64,000 bases of DNA. Source: Malacoraja senta. Taxonomy: Eukaryota. How positions within the stretch are numbered: position 1 is the first letter of the stretch; each line of letters opens with the position of its first letter. The stretch is taken from the NCBI GenBank assembly GCA_038087875.1, contig CM075987.1:19780001-19844000 (forward strand), written 5' to 3'. Positions 1 through 64,000 of the stretch are shown here, in pieces. The notes under the pieces were generated by a model, which was not told where the DNA came from, searched no databases, and saw only the letters and a list, made by a program, of their open reading frames with translations. The translations under genes were made by a program, and so were the position numbers.

Positions 1-1689
1 CACATCTTCCTTTGTTTGGGCAAAATCAATTTAAAATGTTCAAATATGTATTTGTATTTTCCTTACATCAGATGGTAATGTGCTGGCTGCCGTCCATCAA
101 CTCAACAAATTTCTTAAGCACGAAGAACAAAACTGCATTCTGTACTACCACCGTGGGTCTAGTTAAGATTTTATTTAGATTCGTCATCGCATCTCAACTT
201 TCATATTCTGCATTTCCTGCCCTATAAGCAAGCATCTTGTTTGTCTTTTAATTCATTGAGATACTAGTTTTAATTTATTATAAATTCAAAAATTCTGCAA
301 TCTTTTTACAATGTGCAACATCGTACGTGCAAACATTAAGTACTCTCATTGCTTTATATCAAAGCATATATTGGCATTTCTCAGTGAAGTAAATGCCACA
401 AGCCATCGCAAGTCACTGCCAAAATAAAACAGAAAATGCTGATAAAAACCACCAGGTCATGTAGCATCTGTGGAGAGTGAAACAGAGTTTATGACCTTTC
501 ATCATAACTGGGCAGAATTAGAGGTAAAACAAGGTTAATAGTTCAGAGAGACGAAGGACTATTCAAAATTGAAAATCTGCTAGGTAGTGGAGGGTAAGAG
601 TTATATAGTATGGAAACAGGCCCTTTGGCTCAACTTTCTCATGCAAACCAAGGTGCTCTATCTAGTCATCCCATTTGCCCGTGTTTGGTCCATATTCCTC
701 TTTGAAGAAAAAGATGATGAACCCAGGTGAAAGAGGCTAGTAAAGGCATTAGCGAATAACGCAGGAAAACATGGGAACGGAGCATAGGGAGGACCTGTAA
801 TTTCAAATTTTATTAATCTTTTCCCATTTAAATTGACTGGAACTACTTCTAATTAGTAACTGCCAAATTCAACCTCTCTGTTTCCTTCTAACAAGCTTTT
901 AATCCAACCTTTCCCCCTCCTCTTTATTTTAGATTCCTTCAATCTCCCAAATAATTTATTGTACAGTACAATGTAAATGACTGACGGCCTGGAAACCCAG
1001 ACTCTGCTTGAGCATTTTCCTGTGCAATTGTAATATTGAAATGACTGATAAAACAAAATGTGTTCTATAGGGTACAAAGCCGATGATTTTTCCACGTTAG
1101 CTATAGGAAATTATATATCTTTATAAAATATTGTAGCAAATACTCAGCTTTCTACACCATTATTTCTTTATTAATAACAACATAACTTTTGTGTGTCATT
1201 TTAACGTCTTCTTGGCATCCCTTCAATCTAACTGAACATTAAAAGTTAACAAATTCCCTTAATAAAAATACTGCCTCCATTCCTGGATTCCCTCATTGCA
1301 ATTCTGGCAGATTACCTTGTCAAGGGAGGCAAAAAATCAAGCCAGCATTTCTACTCTTACTCTACATGAAATCTCATTACACCAGTACAACACATGATGG
1401 CTAATGATGCATAGTTTGTCTTAGAGAAAACTTTGAATATTGAGAGGATTGCTGTTGTATAATTGCAGGTAGCACTCAAGAATTTAGAATTGTTTGTTTT
1501 ACTCTTTTGAATAACTAGAAATATTGGTGTTTGTGTTTGTAAATTGATTAAATGTGCACTAATGGAATAGTTTCATCATCAAGAAAAAAACATACAATTC
1601 TCACAGTCCAGGTTTGTGCTTTATAATGAATAAAGTGCTTTTAACTACAAAAATAAATGTGGTTTGATCCTGCTATTATTTACATGATT

Positions 1690-2060
1690 TTAGAGGAATC
1701 TTTAATATGTATATAAAATTCTAAGAGGCATAGGCAGGGTGTATTTTCAGAAACATTTTCCATTGGTAAGGCTATCAAAAGCAAGAAGATTTAAGATAAG
1801 AGGAAGTGATTTTAAAAGGTATTTGAGGGAAACGTTTCTCACACACATAGTGCTAGTTTATGGAACTCGCTGCTGGGGGAAGTAGTGAAATTATAAACGA
1901 GCACTAAATTTAAAAGACATTTGGACAGGCACTTGAATAAATGGGCATAAAAGGATATGGACCTAATGTGGGCTAATGGGATTAGAGTAGATGGGAAAAA
2001 ATGTCAGCATCGATGTGGCAGACCGAAGGGCCTGTTTCTATGATGTTCAACTCAATGACT
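1690..2060 (+). mobile_element. Degenerate CR1/HER1-like LINE 3' end
   Basis: Decayed ORF2 C-terminus and 3'UTR resembling the better-preserved copies at 45270-45750 and 50015-51000; boundaries approximate. Confidence 0.65.
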
Positions 2061-2139
2061 TCTGCAGAGGCCAGGGAATTTCGCTGGGAAAGGATGTGAG
2101 GCAGTGGCAGAGTCAGTTCAAAACAATCTACAAATATAT

Positions 2140-2141
<2 letters not shown>

Positions 2142-2179
<38 letters not shown>
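2142..2179. repeat. (TA)19 microsatellite
   Basis: Perfect TA run. Confidence 0.97.
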
Positions 2180-2183
<4 letters not shown>

Positions 2184-3599
2184 GACCACACTAATCAGAC
2201 AATGTGGGTGTATAAGTGAACAAAACATCTAGTAGTTTGACTTCCAAGAAATAATGAACAGCAAATGGAAAATTTAATTTTAGCCACCTGGCAAATGGGC
2301 AGTTAAAAATCATTCCAGCATTTTAACCAATTGATGTTCAAATGGGTGTGTTCTGGCACTTAAGTGCCAGTACACACTTAGTTGAGCAGTGACTACTTGC
2401 TCATGGTACAGTCAGTGTAAAGTGGTAATCTGTATAGTTTAAGCAACCCATCCACTTGGCTTTGGTTGTATTTGAAATAATTCTTTATTTTTATTATTGT
2501 TTTCCCACTGTGAAAGCATAGTTTATTGTGGAACGATGAAAAAAAAACAGATTCCTTCAATAAACTGAATTTAGATGCAATATGTGGTGTGAAGTTTGTG
2601 ATGACTGCACAAAATTCAATTATAGCTGAAGTACAACTTGCTTCTAATAGGTGCGCCCTTTATTGGGAAGTGAATATGCTATGTTTAAGAAGTCTTTCTG
2701 TGTTTAAAATGTGTTTGAATTTCAACAGGAAATGGAGAGCAGGGATATCAGTAGAACTTTTCAGAAATATTAATGAAGGCTCCATAATGGTTCCATTCAG
2801 GATGGGGAGATGAAAATACCAGCTCTTCTGGGAACTTAGTTTAGCTCTGAGCTACCAAACCCTGGCGGCTATTGCATGTATCTGAGTTATTTCAATGTGT
2901 TTCTCTCTGGGATGCATGAGTTGGGCACAGTATTAGCATGACTACCTATGTATACTATATAATAACAGATTGCATTTTTTGGAGTGCTTTGGCCATATAA
3001 ACAATTAACAACACAACTATCTGCATTTTGTATGTAATAATGACAATCTGTAAAAAATAATAATGTAAAATTGGCATGAGAGAGCACTTGTCAAAATATT
3101 CTTAACTGGATTTCTGAATGTGTGCATGTGAGACCTCATTCAGACAGACAAGGTCTCTTTATCCTTTGGAACTTGTTGACGAAAATCCAAAAGGAAGTGT
3201 TTATAATATTGCCAAGGTTCCAACAAACTCTGTAACACCTAACCTAGAATTTTATTGTATACTTTCTCACGCAAGTAAACTTCTAGGTTTGCTACATTTT
3301 ATGCATGCTTGCCTTGTTCTCTGTCCCCAGTGAGATAGAATGAATGAGAAATAGAAGAGAATTTATAGATTTCCTGATGCACACATGTAAATCTGTATAT
3401 CATTTGAAAACCAATATTTCAGTGTATCTGTGGTTGAATGTATGATTGTCATCAGATTTCAATTATTTAGATTTCAATTCACATGCACACAAATAAAGAT
3501 CATTAGATGCCACGTCTTCAAACTGGAATCATGCCACATTGGCCGCAGTGGCGCAGAGGATCAATTTAAGTTGCTCAATCCAAGTGTGTATTGGCCATT

Positions 3600-3862
3600 G
3601 TTTAGTTTAGAGATACAAGGCCCTTTGCCCCACCCAGTCCACGCTAAGCACACTAGTTCTATGTCCTACATACCAGGGGGCAATTTACAGAAGCCAATTA
3701 ACCTACAAACTTGCACATCTTTGGAATGTGGGACGAAACTGGAGCACCCAGAGAAAACCCATGCAGTCACAGGGAGAACGTACAAACTCCACACAGACAG
3801 CACCGATAGTCAGGATTGAACCCAAACCTCTGGCGCTGTGAGGCAGTAGCTCTGCCACTGTG
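3600..3862 (-). mobile_element. tRNA-derived V-SINE (HE1-like)
   Basis: Reverse complement reads GTGGCAGAGCTACTGCCTCACAGCGCCAGAGGTTTGGGTTCAATCCTG (A/B-box-like head), then V-domain-like TGTGTGGAGTTTGTACGTTCTCCCTGTGACTGC and a CR1-type tail. Confidence 0.8.
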
Positions 3863-4447
3863 TTTGGAAACTGTAGGAGCTCATATGCTTCTAATGGATG
3901 TTTGATGTACATGAGCTCATTTGTATATTCAGTTATGATGGCTGTCATATTGGGCATGCAACATTGTCACTTGCTGCAATTATGCAAAATAGGCAGTTCT
4001 TGATATCACTCCTTGTCCAATAATGATTAGGCGGCAACATGTTAAGCGTACATGGAGCCTCAGGCATTTGGCAGTAAATAGAACATCTCCCATAGATCTT
4101 CCTCTTGTAATGTTGTGGTTAAATTATGGGGAGGGGCAGCCAAAGTTCTGGATTATTTAACCAGACTCTTGAGTGGTATCAAGTAAATAAATAACTGATT
4201 TAAAAGAAAGCTAGATTCATTCATTGTAACCATAAAACTGTTGGTTTGTTGTAAAAGCCTTACTGGTTTACTGAGATACTTTGGGGAAGGAAACTTGATT
4301 GATTTATATAAGGAGGTGATGAAGATGATTGATGTAGAGCAGTGGATGTTATCTACCTGGACTTTAGTGAGGCATTTGACAAGGTTTCTCATGATAGGCT
4401 GATCCAGAAGATTAAAATGCATGGGATATGGTGATTTAGTACAGTTG

Positions 4448-4672
4448 TGGAGGTTCACAGACTGCATTAAGGACCATCTCCAGCACGCAGGCCTAGCCCT
4501 AAAGAACTGGAAACCTGTGTCAGTGACAGGACTAGCTGGCGTACAACCACTCGGAAGGTGGTCAGCAGTTTCAAAGATAATCACCGAAGCTGACTCGTTA
4601 GTGCCAGAGACAGGAGGAAGGCTGCAGCCTTAAACCCCCCCATGTGCATCCACTGTTCCCGCATGTGTAGTT
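4448..4672 (+). mobile_element. RTE-clade LINE fragment (ORF C-terminus)
   Basis: Frameshifted translation RFTDCIKDHLQHAG..NWE...DRTSWR....RRKAAA...CIHCSRMC matches the typical RTE/BovB-like C-terminus with a CxxC motif. Confidence 0.65.
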
Positions 4673-5305
4673 TTGTGCCCTTATCAGAAACAGTTCAAAT
4701 ATATTTTTGTTGGGTAAAATTTTAACTTGCTATTGATTAGCTATCCAATGAAAACACAATTTTAATGCGTCATTGTGCCTAACTAGCCATTAATGTACTG
4801 CATCCACAAAATAAAGGATCCAAGGGGAAGATTTATACAACTTACTATCCTACTTTCAAAAGTAAATTCAAGGACTTTCCTTGATACCTTCAATAGCAGA
4901 TATTTCAGTGTAGTAGTATTCTTTACCTCATGATGGCATGTCCGCAAAAATTTCTTGAGAGATGACAGATTCTAAATTGGATAACTTTGGAAAATGGGTT
5001 CAGAGATTGTAAACCTTGTTATCACAGTCAGATTTTGCTACAGCAGATTATCTCTTTAAGAACACAGGCTGTTAGCTACTGCGGCTAATGCAATTGACAA
5101 GACATTTAAATTGACAAGCAATCGCATTGATCGATACTTAACTCCATTAAACAATGTAACAAACAGCCTTTAGTATTTTTAGCAGTAACAAAAATAAATT
5201 TTTAGCTGTTAAAAGAACTTTGCATTGGAAAACAACGTCATCTCACGGAGTTTTGATGCAAACAATAGAAGTGAGTTATCTGAAATTATTGAATTTGACA
5301 TTGAG

Positions 5306-5790
5306 GCAGCTCCCCATAGCACAGCGGGTAGTGCCACGGCTTCACAATGCTAGAGACCTGGGGTCAATCCTGAACTCAGGTGCTATCTGTGTGGAGCTTG
5401 CACATACTCTCTGTGACAGCGTGGGTTCCCACATCCCAAAGACTTGTGGATTGGTAGATTCGCTGTTGCGAATTGCCCCTTGTATAGGTGAGTGGTAGCA
5501 TCTGGGGGAATTGATAACAAACTGGAGACAAAATCTTGGATTAGATTAGTGTAAGATTAGTGTAAATATGTAGTGGATGGTCAGCATGGACTCGGTGGGC
5601 GAAAGGGCCAGTTTCCATAAATAGAAGTGATAGTGACATTTAAGAGGCTTTTTGACAGGCACATGGATATGCAAGGAATAGAGGGATATAAATCATGTGA
5701 AATCAGATGAAGATTAGTTTATGTTGGCATATGTTTAACGCAGACATTGTGGGCAGATGGGCCTGTACGTGTGCTACACTTTTCTATGTT
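5306..5790 (+). mobile_element. V-SINE (HE1-like) plus CR1 3' tail, inserted into a Penelope fragment
   Basis: tRNA-like head GCACAGCGGGTAG...GGGGTCAATCCTG and V-domain; flanked by near-duplicate CATTGAG (5299-5305) / CAATGAG (5791-5797). Confidence 0.7.
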
Positions 5791-5796
5791 CAATGA

Positions 5797-6170
5797 GTTG
5801 TGAAGACAACATCTCAAGATGGAAGATGAGCTACTGTGCCTCAAGTTTTCGGTAGGTTGCATGGATTGGTTTTAAAGACCGTAGAGAAATGGGTGAGAGC
5901 AGATTGGAACATTAAAGTGACAGACAACTGGGAGCTCAAGATTACTCTTGTAGACTGAATGGAAGTGATCTGCAAAGTGATCACCCAATCTATATTTGAC
6001 TTCTCCAGCGTGGAAGAAACTACATTGTGAGGACTGAATGCTGTACACTAGATTGGAACAAGTGCAAGTGAATCACTCCTTCACCTGGAAGGACTATTTA
6101 AGCCCCTGGATGGTGGGAAATAACAACATAAAAGCGAAAAAGTATTGCATCTGTCACAGTTGCAAGGGCC
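5797..6170 (-). mobile_element. Penelope-like element GIY-YIG endonuclease fragment (pseudogenised)
   Basis: Minus-strand translation FTCTCSNLVYSIQSSQC..HAGEVKYRLGDHFADH..SV....LPVVCHFN fits the PLE GIY-YIG pattern; continues at ~5200-5300 beyond the SINE insertion. Confidence 0.8.
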
Positions 6171-6346
6171 TATGCTGTGACAATGTTAGTGGTGGGTGAA
6201 GGCGGAAGAACACACATAAGGCGAGTTGCAAAAGCCAAAATAAATATGTATTAATCTTCCACTGATTACTTTGCCATTGAGCCATTTAGAATGGCATAAT
6301 ACTATATTGCCAATATATATTTAGATGGTCATACTCTGCATTAATT

Positions 6347-6478
6347 TCTGAAGAAGGGTCTCGACCCGAAACATCACCCATTCCTTCTCTCCAGAGATGC
6401 TGCCTGTCCCGCTCAGTTACTCCAGCTTTTTGTGTCTATCATCGGTTTAAACCAGCATCTGCCGTTCCTTCCTATACA
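6347..6478 (+). mobile_element. Penelope-like element 3' terminal piece with hammerhead-like motif
   Basis: CTGAAGA-A-GGGT-CTCG-ACCC-GAAAC at 6348-6373 followed by the terminal repeat seen at many sites in the window. Confidence 0.75.
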
Positions 6479-8303
6479 AGTGTATTTTCTTAGGTAGAAG
6501 AAGCAATATTGCATCTTTCATATGGTTGCCTTCTTCTGAACATTTTACTGCAAGGTACTGCACTACGTAATTCTTAAATCTTCAGTCCCCTTGCAAGGCC
6601 AGAGGTCCATTTCACAACTTGCAATCAACCCATCTACTAACGTCTGAGGTCTCCCAAGTTGATCAGAGGCTTGGCCCCAGTTCACTGCAACTCAACTTAT
6701 TAGTATAATGAGTTTGTGTTAATTTCCATAATAGAAACCATTTGCTCCCCCAGGATATCCTTCCTAGTTTGAAAGAATAAACCTATAGGACCAAGGTATT
6801 GTACATGAAATATCAAAAGAGTTGAATGTTGCTGAATAAGCTCCTATTTTTCAGACAACATTTTGTACTTTGAATATTTCTACAAACATAATATAACTAT
6901 TGATCATGTCATACCAACTGACATCTTTCACCAATAACCATTACTATTTAATTCTCAAAGTGATAAAAGCAAATATAAAATGATCTATATTCTGTATATA
7001 TAATAGGTTAGAGGAACTAAGTAACCTTTTTGGTTTAAAATCTGAATGCAAAACATAACCAAAGGGAATATTGTAGCAACTGGTTTCATAACACCTATTC
7101 ATGTGCTACAAAACAGCATGCCAACTATAACTTGTTTTTCTATTCCCATTTCTCTTTTGAATCCTCTCCATAAAAGGGATGTACCCTTTGCACATAATGC
7201 GCACAGCTTATCATCTAGACTTTCTTTCCAGTCATGTCATCAATTTTCAAAGATTGATGCACTTGTAAAAACTTATTTGAAAGATTGAACATATCCGGAT
7301 AACTACTGAAAATTTGAATGAGCTTGAATTTTGTGATCCTCCAACATTTATTTATGAGAACACCATTCCAGGACTACATCCACTTTATACTTGGCAATCA
7401 GTTTAATTTCTATAATTGGTAAAGAACTGGACATTTGGTAAAGCTTGCATATTTTCAATTTATCATAGTGAAATGCAACTGTTTTGTTGAAGACTACGGC
7501 ATTAAGTTCAAGTTAGAAGGCTGTACATATTTATTTATGTAATGGAATAAAAAAGGATTTGAAGAAATTAAAGAACTGCATTTTATTCACACGAGCCAGC
7601 AATGCTACCTAATTACTGAAGGCTGGGTTACAATGGGGGACATTTACTTTACGGTATAAAAATCGTGTGAATATTTATTTTTGCAAAAACTGACCTGTGA
7701 ATCAATTTACACTGCTATTTGTTAAGTGACATTTTTTAATAAATATAAAACCCTTATCTTATTTAAAATTTTATTTTTAATTACAAATATTGATATACAG
7801 AAAAACGTGCACGTACTTCTGAAATTGTGATTCTTGAAAGGTTGACTTGTTAATATCCTGTTCCAAGGACAGAAGGTCAGGAACAATGACAAGCAGTGTT
7901 GAGACTGTTTGCTCACTTTTTTTTTAAATTAGTGATGATTTCCGCTGGGTCCAAGTTGAACAGCGTAAATCCAAAGTCAAAATGTAGCGGAAAGAATACT
8001 GTGCCAATATGTATAAGGGAGAGGGCTGAATAGAGATAGAAAGGTACAGAATGAATAGCAAATGAAGTGATGATAAAGAATCAACCAGCTTACTCATTAA
8101 ATCTATAGATAATCAACATTTAGCTATTACCTAGGATGATCAAGTGCTGGAATATATTCAGAATCATTTGATTGCAAATCAAAAATGAGCTACTTTGACG
8201 TTCAATGAGACATTGATAATGCAATGTGAGAATATTGTTTTGCATTTGGGTATTGTAATTCACAAGGAAATTGATGCTAAAAACTGTGTTCAGAAAAAAA
8301 ATA

Positions 8304-8872
8304 CAATGAACTCTCATTTTAACGGGTCTCTTTAACGGATTTTGGTAATAACGGACTGCCCACGCCACTCCCGGCTCGCGCCGCTTCCCCTGCTGACAGT
8401 GCCGGCTGCTTTTGCTCGCAGCCTCAGCCACATACACCACCCCCGGCTGCTCGCAGCACTGGTTGCCCTTGTGCCGCTCCCCGGCCGCTTCAGTGCCTGC
8501 TGCTCTCGCGCCACCTCCCTGGCTGCTCACAGCTTCAGCTTCCCACACTGCCTCCCCAGCCATTTGCAACCCTGGGTGCCATGTCATCCCCGACTTGTGC
8601 CATCTCCCCAGCTGCTTGCAGTGCCGGCTGTCCATGCCACCCCCAGCTCAAGCCACTTCCAGGCTCGACCTATGGCCTCCACTGTCTGTCCACACTGCCT
8701 CCTCGACCGCCTCAAGCTACGCCTGCCACGGCCACCACCACCGCCGACTTTACCTGCAGTCCAGCCGCCCGCAGGCTGCGACCATTGACTCTGCCGAAGC
8801 TCGTTTCTCCCCAGCTGCCAGCAGGCCAGGGTTGTCAACCCGCCTGGATTCCAGGTCAAATTCAGGACCGAG
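8304..8872. mobile_element. GC-rich insert, possibly a truncated pogo/Tigger-like non-autonomous element
   Basis: Abrupt GC rise; starts TA|CAATGAACTCTC with three TAACGG subterminal repeats; C-rich low-complexity interior; no right TIR seen. Confidence 0.35.
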
Positions 8873-9030
8873 AGTCTGAAGCAGAATCTTGACCCAAAGC
8901 GTCACCTATCCATGTTCTCCAGAGATGCTGCCTGACCTCTGAGTTACTCCATCCCTTTTGTGTCATTTTGTGTATTAAGTACAGCATCCATCTGCACTGT
9001 GCGCTCAGGCAGATAAAATGGAGGAGCCAA

Positions 9031-11358
9031 ATGAGAGCATACTGGGGGGAGAGCAAACTCACTGCCCCTGTTGATAAGATCTTATCAAGATCAATAGAAA
9101 TAATCTCCCTAATTCTTAAAAAGGAGAAAGATCCCCTGCTTTGTAGTAGCTATAGACCAAGCTCACTCCTGAATGTGGACCTCAAAATCCTTTCTAAAAC
9201 CCTTGCGCTTCGTCTTCAACGAGTGATGCCCTCTATTATCTCGTTAGATCAAACAGGGTTTATACCTGGCCGACAGTCTTCCCATAATACTAGGCATCTC
9301 CTTAACATCATTCACTCTTCGAGTAATGAGACCCCGGAGATGGTGGTCTCCCTCGATGCCGAAAAGGCCTTCGACAGGGTCGAGTGGAGGTACCTATATG
9401 AGGCGATGGATAGGTTTGGCCTCGGTAACAGTTTTATTCTCTGGGTCAGCCTATTATATTCGTCCCCGGTGGCCTCAGTACAAACAAACGACATACTGTC
9501 GCCCCACTTCACACTTCAGAGAGGTACCAGACAGGGTTGCCCGTTATCTCCACTCTTGTTTGATGTCGCGATAGAACCCCTGGCCGTCTGGTTACGGGCA
9601 GAGAAGGGCTTTAAAGGTATTACACGGTTTGACACAACTCATAAAGTCTCATTGTATGCGGATGACCTGCTCCTGTACATCTCGAACCCAGTCAGTTCTC
9701 TCCCTGTGATTATGAATATTTTAGAACGGATTGGTGCATTTTCTGGTTATAAACTCAACTACCAAAAGAGTGAGCTATTACCGATTAACTTACCGGCTAA
9801 GCAGCTCCCTCGCTCTTTAACCTCATTCAAATGGGCAGAGGATGGGCTCCGCTATCTCGGCGTTTTTATCACAATACCCTTATCTGATATGTTCCGCACA
9901 AACTTTTTGCCTCTGGTTGAGAAAGCCGAAAAAGATTTTGACCGCTGGTCAGTTTTACCGCTATCCCTCGTGGGCCGGATAAATCTGGTTAAGATGGTTG
10001 TCCTACCCAAATTCCAGTATCTTTTCCAGCATGTCCCCATACTTATCACTAAATCTTTTTTTGATAAATTAGAAAGGACAATATCTAAATTTTTATGGGG
10101 TAGCAAACCGGTCAGAATCCGAAAGGCGATACTGCAGTCGCCTAAGAGTGATGGCGGTTTGGCCCTCCCTGATTTTAGGCGATACTATTGGGCAGCTAAC
10201 TTGCAAAAACTCCTATATTGGATGAATGATGATTGCGACCACCCACCGATCTGGGTATATATGGAAAAGGCGAGTTCACGTCTCCCGTTGCGGTCTGTCC
10301 TATGCTCCCAACTCCCCCTTTCTATAACATCTGTGGGTGCAGGCCCAATTGTGTCGCTTTCGCTCAAGATATGGAGTCAATTTAGGAAAAATCTCGGTTT
10401 ACAGGGTCCTTCCATCTTGACCCCACTGCTTAAAAATCACATTTTTAAACCTTCAAGTATAGACCACGCATTTAAAACTTGGCATAGCAATGGCATCAGT
10501 AGTATCAAAAACCTATACAAGGATGGCATCTTCTCGTCTTTCGCGGAGCTCTCGTCTAACTACAACCTCCCAAACTCCCACCTTTTTCGGTTTTTCCAGA
10601 TTAGGGATTTTGTGAAGAAGACATTTCCCTACTTCCCAAATCGCCCTCCTGAAACCCTGACTGATATCATCTTAGCTTTAGACCCCAACCGGAAGAAATG
10701 CATCTCTATTTTGTATAATTTGCTAGGGTCGGTTTTATTGAAACCTCATACCTCATTAAAAGCTGCGTGGGAGGGAGAGGTGAATACGAAATTAACAGAC
10801 CAGCAATGGGACTCTGCCTTGGATTTGATCCATTCTTCTTCCATATGTGCTCGTCATGGCCTAATCCAATGCAAAGTCCTTTACAAAGTCCACTACACAA
10901 ATGCAAGATTAGCTAGAATGTACCCAGCTGTTAATGACACCTGCAACAGATGTAATCAATCTCCCGCCAACCATAGCCATATGTTTTGGTCTTGCCCTAA
11001 GCTAGCAACCTTTTGTAGGAGTGTTTTCGAATTGATAAGCAGAGCTTACGACCAGACTATTCTTCCAAATCCAATGTCAGCCATTTTCGGTACCCCTCCC
11101 AATACCAACCTCTCTGTTGCGGTGAAACGTGTCCTAGCTTTTACAACCTTGTTAGCCCGGAGACTGATCTTGCTTAGTTGGAGGCTTACCTGTCCCCCGA
11201 CACACGCCCATTGGATTAAGGAGGTGCTTTACAATCTGAAACTTGAAAAACTTAGGTTCTCTCTCAAAGGCTCTACCAAGACATTCCTAGATACATGGAA
11301 CCCTTTCTTTGAACTGGTTAACTCTCTTAACTTGTCCCCGGACTCGGAAGAGGACTGA
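9031..11358 (+). CDS. L1 ORF2 remnant: reverse transcriptase plus CCHC-like C-terminal domain, no endonuclease
   Basis: Uninterrupted frame with YRPxSLLNVDLKIL, DQTGF, SLDAEKAFDRVEW, GTRQGCPLSPLLF, YADD, RYLG and CNRC-x8-HMFWSC; first in-frame ATG (9031) lies in flanking DNA; expression unknown. Confidence 0.85.
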   Translation: MRAYWGESKLTAPVDKILSRSIEIISLILKKEKDPLLCSSYRPSSLLNVDLKILSKTLALRLQRVMPSIISLDQTGFIPGRQSSHNTRHLLNIIHSSSNETPEMVVSLDAEKAFDRVEWRYLYEAMDRFGLGNSFILWVSLLYSSPVASVQTNDILSPHFTLQRGTRQGCPLSPLLFDVAIEPLAVWLRAEKGFKGITRFDTTHKVSLYADDLLLYISNPVSSLPVIMNILERIGAFSGYKLNYQKSELLPINLPAKQLPRSLTSFKWAEDGLRYLGVFITIPLSDMFRTNFLPLVEKAEKDFDRWSVLPLSLVGRINLVKMVVLPKFQYLFQHVPILITKSFFDKLERTISKFLWGSKPVRIRKAILQSPKSDGGLALPDFRRYYWAANLQKLLYWMNDDCDHPPIWVYMEKASSRLPLRSVLCSQLPLSITSVGAGPIVSLSLKIWSQFRKNLGLQGPSILTPLLKNHIFKPSSIDHAFKTWHSNGISSIKNLYKDGIFSSFAELSSNYNLPNSHLFRFFQIRDFVKKTFPYFPNRPPETLTDIILALDPNRKKCISILYNLLGSVLLKPHTSLKAAWEGEVNTKLTDQQWDSALDLIHSSSICARHGLIQCKVLYKVHYTNARLARMYPAVNDTCNRCNQSPANHSHMFWSCPKLATFCRSVFELISRAYDQTILPNPMSAIFGTPPNTNLSVAVKRVLAFTTLLARRLILLSWRLTCPPTHAHWIKEVLYNLKLEKLRFSLKGSTKTFLDTWNPFFELVNSLNLSPDSEED

Positions 11359-11439
11359 GTGTTCTCCATCATCGTTTTGTTCTACAGCAGCTGCTTTCCC
11401 CTTAATCCCCCCCTCCCTACAATTATTTATTTAAATATA

Positions 11440-11474
<35 letters not shown>

Positions 11475-11759
11475 TTTTTTCTTTTTCTTTTTTACTTTTT
11501 TATTTTTTTTATTTTTTATTTATTTTTATATAGCACATTTTGTTTCGTTTATTCTACCATTTGTGTGTGGATGTGTACATATGTGAGTGTTGTTTGTCCC
11601 CGTTTGGCTCCGACCTGACTTGGGTGGGTTGAAGGTGGGTAAGGGTAAGGGTTTTGAGGATCGCTTACATACTGTTGTACAATTATGCCTTGACTGTTAC
11701 TGTCTGTTATTATAGTATGTATGCAAATTGCTGTGAAATTCAAATAAAAAATTTAAATC
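9105..11759 (+). mobile_element. 5'-truncated L1-clade LINE (ORF2 RT to C-terminus, 3'UTR, short A-rich tail)
   Basis: Begins at ISLILKKEKDP; 3'UTR ends in AAATAAAAAA; candidate 8-bp TSD GAAATAAT at 9097-9104 and 11760-11767. Confidence 0.93.
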
Positions 11760-14700
11760 GAAATAATTGCCGCCACCATTGAGCATCACATAAGTGCAGG
11801 TAGAATCTTTTTTAGTGTTGGGACTTTATGAATGCCACGTTGAATTCAATGAAATCTTAAATCATGTAGCCATGTGCAGTGCTATTAGAAACAAATGGGA
11901 CTTCAGCATATGAAAGAGTATTCTGGGCATTCAGATTTATCATGTAAAATAGTTTAAACTTTGTCACAACCAAAAAAGAGATTCTTCAGTTTTCCATTTA
12001 TGCATGCGGTAGGTGCATCTTTCGTATCCTGTTTGGTTTTGTCCATTGCTTCCTCAAGAAAGGTTGAAAAATAAATCGAAAAGCAAAATAAAACTGCAGA
12101 TTATGGAAATTGATATGAATCAAGATTTGTTTTTTTAATTTCTCTTTCTTCAGGTGATAACAGTATTAGCATTTCAGGTGTGAAGTATGGTCCAAAACCA
12201 AAATGTCATCTCTCCGTTCCTGACTGATCTGTTAGGTTTCTCCTGTATTTTGATTTGCTTAACATTTCACCAGAACGTGGAACAATTTTTACATTGGAAA
12301 CAGGCATGAAGAGAACAAATAGAATATGGAGTGCAAGATATACTGCCTAACACAATATTGGATGGTGTGGAGAGAGGGGAGTGAAGGCTTGTTCATTCCA
12401 GCAGATCCGTCTGTAGTAGATATAAATAGGAGATGAATGAAGAACGGAAGCAAGAAAAACAATGTTGGAAGTGAGAAATGCAATAGCTGGAAATCTAAAA
12501 TAAGCAAGAATGCTGGAAATATCCCAAAACTTACAGCAGCATCTGTGGAGAAAGGAAAACTGAGTTAATGTTTTTGGTGGATGATTTAATGTAGAACTGG
12601 ACAGATCTGTAGATCTGAAATTATTATTGACTCTTGATGACTGTAATATCGCTTAATTGAAAGATAAAATGGTGTTCCTTAAGTATACTTTGGTTTTTGT
12701 TGCAAACAAGTAAGAGGCAAAAGAAAGAGATCGAATTTGGTATGAATTAAGCATTAAAGTGACAAACAGTTGGCCACTCACATTCACCCTTGCAGATTGT
12801 ACTGACTGTTCAAGGGGGCCACACAATCTGAGTTTAGTTGTATGGTTGTTGAGATATCCGTTTTGAACAATTATTTTATTTCAGTCTCTTTAATTGTAAT
12901 TGAAAACAATGATCTCATGATTGAGAGCAGCACGTGTGCTGAACAAATTTCTCAGGTTCTACTGTTTTGCATTGCTGAGGTCTGGGTAAGTTGCCAAATC
13001 AGGGCTGTCAAAGTTTCTGTTATATGTCTACTTTGCATTTGATACAAGGTGAAGTAATTCATGAAACAACTATTGGGGGGGGGGGGGGGGAGGGATAGCG
13101 GTGGTGCGCGTGTATACATATGATTATTTTAATGGTTTATTTAAAGTGCCATGTCATTAATGGATCATTAACAGCAGCTCTTGCAGGGAAGTGTTTTTAG
13201 TGTGTCTGTATTTATTTCACACACAAATGACATACCTGAAACCATGGAACAGACTAAGCGAAGTGGGCATTGGAAAAAAGCATTAAGATTGGCTATAGTA
13301 TGGGTTTGTGCATTGGAAAGGGGCAAGGCACAGAGGAGTTTGTATCAAGTATCCAACAGCTGTCAGTACATACTGGGCATCCTAGACAGCTATATCTACT
13401 ACTCTTTCAACATTAGCTTATCTTTTATGTTCGTTTGTCAGCTCATGTGACGAGGCGATACCTCTCCATCCAACTATGTCCAACTTTCCTTGCCTCATGC
13501 ACTGTGTTGTGGAACACACAGAGACCAGTACCATTCTAGAGATTCCAGCAGGTACATATTGAAACACTCCACTTTTTCAACATTTCTTTGGCTTTCTCTT
13601 TGTCATTCCAGGTGAAGAGATGGCTTTAGTTCTTGCACTCCTTTTCTTCATTAGTTGCTTCAGATTGGTCATGAGCCAGTTTTTCGGTGGGTTGATTCTG
13701 TCCCTCTATAGTCAGCCCTAAATCTGCTTGAAGGTGCAGTGTCACAGGAAAGAAGAAATATGGAAGCTTCCCAAGTCTGAAATGCATACTTGAATAAGCA
13801 TCTTCCTGGGGTTACTGACTGTTTGCAGATTAATGACAGGGATGCTTTCTGATTGTCAAAAACGCCAGGGTCATCATGGGTATGCATATTACATCTATTA
13901 CCTGCTTGACATAGTTGAGTGCAATGACTGAGAAATCCCATGGTTGCTGCTATCAGAACACTGGAATAACCTAAAAATCTAGAAGTTGAGAATGTGGTCA
14001 GTTTTACAGGTACAAGCAGAGCATGTGCATAAGATTTACCTGATCATGCAGAGATCTTTATAATTGCTTGCATAATTGCTCAAGGCTCTGAAGATACTGC
14101 TGTTCTGACATACAGGGGAAACTGAAGCTCCACCTATACAACCAGTGTGCAGCATATATATGTCACGAGGTCATGAACCTCTCTCTGTTTTATAGATGCG
14201 GTTGTGAGAGCAGCAGGGTACTTTGTCAGTTCCACCTGTGGGTCTGAGCAGCATCCATGTCTAAGTGAAGCAAATCAGTAGTTCTGAAGTAAAGACATTC
14301 AATGACAAGTACACCACAAGTCCTCTAAACCTTCCCTGAAGATTGTTCAATGAAAAAAAGTTAACACAATTCCTCTGAAGAAAACCTTCATCTACTCAGT
14401 AAGGATTTCACTGGCAAATCTTAGAGACAAGGAAATCTCTGTATCTGGATTATGTCCCACGGCTGCAGTTAAAGTCATTCTTATAGAGCACTTAGCAGTT
14501 TAGCTTACCAATACCTTCTCCCATGGGGTTTTCCAACTGCAGCCTAATGCTACTGGGTTAAGTCTGGAAGTTTAATGTTTTATGTGCTTCTGACTGCTGA
14601 CTGGTTTTAGTAGAATGGAAATTTTGCTCAACTGTGAAATACAGCTGTTCCCTGTGGTTAAATTCGCCTTCAGAAGAGGAGAAGGGTGATGGAATTTTGT

Positions 14701-16466
14701 ATTTTAAAGAACCATGCATGCTCAGTCGATATACAGTCAAGACTGTAATAAAAAGGTGTTAGGACATGAGATTTGTCTAAGTTTATGAGAATGTGGTGGA
14801 AGAGTAATTGATGTTCAAGTTCAGCCAGGTTCTTATGGAATAACAGACCAAATAGTCCATTTTTATTCCTGTTATTCATCTGATATTGTTAAAGGAGTTT
14901 TGTTTCTTTAGTTCTACTGTCCTTCCATATCACAAGTCTGATGGAATTCATGTATTATGTAACTAGATAATAATATGCCAAATCCATGATGTGTCAAATT
15001 ATTTGAAAACTGTATAAAAAAATAATCTGTTTTTCACATTGTAATAGACTTTATATGTTGGAACCTTGGTTGAATCCAGTTTAGAAGTGGTAAAAGTACA
15101 GGTATTGGATATATTCTTCTTGTACTTGCTCATGAAATGTAGCCCTTCTTTCTTAGCATGCCCTAAAGATGTATGGGCTAGCAGTTTTTATAGAATTTCT
15201 TCTGATGCCCTGCTACAGCTTGGGTGGACAATCAGTGGAAATGTAGTTTAATTGTTGTTCGGATATTTTAACTTGGATTTTAAATTCTAACTGCATTTGG
15301 TGCTGTTAATTTTGTGTATTGATATGAATAATATATTGATATAACATCTTCACTTTAACGATAAGTTTGCAAAATAATCCAATTACTCAAGTAAATGGAA
15401 CTTTGTTCGTATATTTGTGATTGGATACAGTTAAGAACAAATATTTTCCATCCCAAATCCTGAAACGCTGCCAGATTATAATGCAATAACCCTTGCTACT
15501 GTGGGCCTTTGCTGCTTACATTAGTGTTTCCTTTGGACAAAAATCAGGCAAACTGACAAACTGAATTGCATGACCTCAGTATTTAAATTTAAAGTTAATC
15601 TGGATTTAGAATTTTTATATTTCTGTTAAAGAGAAGCTGAAATGGAATTTTGATGCATATTCCATTACTTGAAATAACCTGAAGTGTTTAAAAGTTTGGT
15701 CAAGGCCAAAAACAACTTGCAGAATTTGGTGTCAATGTGGCCGCATGCAATTGGTGCTGCGAAATCATTGTAAAGAGTCAGGCATATAACTGGTTTCCTG
15801 TTCCTCTGCTCATTGATGGATTAATAAATTCCCCCTTTATTGTCTGGAAATGAGGCAGTGAATAGTTTGGGTACTGCCAACTGTGCTTGGAAAGCCTAGG
15901 TACAGGTGGTATGATAGGAGGAGAAATATTCTGTTCCCTCTGAAGAATCTAAGTGTCTCCAGACAATACCCATACCAGCATTGAGAAGAGGTCCTGAAGA
16001 GCCCAATATCAAAGTTTCGAATCCAAGACACAATGTTTAAGAAACTTGCCAATATTGAGAAAGTAAGAATCTCGCTTACTTTGTACTCACACTTTCAGCC
16101 ATATTATTCATAAGATACTATTTCCCTACACTCTCCTAAAATGTATATCATTCTAACTATGTTTTACACAATTATCATAAACTATGATGAACATCTTACA
16201 GATAGGTTCCATGCACTAGGATATGGAAATGAAAAAGGAAACAGTAGAGAAGGAATTAATATGAAAGTGAAATAACATGGAACTAGTGTGAATGGATGAT
16301 CGATGGTCAGTGTGGACTCAAAAACTCTAAATAATTCTCTATTTTCAAAAACTAAAAACATTCCATTGTTTGATATATTTGGGACTTTTTATTCTAGATT
16401 CAGTGTAACTATTTGTAGTTAAGTGATGAAGAAATCGAATCAATTAGTGACAGTAAAGACAGCGAC

Positions 16467-16656
16467 AAGAGTCAGGAGTGTTTTATTGTCATACAGTATG
16501 TCCCAGATAGAACAATGAAATTCTTACTTGCTGCAGCACAACAGAATATGTAAACATAGTACACTGTAAAAAATATGATAAACGAGAGAAAATAAAGTTC
16601 AGTGTGTATGTATACACATACTCACAAGTACACACACACACATATATATATATATA
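16467..16656 (-). mobile_element. Rex-Babar-like LINE 3' tail (continues ~17990-18050) interrupted by a Helitron
   Basis: Reverse complement GCTGCAGCAAGTAAGAATTTCATTGTTC...TGACAATAAAACAC matches the tail of the Rex element at ~54910-54970; CA/TA microsatellite on both sides of the insert. Confidence 0.6.
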
Positions 16657-17987
16657 CAAGACTAAGTGGGACTCGTTGGGTCCCAGGTTCACATGGGAGG
16701 GCTGGTCCTCCAACGCAATATTCCACTTCTCCACCAATTCCAATATTGGTGGCCGGGGGGGGGGGGGGGTTCTGGAGCGCTAGCATCGGTGTTGTGGGTC
16801 AAGTGAAGTCAAGCACAGTGAGTGCAGGGCCAACAATCCATTTCAACCCATTTCCTGTCAAGTCAAGCACAGTGAGTGCAGGGCCAACAATCCATTTCAA
16901 TCCATTTCCTGTCAAGTCAATCCATTTCAAGTCAAGTCAAGTCAAGCACAGAGCAGGCGGGGCCAGCCAACAATACAATCCATTTGCTTTCATTTCAGGT
17001 GAGGTCAAGCAAAGCAAAGGCAAAGCAAAAGCAAAAGCACAGGGCAGGCGGGGCCAGCCAACAATACAATCCATTTGCTTTCATTTCAGGTGAGCTCAAG
17101 CAAAGCAAAGGCAAAGCAAAAGCAAAAGCACAGGGCAGGCAGGGCCAGCCAACAATACAATCCATTTGCTTTCATTTCAGGTGAGCTCAAGCAAAGCAAA
17201 GGCAAAGCAAAAGCAAAAGCAAAGGCAGGCCAAACAACTCTTTTCCATTTCCATTTCAATTTCAAGCACAGGGCAGGCCAAAGAACTCATTTCATTTCAT
17301 TAAGGGCTAACAAATCATTTACTGCAAGCACATTAAGGGTTAACAAATCATCATTCATTGCAAGCACATTGATGGGTAACAAATCATTTATTGCAAGCAC
17401 ATTAAGGGTTAACAAATCATCATTCATTGCAAGCACATTGCTGGCTAACAAATCATTTATTGCAAGCACATTAAGGGTTAACAAATCATCATTCGTTGGA
17501 AGCATATTGCTGGCAAACAAATCATTTATTGCAAGCACATAAAGGGTTAACCACATAAAGCACATAACCACATAAAACACATAACCACATAAACCACATA
17601 ACCACATAAAGCACATAACGGGTAGACTCACAGTTCAGTAGACTCACAGCAGAATCAGAGTTGTGGCTTCTTCCTCGCGATCTTTCAGAGTGACTGACTC
17701 ATATCCAGGCATCCGGGGTTTTATAGTCCTGCCCTCCCCCCGGAAGAGGCATTCCTTCATCCTGGTGATTGACAGGCGAGAGGACCAATCAGCTGTTTTG
17801 AAGATTTTTTAAACACTCATAACTTTTTTAATTTTCATCGATCGTAAAAATCCTCGGGGCTGCCTCAGCGGAGGAGGACTGTGAGTAAGATAGCCAAAAA
17901 TCATAGCAATATAGGGTAGCGCTTTTTCTAAAATCAATATACAAAGCAGACAGGAAGTGGTCAAGATGAGACTTTTAGTTATATAGA
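16657..17987 (-). mobile_element. Non-autonomous Helitron-like element with internal minisatellites
   Basis: Minus strand: host A | 5'-TC TATATAAC ... hairpin GGGACCC-AAC-GAGTCCC (16668-16684) 11 nt before 3'-CTTG (canonical CTRR, one mismatch) | host T; no TSD. Confidence 0.75.
16800..17620. repeat. Compound minisatellite: 54 bp x2, 91 bp x3, alternating 33/36 bp (69-bp dimer) x~3.5, then 8/9-bp units
   Basis: Periods counted directly: AAGCACAGTG at 16811 and 16865; GCACAG at 16946, 17037 and 17128; units share an AAGCACA/CACA core. Confidence 0.92.
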
Positions 17988-20029
17988 TAGATAGATATAC
18001 ACACATACCTGTACACATACACACATACTCAAAAAACAATACACCAACAATGTAGGACTGTTGTTGAATTGTGAATAGAAATGATGACTCAGATGATGTG
18101 TTTTATGATGAGCAACTGACTTGGCTTGAGGCTTGGAAATCAATGCCACTACTGTCTTTCCTCCATCTGCTTTACATCTCACCGTGCTGGTAATGCTAGA
18201 GGTTGGTGCTTCATGCTGACATCAGTATGACTAATGATACAAACAACCAGGTGCTGCGAACCACGTGGTTAGCATGTTTCAGGAAGTGGTGCCCTCATTG
18301 TTCAAAAGTGTGCTCGTTTGACAAGGAGGAACAGACAGGTAGTGCAAAAGTCTCATGAATGTCTTTTGTTTTCATCTGTCTAATCTTAATTCCTCTGAGA
18401 AATACTAGGGGTCAGCTCAGAGGTGGCCGAGTTGTACGCAGAGGACAGATGAAGGTCAAGAAAGACATTCTGAATGAGGATTCATTAGATATGAGCATAC
18501 AGGTCAATTTGTTGCCACAAATATGAATCCAGGATATGTTGCTTTCCCTGGTTCCGGGTCAAGGATGCCATTGAGCAATTGCAGTTGGGAAGCAGGTTAG
18601 ACATTAGGACCAGAATGTTAATAAATTCTGAATTACTCTTGGTGCTGTTCACTGGTGAGTACAGAAATACATTATTAGGAAAGGTGAATATGTGGCCGGA
18701 GAAATGTGCAGGATGGAAAATGTTGTGTTCTGGAACATTGAAGGTGATTATGATAGGTGAAATGAAAGGGCAAATTATTATTTAAATGGAATGATTACGG
18801 ATCTAACTGATTAGGTAGACTTTTGATAAAGTAACTAAGCTGACTGATGAGGGAAGGAACTGCAATTGGTGTGCTAGATATGGACTTTCCAGTGAGACTT
18901 GTGAAGGTTCCACATAATAGACGTCATCAAGATTGAATGCTATGGAATAAAATGAACAAAAGCAGCATGTAAAAAATAGGCAATTTGATAGGAAACAAAG
19001 GGAGATTGTTTTTCTGACTGCAGGGCAAAATATCTCATGAGGTCTCCCAGGGGCTGGTGCTAGGACCATTCCTCTTCTTAATATACGGATTATTTGGGAT
19101 TTCTGTGGAGGCAAATTCAACTATAGTTTTCAAAAGAGAGCTTGAAAATTAAATGAAGGAAATATTGAAGGGTAATGGGGTGAGGTGGGTGAGTGGGATT
19201 AGCCAGACCGCATTTTCATTGAAATAGTATGAACTTGTTGGACCAAATGGCCTTCCATGCTGCCATTATTCTGTGATATTTTCCGAGAAATTCATTGTCA
19301 CTAGAAAACATGCACATACACAATGTATGAGGGTCCAATTCCAGAATGACTTGGTGTTGTTCGCACCTGATATTTGTGCATGCAAATCATTATTACTACT
19401 GCAGCGTCCAACAATTCCCATCTGTGCTTTTAGGCATATTGGCACAGTCATATGGTGTAATTTTTGGAAACACTGGCACCAATGTAAACTACATAACGCC
19501 AATTAAAGTTGCGACTTCACCTCTTAAAAGAGATGATCCTTGCATCCACTGACTGCTGGAAGTAATCATATAGCTTGGAGTCATGTCATGGAGTTGTACA
19601 GCATGTATACAGGCCCTTAGGCCCATATTATCCATGCCGACCAAGTGTGTATTCTGGCCATTTACCTGCTTTTGGCCCATATCCCTTGAAACCCTTCCTA
19701 TCCACATATCTGTCCAAAAATAATTTGAAAGTCGTAAAGTGTATTTACTTCTATGCCTTCCTCAAGACCTATTCCAGATACGGATTGCCTACTATGGTTC
19801 TATCACAGAGACCATCCTCAATGATGTGCATATATCATTGATGTTAATAGGATGTTTAGTTGCAATCCTCTTCTCGTATCCCATTTCCCTCCTATTGTGC
19901 AATATTTTCTGATTAACAAAATGTGTTCTCATCACCCATCCCCAACTTTCACCATAATTCCCAAATCATTGGGTCTTCTCCCTTCAGGAAACAAGGAATT
20001 CTCACCAGTTTAAGCCTCATCACTAGTCA

Positions 20030-20680
20030 CCGGGTGGCGGCAGCAATCGCTGCCTTGCCAACAGTCTGTCTGTCCCTTCTTTTGTTGTTTGTTTGTATGC
20101 GTTAAATGTATGTTTTAGTGTTCTTTAGCTTGTTTTATGTGGGGGGTGGGGGGATGGGGGAGTTGGGGGAAACTTTGTTTTATGTGGGGTGTGAGGGGAG
20201 TTGGGGAAAACTTTTTCTAATCTCTTATTTGACGGAGATGCGATTTTTCTCCATATCGTATCATCGTCCGCACTGCGGCCTAACATCGTGGAGTTGGCGG
20301 CCTTTGCTGGAGACCGACTTCGAGAGCTCCACTGCGGGAGCCTGCGGACTTTAACATCGCAGAGCTCGCGGTCTCTGGTTAGAGACCGACTTTGGGAACT
20401 CCAAGCCGCAGGAGCTTCGACCTCCCCGACGCGGGAGCTTCGATCGCCCCAACTGCGGATGATTCGACTACCTCGACCGCGGGAGAATAAAAGAGGAAGA
20501 AGTTTGCACTTTATTGTCTTCCATCACAGTGAAAAACATGGGGAATCCACTGTGGTGGATGTTTATGTTAACTTTTATGCAATTGTGTGTCTTGTTGCTT
20601 TCTTTTAGTATGGCTGTGTGGTAATTCGAATTTCACCATACCATAATTGGTACATGTGACAATAAACTGACCTTGAAACC
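20030..20680 (+). mobile_element. CpG-rich SINE-like non-autonomous retroelement with Rex/L2-type tail
   Basis: Internal repeats (AACATCG, GAGACCGACTT, GGAGCTTCGA), CpGs retained; tail TGTGACAATAAACTGACCTTG similar to the Rex tails in this window. Confidence 0.5.
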
Positions 20681-21939
20681 TCATTGTTGAGCTGCAAGGG
20701 ATTGCACAACTGTTCCATGACTGCAACTGCAGTAAGTCGCTCTTTGCCACCATCTCATGCAGTGGCACACTGCCTTTAGTGGAAGGTTGATGATTTGATG
20801 ATAGCAAGATTTGTACTATGTATTGTCATTGGATAAAAGTACCTTACACAAGGGCAGGGACAAGGGCTACACAGAAGTTAGCTCCTGAGTTGTAAATTGC
20901 ATACATAGTCCAGAGGGCGCAAGTGGTCTCATTGTTGGTGCAGCAGACAGAAGATGCAAGGAGCGTCTGATCTGCATGAAGGTCTATGTAGAAAATCAAG
21001 GCACATGGAGCGTTCAGACTCCAATTTTGTACTCGGTTTTGAAGAGAGTTTGGAGTTCACCCTTTCCCACATGGCTAGCTTCCCTATCTTCATTTAATCT
21101 ACAGACTGACTGTAACATTGTGCATTTAAAGGTTGAACTCCCAGCTTCCATTACAGCACTAACAAATGCCATCCATTATATATTTTTGGTAGAACTCCTG
21201 GCATCTGCTAAGCAAGCTCAGATGATAGTCACAGTTTGGAGGAAAATTGAACTTTTAAATTAAGGGTTTCATGACTCATTGTTCAAGAATACTGAACCTG
21301 AATTTAGTTGAAGGACAATATGATCTATTGGATAAGAATTTTTCTTCACTGCATGAAGTGAAACCAATCTGGGTGTACTTTGATCTTTATGTCTGTGTCA
21401 TGTGTAAAATAAGAGAAACAAGTGTAAATTATGAAAATGTGTCCAAAAAAAGGAAAGTATAGACTTTTAGGTCATTCCCAAATCACGATTAGTGAAAGGC
21501 TGTTTAAGGAAGCCAAACTAGTTAAACCAGATGAAGTGGGATTATATATGGCTGATTATTAAGAGATGCTTGATTTGCCTATGATGTTTGCATGTTTCTT
21601 TAACACCCTCTTATAAATTATCCGGTTAGATTAACCTCTTCATAAACCCATATTCTTTTCTCATGCCATCCATGATGCTTTAATCAGGAATTTGAATCAA
21701 ATTATTTGGTGAAAGCAAGATTAGGTGGAAACAAATATCCTTTTGCAAAATGTCAAGGGCAATTACAGCCTGGTGCAACAACCGTGTCCTCTGCTGATAC
21801 CAACAGAAAAACATTTCTTCAGTGCAGCTGCTAACGCTATAACATCTTTGGTGCAGCTGTGACAGCAGAAATGTTCTACATTGATGCCGGTAATGGTAAA
21901 TATATTTCTTTATGCATTTGCCAATGACATAAATATCCT

Positions 21940-22400
21940 ATTAAGCAATGCCAATAGTAGAATCATAATTCTGTGTTTCTAGAAGAACAAAGTGGCACCA
22001 AAGTGACATTTTTCATCTGTATTTCCAGAACAATATGGTTGCCAAAAATAGAAACAACTTTCAGCTGTTTCTAGAAGAATGTGCATGCCAGAAACCGAGA
22101 TGGTTTTCATCTATATTTCCATATAAGTATAGCTGCCAACAGTTGAAGCATCCTTCAGTGTTTTCATTCTGAAGGTTGCCGAGTGCAGAGATGCCCTTTA
22201 GTATTGTTTTTAGAAGACTTAATAGTACTGGCTATCCTGTGTTTTTAGCAGATTATATCTTCCAGCATTAGGGATTCTGAATACAATTTCTAGAATATAG
22301 CTGCCAACAGAATCTTTTAGTTTGTTTCCTGAAAATTATAATTGATGACAATAGTGATTTTTTTTCCTTGAAGAATGATTATGCTTACAGAAGATGCATA
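21940..22400. repeat. Decayed ~46-bp minisatellite
   Basis: TTTCTAGAAGAA at 21976 and 22068 (92 bp apart); TTTCATCTRTATTTCCA twice; ATAGCTGCCAACAG twice. Confidence 0.6.
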
Positions 22401-22504
22401 TTTCAGTACCTTATCTTCCACTTGAAATGGATGCCATATTTGGTCCTTCCTAACTGCTCAAGACAAATCTTGTGCTAACAACAGAAGAAAGATTAAAGCG
22501 AGAA

Positions 22505-23225
22505 ACACAAAACTGTAGCTGGTAGAACCAGGAGTGATAAATAAACTGCTGGAAGAACTTCGCAGGCCAAACAACATCTATGGAGGCAAAGGGATGGTAG
22601 ACATTCTGGTTGAGACCCTGTATCAAGATGAGGTGTAGAAGGAAGATAGCTGGTATATAGAATTGAGAAGGAGGGGTGAGACAGGCTGGGAGGTGATGGT
22701 GCAAGCAGATTGTGGAGCAGGGTGGGGAATGATGAGCAGATGGAGTCAGATTGGTGAGGGAGAGTGTTGAGTCAGAGGCTGGTAGAGTGACAGATGGAAA
22801 CATAGGAAAAGAGAAATAAGGGAGTTGAGATGACGAACATTGAACATTCCAGTTGCATATCATTTCAACTTCGCTTCTCAATCATACACCAACTTGTCTG
22901 TCCTTGGCCTTTTTCACAGTCCCACTCGCAAACTGGAGAAACAGTATATAATTTTCTGCTTGGGTATGTCAATGTCAGGTGGCCCGCCCATTTTGTGGTC
23001 CTTTCCCTCTCCGACCAGTCCACTCAGTGTCATCTCCTATATTCACCCTTTTCACCTCCTCCCTCGTTATCTGGATTGATCACCCTCCCCCACCTGATTT
23101 CATCTGCCCAACACATACTTATATATCTGAGTTTCTTCTCCATTGGTTCTCCTTTCCTATCCTTTCCCCCCACCTGATTTCCTCTGCCTGTCATCTCACC
23201 CTTATCTGGTTTCATGTATCACCCA
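22505..23225. mobile_element. Penelope-like element remnant with inverted terminal segment
   Basis: + strand 22845-22965 encodes PVAYHFN..SVLGL...RKLEKQYIIFCLG (GIY-YIG C-terminus) followed by a pyrimidine-rich UTR; 22505-22830 is the UTR/terminus in the opposite orientation. Confidence 0.75.
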
Positions 23226-25724
23226 AGAATGAAGGACCTTCCCATCATCGAAGGGATATACAGGAAGTGTTGCCTCAAGAAGGCAGCTAATATCACTAAA
23301 GACCCACACACCCTGCCCACACTCTCATCTCACTGCAACCACTAAGAAGAACGTTCAGGAGCCTGAGAACTATTATCTCTACATTCAACCATTAGGCTAT
23401 TGAACCACAATGTACGACCTTAACCACAACTGTACATCAGTCCCCAACTACTATGGACTTTGTATAAGAGTTACACAATGTACTTTGGCTTGAAATGTTA
23501 TGATCTCGTTTCCTAATATAACTGACAATTTATTGTTTATTGTATATTTTACGTTCCCTCGCTCAACTCTTGCCTAGCTCCATCTGCCACTATTAAAAAC
23601 AATTCTTCTTATGTTTCTACCTATCACCTACCAGCCTTTACCTCGCCCTTCCCTCTCACTTCTATATACTGGCTATCTTCCCTTTACACTCTCAGCACTT
23701 ATGAAAGGTTTTCACCTGAAACATCGACCATCCCAGTGTCACTGCTGTTGCTGCCTGACCTGCTGAGTTCTCCCAGTTGTTTATTTTTTGCTTACAACGA
23801 CTAACTTGACACTGCTATCTCATTACTATTAGTAATTTGTAGACACAAGAGGCTACAGATGTTGGAATCTTTTGCAAAAAAACTTAGGAGGAACTCGGCA
23901 AGTCAGGCAGCTTCTGTCACTACAATGAGTTAATGTATTTACGAGAACATTTGTAAAACATTCATTATAATGAAACTGACCATAAAAATGCTTTTAGTTA
24001 ACTATTTGAATATACTTAATTCTAATGTTGCTGAATATAATTTTTCAGAAGTTAGTTTTGGGACCCCAATTCTACTTCTTTTCCATCAGAATATAAGCAA
24101 AAGATGGTGAGAGCATTTGTGTTGTTTTTTCCCTCAACTGCATTGAAGTAAAACATTTATGCAATATTGCATACTGTAGATGTAACTACTCCATGCCTGC
24201 AGCTGGAACATTTTTCCATTTTTTGGTTTGACTGCATTTATTAGGATTATCCTCTGTTTTGGGTGCAAGTTGGGTGAACTTTAAGCTGACAATGAGAATT
24301 TCTGGTTACTGGCAAATGTTCAATTTAGCACACAATGAAAATGTGTTTGAGATTCCCTTCAAAGGCTGCTCCCTTGTTTATGGGAGAGTAGATAAAAAAA
24401 AGTGCGAAAGAGTAAATGCCAAGGACCAAGAATGGACTCCTACAGTAATACTTCCATATAGGGCAGATAGACTCTGGTACATTAAGGGCCACACACCTAT
24501 TGTTAAATAAGAAAGAAATCTGGATCAGGACTGTCAGCTCTGCATATGAATTTGTAATTTGGATCAATCTCAAAGGTTTAGAAATCAGAAATACTCTCAA
24601 CCTTAATTCTGCTTATTCTCTCAAGGTTACAGCAGAAGACTTTGGCAACAAAATCCATGGGTTCTCCTGCATTTGCCTGCTCACCAATACCATCTTCATA
24701 ACAGCTCAGGATTTAATCTATTTTTTTATGGTTCCAACACAGCAGCAGGACACAGTTCTATCCTGTGGCTTGTCCCACCAAAACCCAGTGCAGTAGTTAG
24801 CATACACATAGTCGGCCTGTTTAGTTAAACCATTGGATTTTTCTGGTCCAAACACACTCTATCAAAATAATTGGTGACCAAATACAATTGATTTCTTTTG
24901 GAGATGATTTATAGAATGAAAGTGGGGCACGCAAGCTATTTCAGTGCCCTTTAACTGAGGTATTTATTTGGATAATTAAAGGATAGTATAAATTAACCTG
25001 CTTTTTATTATCTGCATACTGTGTGCTAGTAATATTTGAAAATACATTAAGGCAGTCGATAAGGGCCTGTATCTCATGCCCTCACTCGACCTCTCCATTG
25101 CTTCTGATTTGCAATGCTGTTTGACCACATCCAACACTCTGCTGCCTATTGTCCTATGCAAAATTATCCATCTGATCTTTCAGCCTAATCTCACTCATAG
25201 ATGCAAAACTTTCAATGTAGGATCCTCATACTTTTGTTTAACTCTCCTCAAGGCCCGAGCTATTTCCCATCTCTGTAGATCTTTTGAGTGTATTTTTCTA
25301 ACTTATTTTGCATTTCAGTTTCCATGTCTGCATTGATAACTGTCATTAGCTGCTTAAGTCCAATGCCCTGGAATCATATTTCTACACCTCTCATTATTTT
25401 TAAGATACATCTTAAAACCTAATTTTTTGATCAAACTAGATAAAGTGTCCTGATTCACATGACTTGAAATCAGATTCTCTCTGTTCTATTACAGGCATTG
25501 AGTATCAAACTGAAAAAAAACCAGAATTAGACCTGATGCCGAGTGTTGGGTAAAAGTTCATTGGAGTGGGTTATGATGCTAACTGAAAACATTATTTTAA
25601 AAAGGTGTGAAGTGCTAGCACTCACCTTTTTGTAATCTTGTATTACCTTAGAATCAAGAGATTTTTACTTTGTGTTGGACAAAATGCATTTGTGTGTAAT
25701 TTTGCCAAGCACACTGAATAAGCA

Positions 25725-25946
25725 CAAAATGCTGCAGTAAGTCAGCCAGTCAGGCAGCATCTCTGTAGAAAACGAATAGGTGACGTTTTGGGTCGAAACC
25801 CTTCTTGATACTGGGTTCCGAGGAGTTTTGACCCAAAACATCACCTATTGCTTTTCTCCAGAGATGTTGATTGACCCGCTGAGTTACTCTAGCATTTTGT
25901 GTCTATCTTAGGTGTAAATCAGCATCTGCAGTTCCTTCTTAAACAA
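25725..25946. mobile_element. Penelope-derived inverted-repeat (hairpin) insert
   Basis: Two arms in opposite orientation; direct repeat TGAATAAGCA at 25715-25724 and 25947-25956. Confidence 0.75.
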
Positions 25947-26422
25947 TGAATAAGCAAATGGTTTATGGGAGGTGTCATTCCAGCCACATTATTTTGGATG
26001 AAAACTTAGACCAATAGGAACAAAAGCAACAGCTTTACAGTTAACAACTAGAATAAAGAACGGCCAGGCTTGTTGGAGGATAAAAGTTTGCTCAGAGGTC
26101 TTAATGAGTCCACAAGATCTGTAGGCCAGGTCGCCTCTTCCTGGATCTTTGGCACAGATAGGGTAGACAGTTAAAACCTTTATCCCAGGGTGGAAATATC
26201 AAAAACAAAAGGACATAACTTTAGGTGATAGATGGAAAGCTCAAAGGAGATGTGCGAGGCAAGTTTTTTTACGTAGTCTGGTGGGTGCCTGGAAATGTGC
26301 TGCTGGTAGTGGTGGTGGAGGCATATACAATGGTGATGTTTTAAGAGGCTTTTAGATAGGCACATATATGTGCAGGGAATGGAAGTGTGTGGATCATTTG
26401 CAGGCAGATGAGATTAGTTTAG

Positions 26423-26529
26423 ATGTTCAAGAAGTCTGAAGAAGGGTTTCGGCTCAAAACGTTGCCTATTTCCTTCGCTCCATAGATGCTGCCGCACCCG
26501 CTGAGTTTCTCCAGCATTTTTGTCTACCT
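26423..26529 (+). mobile_element. Short Penelope-derived insert within a CR1 3' end (CR1 ~26095-26600, +)
   Basis: TSD GAGATTAGTTTAG (26410-26422) / GAGATAAGTTTAG (26530-26542); hammerhead-like core at its 5' end. Confidence 0.75.
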
Positions 26530-26602
26530 GAGATAAGTTTAGCTTGGCATTCTGTGCAGATTTTGTGGACCTATTCCTGTGCAGTACTTTTCTATGCTCT
26601 GT

Positions 26603-27500
26603 AAGCCCAGTCCATCCATTCTTTCATCATATGTCAGTCCCGCCACCCCTGGAATTATTCTGGTGAACCTACGCTGCACTCCCTCAATAGCAAGAATGTC
26701 CTTCCTCAAATTAGGAGACTAAATCTGCACACAATACTCCAGGTGTGGTCTCACAAGGGCCCTGTACAACTGGAGTAGGACCTCCTTGCTCCTATACTTA
26801 AATCCTCTTGCTATGAAGGCCAACATGCCATTTGCATTCCTCACTGCCTGCTGTACTTTCAGTGACTGATATACAAGGACACCCAGGTCTCATTGCACCT
26901 CCCCTTTTCCCAATCTGACACCATTCAGATAAAAATCTGCCTTCTTGTTCTTGCCACAGAAGTGGTTAACCTCACATTCATCCACATAACACTGCATCTG
27001 CCATGCATCTGCCCACTCACCCAACCTATCCAAGTCACCCTGCAGCCTCATAGCATCCTCCTCGCAGCTCACACTACCACCCAGCGTGGTGTCATCTGCA
27101 AATTTGTAGATATTACATTTAATTCCTTTGTCTAAAACATTAATATATATTGTAAATAACTGGGGTCCCAGCACTGAGCTTTGTGGCACCCCACTAGTCA
27201 CCGCCTGCCATTCTGAAAAGGACCCATTAATTCCTACTCTTTGCTTACTGTCTGCCAACCAGTTCTCTATCCATGTCAATACCCTACCCCCAATACCACG
27301 TGCTCTAATTTTGCACACTAATTTCTTGTGTGGAATCTTGTCAAAGGCATTTTGAAAGTCAATACAACACATCCACTGGTTCTCCCTTATCTATACTACT
27401 TGTTACATCCTCAAAAAATTCCAGGAGATTAGTCAAGGATGATTTCCCCTTCATAAATCCATGCTGACTTTGACCAATCCAATCATTGCTTTCCAAATTT
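26603..27500 (-). mobile_element. CR1/HER1-like LINE RT fragment
   Basis: DFQNAFDKIPH, WLADSKQRV, VTSGVPQSSVLGPQLF, KFADDT, LQGDLDRL motifs. Confidence 0.9.
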
Positions 27501-29256
27501 GGCAAGGGTTCCATTCCTGAGAAGTGAGAACTATCCTTGAGCCGATTTCTCCGTTTGTCAGAACTGTCTGTTTTCCATAGCTACCCGAATCATATCACTC
27601 GACATACACTTGCTATAATTCTTTCAGTTCATTGAATTATCACCCAGACACTATCCCCCAAAAATTATTATACTGTATCCAGTCATTAATGAATACCATG
27701 AAACATTTTATTATTCTTATTACTGGCTTGACAGTGTTTTAAAATGTATTAGAGAATTATAGTAAACTTGGATTTCTATATTTTGATTCTAATCCTTGAA
27801 ATGTACCAACAACCTTCTGCGAATGTATCTTTACCTCATAGTTAACTAATGCTGGCTAAAAATAGACCATAATTTCCAACAGCTTCAATCAATCAAAGAC
27901 TTTATTGTCATTCAAAAATACACCAACAAATGCAAGTCTGAACGAAATTTCGTTGCATCTGCAGCTTGCTGTGAAGAACTGTGGGGCACAGTAATTAAGT
28001 TTTAAAATTGTTTGCGAGCTGAAAGGAAATGCTGAAGAAGCTGGTCATGCAAACATAAACAGGATGCAACAGGAATTTAACCATCTGTGTTCTCTGAACT
28101 CCTGTGGTGTGGCTGTGAACAACATTTACATCTCATAAGTACCAACGATGGTCCTACCAAAGCTGAGTTCAATCCCCCAAAATCCCGTTCAAATAGTAAA
28201 TAACAGGAATAACTCCAGAGTAAAACATGTTCACCAATTTTTCAAAATGCTGATAAACCCAGATTATTCTCTATCAATCAAAGTTGCTGTGCTGATACAG
28301 ACTATTGTTTTTGACTGACCAGTTCTCAAACAGACAAAAAAAATAAAGTTGTTATGATCATAGTGTGGGCCAGCAGTGGTAGTGGTGTGGCTCCTCAATC
28401 AAATTGTTCTAATTATATTATTAGATAAGGAAGTTTTAGGGCAAACTATTGAAACTTTCTAGGATGGATGACTATGACTGATTTCCTATACACATGGGAG
28501 TACTCTCCTCTGAATTATTAGCAGCATGAGCTATGCTAATAATCAGTGTGTTCAAAGGAACTGGACATATGAGTAATATATAAAGTTAATAGGCAGCTTT
28601 GAAGCTTTTAAAATAATTCTATGCTGTGCTGCTTAGTGAATCCTAACAGATAATGTGGTTGCCTGTATTATATTGATAGTTTGCAGTATGTCCATCCTCA
28701 GGTAATACCCTCTTGGTGATTTCTGGGGCTGACAGTTAGTTTTCTGGTGAATATTTGTTGAGGAAATGATGAAGGAACATGGTGGTGTCTTGCAGGTGTA
28801 CAATGTTTTCCATTTTTCCTCTGTCTGCAATCCCCACAATTCCTCAAACTAATTTTCAGAAGAAATTGGATTAACTGGAAGTAGATGTGCAGCACATGGC
28901 ACGAAAAGGGGGCGATATTGGATTTTTATGATGGCTTGGTTATTTATTCATCTCATCTCCATACTGTTTTGCACTCAGACATGTGCCATTTGCACCCGTC
29001 CATTGGCCTTGTCATCATCTACAGTCAGGGTGGAGAATATTCCCAGGAGCTCAATAATCAGCTTCTCATGTGCATTACATATTCAGATCTTCAATTTGGT
29101 CTAATTGAAATCTGGTTGCCTGTTTCTTTTGTGCATCATGGGACACCTTTTCCCGAAACTAGATATACAGTGTTTAAGTTCCGTTTCAGTTTCATTTAAT
29201 GAGCATTTCTAGCATTATAAAGCCTTAGCATTATTTTCCTGTTTTTATATTCTGTC

Positions 29257-31590
29257 TATCTCAAAATAAATGCTAGCGTTACATTTGCCTTCCTTACTAC
29301 CAATTCAACTTGCAAATTAACTTTTTGGGAATCCTGCACCAGCACTCCCAAGTCCCATTGCACCTCTGATTTCTGAATTCTTTCCTCATTTAGAAAATCG
29401 GCTACGACTTTGTTCCTACTACCAAAATGCACACTTTGCTGCACCGTATTCCAACTGTTACTTCTTTGCCCAATCTCCCAACCTATCCTTCATAAGTTCA
29501 TGTCATAGAAGCAGAATTAGGCTATTCAGCCCATTGAGTTCAATCATGGCTGACCTATCTTTCTCTCTCGACCCCATTCCACCCTGTAATCTTTTACATC
29601 CTTACTAGTCAAGAACATGTCAATCTCTGCTTTAAAAATACCTAAAGACTTGGCCTCCACACAGTCTGTGGCAATGCATGGATTCATAGAGTGATATAGA
29701 GTGGAAACAGGCCCTTCAGCCCAACTTGCCCACAAAGGCCAACAAAGTCCCATCTACACTAGTCCCACTTGCCTATGCTTGGTCCATGTCCCTGCAAACC
29801 AGTCCTATCCATGTACCTGTCTCATTGTTTCTTAAACGATGGGATTATCCCAGCCTCAACTACCTCCTCTGGCAGCTTGTTCCATTCACCCACCAACCTT
29901 TGTGTGGGAAAGTTACCCCTCGGATTCCTATTAAATCTTTTCCCCTTCACCTTGAACCTATGTCCTCTGGTCCTTGATTTACCACCTTCTGGCTAAAGTC
30001 CTTCTGCAGAGTCCCTACTTTCTCCACACTAACTGCCTCTCCACCTATCTTCGTATCATCTGCTAACTTGGCCACAAAGCCTTCAATTCCCTTATCCAAA
30101 TCATTAATACAACATGAAGAGCAGCGGCCACAGCACCAACCCCTGCAGAACACCTTTATTGCCACTCTTTGCCTTCTGCCATCTAACCAACCTGCTATTC
30201 ATATTAGTATCTTCCCTCTGATACCAAGGGCTCTCATCTTCTTTAGCAGCCTCACGTGTGGCAAAGGTGTTCTGAAAATCCAGACAAACAACATCCACTG
30301 CCCCTCCTTTGTCTATCCTGCTTTTTACTTGCTCAAAGAATTCCAACAGGTTCGCCAGGCAAGATCTCCCTTTCACAAAACCAAGCTGACCAGTCTATTT
30401 TATCATGTGCTTCTAAGTACTCAGAAACCTCATCCTTTATTATAGACTCTAAAATCTTATCAACTACTGAAGTCAGGCTTACCGACCTATAGTTTCCACT
30501 CTTCTGCTTTGCTCTCTTCTTGATCAGCAGAGTAATATTTGTAATTTTCCTCTCATCCGGAACCACTCCTGACTCAAGTAATTCTTGAAAGATCACTACT
30601 AAAGGGCCTGTCCCACTTAGGCGATTTTTCAGGCGACTGCCAGGGACTGTCAAGTTGCCGGTAATTGCCTGAAAAACCGGTAACTGGAACTGCGACTGTC
30701 AGAGTGAAACACACACACAAACACATCGCTTCCTTCACCAGCCTGTTATGCAGGCGGGGGACAGGGCAAACGGGGGGAGCGTTGTCTAAAAAATTCACAC
30801 AATGCAAAGCCAAGGTGATGCAGACACACACCGTGATGAACAGGAAGGTTGGCGCTGTATTTAAGATGGCTAAAGCACAGTGTACGGTAAGTTCTTTAAA
30901 AGAGGGGGGGGGGTGGGAGGTGGTGAGAAGGGGGGAGAAGGAGTGGAGACAACTTTTAAGAAGCCAGAGATACACAGCTGTGAAGCTCGGCGGACATATA
31001 ACATTACCGGTCGGTTATCATTGGTTCTGAAAACTACTGCTTACCTTTTTTTTTCCCAATGAGCCAATGAAATTCCCAATGAGCGTAGCTTGACTTCTCC
31101 TGATGTAGTTGCTGTCGTAGGTTGTCACCAGGTGACGGAGGTGAATTCCATTGGCTACTACCTACGTCAACCGGCGACAGGTACCGGCAACTGAATTGTC
31201 TTCAGTTGTTGCCGACAGGATCATAGCTTGTCGTATCTGGTGGACGTAGGTTGATTTTGGTTGTCGTAGGTTGTCGCCTGTGTGGTCATAAGTTGTTGTA
31301 GGTGTGGTTGTTGGTGGACGTCCTAATGGGTTGTCGGTAGCTTGCCATAGTTTGAAATTGACTAGGTGGTAGGCTGTTATAGCTTGTCGTAGACATTGTC
31401 ATAGGGGGGTCCAGTCACCATTTTTTCGGCGACCTGCTACGACTATGGCAGTCACCTAAAAAATCACCTAAGTGCGACAGACCCTTAATGCCTCCATAAT
31501 CTCTAGAATCACCTCTTATCTTTCAGAACCCAGGGGTATAGTCTATCTGGTCCGGGCGACTTATCCACCTTCAGACCTTTCAGCTTCCCA
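29257..31590 (-). mobile_element. Fragmented CR1-like LINE carrying nested inserts (CR1 3' ends at ~29490-29990; MITE at 30603-31485)
   Basis: GNYRSVSLTSVVDKILE, GRSCLANLLEFFE, KLADDTKIGG motifs; frame resumes across the inserts. Confidence 0.85.
30603..31485. mobile_element. PIF/Harbinger-type non-autonomous DNA transposon
   Basis: TIR AGGGCCTGTCCCACTTAGGCGATTTTT / AAAAAATCACCTAAGTGCGACAGACCCT; 3-bp TAA TSD at 30600-30602 and 31486-31488; removal restores CR1 EALVVIFQE. Confidence 0.85.
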
Positions 31591-31931
31591 ATATGGAACT
31601 GAATGGAACAAAAGGAACTGAAAGAAACAAAAGAGAAAAAAAAAGAAGGGAAAACCCTCTTTAACTTCCTCCCTTTCCACAATCCAGGGCGTCAAACATT
31701 AACATTGATTTTTGTACATGATTTGTTGCAGCTAAACATAGGTTTCAGTTATATTTAAAGAAATAATAACTATATTGAAACAAGCCTTGAAGAAATAAAG
31801 AACTTTCATTTATATTTGGTATAAATCGTGCTGATGTTCATTGGTATACAGTGAGTATTTGAGTTGTCATACTGTTAATAATAATAATAATAGATTTTAT
31901 TTATATAGCGCTTTTCAGGACTCAAAGTCGC

Positions 31932-32830
31932 TTGCACTGGCATACAAAACTCCTTAGAGTGATTGCTGGAGCTACTTTGCTGCAGCAATGTTCTGAGTGC
32001 CCCCCTCTGAGGAGAGTACAGGTGAATTCAGTAGGCATCAGAACTGGGAGTGTAGCGATTCATTTTGTCCATGAGGGAGAGAAAGGTAGAGAAGGGAAGT
32101 TTGCAGATAGGTATGAGTTACGGGAAGCCAATGATTGGGAGATGCGGGTAGATTTAGGAGGAAAGCCTGTTGTTCCGCAGGAAATAATTACTACTAGTTT
32201 TAGGCCTGATATAGTGTAATGGTCAGTTATAAGCAGATAGTGTAGTTTATAGAGCTGACGGTGCCTTGGGAGAACTTAGTGGATGAGACTTATGAAAGGA
32301 AAAGGCTTAGATGTGTAGAAGTTGAGCAGCAAGGTTGCAGTGCAAGAGTACGTCCTGTGGAGGTGGGTTGTAGAGGTTTCATAGCGAGATCAACCACATC
32401 GCTATTTGGAGAGCTAGGAATTCGCGGACAGAGTTTGTGTCGGGCTGTAAAGCAAATGTCAGAGGCAGCAGAGCAAGGCAGTACGTGGAGAAGAAATTGT
32501 GTCAGTTGGGGGCAGAAAGGAAACGTATGACATGCAGTATGTGTGTTTCTCTGCAATTGTAGTCTTAGACAAGGGTGGTATTTGTGGTGTTACAAGCTTA
32601 ATGATGGGCTAGAATTAGTCGAAGATAGGATGCAGGTGTTAGCATTTGTTAGAGTGAGCTAATTGGCTGCAGCTTCCTTTATTTAGTAGATACTGGTAGC
32701 ATAGGTGGTAAGAGCAGGTTTGGGTTGTAAGAACCAACTGTTGAGCCTGCCTGAGGTGTCGTGGGCCTAACTCAACAAAACACTAATTAAGTGAGGTGCC
32801 CACTTGATAACCCCAATGATATACTTGCAC
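31932..32830 (+). mobile_element. Hero-like (R2 group) non-LTR retrotransposon 3' fragment with restriction-like endonuclease
   Basis: DWEMRVDLG...RPDIV*WS...IELTVPWE....YERKRLR...PVEVGCRGF...SEAAEQGSTW; contains stops and frameshifts. Confidence 0.8.
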
Positions 32831-32994
32831 CTACAGGGTTAATTTAAAAAAAAAGAAAAGAGAATTAATATGTTGGTAGCTGTTTTGTTTTTGCATATGG
32901 AGTCGTTTATTGTAAGTTGGTGTATTTAGTTAGATAATACTTTGGTTTTGGGCTTAGTTTTCTTAGTTGAGTGCTTATCCTGGAGGTATAGCAC

Positions 32995-33242
32995 AAGGAA
33001 ACATAGAAAATAGGTGCAGGAGGAGGCCATTTGGCCCTTTGAGCCAGCACTGCCATTCATTGTGAGCAGAGCTGATCATCCATAATCAGTAACCTGTGCC
33101 TGCCTTCTCCCCATACCCCTTGATTCTGCTAGCCCCAAGAGCTCTATCTAATTATCTTTTAAATTCATCCAGTGAATTGGCCTCCACTGCCTTCTGTGGC
33201 AGAGATCTCCACAAATTCACAACTCTCTGGGTGAAAAAGTTG
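32995..33242 (-). mobile_element. CR1/HER1-like 3' end
   Basis: Closely similar to 34624-34880. Confidence 0.8.
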
Positions 33243-34623
33243 TTTGTGTTTTAATCGTAAGTTGTTAAAGATCCTGAGGTAGATGTATTACAGCTGACAC
33301 TTTTCAGGATTAGAGGGGGTCTGTGCATGCTGTGAACTGGAAGCTCCCACCTCTTTCTAGTGCCTTTTTCATGGTGTATTACTGACAGAAAGGGAGGAGA
33401 AATGTACAATACACTGCTGTCATAATGAAAAAAATTGTTTTCATCTCAGTGAATCACATGAAATTGTTTTTCAGCATATGCTTTGTATGTAGGAAATTAA
33501 TACTGTGGTAGAATTGTAGGCGTTTCGTACTGATCATGAGGCTTTTAAGTGTCCCATCCAATTTCCTGTCTTGCATCTCTACTGACTACAGCCCCTTTCT
33601 GTGTCTCAGGAAAGAAAGGAGAAGGGTGTGTTTTATGCATCTTTTCTCACAAATATGGTAGAACAGGTATGAAAATGCACACAAACGGAGTAATAGCTAT
33701 GTTGAAGTTTTGAAGTTTGGATGTAAATTCTAAATAGAAGTAGCATTTAAGAATGTAAGTGAACATGGAGATGCAAGGAGTACTCTGCATGATTATGTGT
33801 ATTGATAGAGAACTTAAAAAGAGTGTGTGCCAGGACAGTTACATCATGTCACATGTTTGATACATACTATTTTTTAGGTAAATATAATAAAATTATTAAA
33901 TTTGCTTATTGCCATTACTGCTTTAATAGTTATATTTGCTTATTGCCATTGCTGTTTTAACATTTTGAACACTTTCTGTTATATAGAGGGATATGGGCCA
34001 AACACAGGCAAGTGGGACTAGTGTAGATGGGACATATTGGTTGGCATGGGCAGGTTGGACTGAAGGACCTTCTTCCAAGCTCTATAACTATATGTAGCTT
34101 CTACTGGTTAACTTAACCCCCAAAAAGTGAAAGTCAAATGACAATATTGCAGCATTCACTGCATAAAACTGTGCCCTCATTTATGGATCTTTGTGTTCCC
34201 AAAATACAGGGGTACTTTAAGCTTCAACAGGCCTTTACTGCTTGGAAAATGTGAAATCCTGCCCAATAATGAACAAACTCAAGCTTTACTGATTTATGAA
34301 TATGCCATATTACTGATTTACAAAAAAATGTTGATCCATGACACAATCCAGTTTCATTATGTATGAATTTGACTGCTCTCTTAATCCTGTGCTTTGCAGT
34401 GGTTAGGAGATTTCAATTTCAGGAAGAAGATTGTAGTTGATGTAAGGGAAAATAGAGGTCATCAAGTTAATTTATGGGGCTTTGATATCATGTTTAATAA
34501 AGCTAACTTTCATAATTGCTGAAAATTGTGAGTTTTAACTATTTGTTTATGCATATTCATAATTATTTTTTTAAATACCATTGGAAGGTGGGATTATTTT
34601 GTCAGTCCTAAACTAGCACTCTT

Positions 34624-35150
34624 CATAGAAACATAGAAACATAGAAATTAGGTGCAGGAGTAGGCCATTCGGCCCTTCGAGCCTGCACCGCCATTCAATA
34701 TGATCATGGCTGATCATCCAACTCAGTATCCCGTACCTGCCTTCTCTCCATACCCTCTGATCCCTTTAGCCACAAGGGCCACATCTAGCTCCCTCTTAAA
34801 TATAGCCAATGAACTGGCCTCGACTACCCTCTGTGGCAGAGAGTTCCAGAGATTCACCACTCTCTGTGTGAAAAAAGTTCTTCTCATCTCGGTTTTAAAG
34901 GATTTCCCCCTTATCCTAAGCTGTGACCCCTTGTCCTGGACTTCCCCAACATCGGGAGCAATCTTCCTGCATCTAGCCTGTCCAACCCCTTAAGAATTTT
35001 GTAAGTTTCTATAAGATCCCCTCTCAATCTCCTAAATTCTAGTGAGTATAAACCAAGTCTATCCAGTCTTTCTTCATAAGACAGTCCTGACATCCCAGGA
35101 ATCAGTCTGGTGAACCTTCTCTGCACTCCCTCTATGGCAATAATGTCCAT
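34624..35150 (-). mobile_element. Young CR1/HER1-like LINE 3' end with (TTTCTATG)n tail
   Basis: IEGVQRRFTRLIPGM.GLSYEERLDRLGLYSLEFRRLRGDLIETYKILKG; CATAGAAA x3 on +. Confidence 0.92.
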
Positions 35151-35394
35151 CTATAATGATGTTATTTAGTACATATTCGGGGAGTACCTTGAAACCTTCC
35201 TGAGCTGTTAACTCCTTTCATCCATTGTTAGTTCAGGAATCCCTGTGCCAAACCAGATATTTTTTGTGCACATTTTTTTAGAGTATCTAAGCTAATTTAA
35301 CTCAAGACCTTTAATAAATTAGATGATGTTTTTATCCTATTTGGTGAACTTGCATCCATGCATTCATACCATGCCTTCTGTGGTTTGTTTTGTG

Positions 35395-35860
35395 AAGGCC
35401 CAGGACCATCACGAAAACCAAACTCCCTTCCATTGACTCTAGCTTCATTTCACGTTGCCTCAGCAAGGCCTCCAGCATAATCAAGGTCGAATCTCACCCC
35501 GGACACTCTCTCTTCTCCCCTCTCCCATCAGGCAAGAGGTACAGAAGTATGAAAATGCATCCTTCCAGATTCAGGGACAGTTTTGCCCAGCTGTTATCAG
35601 GCAACTGAACCATCCTATTACCAAATGGAGAACAATCCTGAGCTGCCATTTATTTCATTGGAGACCCTTGGATTACCTTTAATCGGACTTTACTGGACTT
35701 TATTTTGCACTAAATGTTATTCCCTTATCCTGTATCCTGCATTTGGATGGCTTGATTGTAATCATGTATCCGCCTTTCTGCTGACTGGATAACACGCAAC
35801 AAAAAAGCTTTTCTCAGTATTTTGGGTCACATGACCATAAACTAAACTAACTAAAACTAA
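35395..35860 (+). mobile_element. Rex-Babar LINE 3' end
   Basis: LPSGKRYR...F.PAVIRQLN motif, 3'UTR and (AACT)-like tail. Confidence 0.7.
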
Positions 35861-37076
35861 TGACATAATTGTAATGCTCAATTAAGTTATTCATTTTTTG
35901 TAATGATTATTGGACTGATATGCATTTTTTTAAACGAAAGAAAGACAGTAAGTACTTCATTTGATCCTTATGTAATATAGCTCAGTTGTTGTGCAGAGCT
36001 GCAGATAATGGATTACTTGTCTGACCCTGGAAAGGGATATTTTCACTACTTTCATTCTCCCTCTAGTGGATGATTCAGAGGAAGCTATGAAATAATATCT
36101 GCGTTGGAATACTACAAGGAAATTGAGAAACCTATTTAGTTTACAAAAAATACCATAAATATTAAATAAATACTTAGGACAGTTTCATTAGGAAAACGTA
36201 GTGGCAGGAGAATACCCTGAGGTGTTTGAGAATGATGAATTTTAGTAAATGCATTCCTCAGTGGAAAATCTTTGCACAAAATTGTATAGAAACAAATTAT
36301 TAAAACCTAGGAGTGATGGACACGGGCAATAAAAGGTGAAAACATCTTTGAAATTATACTATGTGGCAATTATATATAATATATGAATAGTCCTGCATCT
36401 CATTGGGTAAAATGGTTCGCATCATTGCATGCCGTTCCTGTGAAACGATCGGGTTCCATTCTTACAGATGTTCACAAGTTGATTTTGTCCCTAACTCAGA
36501 AAATATACAAAAAAAACATTTAATATGATAACCGTACCTCCATGGTACTGCAGTGCATAGCATTCAACATTCATAAGACTAATAAGAAGGAACAATTACT
36601 GAAAGTGGAGAGTGAGGGAAAACTAGTTCTGATGTTTGCAGGAGCGAACGTATACAGTGGACTTTTGAATTTAGCAATATTATTGGAGCTCGCTCATACA
36701 TATGGATGTCTATATGTTGGGTTTTGTAACCCCAATGCAGCCTATATTTGTCATATTTTTAATAATATCCTTTCATGATGGCGAGGAAAACGAATCTATA
36801 TTATTTAACTTTATGGAACGATAAACTACAAACATTGCTCTTATTTAAAAACGTGTTTAAGATCAGAATTTAACTATAGGCTATTTATTTGCTCTTACAT
36901 TACAAATTAGTGAATTTCAACTGTGAAAAGTAGAAATTTCCATCATTAAAACTTGAACTTAATAATTTGGTCATTTTTTTAATTGCTTACAATACTTAGG
37001 CAAAACACACCTGTTGTATTCTGCCCTAATTTGACAAAAGGAAGCAACTAACAATTTTGTCAAAATTGAGTTATCG

Positions 37077-37703
37077 TCAAGTCACTTTTTATTTCTATAG
37101 CACATTTAAAAAACAACTCTCGTTGACCAAAGTGCTTTACATTGGTGGAGGTACTAATGTTATACAACTGTGGTTCATAGATTAAGTACATACATAAATA
37201 CATACATATAGCCCTCCCTCAGAGGATGTCAAGAAAGGCTTGAGAGTAAAGATGAGTTTTAAGTCTCGACTTAAAAGAGTCGATGGAGGGGGCAGCTCTG
37301 ATGGGAAAAAGGATGCTGTTCCACAGGAGCTGCAACCGCAAAGGCGCAGTCGCCCCTGAGTTTATGCCTAGACCGCGGGATGTTCAGTAACCCCAAGTCG
37401 GCCGATCTGAGGGACCTGGAGGTGGTGTGGTGGGTAAGTAGACTTTTGATGTAGGTGGGGGCAAGCCCGTTAAGGGCTTTGTAAACATAAAGAAGGATCT
37501 TGAAGTTTATTTGGAACCACACAGGGAGCCAGTGGAGAGAGGCCAGAATCGGGGTGATGTGGTCCCTTTTTCGGATGCCCGTCAGGTGTCTTGCTGCGGC
37601 GTTTTGGACCAGTTGCAGGCGGGACAGGGAAGATTGGCTGATGCCAGTGTAAAGGGAGTTGCAGTAATCGAGACGGGAGGAGATAAATGTGTGGATGATT
37701 TAT
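37077..37703 (-). mobile_element. L2 LINE 3' end
   Basis: LHWLPV.FQINFKILLYVYKALNGLAPTYI..LL......RSLRS...RGDCAFAVAAP; L2-type 3'UTR (AAGCACTTTG...TGCTATAGAAATAAA). Confidence 0.9.
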
Positions 37704-39409
37704 ACCAGAGAAGTAAGAAATTCCATTACAGAGAGCTGAAAGAAAAACACGTTTTCCTCATTTACAAGAAAATGCCTTTCTGTCAGTTGCTTCCTTTTGT
37801 CAAAGTAGGGCAGTATTGTGATTACAATGATGGAGATCAAGAACGATACTTTCAACCAATGTGACATGAGAGAGCTCCAACTTTGCTCCCTAACAGCAAA
37901 TATATTGTGTAAAATAATAAGTGGCACATAAAAGATTTCAAATCCTGACAAGAATTGTAGGTTTAAGTTGTAAATAAGGGCATTGCATAAAATTGCAACT
38001 TGTTGGGAACACAATACAGACAATTTGATAGGAAAAAAAGTGAGATCCAATCTCTGGGTTCAGGTTAGAGATTTTGGATAACAAATACAGCAGTTGCTGA
38101 AGGTTGCACCATGGAAAAGCAAGGCTATGAAAGAAGCTATTGGCTCTTTCTCTAGAATTCTAGAATTGAGAAGAAGGCAGGTTATGCTAAACATGTATCA
38201 AGCCTTGGTGAGACCACACTAAGAAATGTTAACAATTCCTTGTCACCCCTCAAATGTTACTCAACCTGCTGAGTCCCTCCAACAGATTGGTTGTTGCTCA
38301 TGAAAAGCTGAATATTTTCAATTGGAGAGGCGCTGCAGCGTGCTATTGTAAAATATCTGGCTGCTCTGGTACATACAACAGAGCAAGTTAATATGCAGAT
38401 GCAATTGTCAATAAAGAAGGAAACTGGAATATTGGTCTCTATTGCAAAGGGGATGGAGCATAAAAGCATGGCAATCTTTCTGACACTGTACAGAATGTGG
38501 TGAGACTACACCTGTGGCCCTGGCTTTAGTCTCTTGGTGAGGTTGTTGAATTAAGGTAGAGATGAAGAGGAATTTTGTCTCTCAGAAATTTGTGAACCAC
38601 GAGAATTCACTTCCTCAGGGAACTGTGGAGGCTGAATCACTGCACATGAGGTGAATCATAGAGTCATACAGCATGAAAACAACCATTTCAACCCAACTAG
38701 CCCACGCCAACCAACATGCTCAATCTACACTAGTCCCACCTGCCTGTGTTTGGTCAAGATGTCCCTAAACCTATCCTATCCATGTTCCTGTCCAAATGTT
38801 TCTTAAACACCGTGATAGTACCTGCCTCAACTATCTCCACCGACAGCTTGTTTCATACACCTACCACCCTTCATGAGAAACCCTTCTTATACGAGTCCAA
38901 AACATATTTTTGGACTGTGCCTCAGCACTCCTATACGGCACACCAATGTACAGGTATAATGTGATACTCTGGAAATGCTTATCAAGAGTACCCACAGAAT
39001 GTTCACAGTGTGACAGCTAAATGACTTTACATGGTATCAGTGTGAAATGTCAGCAGACGCCTACCATGGTGCAAGCCTTTATCATGTTCAGGGAACTAAT
39101 GACATCCTATATGACTCAATGATCAGAGAGTAGGAAATATGAAGAGTACTTTTCAGTGAAAATAGCAATGTGGGCAACAAAAGCAGGGGTAGCGGATATG
39201 GCCACTTGTCACCTCCACCATTCAATAATTGCTAGGCTCATCTCATCTTGGCTTCAGTTCTACTTCCCTGTTTATCCCCAAAACTTTGAGTACACAATAG
39301 ATCAAAAATCGTGTACGTTTTGCTCCATGGGAGAGAGCTCTTTTGACAGCATATACTTAGATCACTGCCGCTCTTCTTACTCCCCAGAGAATTAGGCGCC
39401 CTATGATTG

Positions 39410-39740
39410 CATGCAGCGAGATCTGGATCACATTCATACATAGCTGAAAAGTGGCAAGTAACATTCAGACTGCACCTGCCATCCTATAACTGTCTTCAAC
39501 TGACAGAATATTTTGTGTGGTTTTCAATGGCGTTACCGCTGCAGAATCCATAAATATCCTGGACATCACCATTGATCAAGTTCTTAACTGGAGCAGTTAC
39601 ACAAGTACTAAAGCTCCAAGAACCGACCAAGGGGGCTAGATATCCTGTGGCTGGTATATTACCTCCTAACTGTCCAAAGCGTTTCCATTTTCTTAGAGTT
39701 GTCTGTTAGGTGTGTAATGGAATGTTCTCCACTCTCATAG
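39410..39740 (+). mobile_element. Ancient CR1-group LINE fragment
   Basis: AEKWQVTF and INILDITIDQVLNWS post-RT motifs. Confidence 0.55.
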
Positions 39741-40926
39741 CACGTTAGAGTGGTATGACATGGGAAAAGGCCTACTATGTCCATGCTGACCATCAAATAT
39801 AGTAATCCTATTTACCAGCACTTGGTCCATAGCCTTCTCTGTCTTCGGGAATTAAATGTTCATCTAGATACTTAATTTTGTGAAAATACTGTCTCCCCCA
39901 CACATTCAGACAGTGTGCTTCCAACATCCACCCACTCTCTCAAAAAAAGTCCTCAAATTCCTTCTAAACTTCTTACCCCATATTCTAAACCTCTGCTACT
40001 CTAGTTTTAGACATAGATTATTGGGAGAAGTTTCTAACTATCCATGCTGTCTATTATTTTGTATACTTTTATCGGATCTCTCCTCAGCCTCTGATTTTCC
40101 TACGAGAGTAAATATCCTTTTCACATTCACTCAGTCTAAAGCCCTCAGGATCAAGTCTCCACTCACTCTTCTAAACTTCAACAGATACTAATATGGCCTG
40201 TTCAGCCCTTCTCACTGATTCATCAGTCAAATACATTGAACTGGATCTAACATATTACTCACATTACTTAAATAGGGAGAACAGTATTCCAGATGTGGTG
40301 TCACTAGTGCCCTATGTAATTGAAACATAACCTCCCTAGAATGACGCTTTATTCTTCTGTTTTGACACAGCTGTTTGGTGGAATTGAGATTCTTGATGAG
40401 TCCAGTTAAAATTCAGTCTGGAGTCACATACTGTATAGGCCAGACTGACAGAGTTTCTTCTCTAAAAGGCTATTACAACTGAATTGGGAATTAAAAACAC
40501 ACTGGAAGTTTCAAGTTTCAATGTTTTAATGCTACTTAGTAAACCAAATTTCAATTCCATTAGATTTGAACTGGTATCTCTAAAATTGTAATCCAGGGCT
40601 CAAAATTATTTATAAAGGAATAACTAAACTATTTTTCCTGGAAGTAATGAAAAAGTAACATGGGACTTATGAACAAATGAACTGAGGCAACAGTGGGCGT
40701 AGGTTTTGTTATGACGCCAATCTCTCTGATGGACACAACATGGAGTTTAAAGATCAGTTTACCCTCCAATGGGATATCAACATTGGTTCAGCCTGAAACA
40801 GGAACTAAGAAGACAAAGAGAATAAATGGCAAAATAGCAAATTTGGGGTGAGGGCCAAAGGCAATGGCATTGGCTTTCACATTGTTTCGTCTGAGAAAAT
40901 TTCAACTTGCTCAGGACTGGATAAGG

Positions 40927-41290
40927 AAAGGCTTGGTTAGAGTGGATGGGGAGAGGATGTTTCCACTAGTGGGAGAGTCTAGTACTAGAGGTAATAGCCT
41001 CAGAATTAAAGGACATTCTTTTAGGAAGGAAATGAGGAGGAATTTGTTTAGTCAGAGGGTGGTGAATCTGTGGTATTCTTTGCCACAAAAGGCTGTGGAG
41101 GCCATCAGTGGATATTTTTAAGGCAGAGATGGGTAGGTTTTTGATTTGTACAGGTGTCAGAGGTTATGGGGAGAAGGCAGGAGAATGTGGTTAGGAGGGA
41201 GGGATAGATCAGCCATGATTGAATGGCAGAGTAGACTTGATGGGCCGAATGGCCTAATTCTACTCCTATCACATGACCTTATGATCTTAT
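40927..41290 (+). mobile_element. CR1/HER1-like 3' end
   Basis: RMFPLVGESSTRGNSLRIKG..FRKEMRRNLFSQRVVNLW.SLPQKAVEA. Confidence 0.9.
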
Positions 41291-42894
41291 GGATACAGTC
41301 TGACAAGATACTATGAATAAACTAATACATGCTTTACATAACTAGTGCAGAGATCGTTAAAGATGATGATGAATAATACTCCGATTTTATTTTAGGTAAT
41401 CTCTTGGGGTTGAGAATAGTGATTCAACTCCATGGTTGTGCCTTCTGACCTGGTTGCCAAGGCTAAGTTAGGACCTGTAAGCACTGCACAGATGCTGCAG
41501 AAAGTGTTTAAGTGTTTTCCAGGATGCTGGGGATGGGTAGGGTTGTTGCTGTTAGGTATTTATGGGAGGCCTTGCTGTTTAGAATGGACTTTTTTGCTCC
41601 TCTTGAGACTCAGGGTTCCCGGTGCCATTGGAAATGCACTTTCACCATTTTGAGCAGACATATAGTAAGGGTTCCTACAAATTGGTGAGGATGTGACATT
41701 TTGTTTAAGGAATGATCTCCTTTATTCTGGTCATTTTTAGTCTCGTGGAGCTCAGTGTGTCTGTTTTGTGAGTCTGGTGTTGAGCACGAGAAATAGGCCT
41801 GGTGGAGATGGTGAGTATAATTAGAGCATGTTGTCTGCAATGTTGACTTGGTGGAGGGGATGCTGATATTAATTCACTTATTTTGCTGGTAGATTTGGAG
41901 AATTTGTAGAGACAGCGATGTTTTGAGATGTCTGCTTTAATTAGTTCATGTCACTGAAGTGTAAAGGAAAACGAGAATCATTGTGTCAGGTTTAAGGTCT
42001 TGATTTTCTAATACACTTTTCCTCAGATGGCCAAAGGCTGTATTGGTTCACAGGGAGCATTGGGGGATTTCATATTGCTGAATGGCCTCACAGAGAGGTG
42101 GCTCCTGAGATATGGAAAATGTTCTTGGTTTTCCAGAACCTCACCATGGGGTGGTTTTGATCAGTTGTTATGGGTCAGTGGACGCTCAATGTTTTGTTGA
42201 TTTGGTTGTTTTGGCACTTCCAATTGCTTTGAATCAGCATTCAACAAAGCAAACAGAATACTGAGGTATTTACCTAAGGCAGTACAGTGGAAATCAGAAT
42301 AAGCCTTGTTCAAAGAGCATTGTCCTCTCGTCAAAATGTATTCTGGGTACTATGCTCCAATGTACACAGTGGCTTTAGGGCTGCAGGGATCCAATCATTC
42401 TAACATTGGAAGGTGTTCAGAGCACCTTCAGGGGGAGGTTATATTTGTAGTATTAGTTCCACACCAGCAATATTTTGTTTACACAAAAAAAATTGAAATG
42501 CTGGAAAACTGAAACAAACTGCCAATTCTGCTGAATGCATTCAGCTTCCCTATTTACGTTCTCTATTTATAATACCAGGCTGGAAATACAATTTTCCTGC
42601 CTGGAAGTCCTTGACTCAAACGGAATGCACGTGCCGAGTTCTCCTAACATTTCAGAAGGTTAAGGAGCCCACATTCTTAAATCCAAGAACTCTGGAGTAT
42701 CTTTTTTACAAATACGTCACAGATCTGCTTCATTTATCCAAAGCCTTTTAATATCCCAGATGGCCCATATGTTTAATTCCTAGTAAGTTATTTGAAGCGT
42801 GGTAAGTTTGATAATATTGAAACAATGGCAACCGATTTGAGCACCGCAAGCTTTCAACAAATATAATGTTACAATGATCAAGATAATCTGTTTT

Positions 42895-43190
42895 CTTGAT
42901 CTTGACCGAGGGATAAATGGAGTCTCTGACCACAGGAATGACGACCCAGCCAATCTTGAACAGTGCCTTTTACTTTCACCAGAGAAAGAATAAATCTTAT
43001 TTTAACATCTCATTTGAAAATCACACCTCCACTGTACAGAAACCCGTCAGTTCTGTACCGGCATAAAGAGCATCTCTGATGCTAGCATTAACCAGAGTTA
43101 CAGATCAGACCTTTGTGATCACATCTCTATGGAACTTGAACTAACAACCGCTTCAAATAGAATCAAACTGCTTATAACTGAGCCATGACT
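42895..43190 (-). mobile_element. Deu-domain SINE (SacSINE1/AmnSINE1-like), old
   Basis: Collinear matches, from memory of the family, to the Deu reverse complement: GAGGGATAAAT...AGTGCC..TTTTAC...TTTAACATCTCAT...CACCTCC...TCAGTTCTGTAC...ACTTGAAC...CTGAGCCA. Confidence 0.65.
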
Positions 43191-45269
43191 GACACACGAT
43201 CGGAATTAACATCACAGCTATTCTCCAATGCAATACTATGTCTCAGATTGTTTCCTCCAAAAATTCTCACCTTACATTTCCCCTACACGTTACCTCTTCT
43301 GGTCTAAACTGCACTAAAATTGTACATCAATCTCAGTTGCATTTGATAGGTGGGCGAATGACACCGTTTCGCGCTTTTATGTTGATAAACGCGGAATTAG
43401 AGCGAAGGGGAAGCTATCACTTTGAAAGTGTGTTGAACATTGGCGTTTGCCGCGACGGCGAGTTCGGAGACTTGGAGATAGTCTTATTTTAAGTTAATGT
43501 TACGTTTCGCTAGAATGCTTGCTTAGCGGGTGAAGTCATGACCAAAGTTAGTGACATTTCAGTGAGGAAGAGAGAAAGAATGGGTTACTGAATTTAGCTT
43601 CATCTGAGTTAAAGGCGAGGTAGAGAGCCCAGTCTTATCCTAGAGGCAGGATACCGGCTCATTAAAGTGAATGAGTGCTGAAACCGGACACCTCGCCACT
43701 CGGAGCCAGAAACCCCAGTCTGTAGTAAAGCACTATTTAAATGGAAAAGAGCTATCGTCAGTTACCAGCCCGCGTGCGTTCAACATTCTCGCAGATCAGC
43801 TCCGCTCATCCAGTAAGCCTCCAGGTACCGGAGTTCCCTGGAATTTGGATCGTTCCTCAATGAGTAAAATCGTCACCAAAAGAAGAAAAGCCACTCCTGG
43901 AATTGCAAACTAACAGACCGCACGCTTTAGGATTGTTGCCCAAATAGGTGGGCGGAGGAGATTTATATCATTTTTCTCTGTTGGGATATTTTCGCTCTTC
44001 ACCCAATGAATGCAAGGGACTCCTCCATTCCGTGGGCCAGCTCAGAGTCACGTTCTGATTAAAGCTTGGATTTAGCTACTGGGACAAATGCATACAAATG
44101 TATTTAGCGACTCGAAGGAGAGACTGCAGACGCTCTACACTCGCAAAAAAGTAAGATTTTTATCTTTAACTGTAAAGCTGAATTTCTCCACTGGGTCGAA
44201 AAGCCGGTGGGCATCCTGGAGCGTGTTAATTAGGATTGGCCCATTTGCTCAGAAACGACTCTCCCCCCCCCCCCCCCCCCCCCCCCCCCACCACCACCCG
44301 AAAACACACATCTCATTTAGGTGTAAACAAATCATACACTTAAACTTTACGAAAGATTATGCAAAATATAGCTGTGATTTCTATTTTGAGCATAATTGAA
44401 AGTTATGGTTAAAACTTTCAGATGAATATGTTGCATTTGCACCGGTTGCCTGGGCACTTTCGGTTATGTACTGTACTCATTTGTATTCTGAGTATTTTGG
44501 TAGGAGTCCGCGCATTATGGTTGGGGACACATGTTACAATTTTAGTAGATTTCTTCGTGTGGTTTTCCAAAAGCTATGATTCAGCGTGGCGAGATCCAAT
44601 GGGGAGACGAGACAAAGTTTCCATCCGCACAGCTGAATGCCATAAAGTTCATATGGCTGCTGCAGGGAAATATGAAAAGGGGAGAGACATGGATGCGCAT
44701 TGTAATGAGCCATTTGGAACTTATTTTGTAGACTTCTTTTTCTGAGCGATCTGAGGGTTGTTTGATTTCACCTTTGATGTAATATGTGGCGATTGGAGTT
44801 AATGTCGATAAGTCCCGTTATTGTACGGTTCATTAGCGTTTAAGAACACGGGGTTGGACGGTTCCAATATCTGCTGACACATCATTCTAAACGCCGAGGC
44901 GCCCACGCAAACATCTGCCACACTCATCTATATGTACATATACTGCCCAAATTTATCTGCAGATAAACAAGGCTAACTCCTTGAAACCACGACACGTCCC
45001 GAAATCACACGTACACACCAGTATTACATGTTTGCCAGACCTGAGTCATGCCGCCACATCTTGGTAGGCGCGTACATTGCAGGTGTTCAGAAACATGCAC
45101 GCAGAATCGGAACCCTCCTGGGGAAATAAGAACCATCCTGTTGAATTTTGTCGACAATCACCAAGGAATGGGTTGCTGGATAGAGATGGCCATGATATCA
45201 TTATTTAATCGCCACCTACGTCTTATTCACTCCAGTCACACTCTAATTTGATAACTACTGATAACGTAG

Positions 45270-45750
45270 GTTCACGAGGTTAATTCCCGGGATGGCGGGA
45301 CTGTCATATGATGAAAGAATGGAACGACTGGGCTTGTAATCACTATAATTTAGAATGATGAGAGGGGATCTTATAGAAACATATACAATTATTAAGGGAT
45401 TGGACACGCTAGATGTACGAAACATGTTCCCGATATTGGGGGAATCCAGAACCAGGAGCCACAGTTTAAGAATAAGGGATAGGCCATTTATAACTGAGAT
45501 GAGGAAAAACCTTTTCGTCCAGAGAGTTGTGATTTGTGGAATTCTCTGCCTCAGAAGGCTATGGAGGCCGATTCACTGGATGCATTCAAAAGAGAGTTAG
45601 ATGGAGCTCTTAGGGCTAGCGGAATCAAGGGATACGAGGAGAAGGCAGGTACGGGATACTGAGTTGGATGATCAGCCATGATCATATTGAATGGCGGTGC
45701 AGGCTCGAAGGGCCGAATGGCCTACTCCTGCACCTATTTTCTATGTTTCA
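45270..45750 (+). mobile_element. CR1/HER1-like 3' end
   Basis: MRGDLIETYTIIKGLD...ESRTRSHSLRI; 3'UTR ending TTTCTATGTTTC. Confidence 0.9.
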
Positions 45751-47596
45751 ATGCACACGCTCTCGCGTGCACACACGCACAGTTCCTGAACATAAATATA
45801 AACGCCATACATATAAATGATACATACACACGTATTATTCTTGATAATTCTAATAAACATTCTATTTCCAAACTATGCTCACACTCACGCGGTATGTAGT
45901 TAATATCTTAGAATAAGTAGACAATATTTCACATGAGAGTTCTGCTGATAAACGAACAAGACACTGGAGTTACACAATGAAGTTTACAAGTGTATACTAG
46001 CAGAGGAAAATAATTGATTTTACGTAGGATCTTTGTAAGACTAAATTGTACTGCATTTATATATATTAACCGAGATTTGGACGCCTTCAAAGCAATTAGG
46101 ACGAATAGATGAATAATAAAACAGAAAATACCCAGCAAGTTTGACAGTATGTGTGGGGAAAGAATGGAGTTGACAACTGAGGTCAATTACCGTTTATCAT
46201 TTGTTTTGATAACAAGTCAATGATCTAATAAGGTATTAACCCAGTTCCTTTATAAATGATCCTTGACCCGTCGAGCATTTGCAGCATTTTTTGATTTTTT
46301 CTCAGATTTTCAGCATCTGCAGTATTTTGCATCTGATTAATTTAACATTCTTTTCGTTTTATCCATCACTGTTCATCTTCAAAGATTGATCTTCTTACAG
46401 GCATATGCCACAACATTGATTTATACTTCTAGAGTTTAAACGTTGCCATGTAGTAATCTCAAACTGATCTTTTTTTTGTACTGTTCAACATATTAATAAA
46501 CCTTCGTAGTTTACCAAAGGTAAAACTCGAATTATAGAGTTCGGTCAAATCCGTTCACGCTGACCAAAATGCCTTCCCGAACTAGTCCCAGGTGCCTGCA
46601 TTTGGCTATCCCTCTAAACCTTAATTTAAAAAATGCTGGAGGAACTCAGCGAGCCAGGCAGCATCTGTGGACTGGAATGGGCAGACGACGTTTTGGGTCG
46701 GGATCTTTCTTCAGGCTGAAGGGACTTGGCCCATATCTTAACTTTTCCTGTTTTGAACTGTTCCTCTGTTACCCTTTCCCCTCCAAGGCAGCAGCTTTGC
46801 TGTATCCATTTTAGTATATTTTCCACATTTGTTTATAATATTTGTCATATTAGTTTCTTAACGATATTAGTTAAAACAAGTGATTTTAATTTCTTAGGTT
46901 TCTTTCTGCCTTTATAGTTCAACGTTTTACAATTTATGGTAATGAGTTTTTAGAAATCACATTTGGCAGATCAGCCAAAGCCTATTGTCAATCAAGGCAC
47001 TGATTTGTTTTGGTATCGGAGTAGGAATGCAGTTTGCATTCCTCGCCGTGGGGCGGCAGTAGAGAGGTTATAATTAAAATAAACTTTCCTCGCTTTGAAA
47101 TCCTTCTTTGCCCTTTCCAGCTGCTTTCGAGCGGTTTCAGTTGGAGTTTGTTCGGCTCGGAAATGTCGAGACCTCTGGGTTATTCACGGTGGGAGTGGGA
47201 TTTGCCTACAGCTCTGAAACTATCAAGCTGAGGGTGAACCTCCTGCCCCCCTCCCCTCAAGCCTTGCGCTCGGTCCCGTTGGGATTTATAGTTTTTTATT
47301 TTTTCCAAAGAGTTTTTTTATGCACAAACACAAAAAAAATTGTAGCTTTCCTCGCTCGGTGGTAACACTCTGCATCTGCTCTGTGTTAAATGGGATTGAG
47401 AGTCGGTGCAACACATCGAGAGACCGGCACGGTTCGATCTTCAAGACTTCAATCGGCTCCAAAGTTTGCTTACTTTTCCCCAGCTCATTTTTTTCAACCT
47501 AAAGTTTCCAAGAAGTCAATGGAATGAACAGGCAGATGTTGTCAGATGTGTCTGCTTTCTCCCCAATGGGACTCAGAAAGATAATGAAGTAACGGG

Positions 47597-47646
47597 ATGG
47601 AGACGGCGGCAGTCCCGGACTCCAGCAAAGCTGCTGCCTTCGGGGG
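47597..47646 (+). CDS. Candidate first coding exon segment of an unidentified host gene (METAAVPDSSKAAAFG-)
   Basis: Strong Kozak GGGATGG, in-frame upstream stop at 47585, consensus donor GG|GTGAGT at 47647, upstream polypyrimidine acceptor TTTCCAG ending 47120, inside CpG domain. Confidence 0.45.
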
Positions 47647-49686
47647 GTGAGTTCAAAACTTAATCGAAAGCATTTGATAACTTCGGATATTCAGGGGAGT
47701 TGCGGGCTCCGGCGGACAGGAAATGGTTTAAACCCACATTTCTCTTTCTATAATGACCAGGGTATTCTTTGATCTAACAACCCCAAGTGACAAATGAAAC
47801 TGCCTTGATTCCCCGGGAATGCATTGAGACCCATTGTACAATCAAAATAAAATTTAACCCTTATTAGCCTGGCGTTTCCACATATGGATGACTTGTATCC
47901 ACTGTGGTTCATGCCTATAGATTTCAAAGTATCTATTAATACTGCAGATAGTTTAGATTATAACATATTATTCACGTAAGAACAACTGACAGTTAATATG
48001 AAGGGAAGTCAACAGTGTAGGGATAGTATTGTGGTTGAGACGGAGAGCCGTGTGAATTCAGCTTCCCGTTTCCTCCGCAAGGCAGACATGCTGCAGATCT
48101 GTCAATTCCAAGTAAGGGAACAACTGTAAAACCCGAATGATTTTGTAGTGGTTGTTTTTTTAAATAAATAATCTCTAAATTATTTCTGATGCTTATACAA
48201 TATGAATTGAATTAGATGTGCCCTTTGTGGCCCTGGCGTATCGTGTTTCTGATTTTACAATTTATTGCGAATTCATTATGTATTCGTGCAAAATTAAAGT
48301 TTCAGTTAAAATTAAATAATATTTCATTATGTAAAGATCGAGTGCCAACCTTCAATCGGCATGTCAAAGTAGTTTTTATAGTTTCTTCTGGAGGGTGTCA
48401 TTCAATACTTGAATTTGCTCGGACATAGTTTCTGCGTCCTTGATTTCGAAGAAGATTGAGCTGTTTAGAGACGGTGCCTGAACTCGCAGTACTGAACTCG
48501 CAACGCTGCCCTGTGATGCATTTCCAAAAACTGCGAGAGGCTTTTCCTTCAGTATAGTTTTCATCTGAAATAGAAATGATTTCCACACTGCACAAAAATT
48601 AAAGGCAACTTGAATGGTTTGCAGGACGCAGCAGATGTCCAGAATTCAAGGAGATTTATCTTGTGCAGTGGCTACAGCAGAATTCCTTCCCCTCCTTTAG
48701 TTGCAGATACTGGAAATCTTAAATTAAGCAAAAAATAGTGGAATAGTTAGCTGATCAGGCAGTACCTGGGGAGAAAGAAGCAGAGATAACGACAGGTCAA
48801 TGACCTTAAATCAGATCTTTTTAAACATTTCTGCTTAAACAATTACGTGGTCTATGATGGGGCCATGGTGTAGAGGGAGATATGAGGTGGCATCAGAGAG
48901 CAGGAACCAGGTAGGTTTGTACATCATGTAACAACTCCAGTATCCTTGTGTTCAATGGCAACAACGTTAGTTAATAGGCCACAGCAAGCTCACAGGGCAA
49001 GTCAAGAAGTCAGTGAAACGGATAGATTGAGATGGTCAGTGCCATGCTGAGAGGTTAAAGGATGAAACGCGAGAGAATGGAGTCCAAGTGGGAATTCTGG
49101 ATGGAGGAACGTGTTTACTGTCTGAAAATTCCTAGCCAAGGAAAAAGGCACAGGCAACAGAAAAAGGAGCTCCAAATTAATTGAGCTAGGAATGCAAGGG
49201 GATGTGGCAGAGGTCCGGGGACCAATTATTTGTGCTGAGAGAAGGGAAGGTCACAAGAAATAATGAAAGGGGTAAAATTGGTTGAACAGAGGAACGTGAA
49301 GGGGAAAATAGACCTGGAAGAATTGTTAATGTTTTTGTCTATAGTGAAATAGTGAATCAGACTGTGTAGAGAAAGAGCAGGTTGTATGGCGTTGAAGGGA
49401 GAGATCAAAAACATGCATGAGGTGACACATAGCATCGTATGGATCTCAACATACAAGAAAAATATTGATTGTGCCAAATCAATTTAAGTGTAGGTAATCC
49501 AACATGTGAAGACTGGGCTTTCATTTCAAATGCACATGGAATAAGCTGAATTGGAAACTTTTGTTAAGGAAACTAATGTAGTTATGGAAGTGAATTTGGG
49601 TAGATGCCTTATTAAAAGCAATAAAGCTGAAAATGATAAAAATGAATAAATGGAAATCTTGTGGGACAGAGGAACAAATCTTCTTT

Positions 49687-49990
49687 AAGTGTAGGAAGGA
49701 ACTGCAGATGCTGGTTTAAACCAATGATAGACATAAGATGCTGGAGTAACTCAGCGGGACAAGCAGCATCTCTGGAGAGAAGGAATGGGTGACGTTTTGG
49801 GCCGAGACCCTTCTTCAGACTGATGTCAGGGGAGGGAGATACATAGATAAGGAAGTATAAAGTGTGAAAATAGGACAAAGGGAATGGAAATCAAGGAAAA
49901 TGTAGTATAGATCATTGTTAGTTGGGAGAACAACAAAGCAAACAGATAAAATATAGTCAGTCTTACTGTCTCTGACTACATTTTATCTCT
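49687..49990 (-). mobile_element. Penelope-like element 3' end with hammerhead-like motif
   Basis: Reverse complement CTGAAGAAGGGTCTCGGCCCAAAACGTCACC plus terminal repeat and UTR. Confidence 0.7.
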
Positions 49991-50014
49991 GTTTGCTTTG
50001 TTGTTACTGTTGCC

Positions 50015-51000
50015 CATTACTGTGTTTCATCTATATCAATGATTTGGATGAGAATATACATGGCAAGATTAACCAAGTTCGCAGATGATACAAAAGTGAG
50101 TGGTTTTGCAGATAGTGAAGATGGTTGTGAAAAATTGCAGCAGGATCTTGATCGATTGGGCAGGTGGGCTGAGGAATGGTTGATGGAATTAATACAGTGA
50201 AATGTGAGGTGTTGCATTTTGTCGTCTAACATGTGCAGGACCTACACAGTGAATGGTAGTACTCTGGGGAGTGTTTGAGAGCAGAGGTATCTAGGAGTGC
50301 AGGTGCATGTTTCTTTGAAGGTGGAGTCGCAGGTTTAAGGTGAAGGTCAAAAAGGCTTTTAGCACATTGGCCTGCATCAGTAAGAGTATTGAGTATAGAT
50401 GTTGGGAAGTCATGTTGCAGTTGTATAAGACGTTGGTGAGGCCACATATAGAGTATTGTGTTCAGTTCTGGGAAACATGTTATAGGAAAGATGTTGTCAA
50501 GCTGGAAAGAGTAAGAGATAATTTACGAGGATGTTGCCAGGACTAGAGGGTCTGAGCTGTAGGGAGAGGTTGAGTAGGCTGCAACTATATGCCTTGAAGC
50601 GCAGCAGAATGAGGTGGTCATCTTATAGAGGTATATAAAATCAGGAGAGAAATAGATTGGGTAGATGCACAGAGTTTCTTGCCCAAAGTAAGGCAAGGAC
50701 CAGAGGACATAGGTTTAAGGTGAAGGGGAAAAGATTTAATAGGAATCTGAGGGGTAACTTTTTCACACAAAGGGTGGTAGGTGTATGGAACAAGCTGCCA
50801 GAGGAGGTAGTTGAGGCAGGGACTATCCCAAAGTTTATGAAACAGTTAGACAGGTACATGGATAGGACAGGTTTGGAGGGATATGGGCCAATCGCGGGCA
50901 GGCGGCACTAGTGTAGCTGTGACATGTTGACTGGTGTGGGTAAGTTAGGCCGAAGGGGCTGTTTCCATGCTGTATCACTCTATGACCCTATGACCCCATG
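50015..51000 (+). mobile_element. CR1-like LINE, RT end to 3' tail
   Basis: KFADDTKV, LQQDLDRL, LYKTLVRPHIEYCVQFW, RTRGHRFKV..FFTQRVVGVWNKLP; (CTATGACC)-like tail. Confidence 0.9.
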
Positions 51001-52409
51001 ACTTTCTCTTTGTCTCAAATCTGTCTGTCCCACCAAGTATTTCTAGCATTTTCAGTATTACTTCTTTGCACTCCATCCAGTATTTTAACCAAGTTTCTTT
51101 AATCCATTTCACACAAAGTGTCTCTGATTGAGATTAACGTCCTTAAAACCCCTCTTCTCTGATTTCAGTCAGATTAGAATCAGTTGTTAGTTTTGGACAT
51201 ATCAAGCAACAATAAATGCACCATGCATATTAAGAGGCCCAAACATATGTGAAGCATTGCTGCATGTTTTCTCTCTGGGCCAAATTAGCATAACCAACAT
51301 TTCATGTTTAAAAATCAAGAAATGCACTACATTTTTATTAATTTAATTGACTTGAAATTGATGCGATATCAGTCTAAGCTTCTTCAAATTGTGCTTTTGA
51401 TGTTACAGAATATTATGGGTATTCATATTATGGGTACTCATTATGGGTAATGAATATTATTTGGACTTTTTATGTTATTTTGTTTTTCTCTTAATTTTAT
51501 AAGGGACAGTAAAAAATCATGAATAGTTAATCTTGCTTTCAGGATGCACTTGTTTTAACCTTTTAGATTAAAGTACAAAAATAACTTGACTATTTTAAAT
51601 ACTCTCATGGCTTGTCTTCAGTTACTGAAAATCTTAGAAGCATACAATATCTGCTTAATAACTGTAATCCACAGAGGTTTCTCTGTACTGTAGTGTACTA
51701 CTGGAAGCCTGCCAGTTCTGTAGTTAGCATTGTGAATATTTCTGTGCAGTGGAGACTGACTCAAACCCGCAGTGATTTCTCCTGGACTGCAATACTTAAC
51801 CTCTGTTGATAGTCTCACCCCTTTTTACAACAAGCCATAGCATTGAATGGACATACCTCTTTAACTCAGTAAAAGTTCTTTTGTCACATTGCCCATTGAT
51901 CATCAATTGTATTTCTGGGTATCTGGAATCAGACTAATAATAACAATATAATGATCAGATCACATATATCATCTGTGTTCCTTTCCAATTTTTACAGTTG
52001 CAGATATTTAACATATTATTCTGTTTAAATTGTGTTGCTCCAAATCGAGCACAGTGAATACATTTACTTAAGGGAGATAATTGGAGAATGTGTTTTAAAT
52101 TTCTAGATGCTTTCTCATGCTTTTCCTCAAGAGTATTGCAAGACACATTGTTCTTAAAATCCCTTTTTTGGTTGATGGAAATGTGTTTTTTTTGTGTGAT
52201 TGGTGTACAGAAAATATTGTTTTGCTAGTTAACCTGCCTTAGCGTTCCCTTGTCATGTAGTTTTGTGGCAGATATGATAGGCTACAGGTCAGTATAAATC
52301 TGCTGGAGCTACAGGTACACTAGGAGGTGTATTAATATGATCCAAGATCACCAGTCTTCCAGGTTTTCTCTACCTCTAAAGATAAGTGCCCATGTCACAT
52401 TTGGCATCT

Positions 52410-52547
52410 GGGGTGGAAGATTGCAACCTTCATGTGGTCCGCCCTGTTTCGACGAATGCAATCAACCCGGCATGCACAATCAAATAAGATCAAATAGAAC
52501 AAGTTGTCCTACAACTTTAGGCTGTGCACGCCATATGCAAGAAGAAG
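52410..52547 (+). mobile_element. Short retroposon 3' end with (AAG)3 tail
   Basis: 11-bp TSD ATTTGGCATCT (52399-52409) / ATTTGACATCT (52548-52558). Confidence 0.7.
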
Positions 52548-52589
52548 ATTTGACATCTTTTACATGATGTGGGAACTTAATATTTAATA

Positions 52590-54970
52590 ACATCACTGGA
52601 GCAATATCAGTAGACTGGGTGATGTTCAAGGACTTGGCAATGGAACTGAAAAAATGCTACAGGTGTAACCAACTTCATATGGAAATGTGTGGAGGAGTAT
52701 GTTCCCACCAAGACCATCCAAAGTTTCCCTAATCAGAAGTCATGGACGAACCAGAAAGTCTGCAATCTACCGAGGATGAGATATCTGACATTCAAATCTG
52801 GCAATACAGGGTCATATATGAAGTTCAGGCACAACCTCGAGAAAACCATTGAGGAAGCAAAGAGACTCGCTTGGTCTAAACTGGAAAATCAGATGTTTTC
52901 GGCAGCTGCACACGGCTTGCATGCCATTACTTCCTATAAAGTGAAATCACGCAGTAGCTTAAGTAACAGAGATGCATTACTCCTGGATAAGCTCAGTCCT
53001 TTGGTCACTTTGAAAGGGTGATCATCGATGTACCTTCTCAGGCCCCCATGGTCCCCGACTATACTGTATTCTGAGTCACCAAGGACGTGTCAGAAGATCC
53101 TTCATGAAGATAAACCCTCAGAACGCGACCAGCCCCAATTATATATCTAACTTGTTCTTAAAACCCACATGGACCATTTGGCTGGTGCTTTTGTTTCTCG
53201 CTGCTGACATACAAAGTCCCCAACTGTTTCACTACAATGACTACTGACCAATAGCACTTGCTCAGTAGTGATGATGTGCTTTGAGAGGTTGAATATAACA
53301 CATATCAACTCCTACCTTAATGAGGTCCTGGACCCACCACAATTTGCCTACCATCACAACCAATCAGGGGCGGAAAACCCTGGGGGGCCAGAAGGGACAC
53401 GTCCCCCCCATGTTTTGAGAGGTGAGGGACATCCCCCCTAAGATTTTGTCATCCGGATTTTAAAATCTCCGCTTTCCGCGAGACAGTGGAGGTGGGACTG
53501 CTGATTGGACGAGAGAGACGTCGGTCAGCAGGCAATGGGACCGGGACATGATGATTCAGCACGATGATTGGAGGAGGGAGGAGTGGGGGGGGTGAGACTG
53601 AGGATAGAGTTGAGCTGCATTTAGCACTGGATTGAGCCTCCGAAGCCTTGCGCATGTGTGTGCGGGTGTGCGCATGCGCGCGCGGCAGCCAAAAAATTGT
53701 GTCCCCTGTCCCCCGGTCCCCTCCATGTTTTGATAGCGAGTTCCGTGCCTGCAACCAATCAACAGGAGATGTGATCTTGCTCACTCTCCACTCTGCTCTG
53801 GAGCACTTGGACCCAAATAACATGCACATCAAGCAGTTGTTCATTGACCACAGTTCAGTATTCAACACCAAGTTTAAGTATTAAACTTAACATCAGACTT
53901 GGGGAACTGGGTCAAAACTTCTGCAGAAGGGTCCTGACCTGAAACATCACCCATCCTTTTTCTCCAGAGATGCTGCCTGAGTTACTCCAGCACTTTGTGT
54001 CTATCTTTGTATAAACCTACATCTGTAGTTCTTTGTTTCTAACACTTCCTCCTAGATGACCATCAACAAAGGAGCACTTTATGATAATGCTCTGCTCTCT
54101 CTATACCCATTAATGTGTAGACTCGACTCGACTCCAAAACCATCTTTACAATTGTCGCTATATCACCATTTGTAGGATGAATAACAGGTAACAAGAAATC
54201 AGAGTACAGGAAGGAGATTGATAATCTGATTGAATGGAAACAGAACCACAATTTTGCTCTCACTGTTACCAAGACCAAGGAGCTGATTTATGGTTTCAGG
54301 AAAGGAAGGTCTGTCTACATCGATGGCAGTGAAGAGAGTCAAAAGATCTGTCATGGGCTAGCACACTGAAAGCCCTTCAATGCCTCTACTTCCTTAGAAG
54401 AGTGAGGAGATTTAGTATGTCGGCAAATTATCAAACCAACAGGTATACGGTAGAGAGCATATTGACTGGTTGCATCATAGCCTGGTTCAGTAACTTGAAT
54501 AGCCAGAAATGAAGGGAGCTGCAGTAAGTGGTAGACATTGCCTGGCCTACCACAAGTACTGGCCTCCCCACCATCTAAGCCACCTACAGGAGGCACCGCC
54601 TCAAAAAAACAGTTAACATCATCAAAGACTTAGACCACCCAGACCACGCTGTCATCTCGTTATTTCAATCGGCAAGAAGGTACAGAAGGCAGAAAACTGA
54701 TACGTTCAGGTTCATCCCACCAGGCATCAGCCTCTTGAGCACTACACGACACTAACCACAACTTTACCTCAGCAATAATGATCTACTATGGACTTTGTTT
54801 TGGGTGCACTATATATTTCGGTTTAGCATTATTATTTTCTCGTTAATTTGACTGATTATTAATTTATCATTTTACTAATTGTGTGCTACTGCATTAATGG
54901 GTTTGTAAAGTTGCAGCAAGAAAGAATTTAATTGTTCCGTTGCTGGTACATATGACAAATACTCTTGACA
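52590..54970 (+). mobile_element. Degenerate Rex-Babar LINE with nested inserts
   Basis: VPTKTIQSFPNQKSW, MCFERL, LDPPQFAY, LHSALEHLD..LFIDHSSVFNT, EYRKEIDNLIEW...KTKELI; 3' tail. Confidence 0.8.
53365..53751. mobile_element. hAT-type MITE
   Basis: Perfect 8-bp TSD CAACCAAT (53357-53364, 53752-53759); imperfect TIR CAGGGGCGGAA / CAGGCACGGAA; subterminal GGGAC/GTCCC repeats. Confidence 0.88.
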
Positions 54971-55053
54971 TAATCACCAGCCTATTGTGGCATTCTCCTT
55001 CTGTTTAATGAGTAATAGAAAATAACTGCAGATGCTGGTTTATAGCAAATATA

Positions 55054-57867
55054 CAATGCCCTCCATAATGTTTGGGACAAAGACCCATCATTTATTTATT
55101 CGCCTCTGTATTCCACAATTTGAGATTTGAGGCCATTGTTATACATTTTGGTTTCACCATGTAGAAATTACAGCAGTGTTTATACATAGTCCCCCCATTT
55201 CAGGGCACCATAATGTTTGGGCCACATGGCTTCATAGGTGTTTGTAATTGCTCGGGTGCGTAATAATTGCCTCCTTAATGCAGGTATAAGCGAGCTCTCA
55301 GCACCTAGTCTTTCCTCCAGTCTTTCCATCACCTTTGGAAACTTTTATTGCTGTTTATCAACATGAGGACCAAAGTTGTGCCAATGAAAGTCAAAGAAGC
55401 CATTATGAGACTGAGAAACAAGAATAAAACCAGCCAAACCTTAGGCTTACCAAAATCTACTGTTTGGAACATCATTAAGTAGAAACACTCTTCATTAGCA
55501 CTATTTTCTCGTTAGTTTGAAGAAACACTCTTCATTAGTACTATTATAATCTCGTGGATTTGTCAATGACCACTGTCCGCAGAAGACTTCATGAACAGAA
55601 ATACAGAGGCTATGCTGCAAGATGCAAACCACTGGTTAGCCGCAAAAATAGGATGGCCAGGTTACAGTTTGCCAAGAGGTAGTTAAAAGAGCAACCACAG
55701 TTCTGGAAAAAGGCCTTGTGGACAGATGATATGAAGATTAACTTATATCAGAGTGATGGCAAGAGCAAAGTATGGAGGAGAGAAGGAGCTGCCCAAGATC
55801 CAAAGCATACCACCTCATCTGTGAAACACGGTGGTGGGGTTGTTATGGCCTGGAGGTACTGGCTCATTTATCTTCATTGATGATACAACTGCTGATGGTA
55901 GGAGCATAATGAATTCTGAAGTGTATAGACGCATCCTATCTGCTCAAGTTCAAACAAATGCCTCAAAACTCATTGGCCGGTGGTTCATTCTACAGCAAGA
56001 CAATGATCCCAAACATACTGCTAAAGCAACAAAGGAGTTTTTCAAAGCTAAGAAATGGTGAATTCTTTTTTTTAAATATTTATTTTATTAGAAGCAATTG
56101 TACAAGGAGAAAGTAATCAACATAACAATTATACAATTTTCGTACAGCTTCAGTTTTAACATTTTATAAACTAATAGGTAAATCGGAAAAAAGAAAAAAG
56201 GAAAGAACGGAAAGGAAGAAGAAAGGAAAAAGAAAAGAAAGAATTTAGAAAAAGATACAAAAAAGAAAAAAGAAAAACCCCTGAACTAACGAAGAAGTGA
56301 AAAGAAAAGCGGAGATATATCCCACTACCCTTCCCTATGCCCGCTCACCCGGCCCTAGCGTCGGTTTTGAATTTGTGTTCAACCATTGTGTTGTTGAAGA
56401 AATTCAATGAAAGGAGACCATATTTTGGAAAATTAATCTGATTTGTCAAACAAAACAAGCCTTATTTTTTCTAAATGTAGTGTCTCGGTCATTTCTGTGA
56501 TCCACATCTTCACTGTGGTAACTGTTATCTTTTTCCAGAATTTAAGTATAATTTTTTTCGCAGTTATTAAACCATAATCAAGGAAACATCTTTGGAATAT
56601 CGTTAACTTAGGGCAGCCCTCTGACATTCCTAATATTAATTTTGAATCTGACTCCAATTGAATTTTGAGTGTTTTAGAAATGGTATTGAATATTCCCGTC
56701 CAGAAGTTTTGTATTTTTATACAGGATATACAAAAGAATGGGTTAGGGTAGCTTCTTGGAAGTTACATTTATCACAGAGGGGGGAGACAGTTGGGAAGAT
56801 CTTGTTCAGTTTGGTCTTTGAGTAGTATAACCTATGCAATACTTTGAATTGTATAAGGCAACGCCTGGCATTTAAAGAACAGTAATGTAGGCTTTCCTCA
56901 CATATATCTTTTGAAATGGGTAAACCCAGCTCGTCCTCCCATGTTCGCCTATAAATCTCAGAAGGTGGGGTGTCAATATTTAGAAGAGTGTTATAAATGT
57001 AAGATATCAACTTACTTGTATCGGCATGTCTATTCAAACAATCGTCTAATATATCTGGGCCCACAAAAGAACAGTCTTGTGTATATGTTTTCACATAATC
57101 TAGAATTTGAAGGTATCTAAAAAAATTGTTGGCGTTCAAGTGATATTTCTCCTGTAGTTCTCGAAAAGAAGAGAGAGTCCCCTTCTTATAGAGGTCTCCC
57201 ACAGTATTGATTCCCAGGTTCTTCCATTGAACAAACACCATATCTAAAGTAGACGGTTTAAATGAGGGATTGTTTGCAATAGGAAGAAGGAGAGACACGT
57301 TTCTCAATTTAAGACTGAATTTCAGCTGTTTCCAGATACGGATAGTACTATGTATTATCGGATTTTGCAAAAAATTGTCAATTCTTGAGTGGCCAAGTCA
57401 ATCACCCGATTTGAACCCAATTGAGCATGCCTTTTATATGCTGAAGAGAAAACTGAAGGGGACAAGCCCCCAAAATAAGCATAAGCTAAAGATAGCTGCA
57501 ATACAGGCAATGGCAGAGGATCACCAGAGAAGACACCCAGCAACTGGTTATGTCCATGAATCGCAGACTTCAAGCAGTCATTGCATGCAAATGATATGCA
57601 ACAAAATACTAAACATGACTACTTTAATTTACATGACACTGCTGCATCCCAAACTTTATGGTGCCCTGAAATGGGGGGACTATATATAAACACTGCTGTA
57701 ATTTCTACATGGTGAAACCCAAATGTATAAAAATGGCCTTTATTAAAATCTGACAATGTGCACTTTAACCACATGTGATCTTTTTCTATTACAAATCTAA
57801 AATTGTGGAATACAGGGGCAAATAATTAAATAAAGGGTCTTTGTCCCAAACATTATGGAGGGCACTG
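55054..57867 (+). mobile_element. Tc1-family DNA transposon with long IR/DR-type termini; transposase pseudogene
   Basis: TA TSDs; outer TIR CA(A/G)TGCCCTCCATAATGTTTGGGACAAAGACCC; inner repeat at ~55201-55222 and ~57647-57668; transposase motifs MRTKVVP, WTDD, VKHGGG, LQQDNDPKHTA, EWPSQSPDLNPIEH. Confidence 0.95.
56068..57371 (-). mobile_element. 5'-truncated L1 inserted into the Tc1 transposase gene
   Basis: ORF2 C-terminus (NPIIHSTIRIW, LIQFKVLHRLY, CDKC..LTHSF); poly-A on minus strand; 15-bp TSD AAATGGTGAATTCTT (56053-56067) / AAATTGTCAATTCTT (57372-57386). Confidence 0.92.
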
Positions 57868-58639
57868 TATACACAAAAAATTGGACTAACTCAGCGGGTC
57901 AGGCAGCATCTCTGGAGAATATGGATATGTACGTTTTGGGTTGGAACGCTTCTTCAGACTGAAGAAAGGTCCCAACCCAAAATGTCACCAATCCAGTTTC
58001 TCCAGAGACGTTGCCTGACCCAGTGAATTACTCCAGTATTTTGTGTCTATCCTCTGTTTATTGAATACCCATTGCTTTTAATGAATGCAAGTTTATCTAT
58101 AGGAATTTCCTTAATTAACTGTGCACATGTCTATATACACTGTGTGCATTTCATTACCAAATAACCAGCCAATCCGAGCAAGAAAGCATCCTTTAAAGGG
58201 ACGTAATGTGTCAGGCAGAATCTGTGGAAAAAGAGGGACAGTTGTCGTTTCGAGTCAAGACCCAGTCCAGGTGCAGTCTCTTGACCCTTGTTCCACCCCA
58301 TTGCCTCCACAGCTGCTACCTGATCTGCTGAGATTCCCCTAGCGATCTTTTTTTGCTCTGGATTACAGAATTTTCAGAACCGCGTTCTGACTTTGGCTAC
58401 ATAATTGTTTATCCCTTGTCAAGTAAAAATGATATTTCAAAAATACTTTATGCAATCCAATTTCAATTCTAAAGGAAATTGAAAGTGTGTGTATTGGGGA
58501 ATATTACATCTTTATTAAGTACCTTCAGAAATATTACCAAGCTAAATAAAAGTGCCTGTAGGAATATCTCAATTCTGTTTATATGTTTTTGTTTCATATC
58601 CTGATACCTTTATTTTGCAGTTTTCGTCTTGAACATTTT

Positions 58640-59130
58640 GTGTCCACACATCCTTAGCGTTTTGGGAGAATTCCAGATGTCCACTCCCCTTGTGTGAAAA
58701 AAATGCTTGCTGATTTCTCTCCTAAATGACTCATCTCTAATTTTAAGATTATCTCTAAGATATTGTGTAAGACATAGGACCAGAATTAGGCTATTCGGCC
58801 CATTGAGTCTGCTCTGCCATTCAATCATGGCTGATCTATTTTTCCATCTAAACCCCATTCTCCTGATTTCTCTCTGTAACCTTTGACACCTTTACTAATC
58901 AAGAACCTATCAATCTCTGCTTTGGCCTCCACTGTCATCTGGCAATGAATTGTACAGATTCTTCATCCTCTGGCAAAATAAATTCCTCCTCATCTTCATT
59001 CTAAAGGTATATCCTTTTATTCTGAGGTAGTGCCCTCTGGTTCTAGACTCTCCCACTACTAGAAACAACTCTCCATATCCACTCTATGTACGCCTTTCAT
59101 TATTCTATAGGTTGCAATGAGATACCCCCT
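58640..59130 (-). mobile_element. CR1-like 3' end fragments
   Basis: Reverse complement similar to 40927-41290. Confidence 0.75.
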
Positions 59131-59485
59131 GGGATCTCAATTGCAGGATGAATAACAGCAGCATAAATATTGCAGAAAAACATTTACTCTTGTTATTTGT
59201 AATTAGCAAAGGTCAGAAAACATTGATTTCTGGGAGTGTGAAACACAATAGGCAATTGGAGTTGAGATATATCTGTTAAGTTCTAATTAAATGTCCAAGA
59301 TGAGACCAACTGACTTAGCATAGACTTGGAAGCAAGTTTGCAATGTCCTCTGTATAGCTTAGCAGTTGTAATTGTGTTGTTAAATCATATCCATGAAGTA
59401 TTATCTTAGTAACCATCATTTGTTTCTCAATACAGATCTAAGGTACACTGCAGTTCACTTGTCCCATGTAGGGACGTGATTTGTT

Positions 59486-59714
59486 AAAGAAGGAACTGCA
59501 GATGCTGGAAAATCGAAGGTACACAAAAATGCTGGAGAAACTCAGCGGGTGCAGCAGCATCTATGGAGCGAAGGAAACGGGCAACGTTTTGGGCCGAAAC
59601 CCTTCTTCAGACGGGTTTCATCTGAAGAAGGGTTTCGGCCCGAAACGTTGCCTGTTTCCTTCACTCCATAGATGCTGCTGCACCCGCTGAGTTTCTCCAG
59701 CATTTTTGTGTACC
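59486..59714. mobile_element. Young Penelope-derived hairpin insert
   Basis: 95-bp inverted arms (59517-59611 / 59621-59715, 3 mismatches); 17-bp TSD TAGGGACGTGATTTGTT at 59469-59485 and 59715-59731. Confidence 0.88.
59622..59649 (+). ncRNA. Minimal hammerhead-ribozyme-like motif (PLE type)
   Basis: CUGAAGA-A-[GGGU-UUCG-GCCC]-GAAAC-GUU with palindromic AACGUU in place of stem III. Confidence 0.6.
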
Positions 59715-61119
59715 TAGGGACGTGATTTGTTTGGTTTACAGGAAACAGACAAGTATGAGATCTGAAATTGGGTTGGCAGATTGCTTGACATAATTGTGGT
59801 TGAGAGGGAAGTCCAACATTCAGCAAGCAGTTGAGATGGAGGCTAAAAATCCAGGGAGTGGGAGCACGTCGGGCAATCTGACCCATTTCAGTGGGGCCTG
59901 AATTTGCAAAATGTACAATTTCTCCAAAATGCTATTTTTGTTGGGTTTCGGTTGTGCCTTTAATCTAAATTTCCCCTACTCTATACTCCCTATCTCCCCC
60001 CCACCCACCCACCACTCACACATGGGTGCACATGCAGATATAGGGGGGTTCTGCAGGCTTACTGTATTATTTTAATTTATATTTTATATAGCTCAATAGG
60101 TTCATCCCTTTATCCTCCAAACCTTAGGCAACACAAGGAGTTTAAGTGTTTCGTGCTCAGAATTCTACCCTTTAACCTTGCTATCATTCTAATAAAATCA
60201 ATCATTATCTTTCTTGAGCTCATATTTATTCTTAGTAAGGTAAAGATGAATATCAAGTGCAAGGTTGACACCTGAAAAGGGAGATAAACTGACTTATTAT
60301 CCTAAATATCAAATATTTACCATTTGATTCACTTCAGTGTATTAACAGCACAGAGACTGACATTTAGTCCCTTTAATTAACTTATGTCCCACAACCTCAT
60401 ATGGTTATTATCCAATGAAAACTCTTTTCATTGAGCATAGAACAATACAACACAGGAATAGGCCCTTTGGCCCTCAATGCCAAATATGAGGCCATTAAAC
60501 TAACCTCCTCTGCCTACACATGATCCATAACCATCCATTCCCTGCCTATCCATGAGTCTCTGAAATATTATTATCGTATCTGCCTCCACCACCAGCTCAT
60601 TCCAGGCACCACCCTCTGTGCAAAAAAAAAAGAATTGCCCTGCAAATCTCCTTTAAACGTTGTCCCTCTCGCCTTGTGCCCACCAGTCATTGACGTTTCC
60701 TCTATGGGAAAAAGATTTTGACCATACATGCCTCTCATAATTTTATATACTGCTATCAGGTCTCCCCTCGGCCTCCAAATCTTCGCAGAAAACAATCCAA
60801 GTTGAGCCGTTGGGCAATTTCTACTTAAACTTAAAAAAGAAGCACACAATAAATATCTAATATAATAGTGCTGGTTTATACCAAAGATAGACACAAAGTA
60901 CTGGAGTAACTCAGCGGGTCAGGCAGTATCTGTAGAGTAAATGTATAGGTGATTTTTTTTGGGTCCGGACCCTTCTTGGGAGAGTGGGGAAGAAACCGTA
61001 ATATATAATGCAGGACACTAATTGAACCTGCAAAAAATAGATTATTGCAGGATCATTTAGTGTATATGTACACTTAATACATATTTAGTACACAAAATAC
61101 ATATACACTAGATATAAAA

Positions 61120-61620
61120 CATACCATTAAGCTGAGAAGACAGCAGAAACGATTTAGGTAGATGTTGACAGGACTGGACGGACAAAGTTGTAGGGAAGGT
61201 GATTGGGCAGGCTATGTATTTTTTCCTTGGACTATGGAAGACTGAGGGGTGATCTTATAGACATATAAAATCATGAAGGGCATACATAGGGTAAATGCAC
61301 ACAGTCTTTTTCACGGAGGGGGAGGGGATTTAAAAAAAAGAGGGCATATCTTTGAGTTCAGGGGAGAGATTTGATAGGAAGCTGAGGGGCAATTTCTTCA
61401 CACAGAGGATGGTACGTAAATGGAAAGAGCTGCCAGAGGAAGTGGTTAACTCGGGTACAACAACAACATAAGGGACATTTGGACAGGTACATAGATCGGA
61501 AAGGTTTGAGGGATATTGGTCAAATCCAGGTCAATGGGATTATCGTAGACGGGCATCATGTTTGCTATGGGCAAGTTGGGCTGAAGAACCTATTTCCTTA
61601 TTGTTCACTCTATGACTCTA
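61120..61620 (+). mobile_element. Degenerate CR1-like 3' end
   Basis: Similar to 50520-51000; CTCTATGA tail. Confidence 0.75.
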
Positions 61621-61878
61621 TAGAACAAAATTTAATGTACAATTAGGCAGCATAACTAGAAAGACAGATGAAATTATTGATATCATTGTCTAGTCTAGAA
61701 GTCTAGTGAGTTCAGTTTTTTAAGTTTGCATGAATGCCAAAAGACTTCACCTATCTTGATAGATATCAGAAAATTATAGAAACCTAACAACAAGACCAGG
61801 TCAATCTGAACTTCATGTCTGATTCATCATTTGATTAGATCGTGACTGATCTGATTTGTGCCTCATATTTTTCTGATT

Positions 61879-62008
61879 GTTAAAGAAGGAACTGCAGATG
61901 CTGGAAAATCGAAGGTACACAAAAATGCTGGAGATACTCAGCGGGTGCAGCAGCATCTATGGAGCGAAGGAAATAGGCAACGTTTCGGGCCGAAACCCTT
62001 CTTCAGAC
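61879..62008 (-). mobile_element. Young Penelope-derived short insert with intact hammerhead-like motif (61978-62006)
   Basis: 10-bp TSD TTTTCTGATT (61869-61878, 62009-62018); near-identical to the left arm at 59486-59611. Confidence 0.85.
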
Positions 62009-64000
62009 TTTTCTGATTCGCTGCCCATAACTGAATCTTCAAATGGGCTTTGACTTAGATGACATATCACCATTTTTGGATTCCAGCCTCTCAGGATATG
62101 TGCCAATATTATTAAGTTTTTGATTATTCATGTTGGAGTTTGGTGATGCATACATCTGAAATGATAATACTGAAATGATCGAGATCTTAATCAGCCCTTA
62201 GTTATGAATAGTGCGCTCAAGTTTTTTAAAATAACAGAAATATTTAAAACTGGAAGTGGAACAGAGTATAAGCTGGAGTGTTAGTAGTAGACGACTGAAT
62301 TATAAGGAAATACTTGAACATTCGGAATATTTAATGTTGAAGACATGACATTGTTGAATAGGAAAAATGAGTAATCAAAAAAATTGATAAGTTAGTATTC
62401 GAGCATTATTTAAAATTAAATTGATTACAGGAGAGGAAGTGTAGAGTGGTAAAAGGCAAATGTTTGTTGCTGTCAGGAGATGCATTGTTTTAGAAAAATA
62501 ATTAATATATGTCATCTTTCAGGAGAATAGTGTAGGCAAAACTATAGTATGGAAAACAGATGGACTTTTGTAAAGTAGAGTGTTAGGTACAATTCTTATT
62601 TCTACTGCCAATAGTTAAATATTGCAACTGCTGGAAATCTGAAGCAAAATCTGAAAATTATGAACTGTCTTTAAGTCAGGCAGCACTGGTTGAGAGGACA
62701 GAAGTTAATATTTCCATTACAGAACTGCAGTTCTTAGAAATGCATGGTATTATATATGAACAATATTTTTTTTGAAACAGAAGATGGTAAAGGTGGGAGG
62801 GGGCAAAGCCATTATGAACACATCAAAAGATGGTAAAGAATGCTCAAGAAGCAGAGGTAGCAAATTGACAAAAGCGAGTACACGTATAATGGAAAACAAT
62901 GGCATGCATTAAACATTTTAAGGAAATGGAAAGTGTGAAAGTAACTGAAGAAGGAAAGTAGAATAGGAAATTTGACATAAGCAATGAAGTGGATTCCCAG
63001 TGGAAGAAAATAAAATAGCAAGTTGATTCCAAGGAAATGCATTTTACCAGCATAAACTGATTGGGATATTACCCCGATCCCAAGCACAATCCCATGTTCG
63101 GCATAATTTCCTTCTCTCTCGCATTCCCGGGGATGCTGCTATGTTTGCACTTTAAAATAGAACATACATGCAGTCCCTGGGTTATGTAAATTTTCCATTC
63201 CTGAGAACTGTCCGTTTTTTCATGTCAGAAAGAGCAATTCCAAAAAAGGTCAATTAACATGAACATTTCTTTATTGTCATTCCTGTGTAGTTACAATGGT
63301 ACAGAATTAGAATGTCTGACATCTAGTGGCTAGTTTCCATGACATAAATGTATTAATGAATGTTTCATTGTTTGCAAAATTATTTAACAATTATCAATAG
63401 AGAAGTTTGCCTTATCAGTTTCCAAAGTAAATCTCTTAAATGGGCTCCTGCTATGAATCAGCACCTGCGTTCTCAACAGATAATGGTGCCTGTTTGATTA
63501 CTGCGGGAATGTTACACGACTGGTTGTCTTTTGAATTATTTAGCTGCTACCTGTATTCCATTACTGCTGTAGTTGTTTGCATACCTGTGACGAACTTTCC
63601 TATTCCAAAAACTATTTAAAGAATGATGGAAGAATTTGCGTAAAGCCAGATTTCCATGTCAAGGCTTCTGTTATCTAGCAGTTCCTGACTGGCTGGAGTA
63701 AAATGATAATTAAAGTTATGATGTGGTATAGATATCTGTATTATGGCCTGACCAAAATTAGCTGAGTGTTTAATAGAAAGGAGAATGCTGTGTTTTAAGT
63801 GCCTTGCATTTCATGTATAAAGTACAGAACATGTTTGGTCATGGACAATAACTTGTACTGATTTCTTTAACATCTGTTTTATCAAGCATTTCTGAATTAA
63901 AATTCAATACTGGAAACATTAATATGTTCCGTTGAAAAAGTCTAATTCCAGAGTGTTACCCTTGTTTCTGTTTTTTATTTCAAGAGTGTAATTGTCAGCA

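Follow-up and report, generated by a model that had tools for sequence, protein, structure and literature searches.

Hairpin and solo hammerhead inserts in the Malacoraja senta genome are very probably dead-on-arrival copies of the 3' end of a Penelope-like element

INTRODUCTION

Canonical Penelope-like elements (PLEs) are described, in the excerpts of the literature on which we draw throughout, as joining an RT to a C-terminal GIY-YIG domain, carrying a DKG motif, forming pLTR tandems, and typically leaving inverted 5'-truncated copies with a one-sided tail of 30 to 40 bp (Craig et al. 2021, PMC8557442). The same source attributes a CX4CX2C-type linker to the Neptune and Nematis clades and places the start site of Penelope within the pLTR. 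Metazoan PLEs also contain minimal hammerheads, recognized by their catalytic boxes, an unpaired nucleotide A9/10.1, a G10.1-C11.1 pair, the lack of a loop 3, and a palindromic 15.2-16.2 stretch (Cervera and de la Pena 2014, PMC4209133). As reported there, these motifs occur as opposite-strand pairs 100 to 700 bp apart and show low in vitro activity as dimers. For the Anolis PLE PAc, reverse transcription begins in vitro at two internal sites, the tail being the stretch between them, while the PAc protein cuts and extends both target strands, and hammerhead mutants still insert (Frangieh et al. 2024, PMC11167929). Retrozymes, in turn, are built as tandem repeats carrying canonical type I hammerheads and give rise to RNA circles (Cervera and de la Pena 2020, PMC7229834).

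Here, we analyze a hammerhead-bearing hairpin insert in a stretch of 64,000 nucleotides of Malacoraja senta (contig CM075987.1, positions 19,780,001 to 19,844,000), referred to below as the window, together with its relatives in the 1.94-Gb assembly from which the window was taken and in which near-identical copies of the repeated unit are numerous.

RESULTS

A perfect 17-nt direct repeat, TAGGGACGTGATTTGTT, recovered by a repeat search of the window at 59469-59485 and 59715-59731, constitutes a target-site duplication (100% identical) that encloses two inverted arms at 59517-59611 and 59621-59715, each 95 nt long, 97% complementary, and separated by a 9-nt gap. The preliminary description of a hairpin flanked by a target-site duplication at 59469-59731 was therefore accurate. 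Since the left arm comprises the full unit with its tail of ~35 nt and is thus longer than the right arm, the hairpin is asymmetric. It is made up of the following features.

59469..59485, no strand: 17-nt target-site duplication, left copy; the final 4 nt (TGTT) overlap the unit-terminal AACA, a microhomology
59482..59611, minus strand: tailed arm, a full PLE 3' unit of ~130 nt (unit positions 1-130, 96.9% match by BLAST), with the minimal hammerhead at 59583-59611, then the body, then the tail of ~35 nt (about 59482-59516)
59612..59620, no strand: 9-nt spacer between the arms, CGGGTTTCA, similar to part of stem II
59621..59715, plus strand: untailed arm, unit positions 1-95, with the terminus ...GTGTACCT and an intact hammerhead core at 59621-59649
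59715..59731, no strand: right copy of the 17-nt target-site duplication (repeat search)

The core of the tailed left arm has decayed through a G12-to-A change (CCCAAAAC), and positions 59583-59610 differ by one mismatch from the hammerhead 28-mer used in our searches.

Further occurrences of the string CUGAAGA-A-stem II-GAAAC-GUH had been named for the window, and every one of them was recovered by pattern search, 28-mer search, or BLAST. The pattern CTGAAGA-N(4-16)-GAAACGT matched the window twice, at 59622(+) and 61980-62006(-), and matched none of 100 shuffles; the 28-mer with up to three mismatches was found at 26436(+), 49791(-), 59583(-), 59622(+), and 61979(-), again with none in shuffled sequence; and BLAST with two unit variants, together with direct reading, confirmed copies at 6347(+) (GAAACATC), 53920(+), and 57868(-)/57959(+). 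About eight copies lie beyond that earlier list (8875, 12475, 22518, 23698, 25718/25820, 46252, 46630, and 60869). The unit repeated in all these places is ~130 nt long, starts with (G)TCTGAAGA, and ends with ...GCAGTTCCTTCTTTAACA. The principal copies and the PLE remnants of the window are listed below.

5905..6114, minus strand: PLE GIY-YIG endonuclease remnant, 53% identical to residues 530-599 of the PLE protein P0001 (E 9e-18)
6347..6478, plus strand: tailed solo unit assigned to subfamily B, the older one (BLAST), with GGGU-CUCG-ACCC as stem II and a cleavage triplet decayed to AUC at a CpG
22789..23001, plus strand: PLE GIY-YIG C-terminus remnant, 42% identical to residues 574-644 of P0001 (E 1.6e-8)
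25718..25945, no strand: third head-to-head pair, old subfamily, with arms 25718-25806 (minus, untailed) and 25820-25945 (plus, tailed)
26435..26534, plus strand: solo untailed unit (positions 1 to ~95-100) with a decayed core, GGCTCAAAAC (28-mer search, BLAST)
49689..49819, minus strand: subfamily B unit, long form, with G12 changed to A; upstream lies a pyrimidine-rich 3'UTR with a terminal CAG
53920..54034, plus strand: old decayed solo unit, TCTGCAGAAGGGTCCTGACCTGAAACATC (BLAST)
57868..58060, no strand: second head-to-head pair, old subfamily, without spacer, with arms 57868-57958 (minus) and 57959-58060 (plus)
61878..62007, minus strand: solo tailed unit with an intact hammerhead (28-mer search, BLAST)

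The last of these units is flanked by the direct repeat AATCAGAAAA, at about 62009-62018 and 61869-61878, and has an extra G before TCTGAAGA. The two GIY-YIG remnants, at 5905-6114(-) and 22789-23001(+), agree with the earlier statement that Penelope remnants reside in the same window. Old units also lie near the second remnant, at 22518-22619(-) and 23698-23782(+).

The preliminary description had tied the repeat to a Penelope RT/GIY-YIG, and the two proved to be contiguous: in 11 of the 30 best genomic copies, similarity extends upstream of TCTGAAGA into a shared 3'UTR and ORF, and full-length copies were found. The ORF reads KPADKGG (the DKG motif), YIDD, a CX4CX2C linker, and LIYIGET...AEH, has the C terminus ...NIEFSQFC, and ends at a stop codon ~125 nt before the unit in copies of ~4 kb. 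In Pfam searches, the 647-amino-acid protein matched RVT_1 (E 1e-6) and GIY-YIG (E 7.7e-4) with scores just under the curated cut-offs (29.1 versus 29.6 and 20.1 versus 22.6, respectively); a comparison of the protein with solved structures gave no match. One full-length copy of ~4 kb occupies positions 4476-8463 of locus L062, a partial tandem is present at L063, and the copy at L064 is preceded by an inverted, truncated copy of 994 nt and a partial upstream repeat (pLTR). The 5' end of a full-length copy consists of the last ~27 nt of the tail followed by a direct continuation; thus, the tail is the beginning of the next tandem unit. With a single ORF in which the RT precedes a C-terminal GIY-YIG, and with pLTR tandems, an inverted 5'-truncated copy, and a one-sided tail of ~35 nt, this element has the makeup of a canonical EN+ PLE, and the unit is the 3' end of that predicted ~4-kb element with its RT, CX4CX2C linker, and GIY-YIG domain. 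A probe of the 5' RT region, around the DKG motif, retrieved 2,298 candidates from the genome, and all 40 that were scored are 98 to 100% identical, so the PLE family must be very young.

The module is laid out as a minimal type I hammerhead (unit positions 1-29), a conserved body of ~65 nt, and an optional tail of ~35 nt. In the hammerhead, CUGAAGA and a single unpaired A are followed by helix II (4 bp), GAAA, and helix III, which has no loop and is palindromic (ACGU); cleavage would be expected after GUU or GUC. Pattern searches and an alignment of 57 rows recovered the boxes CUGANGA ... GAAA with a UH triplet. The same alignment (A1) places the unpaired A between A9 and 10.1 (column 13) and has G-C at G10.1-C11.1 (columns 14/25) in 48 of the 57 rows; there is no loop 3, and the palindromic ACGU is kept as A-U in 51 of 57 rows and as C-G (C15.2-G16.2) in 43 of 57. 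Fitting four published hallmarks (PMC4209133, as excerpted), the predicted ribozyme is a Penelope-type minimal hammerhead, and both the Penelope-type identity and the replacement of stem III by a palindrome, as originally proposed, are sustained. Activity had been called uncertain on account of the extra A and a weak stem I. Only the second of these reservations stands: an unpaired A is itself a published hallmark of such hammerheads (PMC4209133, as excerpted) and is therefore not a defect, while helix I has just 2 bp (U2.1 with G or A at 1.1, and G2.2-C1.2) instead of ~4 to 5 bp.

Stem II had been said to vary while keeping its pairing. Its variation is a one-sided exchange of U.G for U-A. 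Across the hammerheads of 57 distinct copies, 89% of cells are paired, and a single pair shows change on both sides. Statistical covariation gave no support on these 57 distinct, mostly dead copies (score of 0.189 versus 0.184 for shuffled alignments, with 163 of 500 shuffles scoring as high), and because most of the copies are dead, the test is weak either way. Rfam hammerhead models, which expect a closed helix III, matched neither at gathering scores nor, on two copies, at E values up to 10. In fold predictions, neither the monomer (-9.4) nor the dimer (-29.8) adopts the hammerhead as its minimum-energy structure; the hammerhead dimer comes to -15.7.

Between the majority lines of subfamilies A and B, compared in a gapped alignment, the hammerhead is identical at 25 of 29 positions, the body at 51 of 67, and the tail at 24 of 37, and two units read directly differ within the hammerhead at three places only, namely, a loop nucleotide, the U.G/U-A pair, and H17; our description of subfamily B covers the copies within the analyzed sequence of ~300 kb. 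The core is thus somewhat better kept than its flanks, but other blocks (AGATGCTGC, CCCGCTGAGT, and CCAGCATCTGCAGTTCC) are kept equally well. Dead copies, the left arm of the hairpin among them, frequently show the CpG change of G12 to A. In solo or inverted copies, cleavage by the hammerhead is not expected.

Across the genome, the exact hammerhead 29-mer occurs 17,786 times, with the PLE 7-mer CTATCAG upstream in 7,004 cases (39%) and without it in ~10,800; the exact 30-mer of unit positions 66-95 occurs 18,660 times and extends into the tail in 7,078 (38%). Copies have two 3' termini, at unit position ~95 or ~130. At L062, loose read ends cluster at 8427-8429 (1,098 reads), corresponding to unit position ~95, and at 8463 (553 reads), corresponding to ~130; among full-length copies, L063 and L065 end at ~96-100, and L062 and L064 end at ~128-130. 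By analogy with PAc, these two termini would represent two internal start sites of reverse transcription.

The 5' ends and the pairs were studied in 108 hits within about 300 kb, 80 of which had not been selected by queries. Among these 80, 25 are hairpin arms, 19 begin at unit positions 1-3, 8 begin at 4-12, 9 begin beyond 12, and 19 are long. Of 25 short copies, 16 have G at position -1 (counted by hand on the alignment), and some copies start at -5 (L011 and L024). Just 1 or 2 of the 108 hits start near the cleavage site (unit positions 28-35), indicating that cleaved RNA has rarely served as the template, in agreement with the in vitro result for PAc. The A30 variant is present in 12 of 58 non-long copies and in 22 of 42 long copies among the matches listed (hand cross-tabulation); the sources of the non-long copies are therefore a biased subset of the family. 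The string TCAGTCT across the 5' boundary bears what we take to be a resemblance to an initiator element.

The 5' boundary may mark where the RNA itself begins, with reverse transcription initiating at the 5'-proximal start sites, a reading that we prefer and to which we assign a roughly even chance; the alternative is that the RT stops or switches at the hammerhead. A splice acceptor at the boundary was also considered and rejected: long copies do have a pyrimidine tract and CAG directly ahead of the core, yet short copies share no upstream exon, none of the 15 joints listed (of 303) came with a read of the RNA run described below, and the loose ends there look like diverged 3'UTR.

Head-to-head pairs number 17 among the 108 hits (about 300 kb). 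In 14 of the 17, a tailed arm is joined to an arm ending at unit position 41-103 (at 83-103 in 11 of the 14; hand reading), and the hairpin axes fall into two classes, one at unit position ~1 with spacers of 0 to 15 nt and the other at the near-palindromic stem II. The hairpin at 59469-59731 would have arisen in one insertion event. The cDNA of the tailed arm would have begun at ~130; the inverted arm, begun at ~95, would be a product of fold-back copying or else have been primed on the second cleaved strand of the target. The arms would have met at the 5' edge of the hammerhead, leaving a single 17-bp target-site duplication. Second-strand priming and fold-back copying fit the data equally well. 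Under the preferred reading of the 5' boundary, initiation at the 5'-proximal start sites would yield run-off cDNAs of ~95 and ~130 nt. A base at unit position 73 that seemed specific to the arms (A in tailed and T in untailed arms, in 8 of 8 hairpins) was dismissed as a query artifact, as exact genomic copies number 23 with A and 18,660 with T.

Arms of 95 nt at 97% complementarity would fold as a long perfect hairpin, and Rfam miRNA-precursor models do match it at a permissive threshold, which raises the question of whether the host has co-opted the insert as a precursor of miRNA- or siRNA-like small RNAs. We consider this extremely improbable. Every such match falls far under its gathering score (the best reaching 45.4 bits against 81) and occurs on both strands, as is usual for any long hairpin; moreover, the hairpin is one of many, with 17 pairs in about 300 kb and 8 pairs among the first 100 of 18,660 30-mer matches listed (hand count). 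These pairs differ in spacer and age and hence look like insertion by-products.

The RNA evidence consists of one raw poly(A) run from a related organism, mapped on L062. Coverage of the ORF is strand-biased, at 8 to 207 reads per bin, whereas the unit is covered by ~1,000 to 1,900 reads, equally on both strands. Of 8,767 mapped reads, 7,940 fit only in part, and 87% continue into unrelated sequence. Equal coverage of both strands and the run-on into unrelated sequence form the pattern of units carried as passengers in other transcripts. RNA 5' ends at the GUH site had been suggested as a sign of activity, and no pile-up of read starts or ends was seen at the putative cleavage site (L062 8362/8363), a weak test given poly(A) reads of a related organism; nor did read starts pile up at the 5' boundary on L062 in the same RNA run of the related organism.

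One derivative of the PLE has a tandem organization. An array at C1:28902275-28907430 (28.90 Mb) repeats with a period of 384 nt, and each of its ORF-less monomers joins the tailed unit to about 130 nt of PLE 5' region and about 130 nt of 3'UTR; that is, the monomer is the same PLE minus its ORF, at 97 to 100% identity. The C1 array contains 13 deletion junctions, and another contig holds 3 further ones. Copies of the repeat TCTTCTAAATC flank the C1 array as a whole, which terminates near the untailed start site; we conclude that it was inserted as one multimeric cDNA. By its layout, the 384-nt array is a genuine but rare retrozyme-like counterpart located elsewhere in the genome.

DISCUSSION

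Our analysis indicates with high confidence that a canonical EN+ PLE is the source of the hairpin insert and its relatives, which represent dead-on-arrival copies of its 3'-terminal RNA module. The finding is real, was rightly tied to Penelope, and is of an already known kind. What did not survive is the notion that the short units form a distinct mobile, retrozyme-like family of their own.

In its fullest form, this notion holds that the short units are a separate nonautonomous family, retrozyme-like or SINE-like, that is transcribed independently, processed by its hammerhead, and copied in trans by the PLE enzyme. There are observations that speak for it. The ~10,800 exact hammerheads without the upstream PLE 7-mer make the short units abundant; they have a sharp 5' end; the A30 variant is rarer among non-long copies than among long ones; and at another site in the genome, the same PLE has given rise to an ORF-less 13-mer array flanked by a target-site duplication. 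A preprint, as excerpted, likewise regards animal retrozymes as nonautonomous PLE derivatives that stem from pLTRs (Li, Clavereau and Pollet 2026, 10.64898/2026.07.22.740005). Nevertheless, we judge such a family to be unlikely. The sequence of the short units matches the 3' ends of full-length copies, and the copy comparison found no substitution specific to short copies. No direct tandem of short units was found among the 108 hits (about 300 kb), so that double self-cleavage and circle formation would be impossible from these copies, and the short units lack the 5' strand of helix I. The rarity of starts near the cleavage site and the reads of the related organism, which cover both strands equally and run mostly into unrelated sequence, point the same way. 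Furthermore, the motif belongs to the minimal PLE type, whereas metazoan retrozymes are defined by the canonical type I with its loop-loop contacts (PMC7229834, as excerpted): the motif here has no loop 1, and its helix I is 2 bp long. The tandem organization of non-LTR retrozymes is found solely in the 384-nt array, and the window units, being solo or inverted, do not qualify as retrozymes.

Beyond the reading of the inserts as PLE 3' ends, we offer a tentative proposal, which we ourselves regard as rather doubtful. In this scenario, the 5' end of the PLE template RNA would lie only a few nucleotides away from the hammerhead core, and the ~10,000 short units would represent run-off cDNAs begun at the two 5'-proximal internal start sites; the newborn, ORF-less 384-nt derivative would have been copied as a 13-mer by the same machinery, possibly by rolling circle on a hammerhead-cut circle. 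If this is true, the short units would constitute an in vivo genomic record of internal initiation, a mechanism demonstrated to date only in vitro and for a single lizard element, and the array would represent a minimal-hammerhead retrozyme that has only just arisen from a PLE.

In practical terms, these repeats belong masked as PLE 3' ends and not as new ribozyme genes or miRNA hairpins. Because the PLE family is unusually young and abundant (~18,000 exact hammerheads), it makes a good natural data set on PLE transposition, in which the start sites of reverse transcription (two termini, 38% of copies tailed), the formation of the inverted arm, and the stop at the hammerhead can be addressed, as can the origin of retrozymes from PLEs via loss of the ORF, through the 13-mer array and its flanking target-site duplication.

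The following comparisons with described systems refer to the cited sources as excerpted. The parent element resembles canonical EN+ PLEs in the order of RT and GIY-YIG and in its DKG motif, and its copies likewise form partial tandems, include inverted and truncated ones, and bear the ~35-nt tail on one of the two arms only (Craig et al. 2021, PMC8557442). Its CX4CX2C linker is of the same kind as that of the Neptune and Nematis clades (PMC8557442). Target-site duplications of 10 to 17 bp here are, as in other EN+ PLEs, variable in length, and a hairpin with one tailed (~35 nt) and one untailed inverted arm is the textbook form of a PLE insertion (PMC8557442, PMC11167929). Among the PLE minimal hammerheads, the motif stands out by its helix I of 2 bp, compared with 4 to 5 bp in most animals and 2 bp solely in a Drosophila virilis variant, and by its 4-bp helix II with a UUCG or CUCG loop, compared with 6 to 8 bp in several published families (PMC4209133).

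Two alternative 3' termini are common to this element and PAc (PMC11167929). In PAc, however, the start of the ORF falls within the hammerhead, and the ORF in turn contains the RT start sites (PMC11167929), whereas in the present element both the hammerhead and the two termini are located upstream of the probable start codon. Moreover, ~60% of the copies here stop at the 5' edge of the hammerhead, a boundary that the excerpts of PMC8557442 and PMC11167929 do not describe. Like metazoan non-LTR retrozymes, the window units are noncoding, hammerhead bearing, associated with PLEs, and flanked by target-site duplications; in contrast to retrozymes, they are solo or inverted and carry a minimal hammerhead without loop-loop contacts (PMC7229834). 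It is the 384-nt array that shares with retrozymes their tandem architecture (PMC7229834).

Tandem arrangements of the hammerhead unit

Two arrays lie outside the window or on another contig of the same assembly (G000):

G000:C1:28902275-28907430 (loci L066 and L067), outside the window: tandem array of 384-nt monomers, with 13 deletion junctions
C6175:32019-32818: second, small array

In each 384-nt monomer of the C1 array, the whole ORF of the same Penelope-like element (PLE) has been deleted, leaving a hammerhead unit with its tail plus two stretches of about 130 nt each, one from the 5' region and one from the 3' untranslated region (3'UTR). Because an 11-nt direct repeat, TCTTCTAAATC, is found on both sides of the entire array, flanking it as a whole, the array must have gone in as one multimeric cDNA.

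Unit-to-unit joins were also seen in contigs of sequencing runs X1 and X3, from other organisms. There, positions 8456-8462 of the full-length PLE copy L062 are joined back to 8329, so that the end of one unit meets the start of another with 24 to 34 letters in between, which are similar to the 3'UTR of the older unit subfamily B. These joins suggest short direct tandems of units in those organisms.

Variation among PLE copies

Upstream of the reverse transcriptase, the 5' part of the PLE carries a variable run of GC-rich repeats (about 519-811 in locus L034 and about 5150-5650 in L062), which translate as PGPPNIAA-like, proline-rich peptide repeats and whose number differs from copy to copy. 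Both A and G occur at unit position 30, the first base 3' of the predicted cleavage site, and either is able to pair with U2.1. In a hand cross-tabulation covering contig C1 from its start up to 10.78 Mb, A was present at this position in 22 of 42 long copies, as opposed to only 12 of 58 non-long copies.

Other mobile-element remnants in the window

8893-11358, plus strand: 821-aa open frame matching RVT_1 (E 1e-35) and zf-RVT
26890-27390, minus strand: another RVT_1 fragment
57231-57689, plus strand: weak DDE_3 transposase fragment

By its domain matches, the 821-aa frame is LINE-like and not a PLE.

Paired units

The hairpin copies at L001 (C4994) and L003 (C5, 1.61 Mb) are identical, as are their flanks, reflecting either a recent segmental duplication or one locus assembled twice; where noted, the two were entered as one in counts. 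Elsewhere, at G000:C1:9923381-9923446, a plus-strand untailed unit is followed by a minus-strand one, tail to tail, with 6 nt between their 3' ends, the reverse of the arrangement in the head-to-head hairpins.
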